From Octopus vulgaris (Eukaryota), in assembly GCA_951406725.2 (NCBI GenBank), contig OX597815.1, forward strand, positions 175,274,001 through 175,338,000: 64,000 bases of DNA, given 5' to 3'. The translations under genes were made by a program, and so were the position numbers. Shown here piece by piece: positions 1 through 64,000 of this stretch. The number at the start of each line of letters is the position of its first letter. Within the stretch, counting starts at the first letter, position 1. A model generated the notes under the pieces. The model was not told where the DNA came from and did no database searches. It saw nothing but the letters and a program-made list of their open reading frames with translations.

Positions 1-2080
1 CATACCCAATGACTGGTGTAGCAGCATAATAGTCAACTGCTACAAAGGTAAAGGTGACGCTCTAGATACAAATAATTACAGAGGTATCATGCTGTTGGAT
101 CAGGTAATGAAGGTTACAGAGAGGGTCATTGCCCAACTGATTAGGGAGAGAGTCAGCTTGGATGAGATGCAGTTTGGTTTCATGCCAGGGAAAAGCACCA
201 CTGATGCCATATTTCTGGTAAGACAGCTGCTGGAGAAATACCTAGCCAAAGATAAGCCCCTGTACCTGTCTTTTGTTGACATGGAGAAAGCCTTTGACAG
301 GGTCCCCCGATCCCTCATCTGGTGGTCAATGAGGAAACTAGGGATAGATGAATGGTTAGTGAGAGCTGTGCAAGCCATGTACAGGGATGCTGTAAGTAAG
401 GTGAGGGTTGGCAACGAGTACACTGAAGAATTCAGGGTAGAGGTAGGGGTCCACCAAGGTTCAGTCCTCAGCCCACTTCTATTTATCATAGTCCTCCAGG
501 CAATAATGGAGAAATTCATGACAGGATGCCCCTGGGAGCTCCTCTATGCTGATGACCTTGCTCTAATTGCTGAGTCACTATCAGAACTATAAGAGAAGTT
601 TCAGTTGTGGAAACAAGGATTAGAATTGAAGGGCCTTAGAGTCAACCTAGCTAAAACCAAAGTCCTAATAAGTAGGAAGGCAGACAAACCACAAATCCCT
701 TCAGGTAGATGGCCCTGCTCGATCTGTAGTAGAGGCGTAGGTAGAAACTCTATAAGATGTACCCAGTGTAAGCTATGGACACGTAAGAGGTGCAGTAATA
801 TCAAAGGAAGGCTAACGGGGAAGATAGTTTTTGTATGTGGCAGATGCTCAGGAGCAATAAACACTGAAAATCTGCAGAGAACAGCTTCTGTCACATTCCA
901 GGGAGGAAAACTAGAAGTAGTTGATAGCTTCCGTTACCTAGGTGACCAAGTCAGTAACGGGGGAGGGTGTGCTGAAAGTGTAGATGCTAGAATAAGAATA
1001 GCCTGGGCAAAGTTGAGAGAGCTCCTACCTCTGCTGGTGACAAAAGGCCTCTTGCTCAGAGTAAAAGGTAGACTGAATGATGCATGTGTACGAACAGCCA
1101 TGCTATACGGCAGTAAAACATGGTCTGTGACTGCAGAGGACATACGTAAGCTCGCAAGGAATGAAGCCAGTATGATTCGATGGATGTGCAATGTCAGTGT
1201 GCATTCTCGACAGAGTGTAAGTACCTTGAGAGAAATGTTGGACCTAAGAAGCATCAGATGTGGTGTGCAAGAGAGACAACTGCGCTGGTATGGTCATGTG
1301 GCGAGAATGGATGAGGACAGCTGTGTGAAAAAATGCCACACCCTGGCGGTTGAGGGAACTTGTGAAAGAGGAAGACCTGGGATGAAGTGGTGAAGAACGA
1401 CCTTCGAATTTTGGGCCTCACCGAGGAAATGACTAGGGACCGAGACTTTTCGAAATATGCTGTGCGTGAGAAGACTAGGCAAGACAAATGAGACCATAAT
1501 CTCATGGCCTATGCCAGGGGCGTTACCAGCCCACTTATGCGTACCTTTCCTTCTTTGGACACTAAAACTCTACTTGCGAAGACCTGTTGAGGCAAGTGAA
1601 ATCAAAATCAAATTCGATGACTGGCGTCCGTGCTAGTGGGGTGCAAAGAGCACCATACAAGTGTGATCATTGATAGAGTGGCTAGCCGGCTTCTGTGCCA
1701 GTGGCACTTAAAAGGCACCATCCGAACATGATCGTTACCAACGTCACACTACTGACACTCGAGCCTCGTGCTAGTGGGGTATTAAGAGCACCATCCGAGC
1801 GTGATCGTTGCCTGAGTGGCTATCTGTCCTCCGTGCCAGTGGCACGTAAAAAACACCATTCAAGCGTGATCGTTACCAGCATCGCTTTACTGGCACCCGC
1901 GCCAGTGGCATGTGTAAAAGATTCGAGTGAGGTTGTTGCCAGTGCCGCCTGACTGGCCCCGTGCCAGTGGTACATAAAAGCACCCACTACACTCTTGGAG
2001 TGGTTGGCGTTACGAAGGGCATCTAGCTGTAGTCACACGTCCAACCCATGCTAGCATACAAAGCGGATGTTAAGAATGAT
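1..2080 (+). mobile_element. RTE-clade LINE, 3' part (RT, C-terminus, repeat-containing 3' UTR), decayed; 5' end outside the window
   Basis: ORFs 89-592 and 605-1393 are one frame split by TAA at 590-592. They carry QFGFMPGKSTTDAIF, FVDMEKAFDRV, GVHQGSVLSPLLF, YADD, FRYLG and QLRWYGHVAR. The 3' end is CCAACCCATGCTAGCAT...GTTAA-GAT, a tail shared with many short copies in the window. Confidence 0.93.
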
Positions 2081-2086
2081 ATATAT

Positions 2087-3104
2087 ATCTCTTATGATAA
2101 AAGGCAGATTTTCTCTGCCTCCCAAACCGTTTGTTTTTTATACAATTTGCAATATAGAATTTCTTCAATTGGAATTTGCCTATCATTTTACAAGTAGATT
2201 CCATCGGGTCGTGGCATGTAAAGTTTTTTCAATTTCACCCCCAATTAAGCAAAAATTCGAGAAAAGTAAATATTTTATGATTTCCCTCTTTCATTTCAAG
2301 TGCTTCACTCCTCCCATTACCACCACACTTTCTGCTACTTTCTCTTTGCAAGTGTACACATACATAGACACGCAAACATATACATATTTCAATGCTTTCC
2401 TCCGTTTTTTTTCGGGAAGTTCTTTTGAAGTTGGTGTGCATCGGAAGCATTGTTGTACATGTGTGCGTGTGTGTGTGTGTGTGTTTGATGGGGTGTGCGA
2501 CACAGAAAGTGTGGTGTGTAAGTGAAGTGCTTTTGTTAGTGTGTGTAAAGAGACAGAGAGAGTAATGTTGTGCTGTGTGTGTATGTGTGAAAGACAGAGA
2601 TAACTGAACTTTTTTTATTCACTTTTTGTAGTGAGTGACTGAGAGAGAAAAGAAGAGAGCGAGGTTATGTATGTATGGCTTCAGTGACACACACAGAAAA
2701 ACACATACCTGCGTACACCTAAAGCACGCACACACACAAGCGAAGCGCGAACTTCAAAAGAACTTCGCGCACTATCTATCTGGTTTGCCATTCCTCACTA
2801 ACACGCATACACATAGATATATGACAGTGACAAACACAAACGTTTCAAACAACTACATACAAACACTCAGACATGCACACACACACACACACGTGTGTGT
2901 TTGTTATTAGTAAAAAAAGGCGCCAAACACAACTCACTTCTCATTCGAACACATTTGCAGAAACACACCGACGGTCGAATTGCCATAACAATACAGAAAA
3001 GGTAAATTGGTTTTTAATTTACTTTCTGTCGTTAAATTTTGGTAGTATTAATTGGCGAGCGTACTTCTGTTGTCAATTGTTGACAGAAAGAAATTGTAAG
3101 CTAA
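2087..3104 (+). mobile_element. Possible non-autonomous Helitron-like element
   Basis: Starts A|TC at the end of a TA run. Ends with hairpin TGTCAA-TTG-TTGACA followed by CTAA. Internal 17-bp inverted repeat at 2416-2432 / 2750-2766. No coding capacity. Confidence 0.35.
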
Positions 3105-3230
3105 TAAGGTGTGTGTGTGTGTAGGAAGTGAAGGATAAAAATATGGCAAGAAGTGGACAGATGTACATATATACATCCATACATACATGTGTGTGTGTGT
3201 CTATGTATGTGTATTAATGTGTGTGTGTTA

Positions 3231-3588
3231 TCTCTATATAAAGCTGAAGTTGTCTGTGTGCGCCAGGTTTCGTAACCTTCAACTAACACTATCTCCTCCG
3301 AGACCCTGCGGCACAAGTTGACCAAAATTGAGAGTATGATAGAAGAAGGGTTGCTCTTCCTTCCGTAGAACATAAAATTCAAATCGGACCATGTTAACAC
3401 CAAACATTATTTACATCAAAAAGCTGCTTTTTTCTATGAAAATCCCTATTTTTTACCATTTTTTCACTGCTGTGTTGCCACTTTTCGGTGTATTTCAACC
3501 AGAAAAATGTTCACAAAATTTTTACTTTTCAAAATTACAATTCCAGCGGGTTGAAACAAACCCGAGCAACGCCGGGCGATACTGCTAG
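3231..3588 (+). mobile_element. Non-autonomous Helitron
   Basis: A|TC 5' end, GC-rich subterminal hairpin CCCGAGCAACGCCGGG (3561-3576), CTAG|T 3' end, no TSD. Confidence 0.75.
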
Positions 3589-3633
3589 TATATATATATA
3601 TGCATATATAGTTATATATATATATGTATATAT

Positions 3634-3673
<40 letters not shown>

Positions 3674-3727
3674 GTATATGTATGTATATATATATATATA
3701 TATATATATGCATATATGTATGTATAT
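3589..3727. repeat. (TA)n/(TATG)n microsatellite
   Basis: Directly visible. Confidence 0.95.
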
Positions 3728-4242
3728 CATCATCATCATCATCATCGTTTAACGTCCGCTTTCCATGCTAGCATGGGTTGGACGGTTCAACTGGGGTCTG
3801 GCAAGCCCGAAGGCTGCACCAGGCCAGTCAGATATGGCAGTGTTTCTACAGCTGGATGCCCTTCCTAACGCCAACCACTCCGAGAGTGTAGTGGGTGATT
3901 TTATGTGCCACCGACACAGGTGCCAGACGAGGCTGGCAGACGGCCACGCTCGGATGGTGTTTTTTATGTGCCACCGACACAGGTGCCAGACGAGGCTGGC
4001 TGACGGCCACGCTCGGATGGTGTTTTCTTATGTGTCACCGACACAGGTGCCAGATGAGGCTGGCGGACGGCCACGCTCGGATGGTGTTTGTTACGTGCCC
4101 TCAGCACGGAGGCCAGTCGTTGCAGTACTGGCTACGGTCACGTTTGGATGGTTTTCTTATGTGCCATCGGCACTGGTACCACAAGGATACAAATTCCATT
4201 GATGTTCATCTATTTTGTTTTGGTTCGATTTGATTTGATTTG

Positions 4243-4245
<3 letters not shown>
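3728..4245 (-). mobile_element. RTE 3'-UTR-derived short element with three ~63-bp internal tandem units
   Basis: Reverse complement of the RTE tail: (CAT)n-CGTTTAACGTCCGCTTTCCATGCTAGCATGGGTTGG. The unit TATGTGCCACCGACACAGGTGCCAGACGAGGCTGGC...CGGATGGTGTTT repeats three times at about 3902-4090. Confidence 0.8.
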
Positions 4246-4318
<73 letters not shown>

Positions 4319-4326
4319 CATATATG

Positions 4327-4357
<31 letters not shown>

Positions 4358-4430
4358 GCATATGCATATATGTATGTATATATATATATATGCATATATG
4401 TATGTATATATATATATATACATATATATA

Positions 4431-4466
<36 letters not shown>

Positions 4467-4584
4467 TATGCATATATGTATGTATATATATATATATATA
4501 TATATGCATATTTAAATGTATGTATATATATATATGTATATGTATGCATGTATGTATGTATATATGTATGTATATATATATGCA

Positions 4585-4615
<31 letters not shown>

Positions 4616-4628
4616 GCATATATGTATG

Positions 4629-4665
<37 letters not shown>

Positions 4666-4702
4666 ATATATATATATATATATATGCATATATGTATGTA
4701 TA

Positions 4703-4733
<31 letters not shown>

Positions 4734-4742
4734 GCATATATG

Positions 4743-4778
<36 letters not shown>

Positions 4779-4826
4779 TATATGTATGTATATATATATA
4801 TATATATGTATGTATATATATATATA
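4246..4826. repeat. Compound (TA)n microsatellite with GCATATATGTATG interruptions
   Basis: Directly visible. Confidence 0.95.
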
Positions 4827-6560
4827 TGTTAATAAAATATATGCATATATATAAACATATATGTACGTACCTACCTCTACATGTACATATACACGCATAT
4901 ATGTGTACAGGACACCAAAAGGACGTCGAACACATAGAGAGACGAAAAACATAGACACAAACCAAGGAACAAGACAAGCAAAAAAAAAAAAAAAAAAAAA
5001 AGGAGATACAGGACAATAAGCACAACGAAAAATCCCCTTCTTCAGTCGCTAAAGTTTCATCTACTAAACGTTTCAAAGGATAAAAGCGAGACGTATACTT
5101 CGAATGAAAAATTCCTTCCTGCGAAAAGCAAATCAATTAAAATTCTGAGATCTTGTCGCAGAGGGGTAAAAAAGCAAGACGGTAACGACAGTACAAACAT
5201 ATAAACAGTAAAAAATATATATATAAACAGTGGAAAAATAAATATATAACAGTGAGAGACGGGACAAGGAGAACAAGATAAGAAGGGCTGTTAACGCCAG
5301 ACGAAAAAAGTATTGCAAACGCTGGATTATAGTGGACGACGAGAGAGGAAGATGTCGACCAGTGGCCTTAGAAGGCAGGTGAGAAAAGACGGGATAGCAG
5401 TTACGACGGAAGTTCGTCGCAGATGGACGACGGGAATGGGGGAGAAGGAGCAAGAGGAAGAGAGAGAAGAAGGGGAATGGTGCGAGGAGACCATGAAGAA
5501 CAGTGAGGGGGAGAGTGAGAGGAAGAGACAAGTTAAGTGAGGGAAAAAAGACGAGAAAGGGAATGGGAGAGAAAGAAAGAAAGATGCAGAGTCGCGTGAG
5601 AGTTAATATCAAGGCGAACTTGATAAACAGAACAATCTTACTTAATAGGGTGCGTGCGTTTAGTCGTATAATATGTTAATAAAATATATGCATATATATA
5701 AACATATATGTACGTACCTACCTCTACATGTACATATACACGCATATATGTGTACAGGACACCAAAAGGACGTCGAACACATAGAGAGACGAAAAACATA
5801 GACACAAACCAAGGAACAAGACAAGCAAAAAAAGGAGATACAGGACAATAAGCACAACGAAAAATCCCCTTCTTCAGTCGCTAAAGTTTCATCTACTAAA
5901 CGTTTCAAAGGATAAAAGCGAGACGTATACTTCGAATGAAAAATTCCTTCCTGCGAAAAGCAAATCAATTAAAATTCTGAGATCTTGTCGCAGAGGGGTA
6001 AAAAAGCAAGACGGTAACGACAGTACAAACATATAAACAGTAAAAAATATATATATAAACAGTGGAAAAATAAATATATAACAGTGAGAGACGGGACAAG
6101 GAGAACAAGATAAGAAGGGCTGTTAACGCCAGACGAAAAAAGTATTGCAAACGCTGGATTATAGTGGACGACGAGAGAGGAAGATGTCGACCAGTGGCCT
6201 TAGAAGGCAGGTGAGAAAAGACGGGATAGCAGTTACGACGGAAGTTCGTCGCAGATGGACGACGGGAATGGGGGAGAAGGAGCAAGAGGAAGAGAGAGAA
6301 GAAGGGGAATGGTGCGAGGAGACCATGAAGAACAGTGAGGGGGAGAGTGAGAGGAAGAGACAAGTTAAGTGAGGGAAAAAAGACGAGAAAGGGAATGGGA
6401 GAGAAAGAAAGAAAGATGCAGAGTCGCGTGAGAGTTAATATCAAGGCGAACTTGATAAACAGAACAATCTTACTTAATAGGGTGCGTGCGTTTAGTCGTA
6501 TAATATGTTAATAAAATATATGCATATATATAAACATATATGTACGTACCTACCTCTACA

Positions 6561-6568
<8 letters not shown>
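4825..6568. repeat. Tandem duplication of an ~832-bp unit (two copies plus a ~65-bp partial third) embedded in (TA)n
   Basis: Identical ORFs at 5133-5612 and 5965-6444 (offset 832). The unit start TATGTTAATAAAATATATGC recurs at about 4825, 5672 and 6504. The copies differ visibly only in an A run near 4980. Confidence 0.93.
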
Positions 6569-6598
<30 letters not shown>

Positions 6599-6674
6599 TA
6601 TGTATGTATATATATATATATATATATATGCATATATGTATGTATATATATATATATATATGCATATATGTATG

Positions 6675-6707
<33 letters not shown>

Positions 6708-6723
6708 ATATATATATATATGC

Positions 6724-6755
<32 letters not shown>

Positions 6756-6826
6756 ATGCATATATGTATGTATATATATATATATATATGCATATATGTA
6801 TGTGTATATATATATATATATATGCA

Positions 6827-6871
<45 letters not shown>

Positions 6872-7036
6872 ATATATATATATATATGCATATATGTATG
6901 TATATATATATATATATATGCATATATGTATGCATATATATATATATATATATATATGCATATATATATGCATATATATATATATATATATGCATATGTG
7001 TATGCATATATATATATATATATATATATGCATATA
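6566..7036. repeat. Compound (TA)n microsatellite
   Basis: Directly visible. Confidence 0.95.
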
Positions 7037-7300
7037 TCATCATCATCATCATCGTTTAGCGTCCGCTTTCCATGCTAGCATGGGTTGGACGGGTCAACTG
7101 GGCTCTGTGAAGCTGGAAGGCTTCGTCAGGCCCAGTCAGATCTGGCAGTGTTTCTACGGCTGGATGCCCTTCCTAACGTCAACCACTCCGCGAGTGTAGT
7201 GGGTGTTTTTTTACGTGCCACCTGCACAGGTGCCAGACAGAGCTGGCGAACGGCCATGAACGGATGGTGCTTTTACGTGTCACCGGCATGGGGCCAGGCG

Positions 7301-7332
<32 letters not shown>

Positions 7333-7605
7333 ATATGGCGAGGTTGTTGCCAGTGCAGGTAGCATGTAAAAACACCATTTGAGAGGGCCGTTGCCAGTAT
7401 CGCCTGACTGGCCCTTGTGCCGGAGGCATGTAAAAGCACCCACTGCACTCTCAGAGTGGTTGGCATTAGGAAGGGCATCCAGTTGTAGAAATTCTGCCAG
7501 ATCAGATTGGAGCCTGGTGCAGCTATCAGGTTCGCTAGTCCTCAGTCAAATCGTCCAACCCATGCTAGCATGGAAAGCGGATGTTAAACGATGATGATGA
7601 TGATA
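7037..7605. mobile_element. Two RTE-tail short elements in inverted orientation separated by (TA)n
   Basis: 7037-7300 is the minus-strand copy and 7330-7605 the plus-strand copy. Both have the CCAACCCATGCTAGCATGGAAAGCGGA..TAAACGATGATGAT terminus. Confidence 0.85.
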
Positions 7606-7611
7606 TATATC

Positions 7612-8110
7612 ATCCTTCCCCACCTTGTCCCATGTCTTCCTTGGTTTACCTCTTCCACAGGTTCCTTCTACAGTTTGGGTGTGGCACTTTCTCTCAGCTA
7701 TCATCATCCTTATGTAACACATGTCCATACTGCACAGTCATCTCTCTTGCACATCACATCTGATGCTTATGTCCAATTTTCTCTCAGGGTGCTTACACTC
7801 TGTCGTGTATACACACTGACATTACACATCCAGCAGATCATACTAGCTTCATTTCTTTCAAGCCTATGCATGTCCTCAGCAGTCACAGCCCATGTTTCAC
7901 TGTCGTGTAGCATGACTGTTCACACACATGCGTCATACAGTCTATCTTTCATCCTGAGCAAGAGGCCCTTAATTGCCAGTGGCGGTAGGAGCTCCCTGAA
8001 CTTTGTCCAGGCTCTTCTTATTCTAGCCCCTACACACTCAGAGCAACCACCCCTTGGTCGCCTACGTAACGGAAGCTATCAACTACTTCTAGTTTCTTCC
8101 CCTGGCATGT
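7612..8110 (-). mobile_element. RTE LINE fragment (RT motif 7 to C-terminal region)
   Basis: Reverse-complement similarity to about 900-1400 (AGAAGTAGTTGATAGCTTCCGTTAC, GGATGTGTAATGTCAGTGT). Confidence 0.85.
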
Positions 8111-8116
8111 GACCCT

Positions 8117-8282
8117 GATGTTGGTGGGCTTACGTCCCGTGACTTAGTGGTTCAGCAAAAGGTACCAATAGAATAAGTACCAGGCTTTAAAACCTAATCC
8201 TGGGCTTGATTCATTCAACTTCTAGGTACTGCCCCAGCATGGCCACAGTCCAATGACTGAAACAAGTAAAAGATAAAAAGAT
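8117..8282 (+). mobile_element. SINE 3' half with CR1-like tail
   Basis: GACTTAGTGGTTCAGCAAAA..ATAGAATAAGTAC..GCCCCAGCATGGCCACAGTCCAATGACTGAAACAAGTAAAAG. Related copies at about 15030-15207, 29320-29470, 47665-47800 (-) and 50920-51110 (-). Confidence 0.7.
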
Positions 8283-8584
8283 ATCAAATTTCTGGATAAG
8301 CTTTCTTATTCATTTTACCTGGGAATTTCAAGAGAATGGAGATTGTATTCAGTCAGGTTGGTCTTGCATAGATTTTGTAGCTGTAAAATATTCATGCATG
8401 CAATTTTCAGAATTGTTTTATCATAAGAGAACCATTGTAAAAACATGAATATAATAAGGCAGTGCCCCAGCATGGCCACAGTCAAATGACTGAAACAAGT
8501 AAAAAATGATATTTAAAATGCCTGGTTCAGTGTTTTCTGCTGTTTTACAATTGGATTTATATTTTTCACTTTTGGTTTTGGCAG

Positions 8585-8788
8585 CCTTCAAATATCTTAT
8601 TTTCTAAAGATGGTTTAATAAAAGTCGGGGATTTTGGATTGGCAACAGCCATGACCAACTTTTTAGAGTCAGAAGCAAAAGTAACAGACGACTTGAAAGA
8701 AACAACAGACACTGAGGAATATGTAAATGTATCCTACAAACGACACACTGGTGGTGTGGGCACACAAATCTACATGAGTCCTGAGTTG
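8585..8788 (+). CDS. EIF2AK3: eIF2-alpha kinase (PERK-like), exon with DFG and activation loop
   Basis: CAG|...|GTAAG, 204 nt, phase 0. Translates PSNILFSKDGLIKVGDFGLATAM...RHTGGVGTQIYMSPEL, matching the eIF2-alpha kinase HT-x-x-VGT-x-x-YMSPE pattern. Confidence 0.92.
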
Positions 8789-9239
8789 GTAAGTTTTCCA
8801 CTTTTCTTTATTATCAAATAAGGATTTTTATAAATCAAGTGTGCAATTTCTCAAACTAAAGTTATAATTGCAATTTGCTTTGAAGTTCTAAGAGCAATTT
8901 TATCTGTAAATAAACTTCTTAAAAACTAAAAGGATAAAGATAATGCCTCTGAAAAGCAATTGCTGATAGTTATGGAATCTCGTAAAGTATTTATCGTTAG
9001 TGTCAGGTATTCAAGAAATGCAATTAAAATTCCAGTAGCAGTCAATCATTTTAATTTTAATACTATTTTGGTCGAGGTTTTGGAAAGCATGGTAGTTTTC
9101 TTAAAAGTTCTTCAGCTAATTCATGTCCACACACAACAGCAATTCTCGTCTGTTCTTTTATGGCAAAATGCCTTTTGTCTTTCTTTTCGGGAATTTTTGT
9201 CTCTGTTTTGATTTGTAAGTTTTTGATGATTTGTCGAGT

Positions 9240-9515
9240 GAAGTCACATGGCTCAATGGTTCGAGTATCAGGCTCAATCATGAGGTTGTGAGTCTGATTC
9301 TCAGACGGGGCTGTGTGTTGTGTTCTTGAGCAAGACACTTTATTTCATGTTGTCAAGCTGTATCAGGCTTTGTCTTTCCCTTGGATAACATTGGTGGAGG
9401 CTGAAGTGCAGGGATGACTGCTGCTCTTTCATTAACAACTGTGCCCAGGCTTGTGCCATGGAGGGGAACTTTCTAGGTGCAATGCCATGGTCATTCATGG
9501 CTAAAGGGGGTCTTT
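9240..9515 (+). mobile_element. tRNA-derived SINE
   Basis: A-box-like TGGCTCAATGG head. The body matches the copy at 23666-23983. Confidence 0.75.
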
Positions 9516-9932
9516 ATCCTTTCATCTAGTATTAAAAATTCTGTAAAAAGAAAATAAGGTTTAGTGTTCAGATTGCGTTGTCTAATGTTTATTTATTTGC
9601 ATTGTTTTCAAATAATCATGGATTATCTCATAGCTTCAAGCTTTTCATGTTTGTTTATTTTTAGAATAACATTTTTAGGGTAGGTGTAAGAGGCTGGATC
9701 TGACCAGTTTGAACATATAACAGGTAAAATATGTGGACTGGACAGGGCTGGTTTCAGTACTAAAGGATTAAGGGAGTCAATCCAAGTTTTCACAGACAAG
9801 AGAATCTTTCGTTTCAAAGAAATGAGTCAAAATTTACTTGCAACTTCAAGTGGATTTTCTTGTCTGTGTATTTTCTTATTTAAAAAAAATTTTCACATCT
9901 GTGTATTTTTTTTTTTATAAAATTCTTTATAG

Positions 9933-10112
9933 ATTAATGGAAAGGATTACAATGAAAAAGTCGACATTTTTGCTTTAGGGATGATTCTTTTTGAATTATT
10001 TTACCCTTTTGATACGGAATCTGAACGTAGGAAAAAACTTCAAGATGTAAAAAAGCGACGGTATCCCGATGACTTTCATACGTTTAGTCCCGAAGGTTAT
10101 CAAGACGAAACA
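9933..10112 (+). CDS. EIF2AK3: PERK-like kinase, penultimate exon (subdomains IX-X)
   Basis: TAG|...|GTAAGT, 180 nt. Translates INGKDYNEKVDIFALGMILFELFYPFDTESERRKKLQDVK... Confidence 0.93.
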
Positions 10113-10789
10113 GTAAGTAATTTACTTTGTAATTTATGAAGGATTTTTTTAAAAATAAAAAGCAAAATTTTATCTATTTGAAGTTAACCCTTTTTCCAAA
10201 TCACAGAGATCAATAGAAAATACATCAATACTTAAAAGATGTGATTTCAATAACCTTACGTAGATAAGAGCTATCTGGATTGGACATTAGACTGGCAGGT
10301 GATGTCCTCCACTCTCAAAAAAAAAATCTGATTTGTACTTAGCGTATACATTGTGTAGCATAAATGGTTGAACAAGCAATATAAGCTTCTTTGAATTATA
10401 GATGTTGTATTATCACCTTGTTCATAAATTCAAATTCTTTTACAGCATCTTGTCTCTTCTTTATAACTCATTAACCCTATCACTGAGAATAGGTTTGAAA
10501 TCTGGGTGAGTTAGCTGCAGGGTTTTGTTCCAAAAGATTTGACTCATATTTGCTTAATACTACAAAAGCAGGATTTAAGTCTTTTAGTATTTTAACCAAT
10601 GATTACTGGGATAATCTAATCAGAAGTTAACTCCAGATTAATTTTAATACAATACTAAAGCTCTGAATCAATAAAATATCTAAAAGCAAATAAAATTCAG
10701 GTTTCCATAAACAGAATTTGGAATCTGCCACAAATTAGCAGAAAGCAATAATTCTGACAGTCAATGCCAGTGTTACCTATGTGGTTGAT

Positions 10790-10975
10790 GCCAGTGGCAT
10801 GTAAAAGGCACTCGCTACACTCTTGGAGTGGTTGGTGTTAGGAAGGGCATCCAGCTGTAGAAACCTTGCCAGATCAGATTGGAGCCTGGTGCAGCCTCCT
10901 GGCTTGCCAGTCCTCAATCAATCCATTCAATCCATTTCAGCATGGAAAATGGATGTTAAACAACGATGATGATGA
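10790..10975 (+). mobile_element. RTE-tail short element
   Basis: GGAGTGGTTGGTGTTAGGAAGGGCATCCAGCTGTAG...CAGCATGGAAAATGGATGTTAAACAACGATGATGATG. Confidence 0.75.
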
Positions 10976-11675
10976 GATTATATATAGTTTTTTTAATTTC
11001 AAAAAAGCAGTTATAATGACTGATTTAAAAAAAAAAAAGAAGAAAAATTCAAGGTTTTGATTGTTAGTTAATCATTATCTCTTTCTATTTGAAGATAGTG
11101 TTGTCTCTTTCTATTTGAAGATAGTGTAGCCTCTCTTTCTACTGTCCTAACTATATTATTTGTTACTTCACTTATTCTCTTGATTACCAAATTACAAGTA
11201 TTCAATATCTACAAATGAAAAGGTCTCGTGTGATGCTTCTGGTTTTTGCTTTCTTTGCCAGATTAAGCAAACAGAATAACTATCACGTGTCTTTCTATTT
11301 TATAAAGTTCTTCCTTTACCGAAAAGGAGGAACACAGTGAGATTGCTTGATGTTGAGAATTCTTAAATTTGGCATCAACTTCACCTGTAGTTAACAGTTT
11401 TGCTTATCACTTCTTGAACTACTTGTCCAAGGTTTGACCAATTGGTCAAAGGATTAGTTATGACACCTATAACTGCTGGATGACCTGAAGGAAAGCAATC
11501 CAAGAGCTGTGTCCATAGATCAGATACATTATTCATCTTCTGCAAATACTGTAATAAACCAAACCAAATATCATGTGATGTTAAAAATTATAAAATTATT
11601 GACTCTTAATTATTTGCTGTGAAAATCTCTTAAAATGTTGCCAAATTTGTATTTGCTTTTCCTTCAATTTTTCAG

Positions 11676-11837
11676 TGTGACTTGCTCAACATTCTGCTTT
11701 CACCTGATCCGGCCGAACGACCTAGTGCTCAGCAGGTCCTCAACAGTAGTCTTATGATAGATTTTGCTTATAGCAAAATCCCTCGAAGGTTCCGAACACG
11801 AACACTATCAAATAGCAGCAGAGAAAAGCAAAGTTGA
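11676..11837 (+). CDS. EIF2AK3: PERK-like kinase, terminal coding exon
   Basis: TTTTCAG|, 162 nt ending TGA. Translates CDLLNILLSPDPAERPSAQQVL...RRFRTRTLSNSSREKQS*. Subdomain XI is followed by an R-x-R-T/S-L-S tail like vertebrate PERK (recalled as RQRSRSLSSS). The protein ends after the kinase, which excludes GCN2. Confidence 0.9.
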   Translation, partial: CDLLNILLSPDPAERPSAQQVLNSSLMIDFAYSKIPRRFRTRTLSNSSREKQS

Positions 11838-13369
11838 AAAATGCTTGCTTATGAATTCTTAATGTTTGTCATGCCTTTCATTTTTAATTTTTAAGAACTT
11901 GAAAAAAGATTTTTGAATTTCAATGGGTCCAGAACAGTTAAAACTTTCTTTTAAAATTCTTTACAAATGTAATTAAAAAGTTGTATATACATTTTTGTTA
12001 TGAATCACCCGCTCACTCAGAGGAGAATAGAAAATAAATCTATATTATAGGTAAAGTGTAAATGTTACTGTTTTATGTTTTTTTACTCCTGTGAACCAAA
12101 AGATTTGGAGATTTTATTTCCAAACATTTGTGATTATCTGTATGATATGTTTTGTCAGCTTGTATTTACCAAAATAGAATGTTCAGAAATCTTAAACATA
12201 ATAGGGAAAATTCCATTTTTGTAAATGTCAAATTTTAAAAAAAAATCTTTTGCTGCCACTCTTTAACTCAAAATTTTGTGAAATTATTTTAGGCATTTTT
12301 AGTCATAGTTGGTAACACCCACATAAATATTTTTTTGTTAAAATATCACTCTCTCTCAGAGATAAACTATTTCTTGCATCAAGTTCTCTTTCAGTTGATT
12401 TTGGTTAATTAGCACCACTTACAGTGCTGGTTGCTGAGTAATTATTATTATTATTTAAAAGAAGAAAAATTTTATCTATTCAAAACTCTTCCAAGTATTA
12501 AAAAAAAATTCCATCAATGGATTATCCATGTAAAAGTTAGAACCTGATTCTCTCCAGAACTTTCTGATGCAGTCTTAAACTATTCCAAGATGCTGTTGGG
12601 ACCAACTTTCATTCTTCATGGTCTGTAAACAAAAGTTTGAGTCAATTCAGTCTGTTTTCTTCTTCCGGCCAACTCAAAAGGTTTTCAGTTGAATAGTTTA
12701 ATATTAAAGCTAGAGATTCAAAATCCATTGATACAGTTGCAAATGCAGCAATGTGGAAATCGAACCGGTGATTGTGTTACTTTGAGGCACTGTGACTCTG
12801 CCCAGGCACAGCAAAAGCTAAAGAAATTGTCTTGCAGTTATTTCTTGTGGTTATTCTGCTTCCATTTTGATCCAAAAGCTAAATCATTTCAATTGGATCT
12901 TTAGTCTGATTGAAAGAGGACCCCCCCCTCCACTTTTTTGTTTGAAAGTGGCTTTAGCCCTTCCCCCCCAACTCCTTTTTTATTTGAGAACTTGAACCCA
13001 TGTAAAGAATGAAAACCAAGCCTGCAAATATATATTTTGATGTTGAACAGGATACTTTAGTGCATCTAGTCAAGTTTTGATTCATTATTCTTAGTTGAAA
13101 CATTGCTGTGGTTGATTTAATCACTAAAATAAGTAGATGAGCGATAAGATACTGGCACCAGTCCTTGGCATTGTTTTTGTGTCTAGTCAGAGAAAATCAA
13201 TATTAAACCTGCAACTACCAGTTTGGGAAATCTGATTAAAAAACGTGTTTAATATGAAGGTTTTCAATTGAATTTTAAAAAATACTTTTAAGTTTTAAGT
13301 AAAAAATATTTGCTGCTAAATGTTTGATTACATTTTATACTGAACAGTCATTTCCCCCCCTCCATACAA

Positions 13370-13535
13370 TGCCCAGGTAAGGTCAGGGTTAAAAAAGCTT
13401 GCTTTCCAACCATGTGGTTTGGAGTTCATGCCCACTTTGCAGTGCTTTGAGCAACTGTCTTCTGTTATAGTTCCAGGCTGACCAAAATCCCTGTGAGTGG
13501 AATTGGTAGATGGAAGCTGAAAGAAGCCCGTCATG
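13370..13535 (+). mobile_element. tRNA/CORE-type SINE (abundant family)
   Basis: ...GTGAGTGGAATTGGTAGATGGAAGCTGAAAGAAGCCCGTC. Further copies at about 18450-18590, 23170-23310, 27165-27300, 31508-31650, 47845-48010, 51580-51735 and 63645-63805. Better-preserved copies show a CCTTGGGCAAGT CORE-like motif. Confidence 0.7.
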
Positions 13536-16500
13536 TGAGGAGTATATGTTTGTACTCTTGTCTTGACATTTTGTGATGGTTGTGAGGGATCATCGTCATA
13601 CAAGGAATTAACCCTTTTAAGATTTGCACTAAAAACACCTCTGCCATATCCAGCCAACACTAAATTACAACCGTCTCTTTGTACATACTAGATTGTCTGT
13701 CACCACATCTTTATACATTTTACTCAACCTCCATCCTATAATTTAACTAACTGAAGTTCTGCCAGTCTAAAATTTACTCTCTTTGTCCCTTTACACCTTT
13801 CTTTCAGCTAAAGATTGTAACCCTAAACCACTATGTCAGTGGAGTCGCATGACTTGCTAGAAAAAGCAGCCAAATTATCTTAGCCCACATCCTACCATCT
13901 CCCTACATGGCCTTGCTTTTTGAGCCAAAAAAATTAACTAACTAACTAACTTTAACATCTCAAAAAAAGAAACATTGAAATAATGTATTTCCAGATACTT
14001 TATTTCTGAAAACAAAATGAGGTGGTTCCAGATGGAAAACCTTTGATTAAAGGTCTCTTCAGTAAGGGCTCATCAACAGGTTTTTTTCATTTTTATAGTT
14101 GGACATTTCTGTGAATTTAGTAATAATTACTTTTTTTTTTTGTTTCCTATCTTAATGTGATTTTACAATTCATTTCATAAATTTGATGTGATATGTAAAT
14201 TTTCTCTATTTTTCTGTTTAATGAGATCAGTATGTGAAACCTTTGTTTCATTGAGCAAAAAAACTATAAATGTTAATATAAAAAGTTTTGTCATTTTTCT
14301 CTCTAATTCTACTTTTGTACAAAGGATGCGATGCAAGTTATAAATTACAGTTGGAATGAAAATGTATTTTGATTCATGTCATAATGCAGGATTTAAACTT
14401 GCAATCTTCCAATAATTATCTGAATCCTGACAGGTAATAATAATTCTTGATGCTTCAAGAATTATTTACTGATAGGAAAAAAATGACAAACTGGAAAACT
14501 TGGATTTGCAATTTCTGAGGATTCTTGTTTGAACATTATCAGATGTGAACAGTTGTTAAGAATTGATATTTTAATAATTAAATTTTTCTTCTTATAGAAG
14601 CTGAAAAAGACCAAGAAATAATTTTTAGCTATAAATCAAGAATTTAGATGTTATGGGCTTTTAAAGTTTTATCGTAGTTTAGGTGTGAATGACTTATTTT
14701 GTCGATGCTAGTCAAATTTTTATTTACACTGTCATTGAATGCTGCTCAACCAATTATGCCAACCTTTCCAGTAAAGATAAGAACAAATCTTAAAACTTTT
14801 TTTGACAATACTTATCAACAGAAAATATATTTCGCATTAAAAAGTAGTTTCTAGTTTGTAACTTATAATAATTGAATGTTAATGATCAAATTAGTTATAC
14901 ATATCGAATGCAGATGTGACTGTCTGACCAGAAGCTGGGCTGCCCAATGCCTTGCAAGCAGAGTTGCTAGATGGAAACTGAAAGGAATTCGTTGTATGTC
15001 TGTCTGTGTATCCCTCACCACCACTTGGCAACCAGTGTTGGTGCATTTATGTCCTTTTAACCTAGCAGTTCAGCAAAAGTGATCAATAGAATAAGTATCG
15101 GGCTTTAAAAAAAAAAAGTGCTGGGGTCAGTTCAGTTGACTGAACTTCTTGAAGATGGTGCTCCAGCATGGCCACAGCCAAATGACTGAAACAAGTAAAA
15201 GATAAAAGTTATGTAATTTAATCAGTTGACATCTTGCCAAAATTGGTTTTTGCTTCTTATTCCATTTTGGGCCAGTAAAACAATTAGCAGCAGCAGGCAC
15301 ATCCTGGGGTTCATCCAATGAATCGTCCCGTTTCTGTAAGTCTGCAATTGTGTGTCTTTGTTATTCTCCATCCATCCATCTTTTCTGCCTAGGAAGATCA
15401 TAGGGTGGAGTCTTAAGGCCCCCCCCCATACAATCCTGCCAGAAACCATTTTCCAATTGAATTTCTGAGTGTGATTAATGTGACTGAATACTATTGACCA
15501 TCTCGCTTTGGGTCTAACATTACATCTTCTTGTTGGCTTGAATCTGTCAGGTTTCTTTCCTGTGATAGCATTTGTTTGTAGCACTGGAGCTTTGACCCCC
15601 TCCTCAGTGTGGTGAAGTAGCAGATTGACATGGAGAGACCCCTTGATCTCCAAGCTATGCATCCAATTGAGATCTGTCAGAGGAACCCCATTTCTGCTGC
15701 TTGTGTTCATGATTGTACTCCTTTGACATTTATGACCATAAGTGAGGTTAGCCATAGAAACTGAATTGAGGAGGAGTTTGGCTCTTTTTTTTTTTTTTCT
15801 AACTATTTAAATTTCTTGACAAATTTTGGTCTTTTCACCAGTTGGATATCCTTAGCTTTCAAAGCTAATGTTGGTATATAAAGCTGCAACGCTTCACATT
15901 TTCCTTCTTGGAAAACTTAGGCCATTAACACTCCTACGAGAATGTAACATTGACCCAAAATGATCATCTCAGTGCTTGCACTGCTGAGACACATCTGCAT
16001 CTTACTCTCACATACATTATGGAATCATCATGGAATCTGGTATAAATTTTAATCCTCTATAATTGTTCACATTTGCTTTGATGAATCATTTTAAGTAGTC
16101 TTTACTGTTTTTATCAAATGCATTTTATAACCAATTTATTACATAAAATCTTTGTAACAGAAACATATCTAACTCAATATAAATTGCTATTTTCACTTTC
16201 TGTCCACTTGGATCCTCATTAAGTTATTTCTCAATTTTATTTTATTAGTATTCACTAAGTTTGAAAAATGGCCTTCTTGCAGAGCATTGTGGAATAGACC
16301 CTTCAAGATCTGATCTCTTTTTTTTCTTTTCTCTCTCAATAAGATGGCACTTTTTATGTTAGCGAAAAGCAAGACATTTCCCATACTGATTAAAACTTTT
16401 GACTTGTATTGTTGGATGATGAAATTGTTTTGAAATAAAGAGAAAAAGTAAACTGCATACACTACACACACACATTTATTTCAAACTCTAATTAAAAAGA

Positions 16501-16631
16501 AAACCAAACTTTTTGTTCCCATTCCTGAAAACGTCTTATATATTATAACTTGTGTTAAAATATGTGGCAGCAGCTAATACAGAATATCTACTTCATGAAT
16601 TTGTATTATTTTTGTATGTAGATATTATGTA

Positions 16632-16652
16632 AATAAACTTTTTCTTAATAAA
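16632..16652 (+). promoter_or_regulatory. Paired AATAAA, candidate distal poly(A) signal of the PERK-like gene
   Basis: AATAAA at 16632 and 16647, followed by GT/T-rich sequence. Use is unproven; a proximal AATAAA also lies at about 12033. Confidence 0.3.
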
Positions 16653-16712
16653 ATATCTTGACTGTATGTCAGTTTCTTCTTGGTCAACAGAATGATGATA
16701 CAATAGAAAGAG

Positions 16713-17291
16713 TTTTATTGTATTTCCATCATAATATCCTGCTTAGCAAGTTGGCAGAAATGTTAGCATGTCAGGCAAAAAAAAAAAATCTTTACAGCCC
16801 TTCTGTGGACAATTTGATCAAATTTTGGACACTTTAGAGACATCAGATTTTCTCATCTTGTTCACAGCTTATCCTTAAGATCTGATGTCACTAAAGTGGA
16901 ATTTTAATAGTTAAAAAGCAAAAAAAAAAAGCCAAGCTCTATTTCCAATTTAGTGACATCAGATCTTAAGGAAAGATGTGAATAAAATGAGAACAATCTG
17001 ATGTCTGTCTCTGAAGTGTCCAAAATTTGATAAAATTGTCCAGAGAAGGGCTGTAAAGATTGTTTTTGTTTTAACTATTTAAATTCCACTTCAGTGACAT
17101 CAGATCTTAAGATTTTTTTGCCCCCCTTTCTCTATTGGTATACTTACTTAAAACATTGTGTACAAAAGGTATAAAAATTAAGCATAACCCTACACATGGT
17201 GGGGCACAAAATACCACTGAGCATTTCACCCAGTGTGCTAACATTTCTGGCAGCTCACCAACTTGCTAAGCAGGATGGAAATACAATAAAA
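16713..17291. repeat. Nested inverted repeat (fold-back)
   Basis: Inner arms 16787-16901 / 16943-17061. A second partner for 16875-16916 lies at 17069-17111. Outer arms 16713-16768 / 17236-17291. Confidence 0.88.
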
Positions 17292-17912
17292 TAATTTAAC
17301 TTTTGCTAAAAAGTTTAATATTCAGAGGGATATTTAAAATTTGGATTTATACCTTACTATCCACAATAAAACCTGTCACCAAGTTATGGGCAAAAAACTC
17401 AGATCTTGTGAATTTTCTGAAGTCCTCTCCCCACACCCTGGTAAAGATTTCCCCCCAAATTTCTTTATAATTGTAATCTATGCTGGTTGAAAAGTATTTA
17501 TATAAAATATCATTTTTAAAAAAACATGGATCTTGTGAATTTCCGAACTCCCCACTGTTGCTTTCTGTGCATTTTTTTTTTGTTTCCAGGTAATATTGTA
17601 AACATTAACCAAATTTTGAATAACAAAAATTAAATATCACGGGGGGGGGGGGGGTCATCAGGATTTTAGAACTGATTCGATGGGGGCATGGTCAAAAATT
17701 GGTCGGGAACCACTGGTCTAATCCATGTTGCCATTTAATGGTGATGATGACCTGAAATAATATCTCAGTTAAATGGCAAAAAAATAATTTAAGAAGACAA
17801 ATTACAAAGAAAGGAAATTTCTTTTTAATATTGGAATTTGTTATGATGAAAAATATTTTTGGTTTAAGCTAAAATTATTTTAATCTTTTTCAAAATTCCT
17901 CTGGAACTGGTT

Positions 17913-18083
17913 TTATTGTAACGAGCAAATTGGGCTGCGAGGAGAGTTTTGAACTGAAGCGACTTTCGGACAGGGTTCACATTCAATGTTTGCAGTGACA
18001 ACCTGTTGCTGTTGTTCTTTCTCAGCAGTCGTTAACTTTAAGCCGACCAACTCAGCAGCAACACGTTGGAAGCAGACAGACAT
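17913..18083 (-). CDS. RAB28: Rab28 exon 6 (terminal, CaaX)
   Basis: TTTCAG|ATG..., 171 nt. Translates MSVCFQRVAAELVGLKLTTAEKEQQQQVVTANI...PRSPICSLQ*, matching the Rab28 C-terminus and its CaaX(Q) box. Confidence 0.93.
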   Translation of the reverse strand: MSVCFQRVAAELVGLKLTTAEKEQQQQVVTANIECEPCPKVASVQNSPRSPICSLQ

Positions 18084-20198
18084 CTGAAAGGATAAAAGAG
18101 AAGAAAAAAAAAAAGAAGAGAAATCCAACTGAAATATGACTTCTTTCTTGAATAGAATCATTGGAAATGGATATTCTCTAAAACAGACTACAAAACTTGA
18201 CTTTTTGCAGGGAGTTAAAAAAAGTAAAGAATGAACCCATAGCAAATCGCTTTCATTTGTTTCAGTCTTTAGACTGTGGCCATGCTGCAGTACTGCCTTG
18301 AAAGGTGTCAACTCCAGGGCTTGTTTTTCTTATCTAAGCTTGGTGCTTATTCAATCAGTCTCTTTTTGCTGAACCACTAAATTACAGGAACATAAACAAC
18401 CCAACACTTGACAAGTGGTTTGTGTGAGGGACGGATGAAGACACATACAGGGTTTCTTTCAGTTTTTGGCTACCAAATCCATTCACAAGGTTTGGGCTGG
18501 GGTAAAAGATACCTGACCACAATGCCACACAGTGGCACTGAACCAGGAACCAAATGACTGGCAAGCTAAATTCTTGCTACACAATCATGCTGGCTTTAAT
18601 TTAAAATACATTTTCTCCTTTCATTTTGCTATTGTACAATATTAATATTGTTTTAATGTTGCTTGTCATTTTTTTGTTTTTAGCTGGTTTAGATCCATTT
18701 TCAATCCAACAATGGCATCCTGTTTAAATAGGTCACATCTCAATCCTGAAGCAATAGGTTTCATCCCAGGGCACGGCATCAGGTAAACTCCAAACTTCAT
18801 CATCATCGTTTAATGTCCGTTTTCCATGCTGGCATGGGTTGGACGGTTTAACAGGAGCTGACCACCTGAAGGCCTGCCCAGGCTCCAGTCATCCGCTTTG
18901 GCATGGTTTTTAAGGCTGGGATGCCAACCACTTTACAAAGTGTGGACTGGATGCTTTTTATGAGCCCACAAGATTAGGGATGTTCAGCTGGAGAGGATAA
19001 GCAAAGGCAACTATGCTTTTTCTTAGCTTGGCATGTCTTTTCAAGCACAGCAAACCACCAGAAGTCTTGGTCCCCTGTCACCCCGCCTGTGAGTCCCAAG
19101 TGCATGAAACTGTGTTAATGGAAACCCATCAGAAAGACTGAAATCTTCTCACTCTACTGCCTACAAACCAAATTATGTCTATATCCCATTACTTCCTCAC
19201 ATTTCTGCTTCATGTACTATGATTACCTCCCACTCCCTAATCTTGTCCTCTTGGCCCAGTGCCACTGAATTGTTCTCTGCTTGCCCCCGACCTGTGCCTT
19301 CTACCCACATGCCTTGTCACACTCTATTATTGCCATCTGCAAGCAACTGACCTGGGTATTCCACACATAACAAGAAAACTTTTCCCCAACAAACCAATCT
19401 ACATCTTTCTTGCATTTCCTCCTTCCTACACTATGTCTAGCTCTCACTCTTCAATCCTGTCCTCACATCCCTGTTCCTCTGTATCACTGCTATCCAGTAG
19501 CCCCTCCAACTCTATATATACCCAGGCCTTTCACCACTTACTCACACTCCCTTCGCAATTGGTGTGTTACATTAATTCTATAAGACATCCATTTGATTCC
19601 AAATATCTCTTTCCACATATAAAAGAACAGAATCTCCAACTTTCCCACCATCACTATCAATAAACAAATAGATGACATCTTTTACAGATTCTTATTACTT
19701 AACATTTATTCATTTGTAGGAATTTTCTTTCTTATCTGAACGAAATGTTTACCTCTTGTTGTGACTCGTAAAACTATTCCAAAAGTTTGTACAATATGTC
19801 ACACGAATATTTCAGTTATTTTCTGTCTCAGCCAGAACAATTGTTAAGCAACTGATAACAAACAACCTTCAGATTGTCGTTGCCTTTCTAAAGACGTTAA
19901 GTAACATCAAGCAAGTTTTAGCATATCCTCCATCCAGAGAATGAGATATGCTTTGACATGTTTTCAGAATTGTGTTTCAATGGCTGATTGTGAAGTTGAA
20001 GGAGAAAATTCAGAGAAAGACATCGAAGGAGGTTTTAGAAATATTAATTAGCAACAAGTCGGGGGAAACTCATTAAATTGATGTTATGATACAATGTAGC
20101 CAGAAAGTCTTACAAAATATGAATTGCTTTAATTAAGTTAGTATGATCAATGATTAATCTTTTGTTTACATTCATTAACATTGTATAAACGAACTTAC

Positions 20199-20302
20199 GC
20201 ATTCACCAGTTTTTGCACTAATAAAGTGGTTGGACATATTATGGTCTGCAGCAAACTTGACGTGCCGTTCTTCGCTGACAGCTCTCACATGTTCGAGATC
20301 AA
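20199..20302 (-). CDS. RAB28: Rab28 exon 5
   Basis: TTTTCAG|...|GTAAGT, 104 nt. Translates (V)DLEHVRAVSEERHVKFAADHNMSNHFISAKTGEC, with the G4 Asp and G5 SAK. Confidence 0.94.
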
Positions 20303-20614
20303 CTGAAAAAGCAAACAGCAAACCAGAATAGAAAAACTGTTGTTGTTCGGCCAGAATTAGTCTACGACTGTTCTTATTTGTACGGGTTGAGTGGTTTTGC
20401 AATTTAGCAGCCACTCTTATGCCTTGAACTTTCCCAATCATTTCTACAGCTCTGCTCCGATTGCTTTTTTCATTTCTTGTTTTGTCTGTTTCTGCTGTGT
20501 TATGTGGAGGGGAGGAGCAGATGCAGTTCTCCCAGGACTTTGCAAGTACCTCTGGACAAATGAAGTCTGAGAAAAAGGGACAGCGCAAAGTTTGAGATAG
20601 GAGGAGTGGAGAAT

Positions 20615-21500
20615 CCCACATCTTCCTGGGTCTACCTCTTTCATAGTGAGAGATTGGCACTTCTTTACACAGATGCCCTCGTCCATACGCATCACACAAC
20701 CATACCAATGCAGTTGTCTCTCTTGTACACCAAAACCGATGCCTCTTATGCCCAACTTTTCTCTCAAGATGCTTACACTCTGCCGAACATGCACACTGAC
20801 ATTGCACATCCAGCAAAGCATACCAGCTTCATTTCTTCTAAGCTTATGCATGTCCTCAGTGGTCACATTTCATGTTTCACTAGCAGTTGATGGAGTCTAT
20901 TTTCTGTACAGTTCAAGTGTTTATTGTCCCTGTGCATCTGCCACACACACACACAGACTATTTTCCCTGTCAACCTTCCTCTGATATTGCTGCACCTTGT
21001 ATGTGTCCATAGCCATTTCTACAAATCAAGCAGGGTCATCTACCTGAAGGGATTTGTAATTTGTCTGCTTTCCTACTATCTAAGGCTTTGTTTTTTGCAA
21101 GATTAACTCTGAGGCCCTTTGATTCTAGACCTTGCTTCCACTCCTAAAATTTCTTCTCTAGTTCTGGAAGTGATTCAGCTATAAGCGCAAGGTCATCATC
21201 ATGGAGAAGCTCCCAGAGGCAGCCTGACTTAAATTCCTCTGTTATTGCCTGGAAGGCTATGATGAACAAGAAGGGGGCTGAAGACTGATCCTTGGTGAAC
21301 GCCCTACTTGTACCCTGAATTTCTTACTATACTCATTGCTAATCTTTACCTTACTGACAGCATCTCTGTATATGGCGTGTACAGCTCTCATCAACCACTC
21401 ATCTATCCCTAGTTTCCGCATTGAGCACCAAATAAGGGAGCAGAAGACACTGTCAGAAGCTTTTTCCATGTCAACAAAAGCCAATTACAGGGGTTTATTT
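20615..21500 (-). mobile_element. Decayed RTE LINE RT fragment
   Basis: AFVDMEKA..LIWCSMRKLGIDEWLMRAV and RNEAGMLCWMCNVSVH...LHWYG; same family as 1-1400. Confidence 0.88.
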
Positions 21501-22675
21501 CTGACAAGGTATATAGATACCTTGTCAGAAATAAACCCATGTAATTGGCTTTGTGTGTGTATGAGGAGCAAACATGACTGTTGTTGAGAAGTTTGCTTTG
21601 TTATCATGTCATGACTGGAATTAGTAGATGAAACTGTAAAGAAGCCTGTTTCACACACACACGTGTGCACTTGTGTCCAACCCATGCTAGCATGGAAAAC
21701 GGACGTTAAACGATGATGACATCATTTCAGTGGCTATGTTTATGCTTTCCATAAACAAAAATGTCTGGCAGTGGTTTGGTGTGTGAAGACATGGAAAAAA
21801 AGCAGACATAAAACATTGATGATGATGATGACGTGTGTTTTATTTCCCCATCACCTCTGCTGATTGCATCATCTTTACTTCCTTCACAAGTGACTGCATC
21901 AGACTGTCTGCTCCCCAAATACTCTAACTTCATGTTTTTATACATTGCTTACCCTCCTGTTCTCTCCCCTGGGCAACCTCTGCTGTCACCGATCACCTCC
22001 TCTTGCTTTTGTTCATATTCAGAGAAGAGACCCAATGTTTCCTCTGCATGTTAACTAAAAGAAGCTGAAGAGGGATTTGCACCCCAACCTCATGAAACCC
22101 TCACCAGTAACCACTACTCAAACAGAGCCCCTGGGTTGGAGGGTTGTTGCCTGGGTGGTGCAAAGGTGTCATCTGCCAGGAGTGGTAGGAAATCACCAAC
22201 AAATGGTGGATGAAGCGACACACTGTTGCAACGCATCCCTCCCCTATACCACTACTACTACTACTGAGCCCTGAATTTGGAACCCAGCTGTAAAGAAGTT
22301 GTTCCCTGTGAACTGTGAAGGAAGGCAACATTAATTACACTTGATTGGTGATGAAAAGAGACTTTGTCCAGTAAGAGAGGAAGCAACGAAACCCTGATGT
22401 AGTTTCTAATGAAATGCCAAACGTGATTCTGGAATATTGACTCTGCAACCATTGACCTCAAGATACAAACTCTTTCTAACAACAACTAATTATTTTCATG
22501 CTAAATAATTTGACACGAGAAGAGAGGGTCAATCGTTAGAGCCCAACAGCAACAATGGTACAAGTTGAATTCCTGAGGCAACTAAACTAACTCCATGTCT
22601 TTCCTTGTGTGATTAAATTACAGTAAGCGCCACTGGCATGACTACAAACACAAATGCTCAAAGATCAATAGTTAC

Positions 22676-22808
22676 CTTTGTTTCCAACGAGTGCCAAATG
22701 TGATGGAGATTTCCCACTGTGCAGACAGGATCTGTTAATAGTTAGCAACCAATCTTCCAGGTTCTCGAAGCTGATATAATTGGTAATGTCATAAACCAAA
22801 ATAATTCC
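22676..22808 (-). CDS. RAB28: Rab28 exon 4
   Basis: AAG|...|GTAAC, 133 nt. Translates GIILVYDITNYISFENLEDWLLTINRSCLHSGKSPSHLALVGNK. Confidence 0.94.
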
Positions 22809-23439
22809 CTTTGAATTGGATTAAAAAAAAACAAAAAACAAAAAAAACAAAACACAAAATTGGAGGGGGCGGGGCGCTAAAATTCCATTTTTCAGGACAG
22901 TATTAACTTGAATACATTGGTAATACAGTGTCAGTCAATATGTAGTTAATCTTCATTTAGTGCTCACTTTTTCATGCTTGCCTGGGTCAGACGGAGTTTA
23001 TTTGAGGCAGATTTTCTATGGTCAAATGCGCATGCTTGACACTACCCTCCCCTGTTCACAAGCAAGCTAATATTTTCCCATAGGCAGAAATTTTTTTCAC
23101 AGAATATTGGCAGCAAGTGAAACTGCTTGTATGACAGTGATGCTCACAACCCTCAACCAATGCCACACACAGAGTTTCCATCAACCAAATCCACTCATAA
23201 GGTTTTAGTCAGCCTGGGGCTGCAACAGAAGACACTTGTCCAAGGTGCCATGCAGTAGGATTGAACCCAGAACCATGCAATACTGCAACTGTTGCAAAAT
23301 CCTGAACCACACGAAATTGCAATTCAAATAATGTTACAGTCAAGAGTCGAAAACTGGAACTCATTTTTTCTCATGAGAAACAATGTTTTGTCTCATTTTA
23401 AAGAAAACTTTCTATAAAGAATTTTCCTGTTTGACCCTT

Positions 23440-24160
23440 TAATTCCAGGTTTTGTTTCCACATCTGAAATTTCTTTTCTAGTTCTGTTGCAGAATCTGTT
23501 ATGAGAGCAAGATCATCAGCATATAGCAGTTCCCAGGGGTGGCTGGTCTTCAATTCTTTCCTCTGTTATGGCCTGGAGGACAATGATGAAAAGGAGACAG
23601 ACTAAGAACTGAGCCCTGATGGACACCAACTTGTACACCAAATTCATCACTGTACTCATGGTTAGTGAAGGCGCATGGCTCAATGGTTAGAGCTTACGAT
23701 CGTGAGGTTGTGAGTTCAAATCCCGGACCAGACTGCATGTTGTGTTCTTGAGCAAGACTTTATTTCACGTTGTTCCAGTTCACTCAGCTGTAGAAATGAG
23801 TTGCGATGTCACAGGTGCCAAGCTGTATTGGTCTTTGCCTTACCCTTGCATAACATCGGTGGCATAGAGAGGGGAAGCTGGTATGCATAGGCAACTGCTG
23901 GTCTTCCATAAACAACCTTGCCCGGGAGGGTAACTTTCTGGGTGCAATCTCATGGTCAGTCATGACCGAAGGGGGTCTCAACAACTCATGGTTAGCTCTC
24001 ACCTGACTGTACTTTCACAATCCACTCGTCTACCCCTGGCTTCCTCAGAGCCCACAATACCACACAGCAGGATACTCTACCAAAGGCTTTTCCAGATCAA
24101 CAAATGACAAGTATAATGGTTTATTCTTAACAAAAGACTTCTCTTGCAGTTGCCTGACTG
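23440..24160 (-). mobile_element. Decayed RTE RT fragment interrupted by a SINE
   Basis: The minus strand encodes GVHQGSVLS and WELLYADDL-like segments on one side of the SINE and an FVDLEKAF-like segment on the other. Confidence 0.75.
23666..23983 (+). mobile_element. Full-length tRNA-derived SINE with 12-bp TSD
   Basis: A box TGGCTCAATGG, B box GAGTTCAAATCC. TSD ACTCATGGTTAG at 23654-23665 and 23984-23995. Confidence 0.88.
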
Positions 24161-27100
24161 TCTGTTAGAATGTGTAGGAATTCAGTGATTTTATCAATTA
24201 ACAAGTTTTTATAATCATTTATCTATTAATGATATTATTAGAAAAAGCAACCTAGGACCGGATGAAAGTAATTCGGGTGATCTTGAAACGTTTTTGATTC
24301 TGAATAGGAGTGGATTTGTTATTTGCTAGAGAATAGTAATGGTAACATTCATTTACTGTTGAGGGATCTTGTGGAAGGAATAAATCCAGGAAGTTGTAGG
24401 ACAAAGTGGAGAGAAATGATCATCAGAGGAGGGGACCAGATCTCTGGCCATTTGCTGTGCTTGAGAAGACATGTCTAAGTAAAATTGTGGTCATCCATAC
24501 ATCTAGGCATGTCCTTTATATCCATGCCCCCAATACAATCTGTTCTATCAAAACACCCATACAACCCATCTTCCTAGCATTCCCCATCGCACTGCAGGCC
24601 CCTCCACTCTCCTGCACAAGCCTATCTGCACTCTCTCCATGCCCTCACATATTTATCATGACCCCCACCCTCCAGCCATTCCAATTCCTCTCACCATCAC
24701 TTGCTATCTCTAAACACCTCCCCTCACTCACACGGAACATCCCCCCTCTCTAACCCCTCTATACTACTTATACTCCAGCCACTGTTCCTTGCAGAAAGCC
24801 CCCCAATACAACTCCAACACCATTTCTCTCTCTCTCCCCTTCTTCTCCTGGAGTAGCCAAGTGTGCCCTCTATTATTATAAGACAACTACCCCTCTGCAC
24901 ACAGCCACTTCCCTGGTTTCCTCTCTCAGCCGAGAGGGCTTTGTCTTGCAAGCTACTTGGTGACCGCACCGGTGTTGGTGTAACAAGTACAAGGAAGGGC
25001 ATTCAGCCATAGAAGGCAAAAACAGACGAATGGTGTAGCTCTTTAGCTTGTCAGCTCTTGTTGAACTGTCCAACCCATGCCAGCAGGGAAAACAGACATT
25101 AAATGTGGATGATGATGATTTTAAGTATTTGTCTCTGCATGTTAGTGGATTAATAAAACCATGATAACTAGAATAAATAGCAATAATATACTGGGCTTTA
25201 CAAAACTTCCAAATGGAGGAGATGAAGGGACATTTCAGAATTCTTTTTCTAATGGTTGTGCAGAGTTCTGAGACTAAATAGAGCACAAGAGACCAAATTA
25301 CTTCTCCCAGCACCTGTCATGGCTTAACTCTATTGACTGCCATCAACACACAGCATTTCTTCACTCATCATCGTCATCGTTTAATGTCTGCTTTTCCATG
25401 ATAGCATGGGTTGGATGGTTTAACAGGAACTGGTAGAACAGAGGGTTGCACCAGGCTCCAGTTGTCTGTTTTAACATGGTTTCTATGACTGGATGCCCTT
25501 CATAAGGCCAACTACTTCACAGAGGAGTGTACTGGGCGCTTTTTACATGACACCCGGTACACATTGTCTAAATGATTCTCTCTCACCAGCAGAACAGCTT
25601 ATAACATCAGTTCATACAAGTGGACGGCTAATCTGTTAATCTGGGCTTAGGATGCTGCTTGATATTACAACACTTCCATCCAACAACTTGCTCTTTATAA
25701 TAAATAATGGAAGGAACGGTGGATTGTCTACAGCTCTAAGTAAGGAAAACAGTCTTCCAAGAGAAACTTGTAAGCAAAAGACTTATAAGTTTGATGCAGA
25801 ACAATTATGAAATATGATCAGTGAGGGTAGATGAGCTGCAAGGGATTAAGCTGAGGGCTCTGTGATGAGTTTGGTGTGAATGAAAGAGAGAGAGAGGTTA
25901 AGCAGAAAAGATTTAGAAAGCAACTGGGTTCCTGATCACTAAGTCAGTTTATACAACTTGAGAAACAATAACAATCACCATCATTTAACATCCATCTTCC
26001 ATCTTGGATGGTTTAACAGGGGCTGGCAAGGCTGGAGAGCTGTGCCAGGTTCCATTGTTTTTCAGGCATGGTTTCTACAGCTGGATGACTTTCCTAATGC
26101 CAACCACTTTACAGAATATGTACTGGGTGTTTTTATGTGGCACCAGCACAGGTATTTATAAGCCTGCAATGTGATTAGATGATGCTTATTGGGTTGGGTA
26201 GGGGTGTGTTTGCACTTGGGTAGAATATACCTGGTGGTGTTAATATATTCAATGAACAAGCAGATATGCTTCAACTGTTTTATAAAAGTTCTCTTTTTTA
26301 TAGCTTAGCCTGTAGGAAAGAGATGTGCCCACGACTCTCATAGGCCCTCATCATTGGTCAGCTTTGTATGGCAGAGCAAAAGCTGTATATGGATGTCTAC
26401 TGAGAAAGTGTGGACAAGAGAGTAAAGCCAGAGGGTAGGTATTTTGAGGAGGAGGAAGGGCATATTGTTTAGTACGAGCAGTGGGAAAGAAGTCAGTATG
26501 GGTGATGAGATGAAGAGAAGTGCCTGTGTTGGGTAAAGTTGAAGTAGGATGTAAATCAGTGAGCTGAGAGAAGCAGAGGTTGTTGCAGCAATAGTAGAAA
26601 AAGGTGAGATGTGCTACGAGAAGTTATTTTCCTTGCTGGACATTGTTAACAACATATGAGAGGAACTCAGGGAGGATATATAAGTGGTGCTCTCTTGAAA
26701 TGTGTTGGGGAGGAGTCTCAGCTGTCTGTGAGGTTCCCTGTGGTACAGGTGAAATCAGACATTGAAATGTGACATTCTTTGGGGTATCCCTTCTTCTATG
26801 GACGATATTATGTGGATAGCAGTTCAACTGGTTGTTACTTGTTGACATAAATCTGCTCTTAAGAAGACATTCCAGAGGAGATCAGCATACATGTGGGTTA
26901 GAGATGAAAGTATGAAGTATCTTATTAATGAGTTAGATGGCTTTTTGGTGTTCTAAGATCTTTGTGTCTTTAGTAGCAGTATCGTTTTAGATGTGGAAGC
27001 AATCTTCTTTTGTAGGTATCACCAAACTTTGTAGAGTCAGCCACTGTTCAGGAATGAAGTACGTTGGACTTTGGTTTGTATTATGTTAATGAATGAAAGG

Positions 27101-28191
27101 TAATCAAGAGAGATCATTAATAATTGTAAGCATTTGTTACAACATTGAGAGTTCTTTATTGATTTGTGCAGTGAGAGGAGCTTGCTTTGTAACCATGGGA
27201 TCTCAGGTTCAATGTTGTGTCTTGGGACAAGTGGCTTCTACTACAGCCCTAGGTTGGCCAATCTTGTGAATGGATTTGGTAGATGGAAACTAAAAAAGTT
27301 TAAATTGTGTGCATGTGTGTATACACATACACATTTACATAGACAAAATCTATGTATGTATGTATGTGCATCTATGTATGTATGTGTGTGTGTGTATATG
27401 TACCTTGTACTGACATCATGTGATGATTGTAAACAAGCATTGCTGTCATACTAACAATGATATTCATTTTCAGTTTTCTGTAAGAATCATGTCTGGCCAC
27501 TGGGAAATATTACCTTGCTTGGAAAGGGGTAAAAGTTAGGAGCAGGAAGGGCATCTAGCAGTTGAAAATCTGCCTCAACAAATTCTGTCTGACCCATGCA
27601 AGCATGAAAAACTGGGTGTTAAATGATGATAATGATGAAGACTATCTTTAAACTGTTGATGGAGACAAATTTCCATGTGTCCATTGGAGAATGCTTTTTG
27701 AGGTGTCTGGTGAAGAAACAGTGAAGGAAAAATGACATTATCTGCATGGGTGAGTGCATTGTGTCAGTGAGAAGGCTGTTAATATACAAGAGGAGAATAC
27801 AAGAAAACCTTGGGACACATCAGAATTGATGAGTGCATCGGAGAGAGAGAGAACCTGAATCAGAAGCTGTGGTCTAAGCAGAAAGTCTAAAGTTAACCAA
27901 GAAATTCTTAAGCCATAAGCAATCAAGTGCTTTGTTATGAGATTGTTTTTACAAAATATTTCAGTGTAGACTATTATGCTCTTGGTGATTCTGAATTTTT
28001 AGTTGAAACAAAAGAAGTACAATTTGATCTAAATTTTGCATTTTGTCTTCCTAGTATGGCAATAATAGGGAATGCAAGTGTCTTTGATGGGTTCAAAGAC
28101 TAATGTCAGATATTCTGTTCTGGGAATTTCTGTCACTGTCCTATTTATAAACTGAATTATCTATTTATGGAAAAAAGAAAACAAGCCTTAC

Positions 28192-28280
28192 CTGTGCACC
28201 ATATATGTAATTTTCCAGCATGCTGCTCCCTAAACAGATCCCACTGACATCCCAGATTTGCAGTACCACATTCATTTGAC
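28192..28280 (-). CDS. RAB28: Rab28 exon 3 (G3/switch II)
   Basis: TTTCAG|...|GTAAGG, 89 nt. Translates (G)QMNVVLQIWDVSGICLGSSMLENYIYGAQ. Confidence 0.94.
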
Positions 28281-29738
28281 CTGAAACAGAAAGTACAATC
28301 CCAAAAGTACTTTAGGATAAGAGGAGATAAAAATCACTGATGGCATTCAAAAGGTTCATAAAAGTTTAAAAAGTTTTTTTCTAAAATTCCACAGAACCAG
28401 TTGTGAAATTTCATTGCTTCTTTGCATTGTGGAGATTATCAGAATATAAACAGATTGAGAAAAGAAGTTAACAGGAAGTTTCTACTACAGAGGCCGGATG
28501 AAATCTGATACAAAAGACCAACAAGTGAATCCCAGGTAACCAATTTCAAGTCCTCAAGGAAGGAAGGGAAGTTGACTAAAATAATAATAATAATTTGAAC
28601 CAATTAAGTTGCAGAATCACACTGAAGAATTTTTCCTTTTGAGATAATCCTGAACTTTACCAGAATGTAAAACAGTTAAAAAAAAAAGCCTAAACAAAAC
28701 GAAAAAAACAAGTGAGCTCTGAACTTAGACAAATGCCCCAATATGCAAATAGCTGAAAGATGTGGGACGAAGTGGTGAGAAAGGATCTACAGACATTGAG
28801 ACTCAAAGAGGGGGTGACAGGGGACAAAGACTCCCGGTCGTTTGCTGTACTTGAAAAGACACATCAAGCTAAGTAAAAGCATGGTGGTCCTTGCATCATA
28901 CAGGCCGCTCCCTGCATCCCTAACCTTGCAGGTTCATTGGTGCTGGTGCCACATAAAAAGCACCTACATCACTGCCATGTAAATGCACCCATGCGGATGC
29001 TGCACAAAAGTGCTCAGCACACTCTGTAAATTGATTGGCATTAGGAAGGACATCCAGTTGTAGAGAAACCATGCCAAATTGGACTCAGCTGGAGCCTGGG
29101 CAGCTCTGGTCAGCTCCTCCTGCCAAACCGTCTAACCCATGCCAGCATGGAAAATGGGCATGAAATGATGATGATATATATAGACAAACACAGACACACA
29201 TACAATATATCAAGAACGTTAAATGACGATGATATATCCTATGCTGTTTGTGCCTGTGTTTCTCCCCCCCCCCCCACCGCCACTGCCTGACAATCTGAGA
29301 CGCTGCATTTACATCCCTGTAACTTAGGCCCATAGAAAAAGTACCAGGCTTAAAGAAAAAACAAAACAAATTAAGTCCTGGTGTCAATTCATTTGACTAA
29401 AGAGATGCTTCAAGGTGGTGCCCCAGTATGGCCACAGTCTAATGACTGAAAAAAGTAAAAGATAAAAGGTAAAATAATAATTACCGTTATTTGAATTTGC
29501 ATTTAGTTACATGGAAATATTAGCTTGCAATTTCTTAAACAACCCTTGAATTTCATCCTGTATTTGCATATTGGTTTCAAAATTTAGCACAAGGCCAGCA
29601 TTTTCAGGGGAGGGAGTAACTTGGTTACATCGATACCAGTGTGCAACTGGTACTTATTTTGATGGCCCCAAAACACTGAAAAGTAAGATGGATCTCAGCA
29701 GAATTTGAACTCAGAATATAAGGATGGATTGTTCAGCA

Positions 29739-30296
29739 TTTTACCTGGTCTCCTAATGATTTTTACCCGCCCAGCTAATGATTTCACCTGCTCTCCTAAT
29801 GATTTTTACCTGGTCTACTAATGATTTTCACCTGGTCTGCTAATTATTTTTACCTGGTCTGCTAATGCTTTTCATCTGGTCTGCTAATGATTTTTACCTG
29901 CCCAGCTAATGATTTTTACCAGGTCTGCTAATGATTTTCACCTGGTCTGCTAATGATTTTCACCTGGTCTGCTAATGATTTTCACCTGCTCTCCTAATGA
30001 TTTTTACCTGCTCTCCTAATGATTTTTACCTGCCCAGCTAATGATTTTTACCAGGTCTGCTAATGATTTTCACCTGGTCTGCTAATTATTTTTACCTGGT
30101 CTGCTAATGATTTTCACCTGGTCTGCTAATGATTTTCACTTGGTCTACTAATGATTTTTACCTGGTCTGCTAATGAATTTTACCTGCCCTGCTAATGATT
30201 TTTACCAGGTCTGCTAATGATTTTCACCAGGTCTGCTAATGATTTTCACCTGATCTGCTAATGATTTTTACCTGGTCTGCTAATGATTTTTACCTG
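29739..30296. repeat. Minisatellite, ~21-22-bp unit CTAATGATTTT(T/C)ACCTGGTCTG, about 26 copies
   Basis: Directly visible tandem array with minor unit variants and no spacers. Confidence 0.95.
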
Positions 30297-30969
30297 ACCT
30301 GACAGAAAACTCCTGGAGAGGTAGATGTAGTCGGTAGGCAAGTAAATTTGTTGCTGAGTGGTACTTGAATTAGATAAAGACAAGGATATTGCTTTCACCA
30401 AAGTTCTCAATGGTATGTGACACAGGAAAGCCAATCTGTATGAAAACCAAACAAATGAGTGCGGCTGAAAGAAATTCTGTTGTGTTTATGCAGTAAAGTG
30501 GAAGTTTTTTCAGCAGGACATCTGCAAATTTATTAGACATCCAGCAACTGACGAGAAGGCACACCTGTAATTTAATTTCCTGGTGTCAATTGCAGGTGTT
30601 GAGGTAGCATGTGAAGGTTTCAGGTGTTTGCTTGTTTAGCTGCAGCATTGCTCCATGTGTAACACCTGGAGTTTTGTTGCTGTGGCTTTGACAGTATGAA
30701 TGTATATTCTGCCCATGGGAAGGTTTGTATCCAATATTACAAGCCAAAATAAGATAAGGATCAATTATACAATGTCGTCCAATGGTTGATATTTACAAAG
30801 AGATAATCTGGACTATTGAAAGTGAAATGTCTTTTCTGGAAACACAAAATAACTGGGGGAAAAGGAATACATTTGAAAGACACTGTCAGACACTACTTGT
30901 GTGATATAATGTGGAGTTCATTTATAACTGTAGCATGATGCCCAGACAAGGAAACACACACATATATAC

Positions 30970-31490
30970 ATCATCTGCTTTCCATGCTGGCATGGGTTGG
31001 ACGGTTTGACTGAGGACTGGTGAGCTAGAAGGCTGCACCAGGCACCAATCTGATCTGGCAGAGTTTCTACAGCTGGATGCCCTGCCTAACGCCAACCACT
31101 CCGAGAGTGTAGTGGATGCTTTTACGTGCCACTAGCACGAGGGCCAGTCAGGCGATACTGGCAACGTCCACGCTCAAATGGTGTTTTTTTATGTGCAATG
31201 ACCATGCTTAAAAGGTGTTTTTTATGTACAGGAATGTTTTTTATGTGCCAGTCTGGTGGCACTGGCAATGACCACGCTTGAATGTTGTTTTTCACATGCT
31301 GGTAAGGTGATGCTAGCAACAATCACGTTTGAATGGTGCTTTTTACATGTTACCGGCATGGAAGCCAATCTGTGGCCCGGCAATGATCACGCTCGGATGT
31401 GCTTTAAACATTCCACTGGCACGAGTGCCAATCAGGTGGTACTGTGATCGGCCATGTCAGTGATTTTGATTTCACTTGCCTCAATAGGTC
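30970..31490 (-). mobile_element. RTE 3' UTR/tail element
   Basis: Reverse complement of the 3' UTR seen at 46690-47220. Confidence 0.8.
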
Positions 31491-31975
31491 TACATAGGAG
31501 ATAAACGATGGGCTTCTTTCAGTTTCCATTTACCAAATCCACTTATAAGGCTTTAGTAGGCCCAGGGCCCGCCCATAATGCCATGCACTGGGTCTGAACC
31601 TGAAACCACATTGTTGGGAAGTGAACTTCTTAAGTACACAGCAGCTATGCATACCTGTGCATATTTTTTTTTACAAAATACAACTGATGCACCTGGAGGT
31701 GAATCCTACCCAAGATTTGTTCAATGGGGCATCACTGACCCAGATCTTGTCATTCTATCTTCATGCTATACCTATGTCATACTTAATATTTTATCTCTGA
31801 AAGGGATTTCAAATCACACAACTAAGTGAAGTGGGTCATTCGAGAGTGAACAAGGCAAGCTGTTGCCCTATCAGCAAACAATTTGCGACTGAGTTGGCCA
31901 ACAGGATTTGTTTAATCTCTACTAACATTGACAAAAAAAAGAATATCTAGAAAATGAAAAACAAATATCACTTAC

Positions 31976-32072
31976 CCCTTAGAATGATTCTTTTCAAATA
32001 AAAGTCCACTCCCATCGTTTTTTTATATTCTTTCCAGAAATTGTCCTGTGTGTATCGAGTTGCTATGGAAGT
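31976..32072 (-). CDS. RAB28: Rab28 exon 2 (switch I)
   Basis: TTGCAG|...|GTAAGT, 97 nt. Translates TSIATRYTQDNFWKEYKKTMGVDFYLKRIILR(G). Confidence 0.94.
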
Positions 32073-35000
32073 CTGCAAGTTTGAAGAGTTGATAGATTTA
32101 GATTTAATGGCAAGGCATGGAGATTTCCTAGAGTAAGCAAATAGTAGCTAGGCTGAAAATATAATCTATAAAAGGTAAAAATAAGACAGCTCTTAAAATT
32201 TCAATAAGTTGTTAGTATGCTCTAAATCTTGTTGGAATGTTGTTGAGCTATTTTTAATAGATCCATATCAGACAGAAACTTTAAATCTCAATGATTGAAT
32301 ATCAGTGAACACTCCCAATGAATAGTTAGTTGCATGGCTTTGGAAAAGTCTTAGATATATTTAAGCTATGATAACAGACAAATGACAACAGAGCAGAATT
32401 GATAGAAATGTAGCTTCACAAGCTAATGCACAATATGGCACACACGAATTAGAGATGAAGTTGTCTGGAAAGGACCTTTCTAAAACTTCAATGGTTAAGG
32501 CCATAGATATTTGGATAAGGGATCTATGAAACGTTTGCCTTTATGGCCTTTGTAGTTATTCCCTGCACCATTGCTACCAAGCGAAGCACAGGAGCAATAA
32601 TAATGGCAGCACCAATGAAGGCGTTTGATGGACACTGGCACAACCAAACAGGAAGTGGCAGAAGGCTCCGAAAATGGATGACAGTGGATTTACAGAGTAA
32701 CCAGGGAAGAGATGCAGTAACGCTTAGCATTGTAGATTCCTAAAGTTCTTCTTGGATGCCAGTTGTGAAAAAAGCCTCAAAGGAAGGAGATCTTTAGTCT
32801 GTAAAAAAGTTTTGCAACCAAACAGAAGGAACAAACACTTGAAACATGTGGACATATTTGTGTTGTGCTTGATTACCCTTGAAAAGAGGCACCAATGCCA
32901 GGAAGTAAATATAAGGTGCCAGGAATGTGTTTAGTGTGTAAAATTGGTCTATCCAATTGTGTTACACCACTAAGCTTATTGGGTGTTTTTAGCAGGGTGT
33001 ATTCATGGATGGTTAAAAAGGTTGGATGGAGTGTTGAAGAAGGAGCAAGAACCTCTGAAATGTGCATCACCCACCCACCACCTATTATTACTATCTTCAT
33101 TTGCACTATTTACATGAGTGCATTTGTATACAAAATGTTTGTAACGGTTAAGATTGATTAGGTACACAATATGAAATGTCAGAGTCAGCAGTTGTAACGA
33201 TAAAAATTTGTTGTTATAACAGCATGTTGTAGGATGTGAATGATGAACAATGCATGAAGTTTTAAGAAAGTATTTATTTATCATAACATTGAAAATACCG
33301 TGCCTCGTTGGGCAGGTTATATAATCTGAGAGCATGTGAAAGAAAGTTGGATGTGGTAGAATTTCTCTTAGCAGTAAGCCACCAATAGTGATAGAATGAT
33401 GTTGTAAAAGAACAGATATAGAGCTAGTGAAAGTTGTAGGACATCTCAGTTGCTGACATTAAATTCCATTTCTCTGTCTGACTATTGTCTTTAGTAGCTG
33501 CCTTGCATATGATTGTGATTCTAGCACTCTGTTCCCTAACTGATCGAGTTGTCACGAGCCGACTCACTCAGTTGTCATCAAGTGACTACTTGTTTTTTTG
33601 CTTGGGGTTCTTGCTTTTATAACTATCCAGAAGGATAGACATATCGTTGAGAACAATGGGCTTCATTGGTGGTACTGTGATATCTATTCTAGCTTTTGAG
33701 TATAGAAGAGGTTATAAAGGTCAAGTGGTGAAGACATTATTTTGGCCTAGCTAAAGGCAATCTGGCAAATGTAAAACTGCTGTCACTGAAAAAACCATCT
33801 GTTGAACTGCTAATTTAAATTTGGCTCTGGTGGATTGAATCCACTTCATGCTTGCAAGATTCCCTACATGTTGTATCTTTTAGTGGTGGTTCTGAGTTCT
33901 ATAGAAAATCTATAGATGTAAACTTAAGAAAAAAAAAGCTGCCATGCCATGCCATTCTTGCCATACCCCCCCAAGAAAAAAAAAAAAAATTTGTTAAACT
34001 CTTGCCACTTGATATCATTAACATTTCCATTGACAATTCAGACAAACCTGCCCCAAAGTATTTCAGGTTGTCCAGCGTAACCCGAAGATCAGTACATGAT
34101 GAACTCAAGGAGAGAAATATCGTTAGTGTAATGAACGTGTATTACCCAGTTTAGATGGTGTCTACAAATGAATGAAGACAATTTGTCAAGCAAAGTGAAA
34201 TGAAGTTGGCATCATGAATGTTGCTATTAACCTCAAACACATGGATTATTATCTTTGCCATTTACCCCCACTTTTTCGTTTTCATTTTAATGTGGCTTAC
34301 ATACTATATTACAAACACTGAAAATAGATTCTAAGTCCTGACTTACAACGACTGTTCACTTCTGTGGAACTGCCATTTATTTTCCAGTAAACACTGAAGT
34401 ATGAAAATTAATCTAGACAACTACCAGCAGAGCAGGTCATAGTTTGATGCAATTTGTTTGAAATTTGTAACAGGACAGAAATGGAGGATAATGTATTTGC
34501 AGTAACTTCAATCAGGCGGATTTCATAGCAGATGTCACACTTCTTAAATAGAAGAAACAGAACTGCAACATTCAACCCTACCACTTTATTTCGACTGATT
34601 TCTGTCACTGAACTTTGGCCACATTGGAGTAGCACCTTATATCAAAGCTGTCTGGATCTTATTTCATTATTCTTGTAAAATACAAAATATGGAGTGGGTA
34701 TGGGTGTAGGGGAGACCATCATATTCAGCATCCGTTTCCCATGCTGGCATCGGTAAGATAGTTTGACTGGAACTGGTAAGTCGGAGAGCTGCACCAGGCT
34801 CCAGTCTAATTTGGCATGGTTTCTATGGCTGCATGCCCTTCCTGATGCCAACCACTCCATAGAGTGTACCGGGTGTCTTTTACGTGTCACCAGAACTGGC
34901 CACGGCAACGGTTAAACTTCATCAAACGTTAATACTGCAATGTATTTCTAATCAAATGTCCAAATTCTCACCTGAAACGATCATTGTTTTACAACTGTTT

Positions 35001-35549
35001 TCTATGTGGGCATCGGTTGAACAGGCCATTATGGTTTGGTTCAATTCTCATTTGGAATGACTGCTTTGATAGGTGGATCACAGGCTGTAGCTTGCTCATG
35101 GGCTTTACTGCAATCAGCTCCCAGTTACAATTTAACTTGAGTTTCTCTTGTTTAAATATGTGATGTTAGTTTATATGCTTTACTTTCTTTCAGTAACCCT
35201 TCATCCTCTATTGATGACCACAGCAAATAACTGATAAATATGGATTCTCATTTATGTGTGTGTGTGTGTGCATATTGGTATTATAATTGTAGCAGACCAG
35301 ACTGAGTACCTAATAAACATAGTAAGAATTCCCTTGGTGTACGCTTGACTGGCCACACAAGTAGCAGCTACAAACCTGCTACTAATGACAGTGGTACACA
35401 CTTCCCTGATGTTGACATAAATAACCCTAATCCATCGTGAGCATGTCACAGGAGGCGAGTGAAGGCTGAGAAAGTATTGATAAAGAGATCAAATGCACCA
35501 ACTGTCAACTGTAATAATTCCGATGCTATTGAATTTGATGCAAATACAT

Positions 35550-35988
35550 AGAACGTTAAAAGCACATCTGAGCATGATTGTTGCCAGGGCCATGGATTCA
35601 CTCCAGTGCCGGTGGCACACGAAAATAACCATTTGGGCGTGATCATTGCCAGCATCACCTCACTGGCACATGTGCTGGTGGCATGTGAAAAACAACATTC
35701 GAGCATGGTCGTTGCCAGTGCTGCCGGACTGGCTCCCGTGCAAATAGCACATATAAAACACTTTTCGAACGTGGTCGTTGCCAGAACCGTCTGACTGGTC
35801 CCTGTGCTGGTGTCACGTAAAAGCACTCACTATACTCTTGGAGTGGGTGGCATTAGGAAGGGCATCCAGCTGTAGAAACTTTGCTAGATCAGATTGAGCC
35901 TGGTGCAGCCTCTGGCTCACCAGTCCCCAGTCAAACCGTCCAACCCATGCCAGCATGAAAAGCAGAAGTTAAACGATGATGATGATGT
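35550..35988 (+). mobile_element. RTE 3' UTR/tail element
   Basis: Internal GTGGCAC..AAAA..CACC repeats and a CCAACCCATGCCAGCATG...AAACGATGATGATG end. Confidence 0.8.
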
Positions 35989-36659
35989 ATTTTTGCTTTA
36001 AACTGAATTTTGATTTTAATTTCTTTCAATAATTTGCTCCTTTTTTTTTGTTTTTGTAAATATCATCCAATTCTTTATTGACTCAATAACGGTGAGAATT
36101 CCAACTAACCACGTTGAATCTCTTGTATACATTCTTTTATTCTTTGGACCTTTCTGTTGCGAAATGAAGGCTTGTCACAGAAGTCTGATCTATGTTTCAG
36201 TAGTATTTAGCAAATGGAATATATATTTTTATCTGGATAAGATGCTGTAGCGGGGTTTAAATTTGATGTCACACTCAGAAAACAAATATTTTCACTGAGC
36301 AACAAGCAAAAGGGCCACAGCATATCAAGGGACCTGTCTTGTCCAGCTGCAATTGTACGATTCATAGAATTTTCCATGAGTTTTCCACTTAACATTGTTA
36401 TAAATTGAGGTTTGCACCAAGTTCTCATGAGTAGAGGGATGAGATGCAAGCATCATGTGTGAGAGGCCCCAGAAAAGGCAGATAAATGCAGAATTTTTGG
36501 TCAAATGCTTGACCTCAGGTTAAAAAGAATCACTTGTCTTCCATAAACATAATATTGACTAGAGCAAAACACTTCATTTCACACTGACCCAGTCCACTCA
36601 ACTGGCAAAAATAAGAAATCCTGCAATGGATTGGCATCCCATCCATGTAAGGAATGTAT

Positions 36660-37100
36660 ATAGTGAGAATTTACAAAAAAAGCAAAAGACGAAGACGGGT
36701 GTGTAAACAAGAAACAGATGTATTAGTTTAGTGCTCGGGAAGTGAGAAAGTCTTTTACATTTCAAGCCTGCGCCCTTCAATAGAAAGGAACATGAAGAAA
36801 TAAAGAGGGAGAGAGAAATGACAACAGGAAAAAGTAGAAAGTACAAATAAGCTCAGAAAAGTTCAAAAGGTTCAAATTTCGTAGTGTATTGGAGTAGTTT
36901 CTCATCAACAGAAGAGTCCAGTGTAATCCATGGGTAGGAGAGGTGCAGTCTGAGTGTAGGAGAGTAGAAAGTCCAGGTAGAATAGTCCAAGAAAAGTTCG
37001 AAGTGTTATGAGGTGGAGACAGAATGAAACTGGAGCGACCACGTGAGCGTGTAAACAACAAACAGATGTATTAGTTTAACGCTCAGGAAGTGATAGAGTC
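36660..37100 (-). mobile_element. Non-autonomous repeat with partial tandem terminal repeat (Penelope pLTR-like)
   Basis: GTGTAAACAA..AACAGATGTATTAGTTTA..GCTC.GGAAGTGA occurs at about 36701 and 37050. Same family as 63820-63995 and 38148-38220. Confidence 0.55.
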
Positions 37101-39772
37101 TGAGGCATATGCTTGAGGGAAATTCCTCTCTCTCTGTTATATATACATAAATACGAACGTAGTAGATAACAGCTAGCCTTCAGCTGCCCTTTTGGACCCT
37201 GTTGTGTCCAATACTCTGATTGGTTGGTATTGGCACAATTTGTCTCTTGCTCTATTGGGTTGCATGTCAATATGCAACCCAACCAATCACAGCCTTCAAA
37301 TAAGGTCACATGAGACAGTCTCTTCTAAACCTCAGTTTGCACCGACTGCTCACTATAAAACTCTAGCTTCACATAGAATTGATGTCTTTCGATTCCAGAC
37401 CTTTTTAGGCCTAGCCACTGACCACACAGGACACAGCCAGTTCCAGTGACAACACAACAGCAGCCACATGGAGACTCATCAACACTCGACCAACAGCATA
37501 TGGAAATCTCTTCGTTGCCTCCATCATCTCTCTATGTACACAGCAACCAGCAACTCGCACAGGTTCCAACACAACACTGTTCGTGAATCACTTCACCATG
37601 GTTAACAGCAAATACAACCTGTGAGAACTCCTGTAACAAGTGACCGGCTCTGCATCGTAGCCATGATTTCTTGTACGACATGTACCTCAACCAGCTCTGC
37701 ATTACAGCCACAACTTCTTGATACAGCATTTCAACTATTGTGTACATTGACTATGAACTGGTATTTATCATCCTTGTGTCTGAACATTCTTCTAATATCA
37801 TATTATAGATTCTTTCAATGCTCTGTATTAACGCACAACGCATACATCCATGCCTATGCACACGCACACACTTTGTTCTCATGACGGCCTGTCTGTTATG
37901 TATATATGATGCACACACAGACACACGTTAACCTATTCCTGGCTTCCCAGACCCCAGTCGAACAGTCCAACCCATGCTAGCATGGAAAACAGACGCTAAA
38001 CAATGATGATGATGAAGCATTCTACCTGGTTGTGTCTCTCTTTTCCTTCTGGCACTTAGACTCATTTATCCTTTTCATATTTATTGTATCGACCGTGTGA
38101 TGTACAAAGGAGCCATTCTCGTCATCTCACTTTGCACGGTCATTTATAAGTCTTTTACATTTCAAGCCTACGCTCTTTAACAGAAAGGAACACAGAAATA
38201 AACAGGGAGAGAGAAACGACATGCTACTGAAACTGGGAAGCTTACCCTTGTGAGCCTTGCATGGCTTGACAAGGAAACATTAATAAAATATTTGAATAAT
38301 TTTTGGTGTTTAACAATCAATATTATTTTCTTTGTTGATTTCCAACTCAATTTTCCTCCACACTAGTGTCTAATTTGATAAGTAGTGGGGTAAAATGAGT
38401 AATGACTAATTTCACTGATTTCTTCTCGTTAACTGCATGGTGTGTAAAGATTTCACGAAGAAAGACATTCCAGTAGATTGTAAAGAAGCTATAGAGAATA
38501 TTTCGAGTTTTTTTTAATTATTTAGTTGAGTTTCGTTTATTTCATATCATGTGCCATTTTCCCTCGATCGTCTTTCATTTGACCAAGATATTCATTTATT
38601 TTCTTATCTTTCTCATGTCTAAGGATTGATATTGACTAGTATGAGCCTGTTTTTGGGAGAACTGAAATGGCATATTTGCCTTATCTTACTCGTTTTACCC
38701 CAGCCAAATTTGTCTTTTACATGCTCAAAGAACGGCGATAATTTCCTGAAATAGCGATCAGATTGTGTTATAATGCTTCAAATGCATTTAGGGAAGGCCA
38801 TTTGCCTGGTTGATATAGTTTTTGTGGCAATCAATCGGTATTGGTCTCGAGAAACAAAAACAATATTTTCGGCAAAGTTCCGTTAAAAATGCAGTGAAAA
38901 TGCCCAACTCATTTTGCCCCATCAACTCATACCCACTTACGACTAAATTTCAACATAGAGAATAAAATATTTCGAGTTAGGAATAAAAAAGTAAATATAT
39001 ATTTTTTGCAATGTTTAATTCAAGCCATAGAATTTATGCAGTTAATTCTACTATCTTCCAAATTTCTCTAATTACTTAGGTGTTTTGTAAAATTTGAAGT
39101 TTGGTTTTGCTATTTAAATGATTGTAAATGGTTAGCAGAAATATTGAAGGCGATCTCAACCAGTTCAAGTCTTTGAGTTCACCAAACCCTGGAAAATTAA
39201 TTCAATAATGCAAATATGACAAATTGTTTGCTGTATATTTTAAAAATTGACTCAGAACGGCTCCACAGATATTTGCTACAACTTGAAATCTGAAGCAGAT
39301 CCCTTTTCTTTTCCATTTTTACAATAAACAAAGAAAAATGTGCGATTTATGAATTTCGAATAAATCTTTGAGACTAATTCATTCATTCATTCCAAAATAT
39401 TTTACGTATTTGTAGAAAAAACAAAACAGAATCAGAAAAAAAGTAGTTGGTAAAATAATTTCCTAATAAGACTACATAATTAAATAAACTTCATGAAAGA
39501 AACGACTGAAACTAGTTTAATTGAAGTTGACTGAATGAAGAAGGAATGTCTTGAAGCATCAAGTGGTTTTCTATTTTTCAGTCGTTGAAAAAGAAAATTA
39601 TTTTCAAGTTTATTTCTTTATAATTGAATCCCAAAACAAAAATTATTTAAATCTTATAATGAATATAATTACGAGTGAAAGAAATGATTGACAGAATTCA
39701 ATCAAACTCAGAAGCAAAAAGTTAATGAAGAAGAAAAGGCCGTGAGGCTGGAGAGATTATTATTCTTTTTAC

Positions 39773-39847
39773 CTTCCCCGTGAGACAATCGCCAAGCAAA
39801 ACAATCTTGAGCCGTTTATCAAAACATTCATTTTCCGAGTCTGACAT
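39773..39847 (-). CDS. RAB28: Rab28 exon 1 (start codon, P-loop)
   Basis: ATG...AAG|GTAAAA, 75 nt. Translates MSDSENECFDKRLKIVLLGDCLTGK. The six exons (75+97+89+133+104+171 = 669 nt) join in frame to give 222 aa. Confidence 0.94.
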
Positions 39848-40005
39848 TGACTATCGTAATCTGCCGGTTGTTTACCAAAATATATACATAGACTGGATCG
39901 ATTAATGAAGCATTACAAGTCTCTTCTCGGTGTTTGTTTAGCGATAAGATGAGCGAAGATGTCCGCCAACGACGCCAGACAAGAAGACAAAAAAAGAAAT
40001 GCCTT

Positions 40006-40013
40006 TGACGTCA
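40006..40013. promoter_or_regulatory. Palindromic CRE (TGACGTCA) in the putative Rab28 promoter
   Basis: Perfect 8-bp CRE about 160 bp upstream of the ATG, in a locally CpG-richer stretch. Function is inferred. Confidence 0.45.
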
Positions 40014-40855
40014 CATCCGTTCCTCTTTGGCTTCTCTCGATTCGGGCTTCAGACTTTCAGTTTCTTCTCACTTCGGACATGGAATTTTAATAAAATTTCG
40101 AGAGAGATAATTTATTCATATAAAACTTTGTTAAAACTTATTACTATTTTGCAAGTGGTGAATATAAAATTGCCGAAACGCAAGAAATTAAAGACGAAAT
40201 ATGTTACAAACTATAGAATTTTCTCAAGAAAGCCAAGAGAAAATGACGTTTTATAAAGACATTCTACCAGTATACGAAGTTTAAAACTTTTTAGTTACCT
40301 AGAAATTATTTTAAAAACTGCCGTTCAAACTGAAAAGATCCATATCTTTTTATCTTTTATTTGTTTCAATGATTGAAATGTGGCTATTGCTGGGGCAGCG
40401 AAGTGTTTAGTAGAAACAAACCGACCCCAAGACGGTTTTTTATTTTAAAGTCTGCTGCTTAACACTGTCGACTGCTTTTGTTGAACCACTGGTTCACATG
40501 GTACATAATCAAGCCAACACCAGTTGTCACGCGACGGAGGGGCACTAACATGAAGACATAGACACACACAAATGTGTGAGCATGACATAGATTCAAATTA
40601 CACACCCATACACATGGTCCTGGTTAGGGTAGATAAGAGAAAGACAGGGTGTTTCCAAGGCAGCACTCAACCTGTGCTTTTAGGCTATCTACACTGTCGG
40701 ATTCCAGGCTAATATCGACATTTCTCAGCTATAGAAAATCTTGGTTTCACGACGGTAAAGCCATTGTATGGGTTTAGCGAAGAGTAAAATATAATCCAGT
40801 CAAGAAGTCAAAGAAAAATTTCCTCTTCAAACTCCCCCTCCGCCTCCCATTCACC

Positions 40856-41001
40856 CTTCTTCTTCTTCTTCTTCTTCTTCTTCTTCTTCTTCTTCTTCTT
40901 CTTCTTCTTCTTCTTCTTCTTCTTCTTCTTCTTCTTCTTCTTCTTCTTCTTCTTCTTCTTCTTCTTCTTCTTCTTCTTCTTCTTCTTCTTCTTCTTCTTC
41001 T
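40856..41001. repeat. (CTT)n trinucleotide microsatellite, about 48 units
   Basis: Directly visible. Confidence 0.97.
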
Positions 41002-41662
41002 CCTTCTTTCAGTGCAAAAGCAAAAATCAAAACTTTTTTTGTATGTAAACGCACATGTTTTTCTATCATACCAGATGCTTCCACCACAAAAGGTCAACAC
41101 AGAATAAACAATATATTTATACACAAAAATGTTTACTGGTGATTCATACTCACTGTTTTTCCATCTAATAACACTGCACTTGAACAGCCAACGACAGCCG
41201 CTATAGACTTATGATCAATGGCTCACCTGTGAATAAAATGCTTTTTCATTATTGTATATAAGAGATAACATTGTTCAAAGTGTCCTTCATCTCTTTATGA
41301 CAGTAGGATATTATTTGAAGTAGATTCAACTGCTGTTTCTAACAATTCAGGTAACCATGTAGAGTCTCCCTCATTGATTCTTTTAATAAGTCGTAGGTAT
41401 GTGGACCAAGTTTTCCTTAAAATTCACACCTCTTTAAAATAGCAAAAGCCATTTTAGGGAAGAATTGAGGCATAAGTGAATTGAGCTTGTACAAATCAAA
41501 AATGGAAGCCAGGTCATGATGTTGACTTGCTCAGAACTTACTTGAGAAATAAGCTCCCAAATCAATGGCATTATAAAATTACAAAACAAAGAAACAGATA
41601 TTGCAAAGAAAATATAAATTTTAAAATAACCAAGTGAAATACTTATATTTGTTGATAGCATG

Positions 41663-41668
41663 TTTATT
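41663..41668 (-). promoter_or_regulatory. Candidate poly(A) signal of the chitinase
   Basis: AATAAA on the minus strand about 20 nt after the stop codon. Confidence 0.5.
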
Positions 41669-41687
41669 CTGTAAAAGGAAAATGGAG

Positions 41688-41842
41688 TTAATGATGGTCA
41701 TAATTACATGCGTGAATACGTGGGTCCCAAACCAAGGTTGGTGGACATGTGTAGCGGTAATCACGTCCTAAGTAACAAACATGGAAAACATGGCGGTTGT
41801 AGGGGTCACCAATTATCACATTCACATTTGGTGGACAGATAG
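41688..41842 (-). CDS. Chitinase terminal exon, chitin-binding type-2 (CBM14) domain
   Basis: Strong pyrimidine tract then CAG|, phase 1. Translates ICPPNVNVIIGDPYNRHVFHVCYLGRDYRYTCPPTLVWDPRIHACNYDHH*, with the CBM14 CP-x-x-L-V-W-D-x4-C signature. Confidence 0.85.
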
Positions 41843-43540
41843 CTGTTGGAGAAAAGAAAAGTAGCTTCTGTTATATTTTGTGAAAAAGTGTAAGGTTATT
41901 TATGGTAAGAAAATTAATTTGTTCTTAGGTACAAGATAACAGATTAACATATACATGGAAGTGATTTGAAGAAACATTAATCATTTTACCAAAGGCTGTT
42001 TAAGAAGTAAAAAGAAATTCAAATAGGATCTTATACCCAGTTGGGTACTTTCTTTTCACCCTGTTTAATGATTTGGATATGAATTTCTTTTGGTTTGGTA
42101 CCAGGTCAATTTTAGTTAAAGTAACATATAATCAACCCAATACAATTTGTAAACTTAGGCAAGTGAAATGGGAAGTTGACCCCCCCCCACCACTATATTT
42201 GAATAACAAAAGTTTCAAAGTTGTTACTGTTTAGGATTCAGTACAATTTTCATCCTATTACTGGTATCTTGACTACTTTTTCTATATTACTGAAATTATC
42301 CTGTTGTTGTAAAACTTCTCTGAAGAGAGATACTTTATTGGAATGTGAAATATTGTTCTTGAGAGCTATCTTGTCTTGAGAATTCTTCTTGTTATCATCA
42401 CTCAATATTGGAAGGTTAAAAATAAGCTTTATAAAATGGAAATCCAACTGGATTCCGCAGGTTAAGACAGAAGATAGCTTCAGTAAGACCGTATTTCCAG
42501 TTTGTCATTGACATTGATGCTGTAAAGCCAAACAATCTGTTTGTGAATTTGTTATTGACTAATACATATTTTTGAATATGGTGCTGTGGGAGAGATTCAA
42601 GTTTACTGTTGAGACAGTGAACAGCTTATATACTGTGCTAAGCTAAAATCCTCTTACGGCTTTAGAGAAGGCAATGGCAAAATAATGCAGCATGTTATTC
42701 CTTGAATTAGTGAGAAAAAGCCACAATTTTCAGAGATGTCCTAATAACTTATAGGATATTATTTCTAAGAGTGTCTTGGTATTTTTTTTTACTTAGGTAG
42801 CGCTAAAAATACTTTCATAAAGCTCCCTGTCTTTAGTAAAACAAAATTTTAAAAAATTAACAACGGAGGATATTACAGTGTGGAATATTAGGTGAACGTG
42901 TCCATATTCTTGGAGTAGTGGCTCGTGGTCTGACTGTATAGGATCTATAAGAAAGTGAAAAATGCAACATAATTTAATAGATTTCAACAGAATACTCACG
43001 CATACTCACACACACACATATATATAGACACAATGCATATATCTGGGAGCACAAATAGAAGAAATATCTGTACTCAACCCATGCCAGCATGGAAAACAAA
43101 CGTTAAAGGATGATGATGATGATATAGTTTGGGAGCTGATAATTTACTCCATCACTTCTCAGAGCTTCTCATTATGTACTGTTTTTCAGGTAACCAAAAA
43201 CGAGTTCCTTTTTGTCATGAAGGATTGTACATTCTAATAAATTTGGAGAAGCAGTGTAGTACAAGCATAACTAAGAAGGGCAGAGGGGATATTTATTTGA
43301 GACAGCACTTTACACATGTATTATGTTGCATATTTCATGATGAGTGGCAAAACAAGGACTTCTTTGATGGCACAAATCTCGTTAGACCACAGTCTCTGAG
43401 TGGATCCTCAACATCAAATTGAACGATTACAGCCAAAAGTTCAAGTGAATTTTGCTTTGCTATTGGTTTCACCTTTTTTGCATCTACAGTTCTACACTTC
43501 CCTCACGCTGTTCAACCTGGGCATTATACATAAACTCACC

Positions 43541-44317
43541 TGTGATCAGAGATACACATATCATCAGCCACCAAGGGACATGCTCAACTGGTAAAGGTCA
43601 AACAACTGACAAGCAAATCTGTGGTATTGAGCAAATCTTTGCTGTGGCCCATCTTTTATACCAAGATCAAAACAATGTACGTGATAACACTTCCAATCAG
43701 TTAAGATCAGGAGCCATGAAAGCCACTACCTGCTACTGCATCAGGGCATTTATCATTATTATTATTTATTATTATTATTATTATTGAGTGAGAGAGCAGA
43801 GCATGCCATCAAAATGTACGAAACCTAGTTTACCCATCATGACTACTTGGCTGATAATGGTACACCAGGCACATGCATCATAACCATATGTGCATGACAT
43901 GGTGATCTCGTATCAAAATAGCATATGACTTTGCAGGTGGGGCCCAGTTAGAATTTTCTTCAGGTCGAGTAGCCCATCTTGCTCAAAAGGTCCCTGAATA
44001 AGGGTTGTTTAAGGATGTTGAACGAAACACCCATGTTTCCATAGGTGAATTATCCAAGCCTCAAAGAATTCCTCTCAACAACACATGGCTATGATGCTCC
44101 CCCACTACTTCTGCTCATGATCAGAGATGCAGATATTGTCAGCCACTAAGGGACATGCTCAACTGGTCAAAGTAACTGACAAGCAAAACTGTGGTATTGA
44201 GCAGAATATTTGTTGTGGCCCACCTTTTATACGAAGACAAAACAATGTACATGATAACACTTCCAATCAGTTAAGATGAGAAACCATGAGAACCAGTCCT
44301 TGGTCCTACATCAGGGA

Positions 44318-44350
<33 letters not shown>
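43541..44350. repeat. Two copies of an interspersed repeat ending in (ATT)n (short copy 43541-43785, longer copy 43786-44350)
   Basis: TGATCAGAGAT...CAGCCAC.AAGGGACATGCTCAACTGG...GATAACACTTCCAATCAGTTAAGAT...CATCAGGG-(ATT)n is present twice in diverged form. Confidence 0.75.
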
Positions 44351-44351
<1 letters not shown>

Positions 44352-44506
44352 GAGCATCATTGGGATATGTTTTTCCAAAGTGTTAAGGCATAAGAAAGAA
44401 AGCGAATAAAAGATAGAATGGATCTGGAATAGAATCTAAGTAGATCCTTCGACAGTTTAAAATCATATAAGAATAAGTTTTAAATGAATTAGTGATAAAA
44501 ACGAAC

Positions 44507-44661
44507 CGAAAGGTAGTTGGCCTACGATTATGGAGTGTCAAAGAAGATACTAGCGTATTTAACAATGGAAAGCGGCCTTGCCGACATGCATTGTCGAAGT
44601 CGTCAAAATCCAGTGACCAAATCATGGCACCAGCTAAATTCCTGCTCACAAGGTAATTGGC
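44507..44661 (-). CDS. GH18 chitinase exon (end of catalytic barrel); donor position uncertain (44507 or 44526)
   Basis: TTCCAG|. Translates ANYLVSRNLAGAMIWSLDFDDFDNACRQGRFPLLNTL, the GH18 GAM-x-W-x-L-D-x-DDF motif. Confidence 0.88.
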
Positions 44662-44909
44662 CTGGAATTAGAACAAGAAATTTAAGTTTTGATAAACATT
44701 TGGTACATTAAAGATAATTAAACAATTCTAACTGGGAATTGTTGAAATTCACATAAAAATGCAACTTTCAACAAGACATTTTTCTGTAGATGATGAAAAA
44801 GATAATTATTTTTACGTCATATATTTTTTTAATGACATATAGTTACAAATTTCTAGAGGAATTGGGAATGAAATGATGAGAGCTGAAAAATTGGTTAACA
44901 GGTAGAGAA

Positions 44910-45724
44910 TTGGAAAAGTTGGAGGGGTATCGGAAAGCCTGCTCAGAGTTCAACTTTGCCATTTGTCCTTTCAGGTTGATAAATAAAGTATCAGTCCAAA
45001 GCGGTGCTCTGATAGAAGCGTTTTGAGTGTCAGACAGGATGTCTTGTGTTATTTGCTCTGGACCTATGCATTCTGAGTTCAAATCTTGATTTTGTTATCG
45101 GAATTAGTGGATTGTAACCAAAAGATAGAACCACTAATGGGGAAAAACAAAGGGAAAATAGTTTCCTTCATTCAATAGGAAGGTCAGCTGGCACCACCAT
45201 TAAAAGGTTGAACACACGTGTTATCACTTTAGCACAAGTGTGGCACAGCTTTAACATTAGTTGCTGGGAAACCTTGAATAAGCAGACTGATAATTAGAAA
45301 TATTTCAGGTAATTAGAAATATTTTGGAAAAGTTGGAGGGGTATCGGAAAGCCTGCTCAGAGTTCAACTTTGCCATTTGTCCTTTCAGGTTGATAAATAA
45401 AGTATCAGTCCAAAGCGGTGCTCTGATAGAAGCGTTTTGAGTGTCAGACAGGATGTCTTGTGTTATTTGCTCTGGACCTATGCATTCTGAGTTCAAATCT
45501 TGATTTTGTTATCGGAATTAGTGGATTGTAACCAAAAGATAGAACCACTAATGGGGAAAAACAAAGGGAAAATAGTTTCCTTCATTCAATAGGAAGGTCA
45601 GCTGGCACCACCATTAAAAGGTTGAACACACGTGTTATCACTTTAGCACAAGTGTGGCACAGCTTTAACATTAGTTGCTGGGAAACCTTGAATAAGCAGA
45701 CTGATAATTAGAAATATTTCAGGT
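44910..45724. repeat. Near-perfect tandem duplication, 414-bp period
   Basis: 44910-45310 equals 45324-45724, separated by the 13-bp filler AATTAGAAATATT. Confidence 0.93.
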
Positions 45725-47222
45725 GTGGAAGCAAGGATTAGAATCGAAGGCCCTTAGAGTCAACCTAGCTAAAACCAAAGTTCCTAATATGTAGGAAGGC
45801 AAACAAACCACAAATCCCTTCAGGTAGATGGCCCTGCTCGATCTGTAGAAAAGGTGTAGGTAGAAACTCTATAAGATGTACCCTGTGTAAGCTATGGACA
45901 CATAAAAGGTGCAGTAATATCAAAGGTAGGCTAACTGGGAAGATAGTTTGTGTATGTGGCAGATGCCCAGGAGAATAAATAACACTGAAAATGTGCAGAG
46001 AACAACTTCTGCCACATTCCAGGGAGAAAAGTTAGAAGTAGTTGATAGCTTCCGTTACCTAGAGTAGCAGAGGTGGATGCTCTGAAAGTGTAGCTACTAG
46101 AATAAGAATAGCCTGGGCAAAGTTCAGAGAGCTCTTACCTCTGTTGGTGACAAAGGGCCTCTCGCTCAGAGTAAAAAGTAGACTGTATGACGCATGTGTA
46201 TGAAAACCATGCTACATGGCAGCAAAACATGGCCATTACTGATGAGGACATGCATAAAGCTTGCAAGGAATGAAGTCAGCATGCTCCGATGGATGTGTAA
46301 TGTCAGTGTGCATACTCGACAGAGTGTAAGTACCTTGAGAGAAAAGTTGGACCTAAGAAGCATCAGACGTGGTGTGCAAGAGAGATGACTGTGCTGGTAT
46401 GGTCATGTGTTGCGAATGGAGAAGGACAGCTGTGTGAAAAAGTGTCACACCCCAGCAATAGAGGGAACCTGTGGAAGAGGTGGACCCAGGAAGACCTGGG
46501 ATGAAGTGGTGAAGCACGACCTTCGAACATTAGGCCTCACTGAGGCAATGACTTGTAACTGAGACCTTTGGAAATATGCTGTGCCTGAGAAGACCCAGCA
46601 AGCCAAGTGAGACCATAACCCGTGGCCTATGCCAGTGGTGTAACCAGCCCACTTATGCGTACCTTTCCTTCTTTGGACACTAAACTCTGCTTGTGAAGGC
46701 CTGTTGAGGCAAGTGAAATCAAAATCAAATTCGATGACAGCACTGTATGACTGGCATCCGTGCTAGTGAAGCACTGAGTGCACCATCCGAGTGTGATCAT
46801 TGCCAGGGCAGCTGACTGACTCCTGTGCCGGTGGCACATAAAAAGCACCATTTGAGTGTGATCATTACCAGCATCGCCTTACTGGCACTTGTGCTGGTGG
46901 CATATGAAAAAACAACATTCGAGCGAGGTCATTGCCAGTGCCACTGGACTGGCTCCTGTGCAGGTGGCACGTATAAAACACCATTTGAACATGGCCATTG
47001 CCAGTACCACCTGACTGGCCCTAGTGCCAGTGGTATGTAAAAGCACCCACTACACTCTTGGAGTGGTTGGCGTTAGGAAGGGCATCCAGCTGTAGAAACT
47101 CTGCCAGATCAGATTGAGCCTGGTGCAGCCATCTGGCTCGCCAGTCCTCAGTCAAACTGTCCAACCCATGCCAGCATGGAAAGCAGACGTTAAACGACGA
47201 CGACGACGACGATGATGATGAT
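45721..47222 (+). mobile_element. 5'-truncated RTE LINE with complete 3' UTR and (GAC/GAT)n tail
   Basis: Collinear with about 603-2080. Encodes WKQGLE..RVNLAKTK, the Cys finger with WTHKRC, and RNEVSMLRWMCNVSV, with frameshifts. Confidence 0.92.
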
Positions 47223-48346
47223 TTCAACCGTGACCATTCCACCTTTTAAAAGATATTCAGAACAACATTATCCCATGTATCCCTAAGCTTTTTAAGACAG
47301 TCAAATGTGATTTGAAGGAGATTTGACTGTTATTTTTAGTAGGTTATGTGATCACACAGAGGTTCCCATGCTGTATTGATTAACTGAAGAGGACGATGTA
47401 GGATTTTCAGTAGAACTTGAAAAGTACATAAATCAATTTTTTACAGTAAAAACGAAGTCATTTTAAAGAACATTAAGGTTTACTTTGCAACTTTGTGACT
47501 TTCGCATGATTCATTCCATTATTTTTGCTTTACCAAATTAGAGAATGTTTAGGAGGATGTGAACATTATTTTCAAACGTGAAATGTGACAAAATAACTGT
47601 AATATTGATTCTACACAAGCTTGGTTTGTCTTCAGCTCAACTCTAGTATTATATTAACATATTACTTTTACTTGTTTCAGTCATATGACTGTGGCCCTGC
47701 TGGAGCACCACCTTTAGCCGAACAAATCGACCCCAGGACTTATTCTTTGTAAGCCTAGTACTTATTCTATCGTTCTCTTTTGCCGAATCACTTGTCAAGT
47801 GATGGGGGTGAGGGGCAAACACACACACACACACACATACATATATGACAGGCTTCTTTCAGTTTCCATCTACCAAATCCACTCACAAGGCTTTGGCCAA
47901 CCTGAGATTATTGTAGAAGACACTTGCCTAAGGTGCCACGCAGTGGGACTGAACCCAGAACCATGTGGTTGGGAAGCAAGCTTCTTACCACACAGCCATG
48001 CCTGTGCCTATTTATGTTTTGTTACTTTAATTGTTTAAACTTTGGTCGTCTTTTTTTGCAATGTGACACCATTAAAAGCGTAGAAGACAAATTTAACTTC
48101 TGGTGATTGTGTTGACTTGGAATACTTTGGAAAGAATCCACTACAATTTAATTATACATTCAGCTTTAAATAAATGAACAAGATCAGAAACTGTTTAATT
48201 GGCTTTGAATATGGAACAACATTACTGACACAACATGGATTGTTAAATCTTTAACCTGAATCCCGAGTGAATTGCAACCCAATTCCCAAATAAATAGTTG
48301 GGAACTGGGTTCCCAAATAAATGGCTTTAACAATCCCAATACTTAC

Positions 48347-48463
48347 TTTCAGCCGCACACTCTCTCTGTTTTCATATCCAACCCATTGATTTCCTCGGAC
48401 AAGGTAAGGGACTTGATGGTCATTATCCCAATGTCTCGACCATGATTTTTCTTCTAGGCATAT
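48347..48463 (-). CDS. GH18 chitinase exon (alpha/beta insertion domain)
   Basis: TAG|...|GTAAGT, 117 nt. Translates ICLEEKSWSRHWDNDHQVPYLVRGNQWVGYENRESVRLK. Confidence 0.93.
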
Positions 48464-48705
48464 CTACAACATCGAAATAAAAGAGAAATTTACTCATGTA
48501 GCTTTGGCACTAAGAAATTCACGTTTCTAGGAGAGACAGAAATTACTAGAACTGACAAAAATCAAAATGAATCTTAATGAGAGATGGAGAAAATCCACTT
48601 AGAGATAAATTCTTCAAATCAACAACTATTTCCATCGTTTCTGTTCCAAATTGATATGTCTCTTTCTAGTCAGCACATACTATTTTCGAATTGCTGCATT
48701 GAATG

Positions 48706-48735
<30 letters not shown>

Positions 48736-48737
<2 letters not shown>

Positions 48738-50645
48738 TAATAATAATAATGAAATTATTGTATACAGTGCTCAGGTGCACCACAACTTGTCAGAAAGTGC
48801 GTATAAATTGTATGCAGTAATGTACAAATGTCTGGAAAGCGAACAGTGTATGAGTCAGATCCATGCTTGCGTGTGTATGGAGGGGAGAAAATCAGGTGTA
48901 GTGTTGGCGAATCTCAGGAATCATGGAAGTTTTGAAGGATGCAGTGCTCCAACAACTAACAACTGATGCCGGCAGTTTGTTCCATGCTTCAGCAACTCTT
49001 AGCGTGAAAAAATGTTTCCGAAAGTCATGGGAGCTGTGCTGTTTTCTGACTTTGTAAATATGTCCACGGGTGTTAGACGGGTGAAGTTTGAAAAGGTGCT
49101 CAGAGTTATTGTTTGTAAGATGGTTAATAATTTTATGGGTGTCTGCCAAGTCAGCTGCCAGATGTCGGAATTTCAATGTGTCCATGCCCAGGGAAGTAAG
49201 GCATTCAGAATATGGCAAATGCCTGATGGAGGGTATTCTTTTGGTTGCAAGTCGCTGAACAGCTTCCAGACGATTAATATCCTGGACAAGATAGGGGTTC
49301 CAGACCGGTGATGCAAATTCCAGGTGAGGTTGTACCATAGCTATATAAAGCCGCAGATAGATAGCCAGAGAGCGGCTCACAAAGGACTTGGTAAGTGATG
49401 CCAAGACACCCTCAGCCTTCTTGGCAATTTTAGCGATGTGTTTTGTCCAACGCAAATCGCTGTCGACAATAACACCCAGGTCACGTTCACATGAAGACTG
49501 TTTGAGATGAGTGTTGTGGAGGGAGTAAGTAGACGCTGGGTTTTTCCTCCCAAAATGCATGGTGGTACATTTGTCCACAGCCAGCTTGAATTGCCAGTCC
49601 ATGATCCACTGCTGCATTGTGTTCAGGTCTGATTGCAATAGAGATCTATAGTGTACAGGATCTGACCTCTTTATTTCGAGGTACAGCTTGATGTCATCTG
49701 CATATTTCAGCACTGTGTCATTCTTTAAGTTGGCATCTATGTCATTAACATATGCAACAAATAAAAGGGGGCCAAGAACAGATCCCTGTGGTACACCAGA
49801 TGTCATCTCATAGGGTGAAGAGTGCTGTCCTAGAACAGTGACAACCTCTTTTCAGCTGAAAATAAAGGACTTCAACCAGTTATAGAGATCGTCTCTTACA
49901 CCCATTGCAGAGAGTTTCACCATAAGTCTTTTGTGTGGCACAAAGTTAAAAGCTTTAGCAAAGTCCAGGTAAACAACATCCACCCAGGATCCACGATCAG
50001 TAATTTGGGTAATGTCCTCAAGAAACAGCAGCTGGAGTTAGGAATAAATCCAAATTGTGACGGCTGGATGAGACTGTGAGACTTCCAGAAGTTCCAGGGG
50101 GATTCCCTGACAAAGGATTCCATCAGTTTGGCGATGCAGCTAGTAAGACTAACGAGGCGATAGTTGACAGGCAATGTGCGGTCACCTTTTTGAACAGAGG
50201 GGTAACACTGGCAATTTTCCACTGCTCTGGAGTAACACCGTTGTCAAGACAGAATTGGAAGAATAGTGAAAGTTGGCATAGAAGAAAGTACCCACCACGT
50301 TTGAGAAGTAGGCATGTAACACCATTGAGACCAGGAGAGGCATAGTTGCGTTTATTCTTAAGGTGGCGTTGTAGTATTGCTGGTGTAAATTTCATAGTAG
50401 ATACAGAGTCCGGTGTCAGAGGTGATGAAGATGGAACATTTTGGTCTTTGACAGTAAAGATGCCAGCATAGCATCCAGCAATGATTTCTGCACATTCTTT
50501 GGGATTGACAGTAATCTGCCCTGAGTGGGAATTGCAAAGGGGACCAACTGGAGAGTGAGGTCTCTGCTTTGAGTGTACATACTTCCAGAACACTTTGCTG
50601 TCAGGGTTGGTTGCTATGCGTTGTTCGAATTCAAGCACTGCCTTT
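48736..50645 (-). mobile_element. CR1-clade LINE, 5'-truncated, with (TTA)n tail
   Basis: ORF 48892-49806 has SGVPQGSVLGPLLF, YADD and HLEFASPVWNP. Upstream frames have NYRLVSLTS, QFGF and WKIASVTPLFKK. Confidence 0.92.
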
Positions 50646-50652
50646 TTTGTTA

Positions 50653-50717
<65 letters not shown>

Positions 50718-51150
50718 ATGTATATATATATATATAGATTTGCCATTTATCAGCTGTTGTTTGTTGGCTACCTATATTATTGTTATTATTATTCATTTTA
50801 TTAATGATAATAATAAATATCTATATAAATATTTTCAAATATTTATTCTTTAGTATACATATGTATGTGTGTGTGTGTCTGTATGCGCGTGCGTGCATAC
50901 ATTTGTGTGTGTGTGTGTACTCTTTTATTTGTTTCAGTCATTTGACTGCAGTCATGCTGGAGCACATCCTTTAGTCGAACAAATCGACTCCAGAACTTAT
51001 TCTTTGTAAGCCTAGTATTTATTGTATCGGTCTTCTTTGCCGAACTGCTAGGTTACAGTGATGTAAACACACCAACATTGGTTATTGGTTTTCAAGCAAT
51101 GGTGGGGTGACAAACACCAATGCACAACACACATATATATATATATATAT

Positions 51151-51560
51151 AGTTCAGTAAAAATTTAGATTCAGTTGAATATGGTACTTAAGTTAAAGGC
51201 ACCAGGATTTAGTATGGTATTATCCATATAATGCAAAATGGGATTATAATCAAAATAAGCAACAAGGATATCCAGAGGTAATGCAGTACGATCGTTTCAT
51301 GCAACTCTATTTAATTAAACAATGCAAGTTGATGAAACTTGTTTCTCTGTCTACCTACTTACCTTCTTTGTGATGTTGGTTAATGGAATAACTATAAAAT
51401 TGGATCTTTTAAATTTAACTAAATTCTATATTTTTATGCAGCTGAAGATTGCTCTACACTTTAAAACAGAGGTAATACTTGCATTGTTTAATTAAATGGA
51501 GTTGCATGAAACGATCGTACTGCATTACCTCTGGATATCCTTGTTGCTTATTTTGATTAT
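51151..51560. mobile_element. Short inverted-repeat element in (TA)n carrying a hammerhead-like motif (family A)
   Basis: 51246-51329 is the reverse complement of about 51477-51560. Same sequence as the termini of 54672-58258. Confidence 0.8.
51436..51525 (+). ncRNA. Candidate type I hammerhead ribozyme (family A)
   Basis: ATGCAG-CTGAAGA-[long stem/loop II]-GAAA-CGATCG-TA-CTGCAT: 6-bp stem I, intact core, palindromic stem III, GUA site. The first pair of stem II is non-canonical. Confidence 0.65.
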
Positions 51561-51778
51561 ATATATATATATATATATATACGATGGGATTCTTTCAGTT
51601 TCCGTCTACCAAATCCACTCACAAGACTTTGGTCAGCCCAAGGCTATAGTAGAAGACACTTGGCCATGCAATGGCACTGAACCCGGAGCCATGTTGTTGG
51701 GAAGCAAGCTTCTTACCACACAGCCATGCCTGTGTCTATATATATATACGTGTGTGTGTGTATGTACATATATATAGT

Positions 51779-52050
51779 GAAGGTGCATCGCTTAGTGGTT
51801 AGGGTGCTCCACTCACGATTGTGAGATTGTGGGTTCGATTCCCAGACTGGGTGGTGTATTGTGTTCTTGACCAAAGCATTTCATTTCACGTTGCTCTGCG
51901 ATCATTCCAACATCTGACATGTGGCACCCGTTGCACCTGTACAGGTAATGTCGATCTGATGGAGGGAGTGAGCCTATGTCTACACAAACATTTGATTACT
52001 GTAAACAAATCCATCTGTGTTGCTGTTTGGCAAAGCTGTAACTTTTGGAT
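51779..52050 (+). mobile_element. tRNA-derived SINE
   Basis: CGCTTAGTGGTTAG head and GGTTCGATTCCC B box followed by a non-tRNA body. Confidence 0.7.
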
Positions 52051-52389
52051 TACAATCCACATGCCCAGCTTCCATACAGTTTCCGTCAACCCAATTTCAC
52101 TGACAAGTATGGTTTGCTATCATATGGCTCTAGGAAATGACATTGGCCCATGACACTGCATTGTGGGATTGAATTCGAGACCTTTATAACAATTATATTA
52201 AGAAGATACGTGTCTGTGGAATACTCAGCCACTTATGTGTAAATTGAAATGCAGGTTATTCAGTTGATTAAACAACTGAATCCTATTCATCGAGTGATGG
52301 CGATCCCCCTCTCACACACACATGTACATACATACCTATGTATGTATGTATGTGTGTGTGTGTGTGTGTGTGTGTTCTCTTCTGTTTTT

Positions 52390-52695
52390 AATTATTCAAA
52401 TTCTTCCTCTGAAAAAGCAGTTGGATTCTAACAAAGATACAAAGCTCCATTGTTGGAATGTAGGATGACGAAAAGGGGTCACATTTTACACCTGAGAAAA
52501 GTCTTGCATATTGTTGTATCTGTTCCAATTACGGATTGTATTTGTAATGTAGGAGTCAGTCGGTTGATTTCTTTTTCTGAAATCCCTCGCTTATTCAGAT
52601 CGTCACTGAGGTATTTGCTCACCTAACCAAGTGCACCGATTATTATTGAATATATAAATATGAGCTTGTAATCTGGATATAGAAGCTGGAGATTA
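52390..52695 (-). mobile_element. 3' end of an RLE-type (R4/Dong-like) non-LTR retrotransposon
   Basis: Translates NLQLLYPDYKLIFIYSIIIGALG*VSKYL...LQIQSVIGTDTTICKTFL, typical of the C-terminus after the restriction-like endonuclease. Confidence 0.65.
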
Positions 52696-52933
52696 TGTGA
52701 TTATATATGTAAGTTTTGAAATTAAACCTATGAAGAGAATAACTCTTACTTGACGAATCACTCAAATTTTGGTAAATATTGTTCTCTTTCGAGTGGAAGA
52801 TGGAATATTTTGACATTACAAAGTATTAGTGGCACAAGTTGATTAAAATAGCGTTGACCAGGAACCAAAACCAATTCGTGAAGTCAGTTTCCTGTATATT
52901 TGTCATTTAACTAACTGTATTTACCGAAATATA

Positions 52934-54186
52934 ACAGATTGAGCAAAAAGTAAGCAACGTTTTGAACCATGAAGAATTTGTAACGGATTTTTGCAGAGTT
53001 TTGAATATTTTTAAACATTTTTTTGCAATTGTCTGATGATACAGACATAGTCTTGCTCAAATGCATCAATAAATTAACATTGATATTTTTTGTTGTTACG
53101 ATCATCAGAAATGAAACTGTCAAAGCGTGATATTCAAGCAATTTTGTTATTCAACTTCAAAAAGGGATGTAAAGCAGCTGAAACTGCTCGCGATATCAAC
53201 AGAATGTTTGGTGAGGAAATGACCAGTAAGTGGTCAGCTCAAAAATGGTTTAAATGATTTTGCCATGGAGACCTGAGCCTTGGAGATTGGGAGCATAGTG
53301 GATGGCCATTTGTCATCGATGAGATTGAGAAAGATCTGTGAAAAAACCACTCAAGAACTGGCAAAAGAACTTCAAGTTAGCCTGGAAACTGCCTGCAACA
53401 ATTTGCATGTGATCGGAAAATTAGAAAAGCTCGACAAATGGCTATCACACAATCTGAATGAAAATCAGAAAATGCGCAGATATGAAGTTTGCTTGTTGCT
53501 TCTTCTCCGTGACCAGACCAATCCATTTCTGGTCCATATTGTAACTTGCGATGAAAAGTGGATTCTGTACAATCATAAAAAACGTTCTTCACAGTGGTTG
53601 GACTAAAATGAAGCATCGAAAAACCTTCCCTAAACCCAAGCTCTTCAAAAAGGTTATGGTAACTGTTTGGTGGTGTACTGCGGGCTCACCCACTACAACT
53701 TCTTAAAACTCAGAAAAACGATTACTGCAGAAATATATTGTCATGAAATTGCCAAAATGAATGACAAATTGCTATTCCTCCATCCCAGACTGGTCAACAG
53801 AAGAGGGCCAATCATTTTTCATAACAATGCTCGACCACATGTTTCACTAATGACGCTTTAGAAGTTGAAGGGACTTGGCTACGGAGTTCTTCCCCACCCA
53901 GCTTATTCCCCAGACCTTTCTCCTACTGACTACCACTTTTTCCAGCACCTCGATGGTTTCCTACGAGAGAAGGAGTTCAAAAATCAAACCGATGCTGAAA
54001 GTGCATTCAAAGAGTTCATCAACTCCAGAACTCCAGATTTTTATGTTACCAGAATAAACAAACTTGTTGGCAAAAATGTGTCGATTGTAATGGTGCTTAC
54101 TTTGATGAATAAAATTTCCGCATTGTTGAAATATATTGTGATGAATTTCATGTTTCAAAACGTTGCTTACTTTTTACTCAGCTGGA
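52934..54186 (+). mobile_element. Full-length decayed mariner (DD34D) transposon
   Basis: TIRs of about 40 bp (..GAGCAAAAAGTAAGCAACGTTTTGAACCATGAA / TTCATGTTTCAAAACGTTGCTTACTTTTTACTC..) with TA flanks. Transposase from ATG 53111 has IVTCDEKWILY, HNNARPH and YSPDLSPTDYHFF, with stops and frameshifts. Confidence 0.95.
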
Positions 54187-54207
54187 TACAAATCAAACAG
54201 AACATAC

Positions 54208-54393
54208 TTCCTGATAAGACATAACGCCAGATGAATGTATTATGGATCCCGGATTTCCTGCTCTTGCTGCTGGTGCCATCATACCATTAAGCTGGCCATC
54301 GACTAATGTAAATGATCGTCCGTAGAATGGTATTCCCATAATAAGTTTGTTTGCAGGAGCACCCTTTGACTTCCAATAAGTAACAGCATAATC
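54208..54393 (-). CDS. GH18 chitinase exon
   Basis: TTTAG|...|GTATGT, 186 nt. Translates DYAVTYWKSKGAPANKLIMGIPFYGRSFTL...GVMSYQE. Confidence 0.95.
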
Positions 54394-54705
54394 CTAAATT
54401 AAGAAGGAATATATGAAAAAAGCTGTTGAAGAAAAGGCAAAAATAAAGGAGCTCTTACCTCAAGAAGAAATCAAAACACAGAATCTAGCTTCATTTGAAA
54501 AGGATCAACAAAACTCGTTAGTCGTACCTACATGGGAACAGTGCCTCAATCTCTGGCTAAAAAAACTATTCCCTCTCGGAGATCATTTCCACACGTCTGT
54601 TCTCCATGACATCTGACATCCACTAGATCTCTCTGTTTTCTAACTCAATAATATATATACATATATATATATAATCAAAATAAGCAACAAGGATATCCAG
54701 AGGTA

Positions 54706-54795
54706 ATGCAGTACGATCGTTTCATGCGACTTCACTTAATTAAACAATGCAAGTATTACATCAGTTTTAAAATGTAGAGCAATCTTCAGCTGCAT
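54706..54795 (-). ncRNA. Candidate type I hammerhead ribozyme (family A, second copy)
   Basis: Minus strand reads ATGCAG-CTGAAGA...GAAA-CGATCG-TA-CTGCAT. Confidence 0.65.
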
Positions 54796-55710
54796 ATGGA
54801 ATTTTTAGTTAAATTGAAGGAGAATAAAATCTTTTAAAATTTCTATAACTATTACATAAATTCCATATATCTAATAAAGTTATTAAGTTGTATACTTAAT
54901 CTACAATAAGTTTTAAGGAATTGGTAATTTCCATATCTATTTCTGCAAGAATTCTACTACACTGAATTCCCCCCCTCTCCCTTCTTTTTTTTAACTATTA
55001 CCCCTAACTGGCCTAAATTATTATGCCCCATATAAACCATACTTCATTCTTGAATACTAAATTTAAATATTCCTAATTCTAAGAACTTTCATCTTGGTTA
55101 CCTCCCTTCCATTATATTTTAAAATATTTTAAAGGTTTTTTTTTTTGATATGTGTGCTAATTAATACCTTATTTGCTAGTAATATTCTCATAAAAAGTTC
55201 TTCTAAATCCGCTTAATTAATATTCAAAACCTGATAATGAATAGATAATAATATTTTTATAATGGTCTTATTAGTAATAAAATTTTTAACCAATAGTTTG
55301 ATAATTTCTTCACCCGATATTAAACACTAATCTTACACGACAACTCCCATGATAAATGAATATTAAATTTAGTCTAGTAATTATAAAATTATAATGCAAT
55401 TATTAAGTATTTTCTTATAGCAGCTTACCTAGCCTATTATAAAATAAGCTAGGTACATCCTATAATAAGTTTTTAGAATGCAAATCTAGTCTACCCCTTA
55501 TCTACTATATTCTAAAATAATTTTATTTTACAATTTGCTGATTTAAATTTCCTTCACTAAAATTTTAAACCATTTTTTCTTACTCATTTACCCACTATAT
55601 CATCTTGCTCATAATACATTTCTATTAGATTCACACTTAACCTATACAGAACCATACTGCTATAATTCACTCTCTATTTTATAGCACAAGTAAATACATT
55701 CTAAAGTCAT

Positions 55711-57154
55711 TATTTTATTTATTTATTTTATCTAGTTTCAGCTCATGAGCTGTGGCCATGCTGGGGCACCGCCATTTGGTGTTGCTACATGATTTTACTT
55801 CACGAATGCTTTTTAGCAACTGCCATTTAGTGCATGAGAGAGTTCGATGCAGCTGCCCTCATCTGCACCTCCTGCCATGAAGTTGGTTCATCTGGGACAC
55901 CTGACAGGAAGAGATCCAGTCCTATTTTAAAGACATCTGCATCCACCCCATGCAGGTCCCTCAGGTTCTTCGGGAGGATATTGAAGAACTGTGGGACTCT
56001 GAAGCCCAGGCTATCACAGTATCTTGTCCTACATCTTGATGGCAAATTTGGAGTCCTTGGCACCACGCAGTGGCGCCCAGTTCTGGCATTTGCGTAACTC
56101 TCAATGCCAAAGTTTGGGACAAGTCCTTCTAGGATCTTCCAGATGTATATTATGGCATATCTTTCTCACCTACGCTCTAAGGAATAGAGTCTTAATCTCT
56201 TGAGTCTTTCCCAGTAGCTTATATGCTGCACAGAGGCTATCTTCTTCGTGTAGCTTCGTTGGATCGCCTCAAGTTCTGTGATCAACTTGACATTGGATGG
56301 TGACCATAGCTGAGAGCAATAGTCAAAGTGGCTTAGGACAAGTGTCCTCCAGAGGACCATCATGGTTTCCTGGTCTCTTGTTCTAAAGGTTCTAAGAATC
56401 CAACCGGCCAGCTGCCTACATTTCATTGCCAATTTAGCAACATGTACATGAAAGGTTGCGTCATCACTCATGTAAATACCCAGGTCACACACTGATTGTG
56501 CCTCTGGGATTGCAATCCCTCCAGGTCCAGTGTATTCATTGGGTATTGCATTTAGTTTTGCATGCTGATAGCATAAAGCTTGAAACTTTTCAGCATTGAA
56601 CTGCATGCTATTCTTTTCAGCCCACTTGTATATTTTGTCCAGCTCACATTGCAGGTGCTTAATGTCTTCAGGGTTCTGTATTACCTGTGAAACTTTTGTA
56701 TCATCTGCATAACTTGTGATCGTGGCTCTCTGCATGGCTGAGGGCATGTCTGAGAGGGCCATTATGAAAAGTAGTGGTCCCAAAACAGTGCCCTGTGGAA
56801 CACCGCTCACTATATGCGTGTTAATGGAAGTGGCCCCATTGGCTACTACCACCTGACTTCTATCCTTCAGAAGTCATGAAGCCATTCTCCCAATTTTCCA
56901 ACTATGCCAAGATCACGCAGTTTGTGACATATCATCCATGATCGACTTTATCAAAAGCCTTTGCAAAGTCGAGATATATCACTTCCACATTTGAGTGGTT
57001 GAGCAGTCGTTTCAGCACCCAGTCATAGTGTTGTAGGAGCTGAGTTAAGCAGCTTCTTCCTGGACGGAAACCATGTTGCGTGTCAGGCAGCATGTCATTT
57101 TCTTCAAGGAAGGTGATTAGTTTCCTTCTGACTATTCGTTCCATGACCTTGCTG
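55711..57154 (-). mobile_element. Second CR1-clade LINE family, 5'-truncated
   Basis: QHGFRPGRSCLTQL, YLDFAKAFDKV, SGVPQGTVLGPLLF, YADD. (TAAAA)n-like tail. Candidate TSD AAGTCAT at 55704-55710 and 57155-57161. Confidence 0.92.
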
Positions 57155-57525
57155 AAGTCATGACCTTGCTGCATTAACATGCCGAAAATAAATGAAATGT
57201 CTAGCATATTCCTTTAATTTAACTCATTAATACCAATAAATTACTATTTACTAATTAACTATAAATTTATATTAATTTGATTTATATTTATATAAATATG
57301 AAATTATTTCTATATTCTCCATCCCTATATTGTATAAGGCACTAAAATTATTAGAATCCTTTGGGAAAAACTATCTAAAAGATACCTATTTATTTCAAAT
57401 CACAAGTAGGATTATGGATGTTAAATAGTTAAGTATTGGAAGTTTTCTATTCTCCCTACCCCATCAGCTTTGGCCTACTAATTTTACCTGAAATACATTC
57501 AACTGTACCAGAAGAAATTCTTTAA

Positions 57526-57730
57526 CCCTTTCGTTACTAACCTGGCTCTGGCTCTGTAATATAAGTTTTCATAAGTTTTGAATTAAAATCTTCCACCAAA
57601 CCTTATTCACAATTACTGTTCCTATCACTAGCTTAATGATAACTAAGTTATTTTACAAAATTCTTTGTTATATTTAAAATTAATTGAAAGAAACACAGAA
57701 CATCTCAAAATAAATACAGTAATGAAAGGG
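57526..57730. mobile_element. piggyBac-type MITE
   Basis: TTAA|CCCTTTCGTTACT ... AGTAATGAAAGGG|TTAA. Confidence 0.85.
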
Positions 57731-58035
57731 TTAAAGAGAGTTTGATTTATGGCTCTGCTACCTAAACTGTCTCTTCCTCTATCTATAATAGATAGATTCT
57801 TGGTGTTGTCTCCACTAGACCTGATATACTAGTCCTAAACCCCCTCCCCCAATAGTAAATCTAAATAACAAATGTAAATTCAGTGATAAGTAGTGTATCC
57901 GTGAATAAATATCATTTACTACCATGTTTCTGTTGATGAGACTGGTCTCTCTGTCTATCTACTTACTCTCTTTGTGATGTTGGTAAATGGAATAAGTATA
58001 AAAATGAATCTTTTCAATTTAACTAAAAATTCCAT

Positions 58036-58125
58036 ATGCAGCTGAAGATTGCTCTACATTTTAAAACTGATGTAATACTTGCATTGTTTAATTAAATGAA
58101 GTCGCATGAAATGATCATACTGTAT
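58036..58125 (+). ncRNA. Candidate hammerhead ribozyme (family A, third copy)
   Basis: ATGCAG-CTGAAGA...GAAA-TGATCA-TA-CTGTAT; stem III is changed but still palindromic. Confidence 0.55.
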
Positions 58126-58359
58126 TACCTTTGGATATCCTTGTTGCTTATTTTGATTATAATCACCCCATTTTGAATTATATGGATAATACCATACCAA
58201 ATTCTGGTACCTTTAACTTAAGTACCATATTCAACTGAATCTAAATTTTTACAGAACTTATATATCATATATATATATTGATAGAAATGGTAAGACAACA
58301 AAAGAATGAAAGAGACCTCGATATTATGTAAATAGCGGAATTTATCTGTAAATGTAATA

Positions 58360-58537
58360 TGTGACAATTATTCGGTAGCCATGATAAAACTCCGAGTTTC
58401 GGATGTCGGGATGGAAGTCCATGCCGCCATCTCTTCAGTTATCCAGCCATCGGAAAAAATGCAGAGATGGTGGCATGGATTTCCACCCTGACATCCGAAA
58501 CTCGGAGTTTTATCATGGCTACCAAATAATTGTCACA
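58360..58537. repeat. Inverted repeat, ~74-bp arms (family B element)
   Basis: TGTGACAATTATTCGGTAGCCATGATAAAACTCCGAGTTTCGGATGTC... versus ...GACATCCGAAACTCGGAGTTTTATCATGGCTACCAAATAATTGTCACA. Confidence 0.9.
58383..58443 (-). ncRNA. Candidate type I hammerhead ribozyme (family B)
   Basis: GATAA-CTGAAGA-GATG.CGG.ATGGA(CT)TCCAT.CCG.CATC-C-GAAA-CTCGGAG-TT-TTATC. Confidence 0.6.
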
Positions 58538-58543
58538 CACAGC

Positions 58544-58564
<21 letters not shown>

Positions 58565-58575
<11 letters not shown>

Positions 58576-58889
58576 TTGGGGAAGGCCAGTTCATGGGATT
58601 ACCTTAAGTTTCTCGTCCATAAAGGGCTTAGCTTTATGGTGCATCATCATTCCCCAAAAAACCTGTTGGCACATGGCCTCTTAAAAATATGGCCGCATTT
58701 GTACATATTTACAGAAACCAGTGGTCTGTCATAAATATAGAATGATTTGACTTTGGCTACTCCACTAAAAAGAGATATTTTTAAGAGGTCATGGGCCAAG
58801 AGGTTTTTGGGATCTGGCGATACGCCATAAAGGTAGACAGGAAACATAAGGTAATCCCATAAACCGTCCTTCCCCAATTTTAATATATA
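58565..58889. repeat. Inverted repeat, ~120-bp diverged arms with degenerate hammerhead-like cores (family C element)
   Basis: 58565-58690 versus 58775-58889. Cores are ATGATGA...GAAA (-) and CTGGCGA...GAAA (+). Confidence 0.8.
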
Positions 58890-59403
58890 CTGCTTTACAT
58901 CTTAGAGTGTGCTTCTTTCGGATTTATGTTTTTTTACAAACAATATATATATAGAAGACACACACACACATGCATGCGCACACATACATGCACACACATA
59001 TACATGCAGACACACACACACACACAAGTATGAGTGTGGGTATCTTTCATCGACATGTATTACTGTTTATCGGGAAAACTGCTGCTCTTCAAATGAAATT
59101 CTTTTCTAAGTTACAAATGTTTCTTTGTCACCTCATGATCAGAAATGAAGTGAACCAGCAATCGGTCAATTAGAAGTTTCGAAACAACTACATTATTGTT
59201 CACAAACTGCAATATAAAATACACAAATATATGAATGGAACAAATGTTTTAATCAGAGAACTGTTTCGCACTGGTGAAGAGATGTGGACATCGAGTTTAT
59301 AGCATTACCTTAATCCAGAGAAAGTTAAAATAAAGCATTTTTCAAAATAAACTGCTTCCATTAATTGAATAAGAACTTGAAAAGTTTTCTGCTTATAACT
59401 CAC

Positions 59404-59527
59404 CACATTGAGATATTGTCTTCCATTGGCCTCTCCTTTCTTTGAATACAATGGGGAGAGGTGTCCTGTCAGTTTCTCCCATGAACCATGGAAATCGTAT
59501 GTCATCAATAGTATGTAATCTACAGTC
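59404..59527 (-). CDS. GH18 chitinase exon (MTYD motif); upstream catalytic exons not found in the window
   Basis: AAG|...|GTGAGT, 124 nt. Translates TVDYILLMTYDFHGSWEKLTGHLSPLYSKKGEANGRQYLNV. Confidence 0.95.
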
Positions 59528-61249
59528 CTTTAAGAAAAAATAATTTTAAAATCTGTATATATAATTTTACTTACAGAATACACACACACGCACACACGCG
59601 CATGCTCACACACACACACATGCATACACACACAGACACACACACATACATAATTGATAGAAAATGGAATGAACAACATTCTTCATTTAAAAACACTACA
59701 ATTGTTTCGACATATTTTTGCACCCATAGCACATTGGTGAGACGGTTCAAATCCAGTCTCTTGCTATCAGCGATTACACGATAGACAAAGTGGTGTATTA
59801 CCATTCCGGTATAGAAGAGGTACACTGTACCAAAACCGTTACAGATAGTTAAACCCATACGTACAATGGAAGAAAAAGGAAGAACACAGAGTTCCTAAAA
59901 ATAAACGCCAAAAAGGAAAAAATATTAAGTTGTACAAATGAAAAAAAAAAGAAAAAGCTAAAAGAAGGGAGGTAGGGGTGAATAAGGTAAAATAAAATTA
60001 CTTACTCCCAAAAATGAAAAAAATTAAAGGGGGAGATGTCGTAGTGGAAATGGTACACCCATCCCATGGAACAAGTGCATCTATTCACATACACACACAT
60101 CCGAGTGATGGAGTAGTCACTGCAGATATATATATATATATATATTGTGCGTTTCATACAGCATTAAGGGTTTTAACTCTTATTTTTTGCAATATAGGTA
60201 CTATTTAGCACCTGTAGTCACAATTAATCACGATTATATATATATATATATTGTCAATTCAAATAAATGAACAATAAAATTAACAATAAGAAACGGCAAG
60301 ATAATGTGCACAAGGAATGTAGTAGTTTGACACTCAACAAAAAGAGAGTTTTTCACACTTCGAGCGTAGCTATTTCTCGGAAAGGAAAAAGGGAAAAGTC
60401 CAAAGAAGGAAAAGAAATCGCCAACAGCACATGTGTGTGTATATCTATATGAATGAGTGGAAAAATACAAAAGAAAAAGGCACTCAACACATTTAGTAGG
60501 AGTCACATGTATTATTGCTTAAAACGGTTTGATTTAGTTTCATGCGACTTCGTAGGCTTTCTTTGGTGCACGTGCATATATGGATGAGCATACATGGGTG
60601 AGTGTGTGCGTGTACATGTGTGTATGAGCCTATCTGCATGTGGGTGTAGGTGTGTACTCTGTTGCATTTGTGTATAAACTATGATGGGTGTATGCGTGCT
60701 TGCATGCCTGCACCCAGTGCTCACAATTGCCAACTCTGCCACCGTGAAAGACTGATCATCCTCCATCAACAGGAAATATGAACCATCCTATTGCTGGCAA
60801 CAGAGGTACGCCCTCCTCGTGAACTACTGGCTGTCGACGACCCAGATATACCACCTTAACTTTGGCCGCTCCCCAACTCTAACTGCTCCATAGCCAAGGA
60901 CTGGGTACCCAACCACCAATGCCTATGCAGACCACAGACTGACTCCACAACCTTATACCTCCCCTACAACACCTACTTTTGCCTCCAAAAACGTGGTGTG
61001 CGCATATGAACACTCATGCAAACTTCTGTGTATCCACGCCCACATACATACACACACACATGCATACCACTAGTAACACACCCACGTCCACGTATTCATG
61101 CATTTCATACACACACACACAATCACCGGCCTTGCTTCTGCTGCCCCCCACCTCTGCAGACACTTGGTCCCCATCGGTTTCCTGCCAGCCACGCGGTCCA
61201 AGAAATTCTTTTATCTAGTGGAACTGTTATTGTTGAATCGTTGATTTTA

Positions 61250-62500
61250 CGATGAAAACAGCATGTGACCCGCCTTGACTAATAGCAGTCCACTTTCTTG
61301 GATTTCTTGTGCCTCTCCATTCGGTATTCTGAGCTTGAAAGAGCTTGGCCTTTCGTCGTTTTACTCACTAGTTCCATGTCTACTCCTTCATACATTATGC
61401 ATGTGTAACAATTTCCAGTGGAAGGGGAATTTTGTAAGTTCTTATGTGTCTACGATTCTTTTTATCGTTTGTTTTGAGCGGAATGGGTGGGTTTGGTGTC
61501 TGCAAGGGGAGGGTGAGGTTAAGAAGGTATGGGTGGGGTGGATGCAGGTTGGGGTTTCCATTCATCCTGACTTTCTTTCTCTTCCTCTGTGTTCTTCCTT
61601 CTGCTACCTTCTATGGTTCTTCTTTGTTTGCCTTTGTCTCTTCTACCTTCTCCAGTTCCGTAACAGCTTCCTCCTGACCTCTCTTAGTCTGTGAAGGGCA
61701 GTGTGCTCTAATGTGGCCCTTTTGGCCACATTTGAAGAAATGAGGGATTCTGCCCTCCACCCAGACTCTTAAAACTGCATCTCCTATGGTCACCGTTTCT
61801 GCCATTTATTCAATATTCTCTACTGTGCTTTGTATTATTACGTCTAATATTTGACACTTCCAGTTTGCAGCATCTGTCTTTGTAGCTTGGAGGACAGCCA
61901 CTTTTTTGCTTCCTAGAAGCACAGCTGCCGCCACCCATGCCACATTTATTTCAGGTGGGATTCCCTCCACCCAAACCCTGGAAGTCCTTCTTTCAAGGTA
62001 CGTGGGTAGAAGGACCACTCTTTATGTCCTTAATGAGGTTACCGAATGTTCCTTAGCCTTTCTTGCCATTTTAAAATGCACTTCTATGGTTCTGTATCAG
62101 TTTCCTCTGGCAAGTTATGTTATATCTTGCCGGATTAGCCTCAATGCATTTTCAGTTGTTTCCATCAATTCATTTTCGATCCTTCTCTCTTCCACCAAAT
62201 ACACCTTGTACAAAATCATTTTTTCTTCCATGTTTTCAATACTTCCTGGGCTTGTAACAACTTTATGTCACCACCTTCCCTATGTACCATTTTCTTGAAG
62301 CTTTTTAAACTTGACAAGTCCACCTCTTTTCTCGAAACTTCCATTGGTTCTGTGAAACTTTTCTTCTTCAAACATTTATTCATCTCTTGCACCATTCACA
62401 CGAGCTCCTCCTCGGATGATCATAATTCAGACATGCTAAGGTCTGAATAAAATAAATTCCTTGTCGTTGACATAGCTCTCTCTCCTCACGCGTGGAGAGA
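61250..62500 (-). mobile_element. Decayed gag/ORF1-like sequence with zinc knuckle (probable non-LTR element)
   Basis: VWVEGIPPEI...VEGRIPHFFKCGQKGHIRAHCP is a CX2CX4HX4C knuckle with the first Cys lost; in-frame stops. Boundaries approximate. Confidence 0.6.
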
Positions 62501-62699
62501 AAGCAAAAACAAACGAACTGCTGCAAAGCAGCAGAAGACAATTGACAAATCTTCAAACAATTAGTAAATCCTCAAAAAACACAGAACAAAACTAACATGA
62601 CGATGTTAAAGTTCTCGTTGCAGGCTAAAGTGCATTACAATGCTATATATATAATATGAAGTTGTAGAAGAGTCCATAATATGAAGGAAGGCTAAATTA

Positions 62700-63625
62700 G
62701 GATCCTATAGCTTAATTATTTTTGGTGAAAATTTAAAAGTTGAAAGAAATTTGTGTCTACAGGTAATTATAACGTCAGCTATCTTATTATGTAAACTATT
62801 TTTGTTGGCTCGAATTATGTGGATCGCCTCCTTCCTGCATAAATCACAATTCTTTGTGTGTGTATTACGATGGTGTGGCTTCCCTTATTATAGACCAATT
62901 CAGACTGAATTCTTTATTGTTCATTTTTAATTTATTGACGTAGGTTGCTAGTGTGGTTGAATTTTTTGTTTCGTGGTTAATGAAAGTGTTTATATGTGCC
63001 CTGTATCTACTGTTAAAGTCAATTGTACTACTTATGTAAATCATTTTAGGTTCATTTAAGGTTGAGACTTCAACATTATATATGGTATTTCTCCTTAAAC
63101 AGAAACCTTTAAGGGGACAAAGCTCCCTATTACGACAATTACGTGTTTTTATTTTATTTCTGGGTTTAGTCTTACTATTTTTAATATCCATGTTCTTATT
63201 ATTGTTCTTCGTGTTAGGGTCAGCTGAGTTATCTCTATTGGTTTCGTTATTTCTAAGTTTAAGTCTATTATTTGCTGTGATGATAGATTCAAGATTGGGT
63301 GTGGTAGAATAAGATAATTTAAGACAGGATCTATTAAATATAGAATGGTATTTATAATCTGGTGGGAAGTTCCAATTGATAATGCTAAAAAATAACTTAG
63401 GGAGGTTTCTTACCTGGAGGGAGAAGTGAAGTGGGGGTTTGAACTATACAATTACCCGTTTTCTCCCTGAATTGTTCTTACTCTGACCCGTATGGGTATT
63501 GCTATATTTGAAAAACCTATAGTGTCTTCTAAAGTGTTGGTTTCTATATTCGGTGGGGTTATTCATAGGATGTGTGTCGATATTAGAATCTGCAATATTT
63601 GGAAACTGTTTGCCTAATTTGTTTA
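62700..63625 (-). mobile_element. Penelope-like element fragment (linker and GIY-YIG endonuclease), decayed
   Basis: RKRVIV*FKPP, FPPDYKYHSIFNRSCLKLSYSTTPNL, NCRNRELCPLKGFCL..TIY..IYISST.DFNSRYRAH..STTLATYV..WSII. Confidence 0.85.
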
Positions 63626-63819
63626 TATATATATACATGCACAATGGGCTTCTTTCAGTTTCTGTCAACCAAATCCACTCACAAGGCTTTGATCAGCCCG
63701 GGACTATAGTAAAAGACACTTGCCCAAGGTGCCTCAGAGTGGGACTGAACCTAGAACCATGTGATTTGTGAAGCAAGCTTCTTGTCACACAGCCACTCCT
63801 GCATCTATATATATATTGG

Positions 63820-63995
63820 TAGCCACTACACACATTTATTTTCTCTCCTTGTTTCTTTCTGTGTTCCTTTCTGTGGAAGAGCGTAGGCTCGAAACGTAAA
63901 AGACTTTTTCAATTCCTGAGCGTTATACTAATACATCTGTTTGTTTTCTAAACCGCCTGTCTTTGTCTTTTGTTTTTTTGTGAATTCTCCCTATA
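63820..63995 (+). mobile_element. Short repeat with minimal hammerhead-like motif (family D)
   Basis: CTTT-CTGTGGA-A-GAGC-GTAG-GCTC-GAAA-CG-TA-AAAG at 63867-63902. Related copies on the minus strand at about 36751, 38152 and 60350. Confidence 0.55.
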
Positions 63996-64000
63996 TGTGT

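Follow-up and report, generated by a model that had tools for sequence, protein, structure and literature searches.

The window, a stretch of 64,000 nucleotides of the Octopus vulgaris genome (contig OX597815.1), carries exons of a chitinase (GH18) gene on its minus strand, and insertions lie in the introns on either side of one of these exons (Table 1). Both are composed of the 3' end of a Penelope-like element (PLE), including its pseudo-LTR (pLTR) and one or more hammerhead ribozyme motifs.

Table 1. Insertions, hammerhead motifs and chitinase exons of the window
Feature	Position	Strand	Remarks
Short insertion, inverted arm: pseudo-LTR 3' half (half hammerhead 51281-51329, without CUGAAGA) and ~95-nt tail	51151..51329	-	'long' end abutting (TA)n
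Short insertion, forward arm: final ~230 nt of PLE 3' region	51328..51561	+	'short' end into (TA)n
Complete hammerhead motif	51436..51525	+	antisense to chitinase; predicted cut after A51519
Exon of chitinase (GH18), flanked by the insertions	54208..54393	-	host gene
Inverted arm of long insertion (149 nt of pseudo-LTR)	54670..54818	-	'short' end into (TA)n
Complete hammerhead motif	54706..54795	-	313 nt upstream of exon, in sense to chitinase pre-mRNA; cut predicted after A54712
PLE 3' untranslated region, first part	54819..55712	+	directly after GIY-YIG EN in longer copies
Later insertion: 5'-truncated LINE, not PLE	55713..57171	-	RVT_1 E 1.9e-11; 5-nt target duplication; empty site in L033
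PLE 3' untranslated region, second part	57172..57525	+	
Later insertion: MITE, not PLE	57526..57730	.	terminal inverted repeats and TTAA duplication; empty site in L033
PLE 3' end: pseudo-LTR and ~100-nt tail	57731..58262	+	'long' end into (TA)n
Hammerhead motif; stem III decayed yet palindromic, one G-U pair in stem I	58036..58125	+	antisense to chitinase; predicted cut after A58119
Chitinase flanking exons	59529-59404 and 48463-48347	-	

The earlier note described these insertions as the short and 3.6-kb forms of an element with inverted terminal repeats. Inverted, (TA)n-flanked arms are indeed present, but they are unequal, with the tail of about 100 nt on one arm only. The arms of the short insertion overlap by 2 nt (GT, 51328-51329), and in the long insertion the 54670..54818 arm is 96.6% identical to 58013-58161. 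The 3.6-kb form is not a unit; it is a composite of ~1.9 kb of PLE, a later LINE and a MITE at a TTAA target. By its motifs the LINE appears CR1-like, and the MITE is presumably of the piggyBac type. No coding remnant was found in 54819..55712, and comparison of the AT-rich body, on either strand, with a PLE reverse transcriptase (RT), as the note had proposed (tblastn with an intact 980-aa ORF from a sister family), gave no match at E<=1.

The 90-nt motif itself is real. Copies in the window comprise two that are exact, one with CpG-type changes, and the half copy, which is present as described. The pattern CTGAAGA-N(40-70)-GAAACGATCG matches at 51442-51517 (+) and 54789-54714 (-), within the two exact copies, and nowhere in 100 shuffles. 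The 58036 copy bears the motif in a form other than that originally given: its stem III reads TGATCA, and the 3' strand of its stem I reads CTGTAT. Similarly, the proposal that transcripts of either strand would carry a ribozyme holds for the long element only, as the minus arm of the short element lacks the CUGAAGA half. The CUGANGA / GAAA / UH core is conserved in the motif, but the G10.1-C11.1 closing pair, which is described as highly conserved in minimal type I hammerheads and is present in some sister families, is replaced by U-U. Across 196 motif matches (duplicates included), the first pair is UU in 103, AU in 41, GU in 39, GC in 7 and other in 6. The U-U pair, which had been thought unusual, is standard in published hammerheads of the Hydra clade (File S2, PMC8557442). 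The large stem II, in contrast, is unusual as claimed: the gap between CUGANGA and GAAA is 57-60 nt, much longer than in minimal type I hammerheads and beyond any published Hydra example examined, where loops II are 3-10 nt and most hammerheads read ctgatga-t-tgcc...ggca-t-gaaa (File S2, PMC8557442). It is common to intact sister families. Because of this long stem II, Rfam models missed the hammerheads: across 48000-61000 they produced no hammerhead hit at E<=10.

The coding capacity of the family is seen in other copies. There, the 3' region of the window's elements is directly joined upstream to a GIY-YIG endonuclease (EN; Pfam match at E 0.011, below the cut-off) and a CxCX5C linker, and the order for the family is RT, CxCX5C linker, GIY-YIG EN, a 3' region of 0.9-1.9 kb, and hammerhead. 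In the long-UTR subfamily of the window, the attached part is EN plus linker, and the link to the RT core comes from other family copies. Collinear RT-EN pieces are present in L092 and L095, whose RT is 72-73% identical to the intact 980-aa sister ORF, and are intact in the sisters. Among 20 long regions fetched, 7 contain ORFs of 936-1091 aa. In four of these (L209-L211 and L220), direct repeats with a hammerhead in each flank the ORF, so that intact sister families have the arrangement pLTR-ORF(976-1091 aa)-pLTR, with one hammerhead per pLTR in the sense of the ORF. The pLTR-to-pLTR spacing is 4.6-4.7 kb in the four and 3.5 kb in L204. A DKT motif occurs as PADKTG in family copy L095 and in 6 of the 7 sister ORFs. 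RWK is found in 2 of 7, the rest having RWR, RWA/RWS or RWI, read from sister N-termini only, as the family's own was not recovered. The CxCX5C linker with CxxC/CxH is present in the translations of L054 and L095 and in all 7 sister ORFs, and by eye CCHH is absent from the EN. Pfam recognised neither the RT pieces nor a full-length relative, and gave nothing informative for P0007 and P0008. For family A, neither a complete copy that includes the 5' pLTR and ORF start nor a full-length master was found; a search for its 5' leader yielded 8 matches, all of one sister lineage and 76-85% identical. The link between motif and ORF is demonstrated only in families fetched by RT; looking for ORFs within 1.5 kb upstream of 60 loci from six motif families gave 1 antisense match, which is uninformative given the long 3' regions.

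Judged by its signature motifs and (TA)n target, the family is very probably a member of the Hydra clade (Craig et al. 2021, PMC8557442; Penelope-1_HM to -18_HM, Hydra-1_Obim). Like that clade, it has a single ORF with RT followed by a C-terminal GIY-YIG, together with DKT, an RW(K) motif that varies among the sister ORFs, the CxCX5C linker, CxxC and CxH around a conserved E/N, and no CCHH. It also shares a 3'-terminal hammerhead in sense orientation, in which one U follows the core and another precedes GAAA, an inverted 5'-truncated copy, and a tail at one end only. Assignment to Neptune/Nematis is rejected, since the linker is CxCX5C rather than CX2-5CxxC and CCHH is missing (compare section 11 of PMC8557442). 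The octopus elements differ from the clade in several respects. The sisters (four of 4.6-4.7 kb, L204 of 3.5 kb) exceed the general size of <3 kb, a tendency that is not diagnostic; the sister ORFs contain an Asn-rich linker; the tail is ~100 nt rather than 30-40; and stem III is an even 8-nt palindrome. The suggestion that the family might be undescribed in this lineage needs revision, as the Hydra clade is already known from an octopus (Hydra-1_Obim; PMC8557442), although the family's own motif and the string GSSDSAE are absent from the supplement of that paper. The family may be present in Repbase/Dfam or in the supplements of PMC13282606, PMC4209133 or PMC11167929.

The copies end at two fixed points, and most of these short and long ends run into TA repeats, within which a target duplication is unreadable. 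Their 5' ends vary: in family A, 17 junctions are scattered between reference positions 186 and 462, and just 2 of the 17 fall at one particular spot in stem II, which leaves a single stop point there for short copies unsupported. Arms are unequal within a copy and variable between copies, and in 12 of 13 unique head-to-head pairs, the long element of the window included, one end is short and the other tailed. In Poseidon_Ac, an Anolis element of a different clade (Frangieh et al. 2024, PMC11167929), a tail is likewise delimited by two fixed insertion ends, the target is AT-rich and the pLTR has a hammerhead. Minimal type I PLE hammerheads share with the window motif the core, a short stem I, a palindromic stem III suited to dimers, an extra base after A9, and occurrence as dispersed single copies or opposite-strand pairs 100-700 bp apart. 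The reading of a PLE-type minimal type I hammerhead within inverted PLE ends is upheld. Both elements of the window are very probably dead, 5'-truncated Hydra-clade PLE insertions, each with an inverted copy of the end, and the motif would be the likely self-cleaving hammerhead of the pseudo-LTR.

Conservation of the motif bears on whether the hammerhead is functional or a vestige, inactivated by the long insertion and the U-U pair, with the sequence retained for promoter activity or protein binding. Monomer folding is weak: the three complete copies are not more stable than shuffles (z -1.6, -0.08, -0.59), the 51436 copy with its flanks folds preferentially into another hairpin, and the monomer hammerhead fold lies 2-6 kcal/mol above the minimum-energy fold. 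Activity of PLE hammerheads is low or protein-dependent, and Craig et al. suggest that they may merely parasitise PLEs. Mutations of the hammerhead in the Anolis PLE left insertion in vitro unaffected, and no RNA terminating at the cut site was observed (PMC11167929). Against the idea of a vestige, in 36 copies chosen independently of the motif, lineage-shared variants affect 0 of 11 core positions versus 49 of 168 in flank and loop (p 0.037). For private variants the rates are similar (7/396 core, 148/5979 flank/loop; p 0.5). The core-versus-flank test proposed in the earlier note needs care, as decay in dead copies affects the two alike and it is the lineage-shared changes alone that avoid the core; the core is intact in 31 of 36. 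In stem I, which is not part of the search pattern, 28 of 30 first-three positions pair across a total of 10 types of stem (p 1.3e-4; 19 on average in shuffles; relatedness uncontrolled), and double-sided change is found at 10 of 22 predicted pairs in 10 aligned motifs. Covariation, seen across families for stem I, supports stems I and II, though the shuffle controls ignore relatedness. Between the two subfamilies, moreover, a C-G pair of stem I has changed in compensatory fashion to U-A; variants of stem III remain self-complementary, with self-duplexes of -5.8 to -7.2 kcal/mol compared with -10.0; and U-U is typical of the clade. Genome-wide, core patterns give 538 and 2376 matches, and controls 0. 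With no shared change at the 11 core positions and covariation of stem I, the alignments argue that selection has kept the hammerhead in the master lineages, and a mere vestige appears improbable.

The earlier note favoured a non-autonomous ribozyme retroelement; on this reading it would be retrozyme-like, with true inverted terminal repeats and short and long forms, and mobilised in trans by a PLE. Most copies do lack coding sequence, the body of the window's element has no ORF remnant, and no full-length master was found for family A. Non-LTR retrozymes (bioRxiv 10.64898/2026.07.22.740005) also have a type I hammerhead and are PLE-related, but they consist of non-coding units in tandem that each carry a hammerhead, while the octopus copies are dispersed, truncated and derived from a coding element. 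EN and RT coding sequence is contiguous with the same 3' region in other copies, the scattered 5' ends form a continuum rather than defined forms, and the arms vary. The window holds no tandem arrays of the element; the one tandem seen elsewhere (L021-L023, 460-bp period) includes unrelated sequence. This explanation is consequently given very little credence. Still less is accorded to the idea that the chitinase gene is regulated or damaged through cleavage of its pre-mRNA by the 54706 copy, whose sense orientation and distance from the exon are as first described, perhaps with the half copy as substrate strand across the exon. The core of this copy is intact, and pairing of the enzyme and substrate halves is possible in theory (-6.2 and -11.0 kcal/mol). 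However, each sense arm is preceded in the same intron by a near-perfect antisense arm (predicted duplexes of -229 and -138 kcal/mol versus -14 for the hammerhead fold), and the copies resemble neutrally decaying repeats. Because each sense copy has such a partner, cleavage of the chitinase pre-mRNA is unlikely. Finally, a DNA transposon or MITE with chance hammerhead-like terminal repeats, for which the inverted ends and the Tc1/mariner-like TA flanks might speak, is rejected, since both ends are retroelement 3' ends of two lengths, unequal and variable and linked to RT and GIY-YIG rather than a transposase, with stems that covary.

For Hydra-clade insertions of this kind, published PLE biochemistry suggests a possible pathway. 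Read-through RNA spanning the pLTR and leader would be bound by the element's protein, which would cut both strands of the TA repeat and prime reverse transcription on each of them, with starts at two internal sites. The pair of truncated cDNAs would then join back to back by microhomology of a few bases, and would therefore appear as 'ITRs'. The hammerheads may cut as dimers via the 8-nt palindromic stem III, probably aided by protein, trimming the precursor RNA and releasing a folded leader. In chitinase pre-mRNA, the antisense arms are predicted to sequester every sense hammerhead; thus, the insertions are probably inert passengers in the gene.

In intact sisters, ~200 nt separate the cut site from the AUG; in Poseidon_Ac, the ORF starts inside the hammerhead. 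The start of this leader is predicted to pair with the AUG, and a hairpin is predicted immediately beyond either insertion end. Such a fold would hide the start codon and may mark the point at which copying starts. More tentatively, the leader could be a control module in which the uncapped 5' end left by the cut pairs with the start codon (12-13-bp helix) and two hairpins lie a few bases past the reverse-transcription starts, a single switch coupling cleavage, translation and two-sided priming; we consider this possible but doubtful. Such a switch would explain the rule of one short and one long end. Among literature titles and abstract openings, octopus PLE hammerheads appear only in Craig 2021, and no PLE leader that pairs with the AUG is mentioned.

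Importance for chitinase regulation is unlikely. The finding adds an uncatalogued, large-bodied lineage of Hydra-clade PLEs, with thousands of hammerhead motifs in the octopus genome. Its sister families, whose ORFs are intact and whose pLTRs are almost identical, provide a system for the role of PLE hammerheads and the formation of inverted ends and, if functional, the leader would represent an RNA signal for internal initiation by a telomerase-related reverse transcriptase.

Both window elements, in the introns of a chitinase gene, consist of an inverted arm followed by forward sequence (table). The earlier note had described the second as a 3.6-kb form, but the element proper is only about 1.9 kb; the rest is a LINE fragment and a MITE, and copy L033 contains neither. 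A search of the octopus's own genome with the end region gave 1530 candidates, of which 40 were scored. In the fetched loci the 5' ends of copies are scattered, and the 3' ends cluster at two points, separated by about 100 nt, with most entering (TA)n. Among 114 hits that reach an end, 51 are short, 39 long, and 24 other, with overlapping loci counted twice. One short and one long end are joined in 12 of 13 unique head-to-head pairs (binomial about 0.001-0.002, calculated by hand), a set that counts loci L049 and L058 once and includes the window's long element. The two TA-flanked elements directly after the long element are possibly other head-to-head stubs or MITEs.

Features of the window and of the sister families' leaders
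Feature	Position or loci	Remarks
Short element, inverted arm	51151-51329	2-nt overlap with forward arm
Short element, forward arm	51328-51561	joined via the overlap
Long element, inverted arm (149 nt)	54670-54818	then forward body to 58262
LINE fragment nested in long body	55713-57171	RVT_1 match; 5-nt duplication; inserted later than the PLE
TTAA-flanked MITE nested in long body	57526-57730	inserted later than the PLE
TA-flanked inverted-repeat element	58360-58540	near-perfect hairpin; miRNA matches below threshold
TA-flanked inverted-repeat element	58570-58890	
Decayed transposase remnant, same intron as short element	52870-54180 (+)	WILY, CDEKW-like, HPAYSPDLSP motifs; presumably mariner-type
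Fragment of another PLE	62868-63443 (-)	CxCX5C linker, GIY-YIG-like EN; 30% identical to protein P0007
Pieces of LINE reverse transcriptase ORF	2-1390 (+)	assumed RTE-like
Protein kinase exon of another gene	8510-8818 (+)	Pfam Pkinase E 2.3e-6, below cut-off
22-bp tandem array	29694-30387	
Near-perfect tandem duplication, 414 bp	44910-45623	
Near-perfect tandem duplication, 832 bp	4983-6114	
~200-nt leader, hammerhead cut site to AUG, with predicted fold and AUG-pairing helix	L178, L184, L213, L218, L223, L229	

The family had been thought non-autonomous. Walking upstream in other copies instead reveals a GIY-YIG endonuclease (EN) with a CxCX5C linker directly upstream of the element body; the reverse transcriptase (RT) is also reached, in a sister subfamily that belongs to this family. 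Many of the 150 matches scored in a protein search of the genome (7740 candidates) have open frames of 800-1090 aa, and 7 of 20 long regions fetched contain ORFs of 936-1091 aa. In 4 of these regions direct repeats, each with a hammerhead, flank the ORF, and an additional inverted copy often precedes them. RT pieces of the family are 72-73% identical to one intact sister ORF. Assignment to Neptune was rejected, since the protein motifs are those given for the Hydra clade by Craig et al. (PMC8557442), who also describe an inverted 5'-truncated copy and a one-sided tail. This is a new family within a known clade. As for the suggestion of something possibly undescribed in the lineage, the clade is already known from an octopus, through one published Hydra family whose hammerhead differs (PMC8557442). 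Octopus PLEs have also been annotated in bulk, in a paper whose main text, in its accessible part, mentions neither hammerhead nor ribozyme (PMC13282606). Retrozymes, unlike the window's elements, are tandem non-coding units (bioRxiv 10.64898/2026.07.22.740005).

The proposed 90-nt motif has two exact matches in the window versus none in 100 shuffles, but the copy at 58036 has an altered stem III and stem I; the half copy at 51281-51329 is present. No hammerhead was found beside the PLE fragment at 62868-63443. The U-U first pair, thought unusual, is what Hydra hammerheads in File S2 of PMC8557442 usually have. Stem II is indeed longer than in the Hydra examples in the accessible part of that paper, but a long one (57-60 nt) is common to intact sisters, and among families its length varies between 22 and 70 nt. 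Judged from sequence against those examples, it is the motif's only structural novelty.

Several comparisons bear on ribozyme identity. Among 36 copies found through body or EN, lineage-shared variants spare the core (0/11 core positions versus 49/168, p 0.037), but private variants do not (7/396 versus 148/5979, p 0.5). This pattern would be expected if masters were under selection for the hammerhead and copies decayed afterwards. The covariation sought earlier is present: a compensatory stem I change distinguishes the two subfamilies, and an alignment of 10 motifs has double-sided changes at 10 of 22 predicted pairs, uncorrected for relatedness. Genome patterns of core plus stem III give 538 and 2376 matches (controls 0), which form at least six families; stem I strands mostly find a pairing partner solely in their own family or a closely related one (28 of 30 first-three positions pair, in a shuffle test also uncorrected for relatedness). 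The proposed check for Hammerhead_1 was negative, as an Rfam search returned no hammerhead match. Folding z-scores of the copies are unremarkable, and the monomer's hammerhead fold is predicted to lie above the minimum-energy fold. Further hammerhead-like motifs, at L016, L042, L094, L111, and L220, have different stem III palindromes and would represent more PLE families; shuffling 570 kb three times gave one hit. At L021-L023 (G000:C29, about 24.63 Mb), a 460-bp tandem repeat of three units contains an end fragment of the family whose hammerhead is intact; such an array could be a natural dimer source.

A 58-aa exon between the two elements gives a Glyco_hydro_18 match (E 3.9e-9) in a profile search and is 93% identical to an Octopus bimaculoides protein named chitinase-3-like. 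This protein aligns exon after exon along the minus strand of the window, and thus the elements occupy neighbouring introns. Relative to the pre-mRNA the 54706 copy is in sense orientation, and an exon follows 313 nt downstream, in agreement with the roughly 310 nt noted earlier. In published work, the protein of one PLE was seen to cut AT-rich DNA on both strands, and reverse transcription starts at two internal RNA sites, which define the tail (PMC11167929). By extension, both cut strands would prime reverse transcription, one at each RNA start site, and the truncated products would join back to back, yielding the two window elements. The hammerhead of the studied PLE requires protein, yet is dispensable in vitro (PMC11167929); minimal PLE hammerheads cleave weakly, as dimers (PMC4209133). 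When the chitinase gene is transcribed, the antisense arm would emerge before the sense arm, and the two are predicted to pair (arm duplexes -229 and -138 kcal/mol versus -14 for the hammerhead fold), making cleavage of the host transcript unlikely.

In full-length sisters a ~200-nt leader extends from the hammerhead to the AUG, and the tail, carried by the long end only, is its first half. Copies of the sister families terminate at the two corresponding, homologous points. Four non-redundant leaders (17 found, 8 distinct) fold with z -3.9 to -8.6, and two more with z -3.7 and -1.2. In the predicted consensus fold a 13-bp helix joins the start codon to bases just past the cut site, and both insertion ends fall in unpaired stretches, each a few bases ahead of a hairpin. 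Little covariation supports it (a few pairs among four sequences), and no pair of the AUG helix changes on both sides. Of the family's own leader, the second half was not found; a folded, AUG-pairing leader with hairpins beside the insertion ends, as read from the sisters, is a lead. No complete copy of the exact family was found in the genome search, and thus it appears extinct, whereas its sisters look live: families at L209-L214 and L220 have intact 976-1091-aa ORFs with a long Asn-rich linker, and their repeats, 98-99.8% identical, suggest recent activity.
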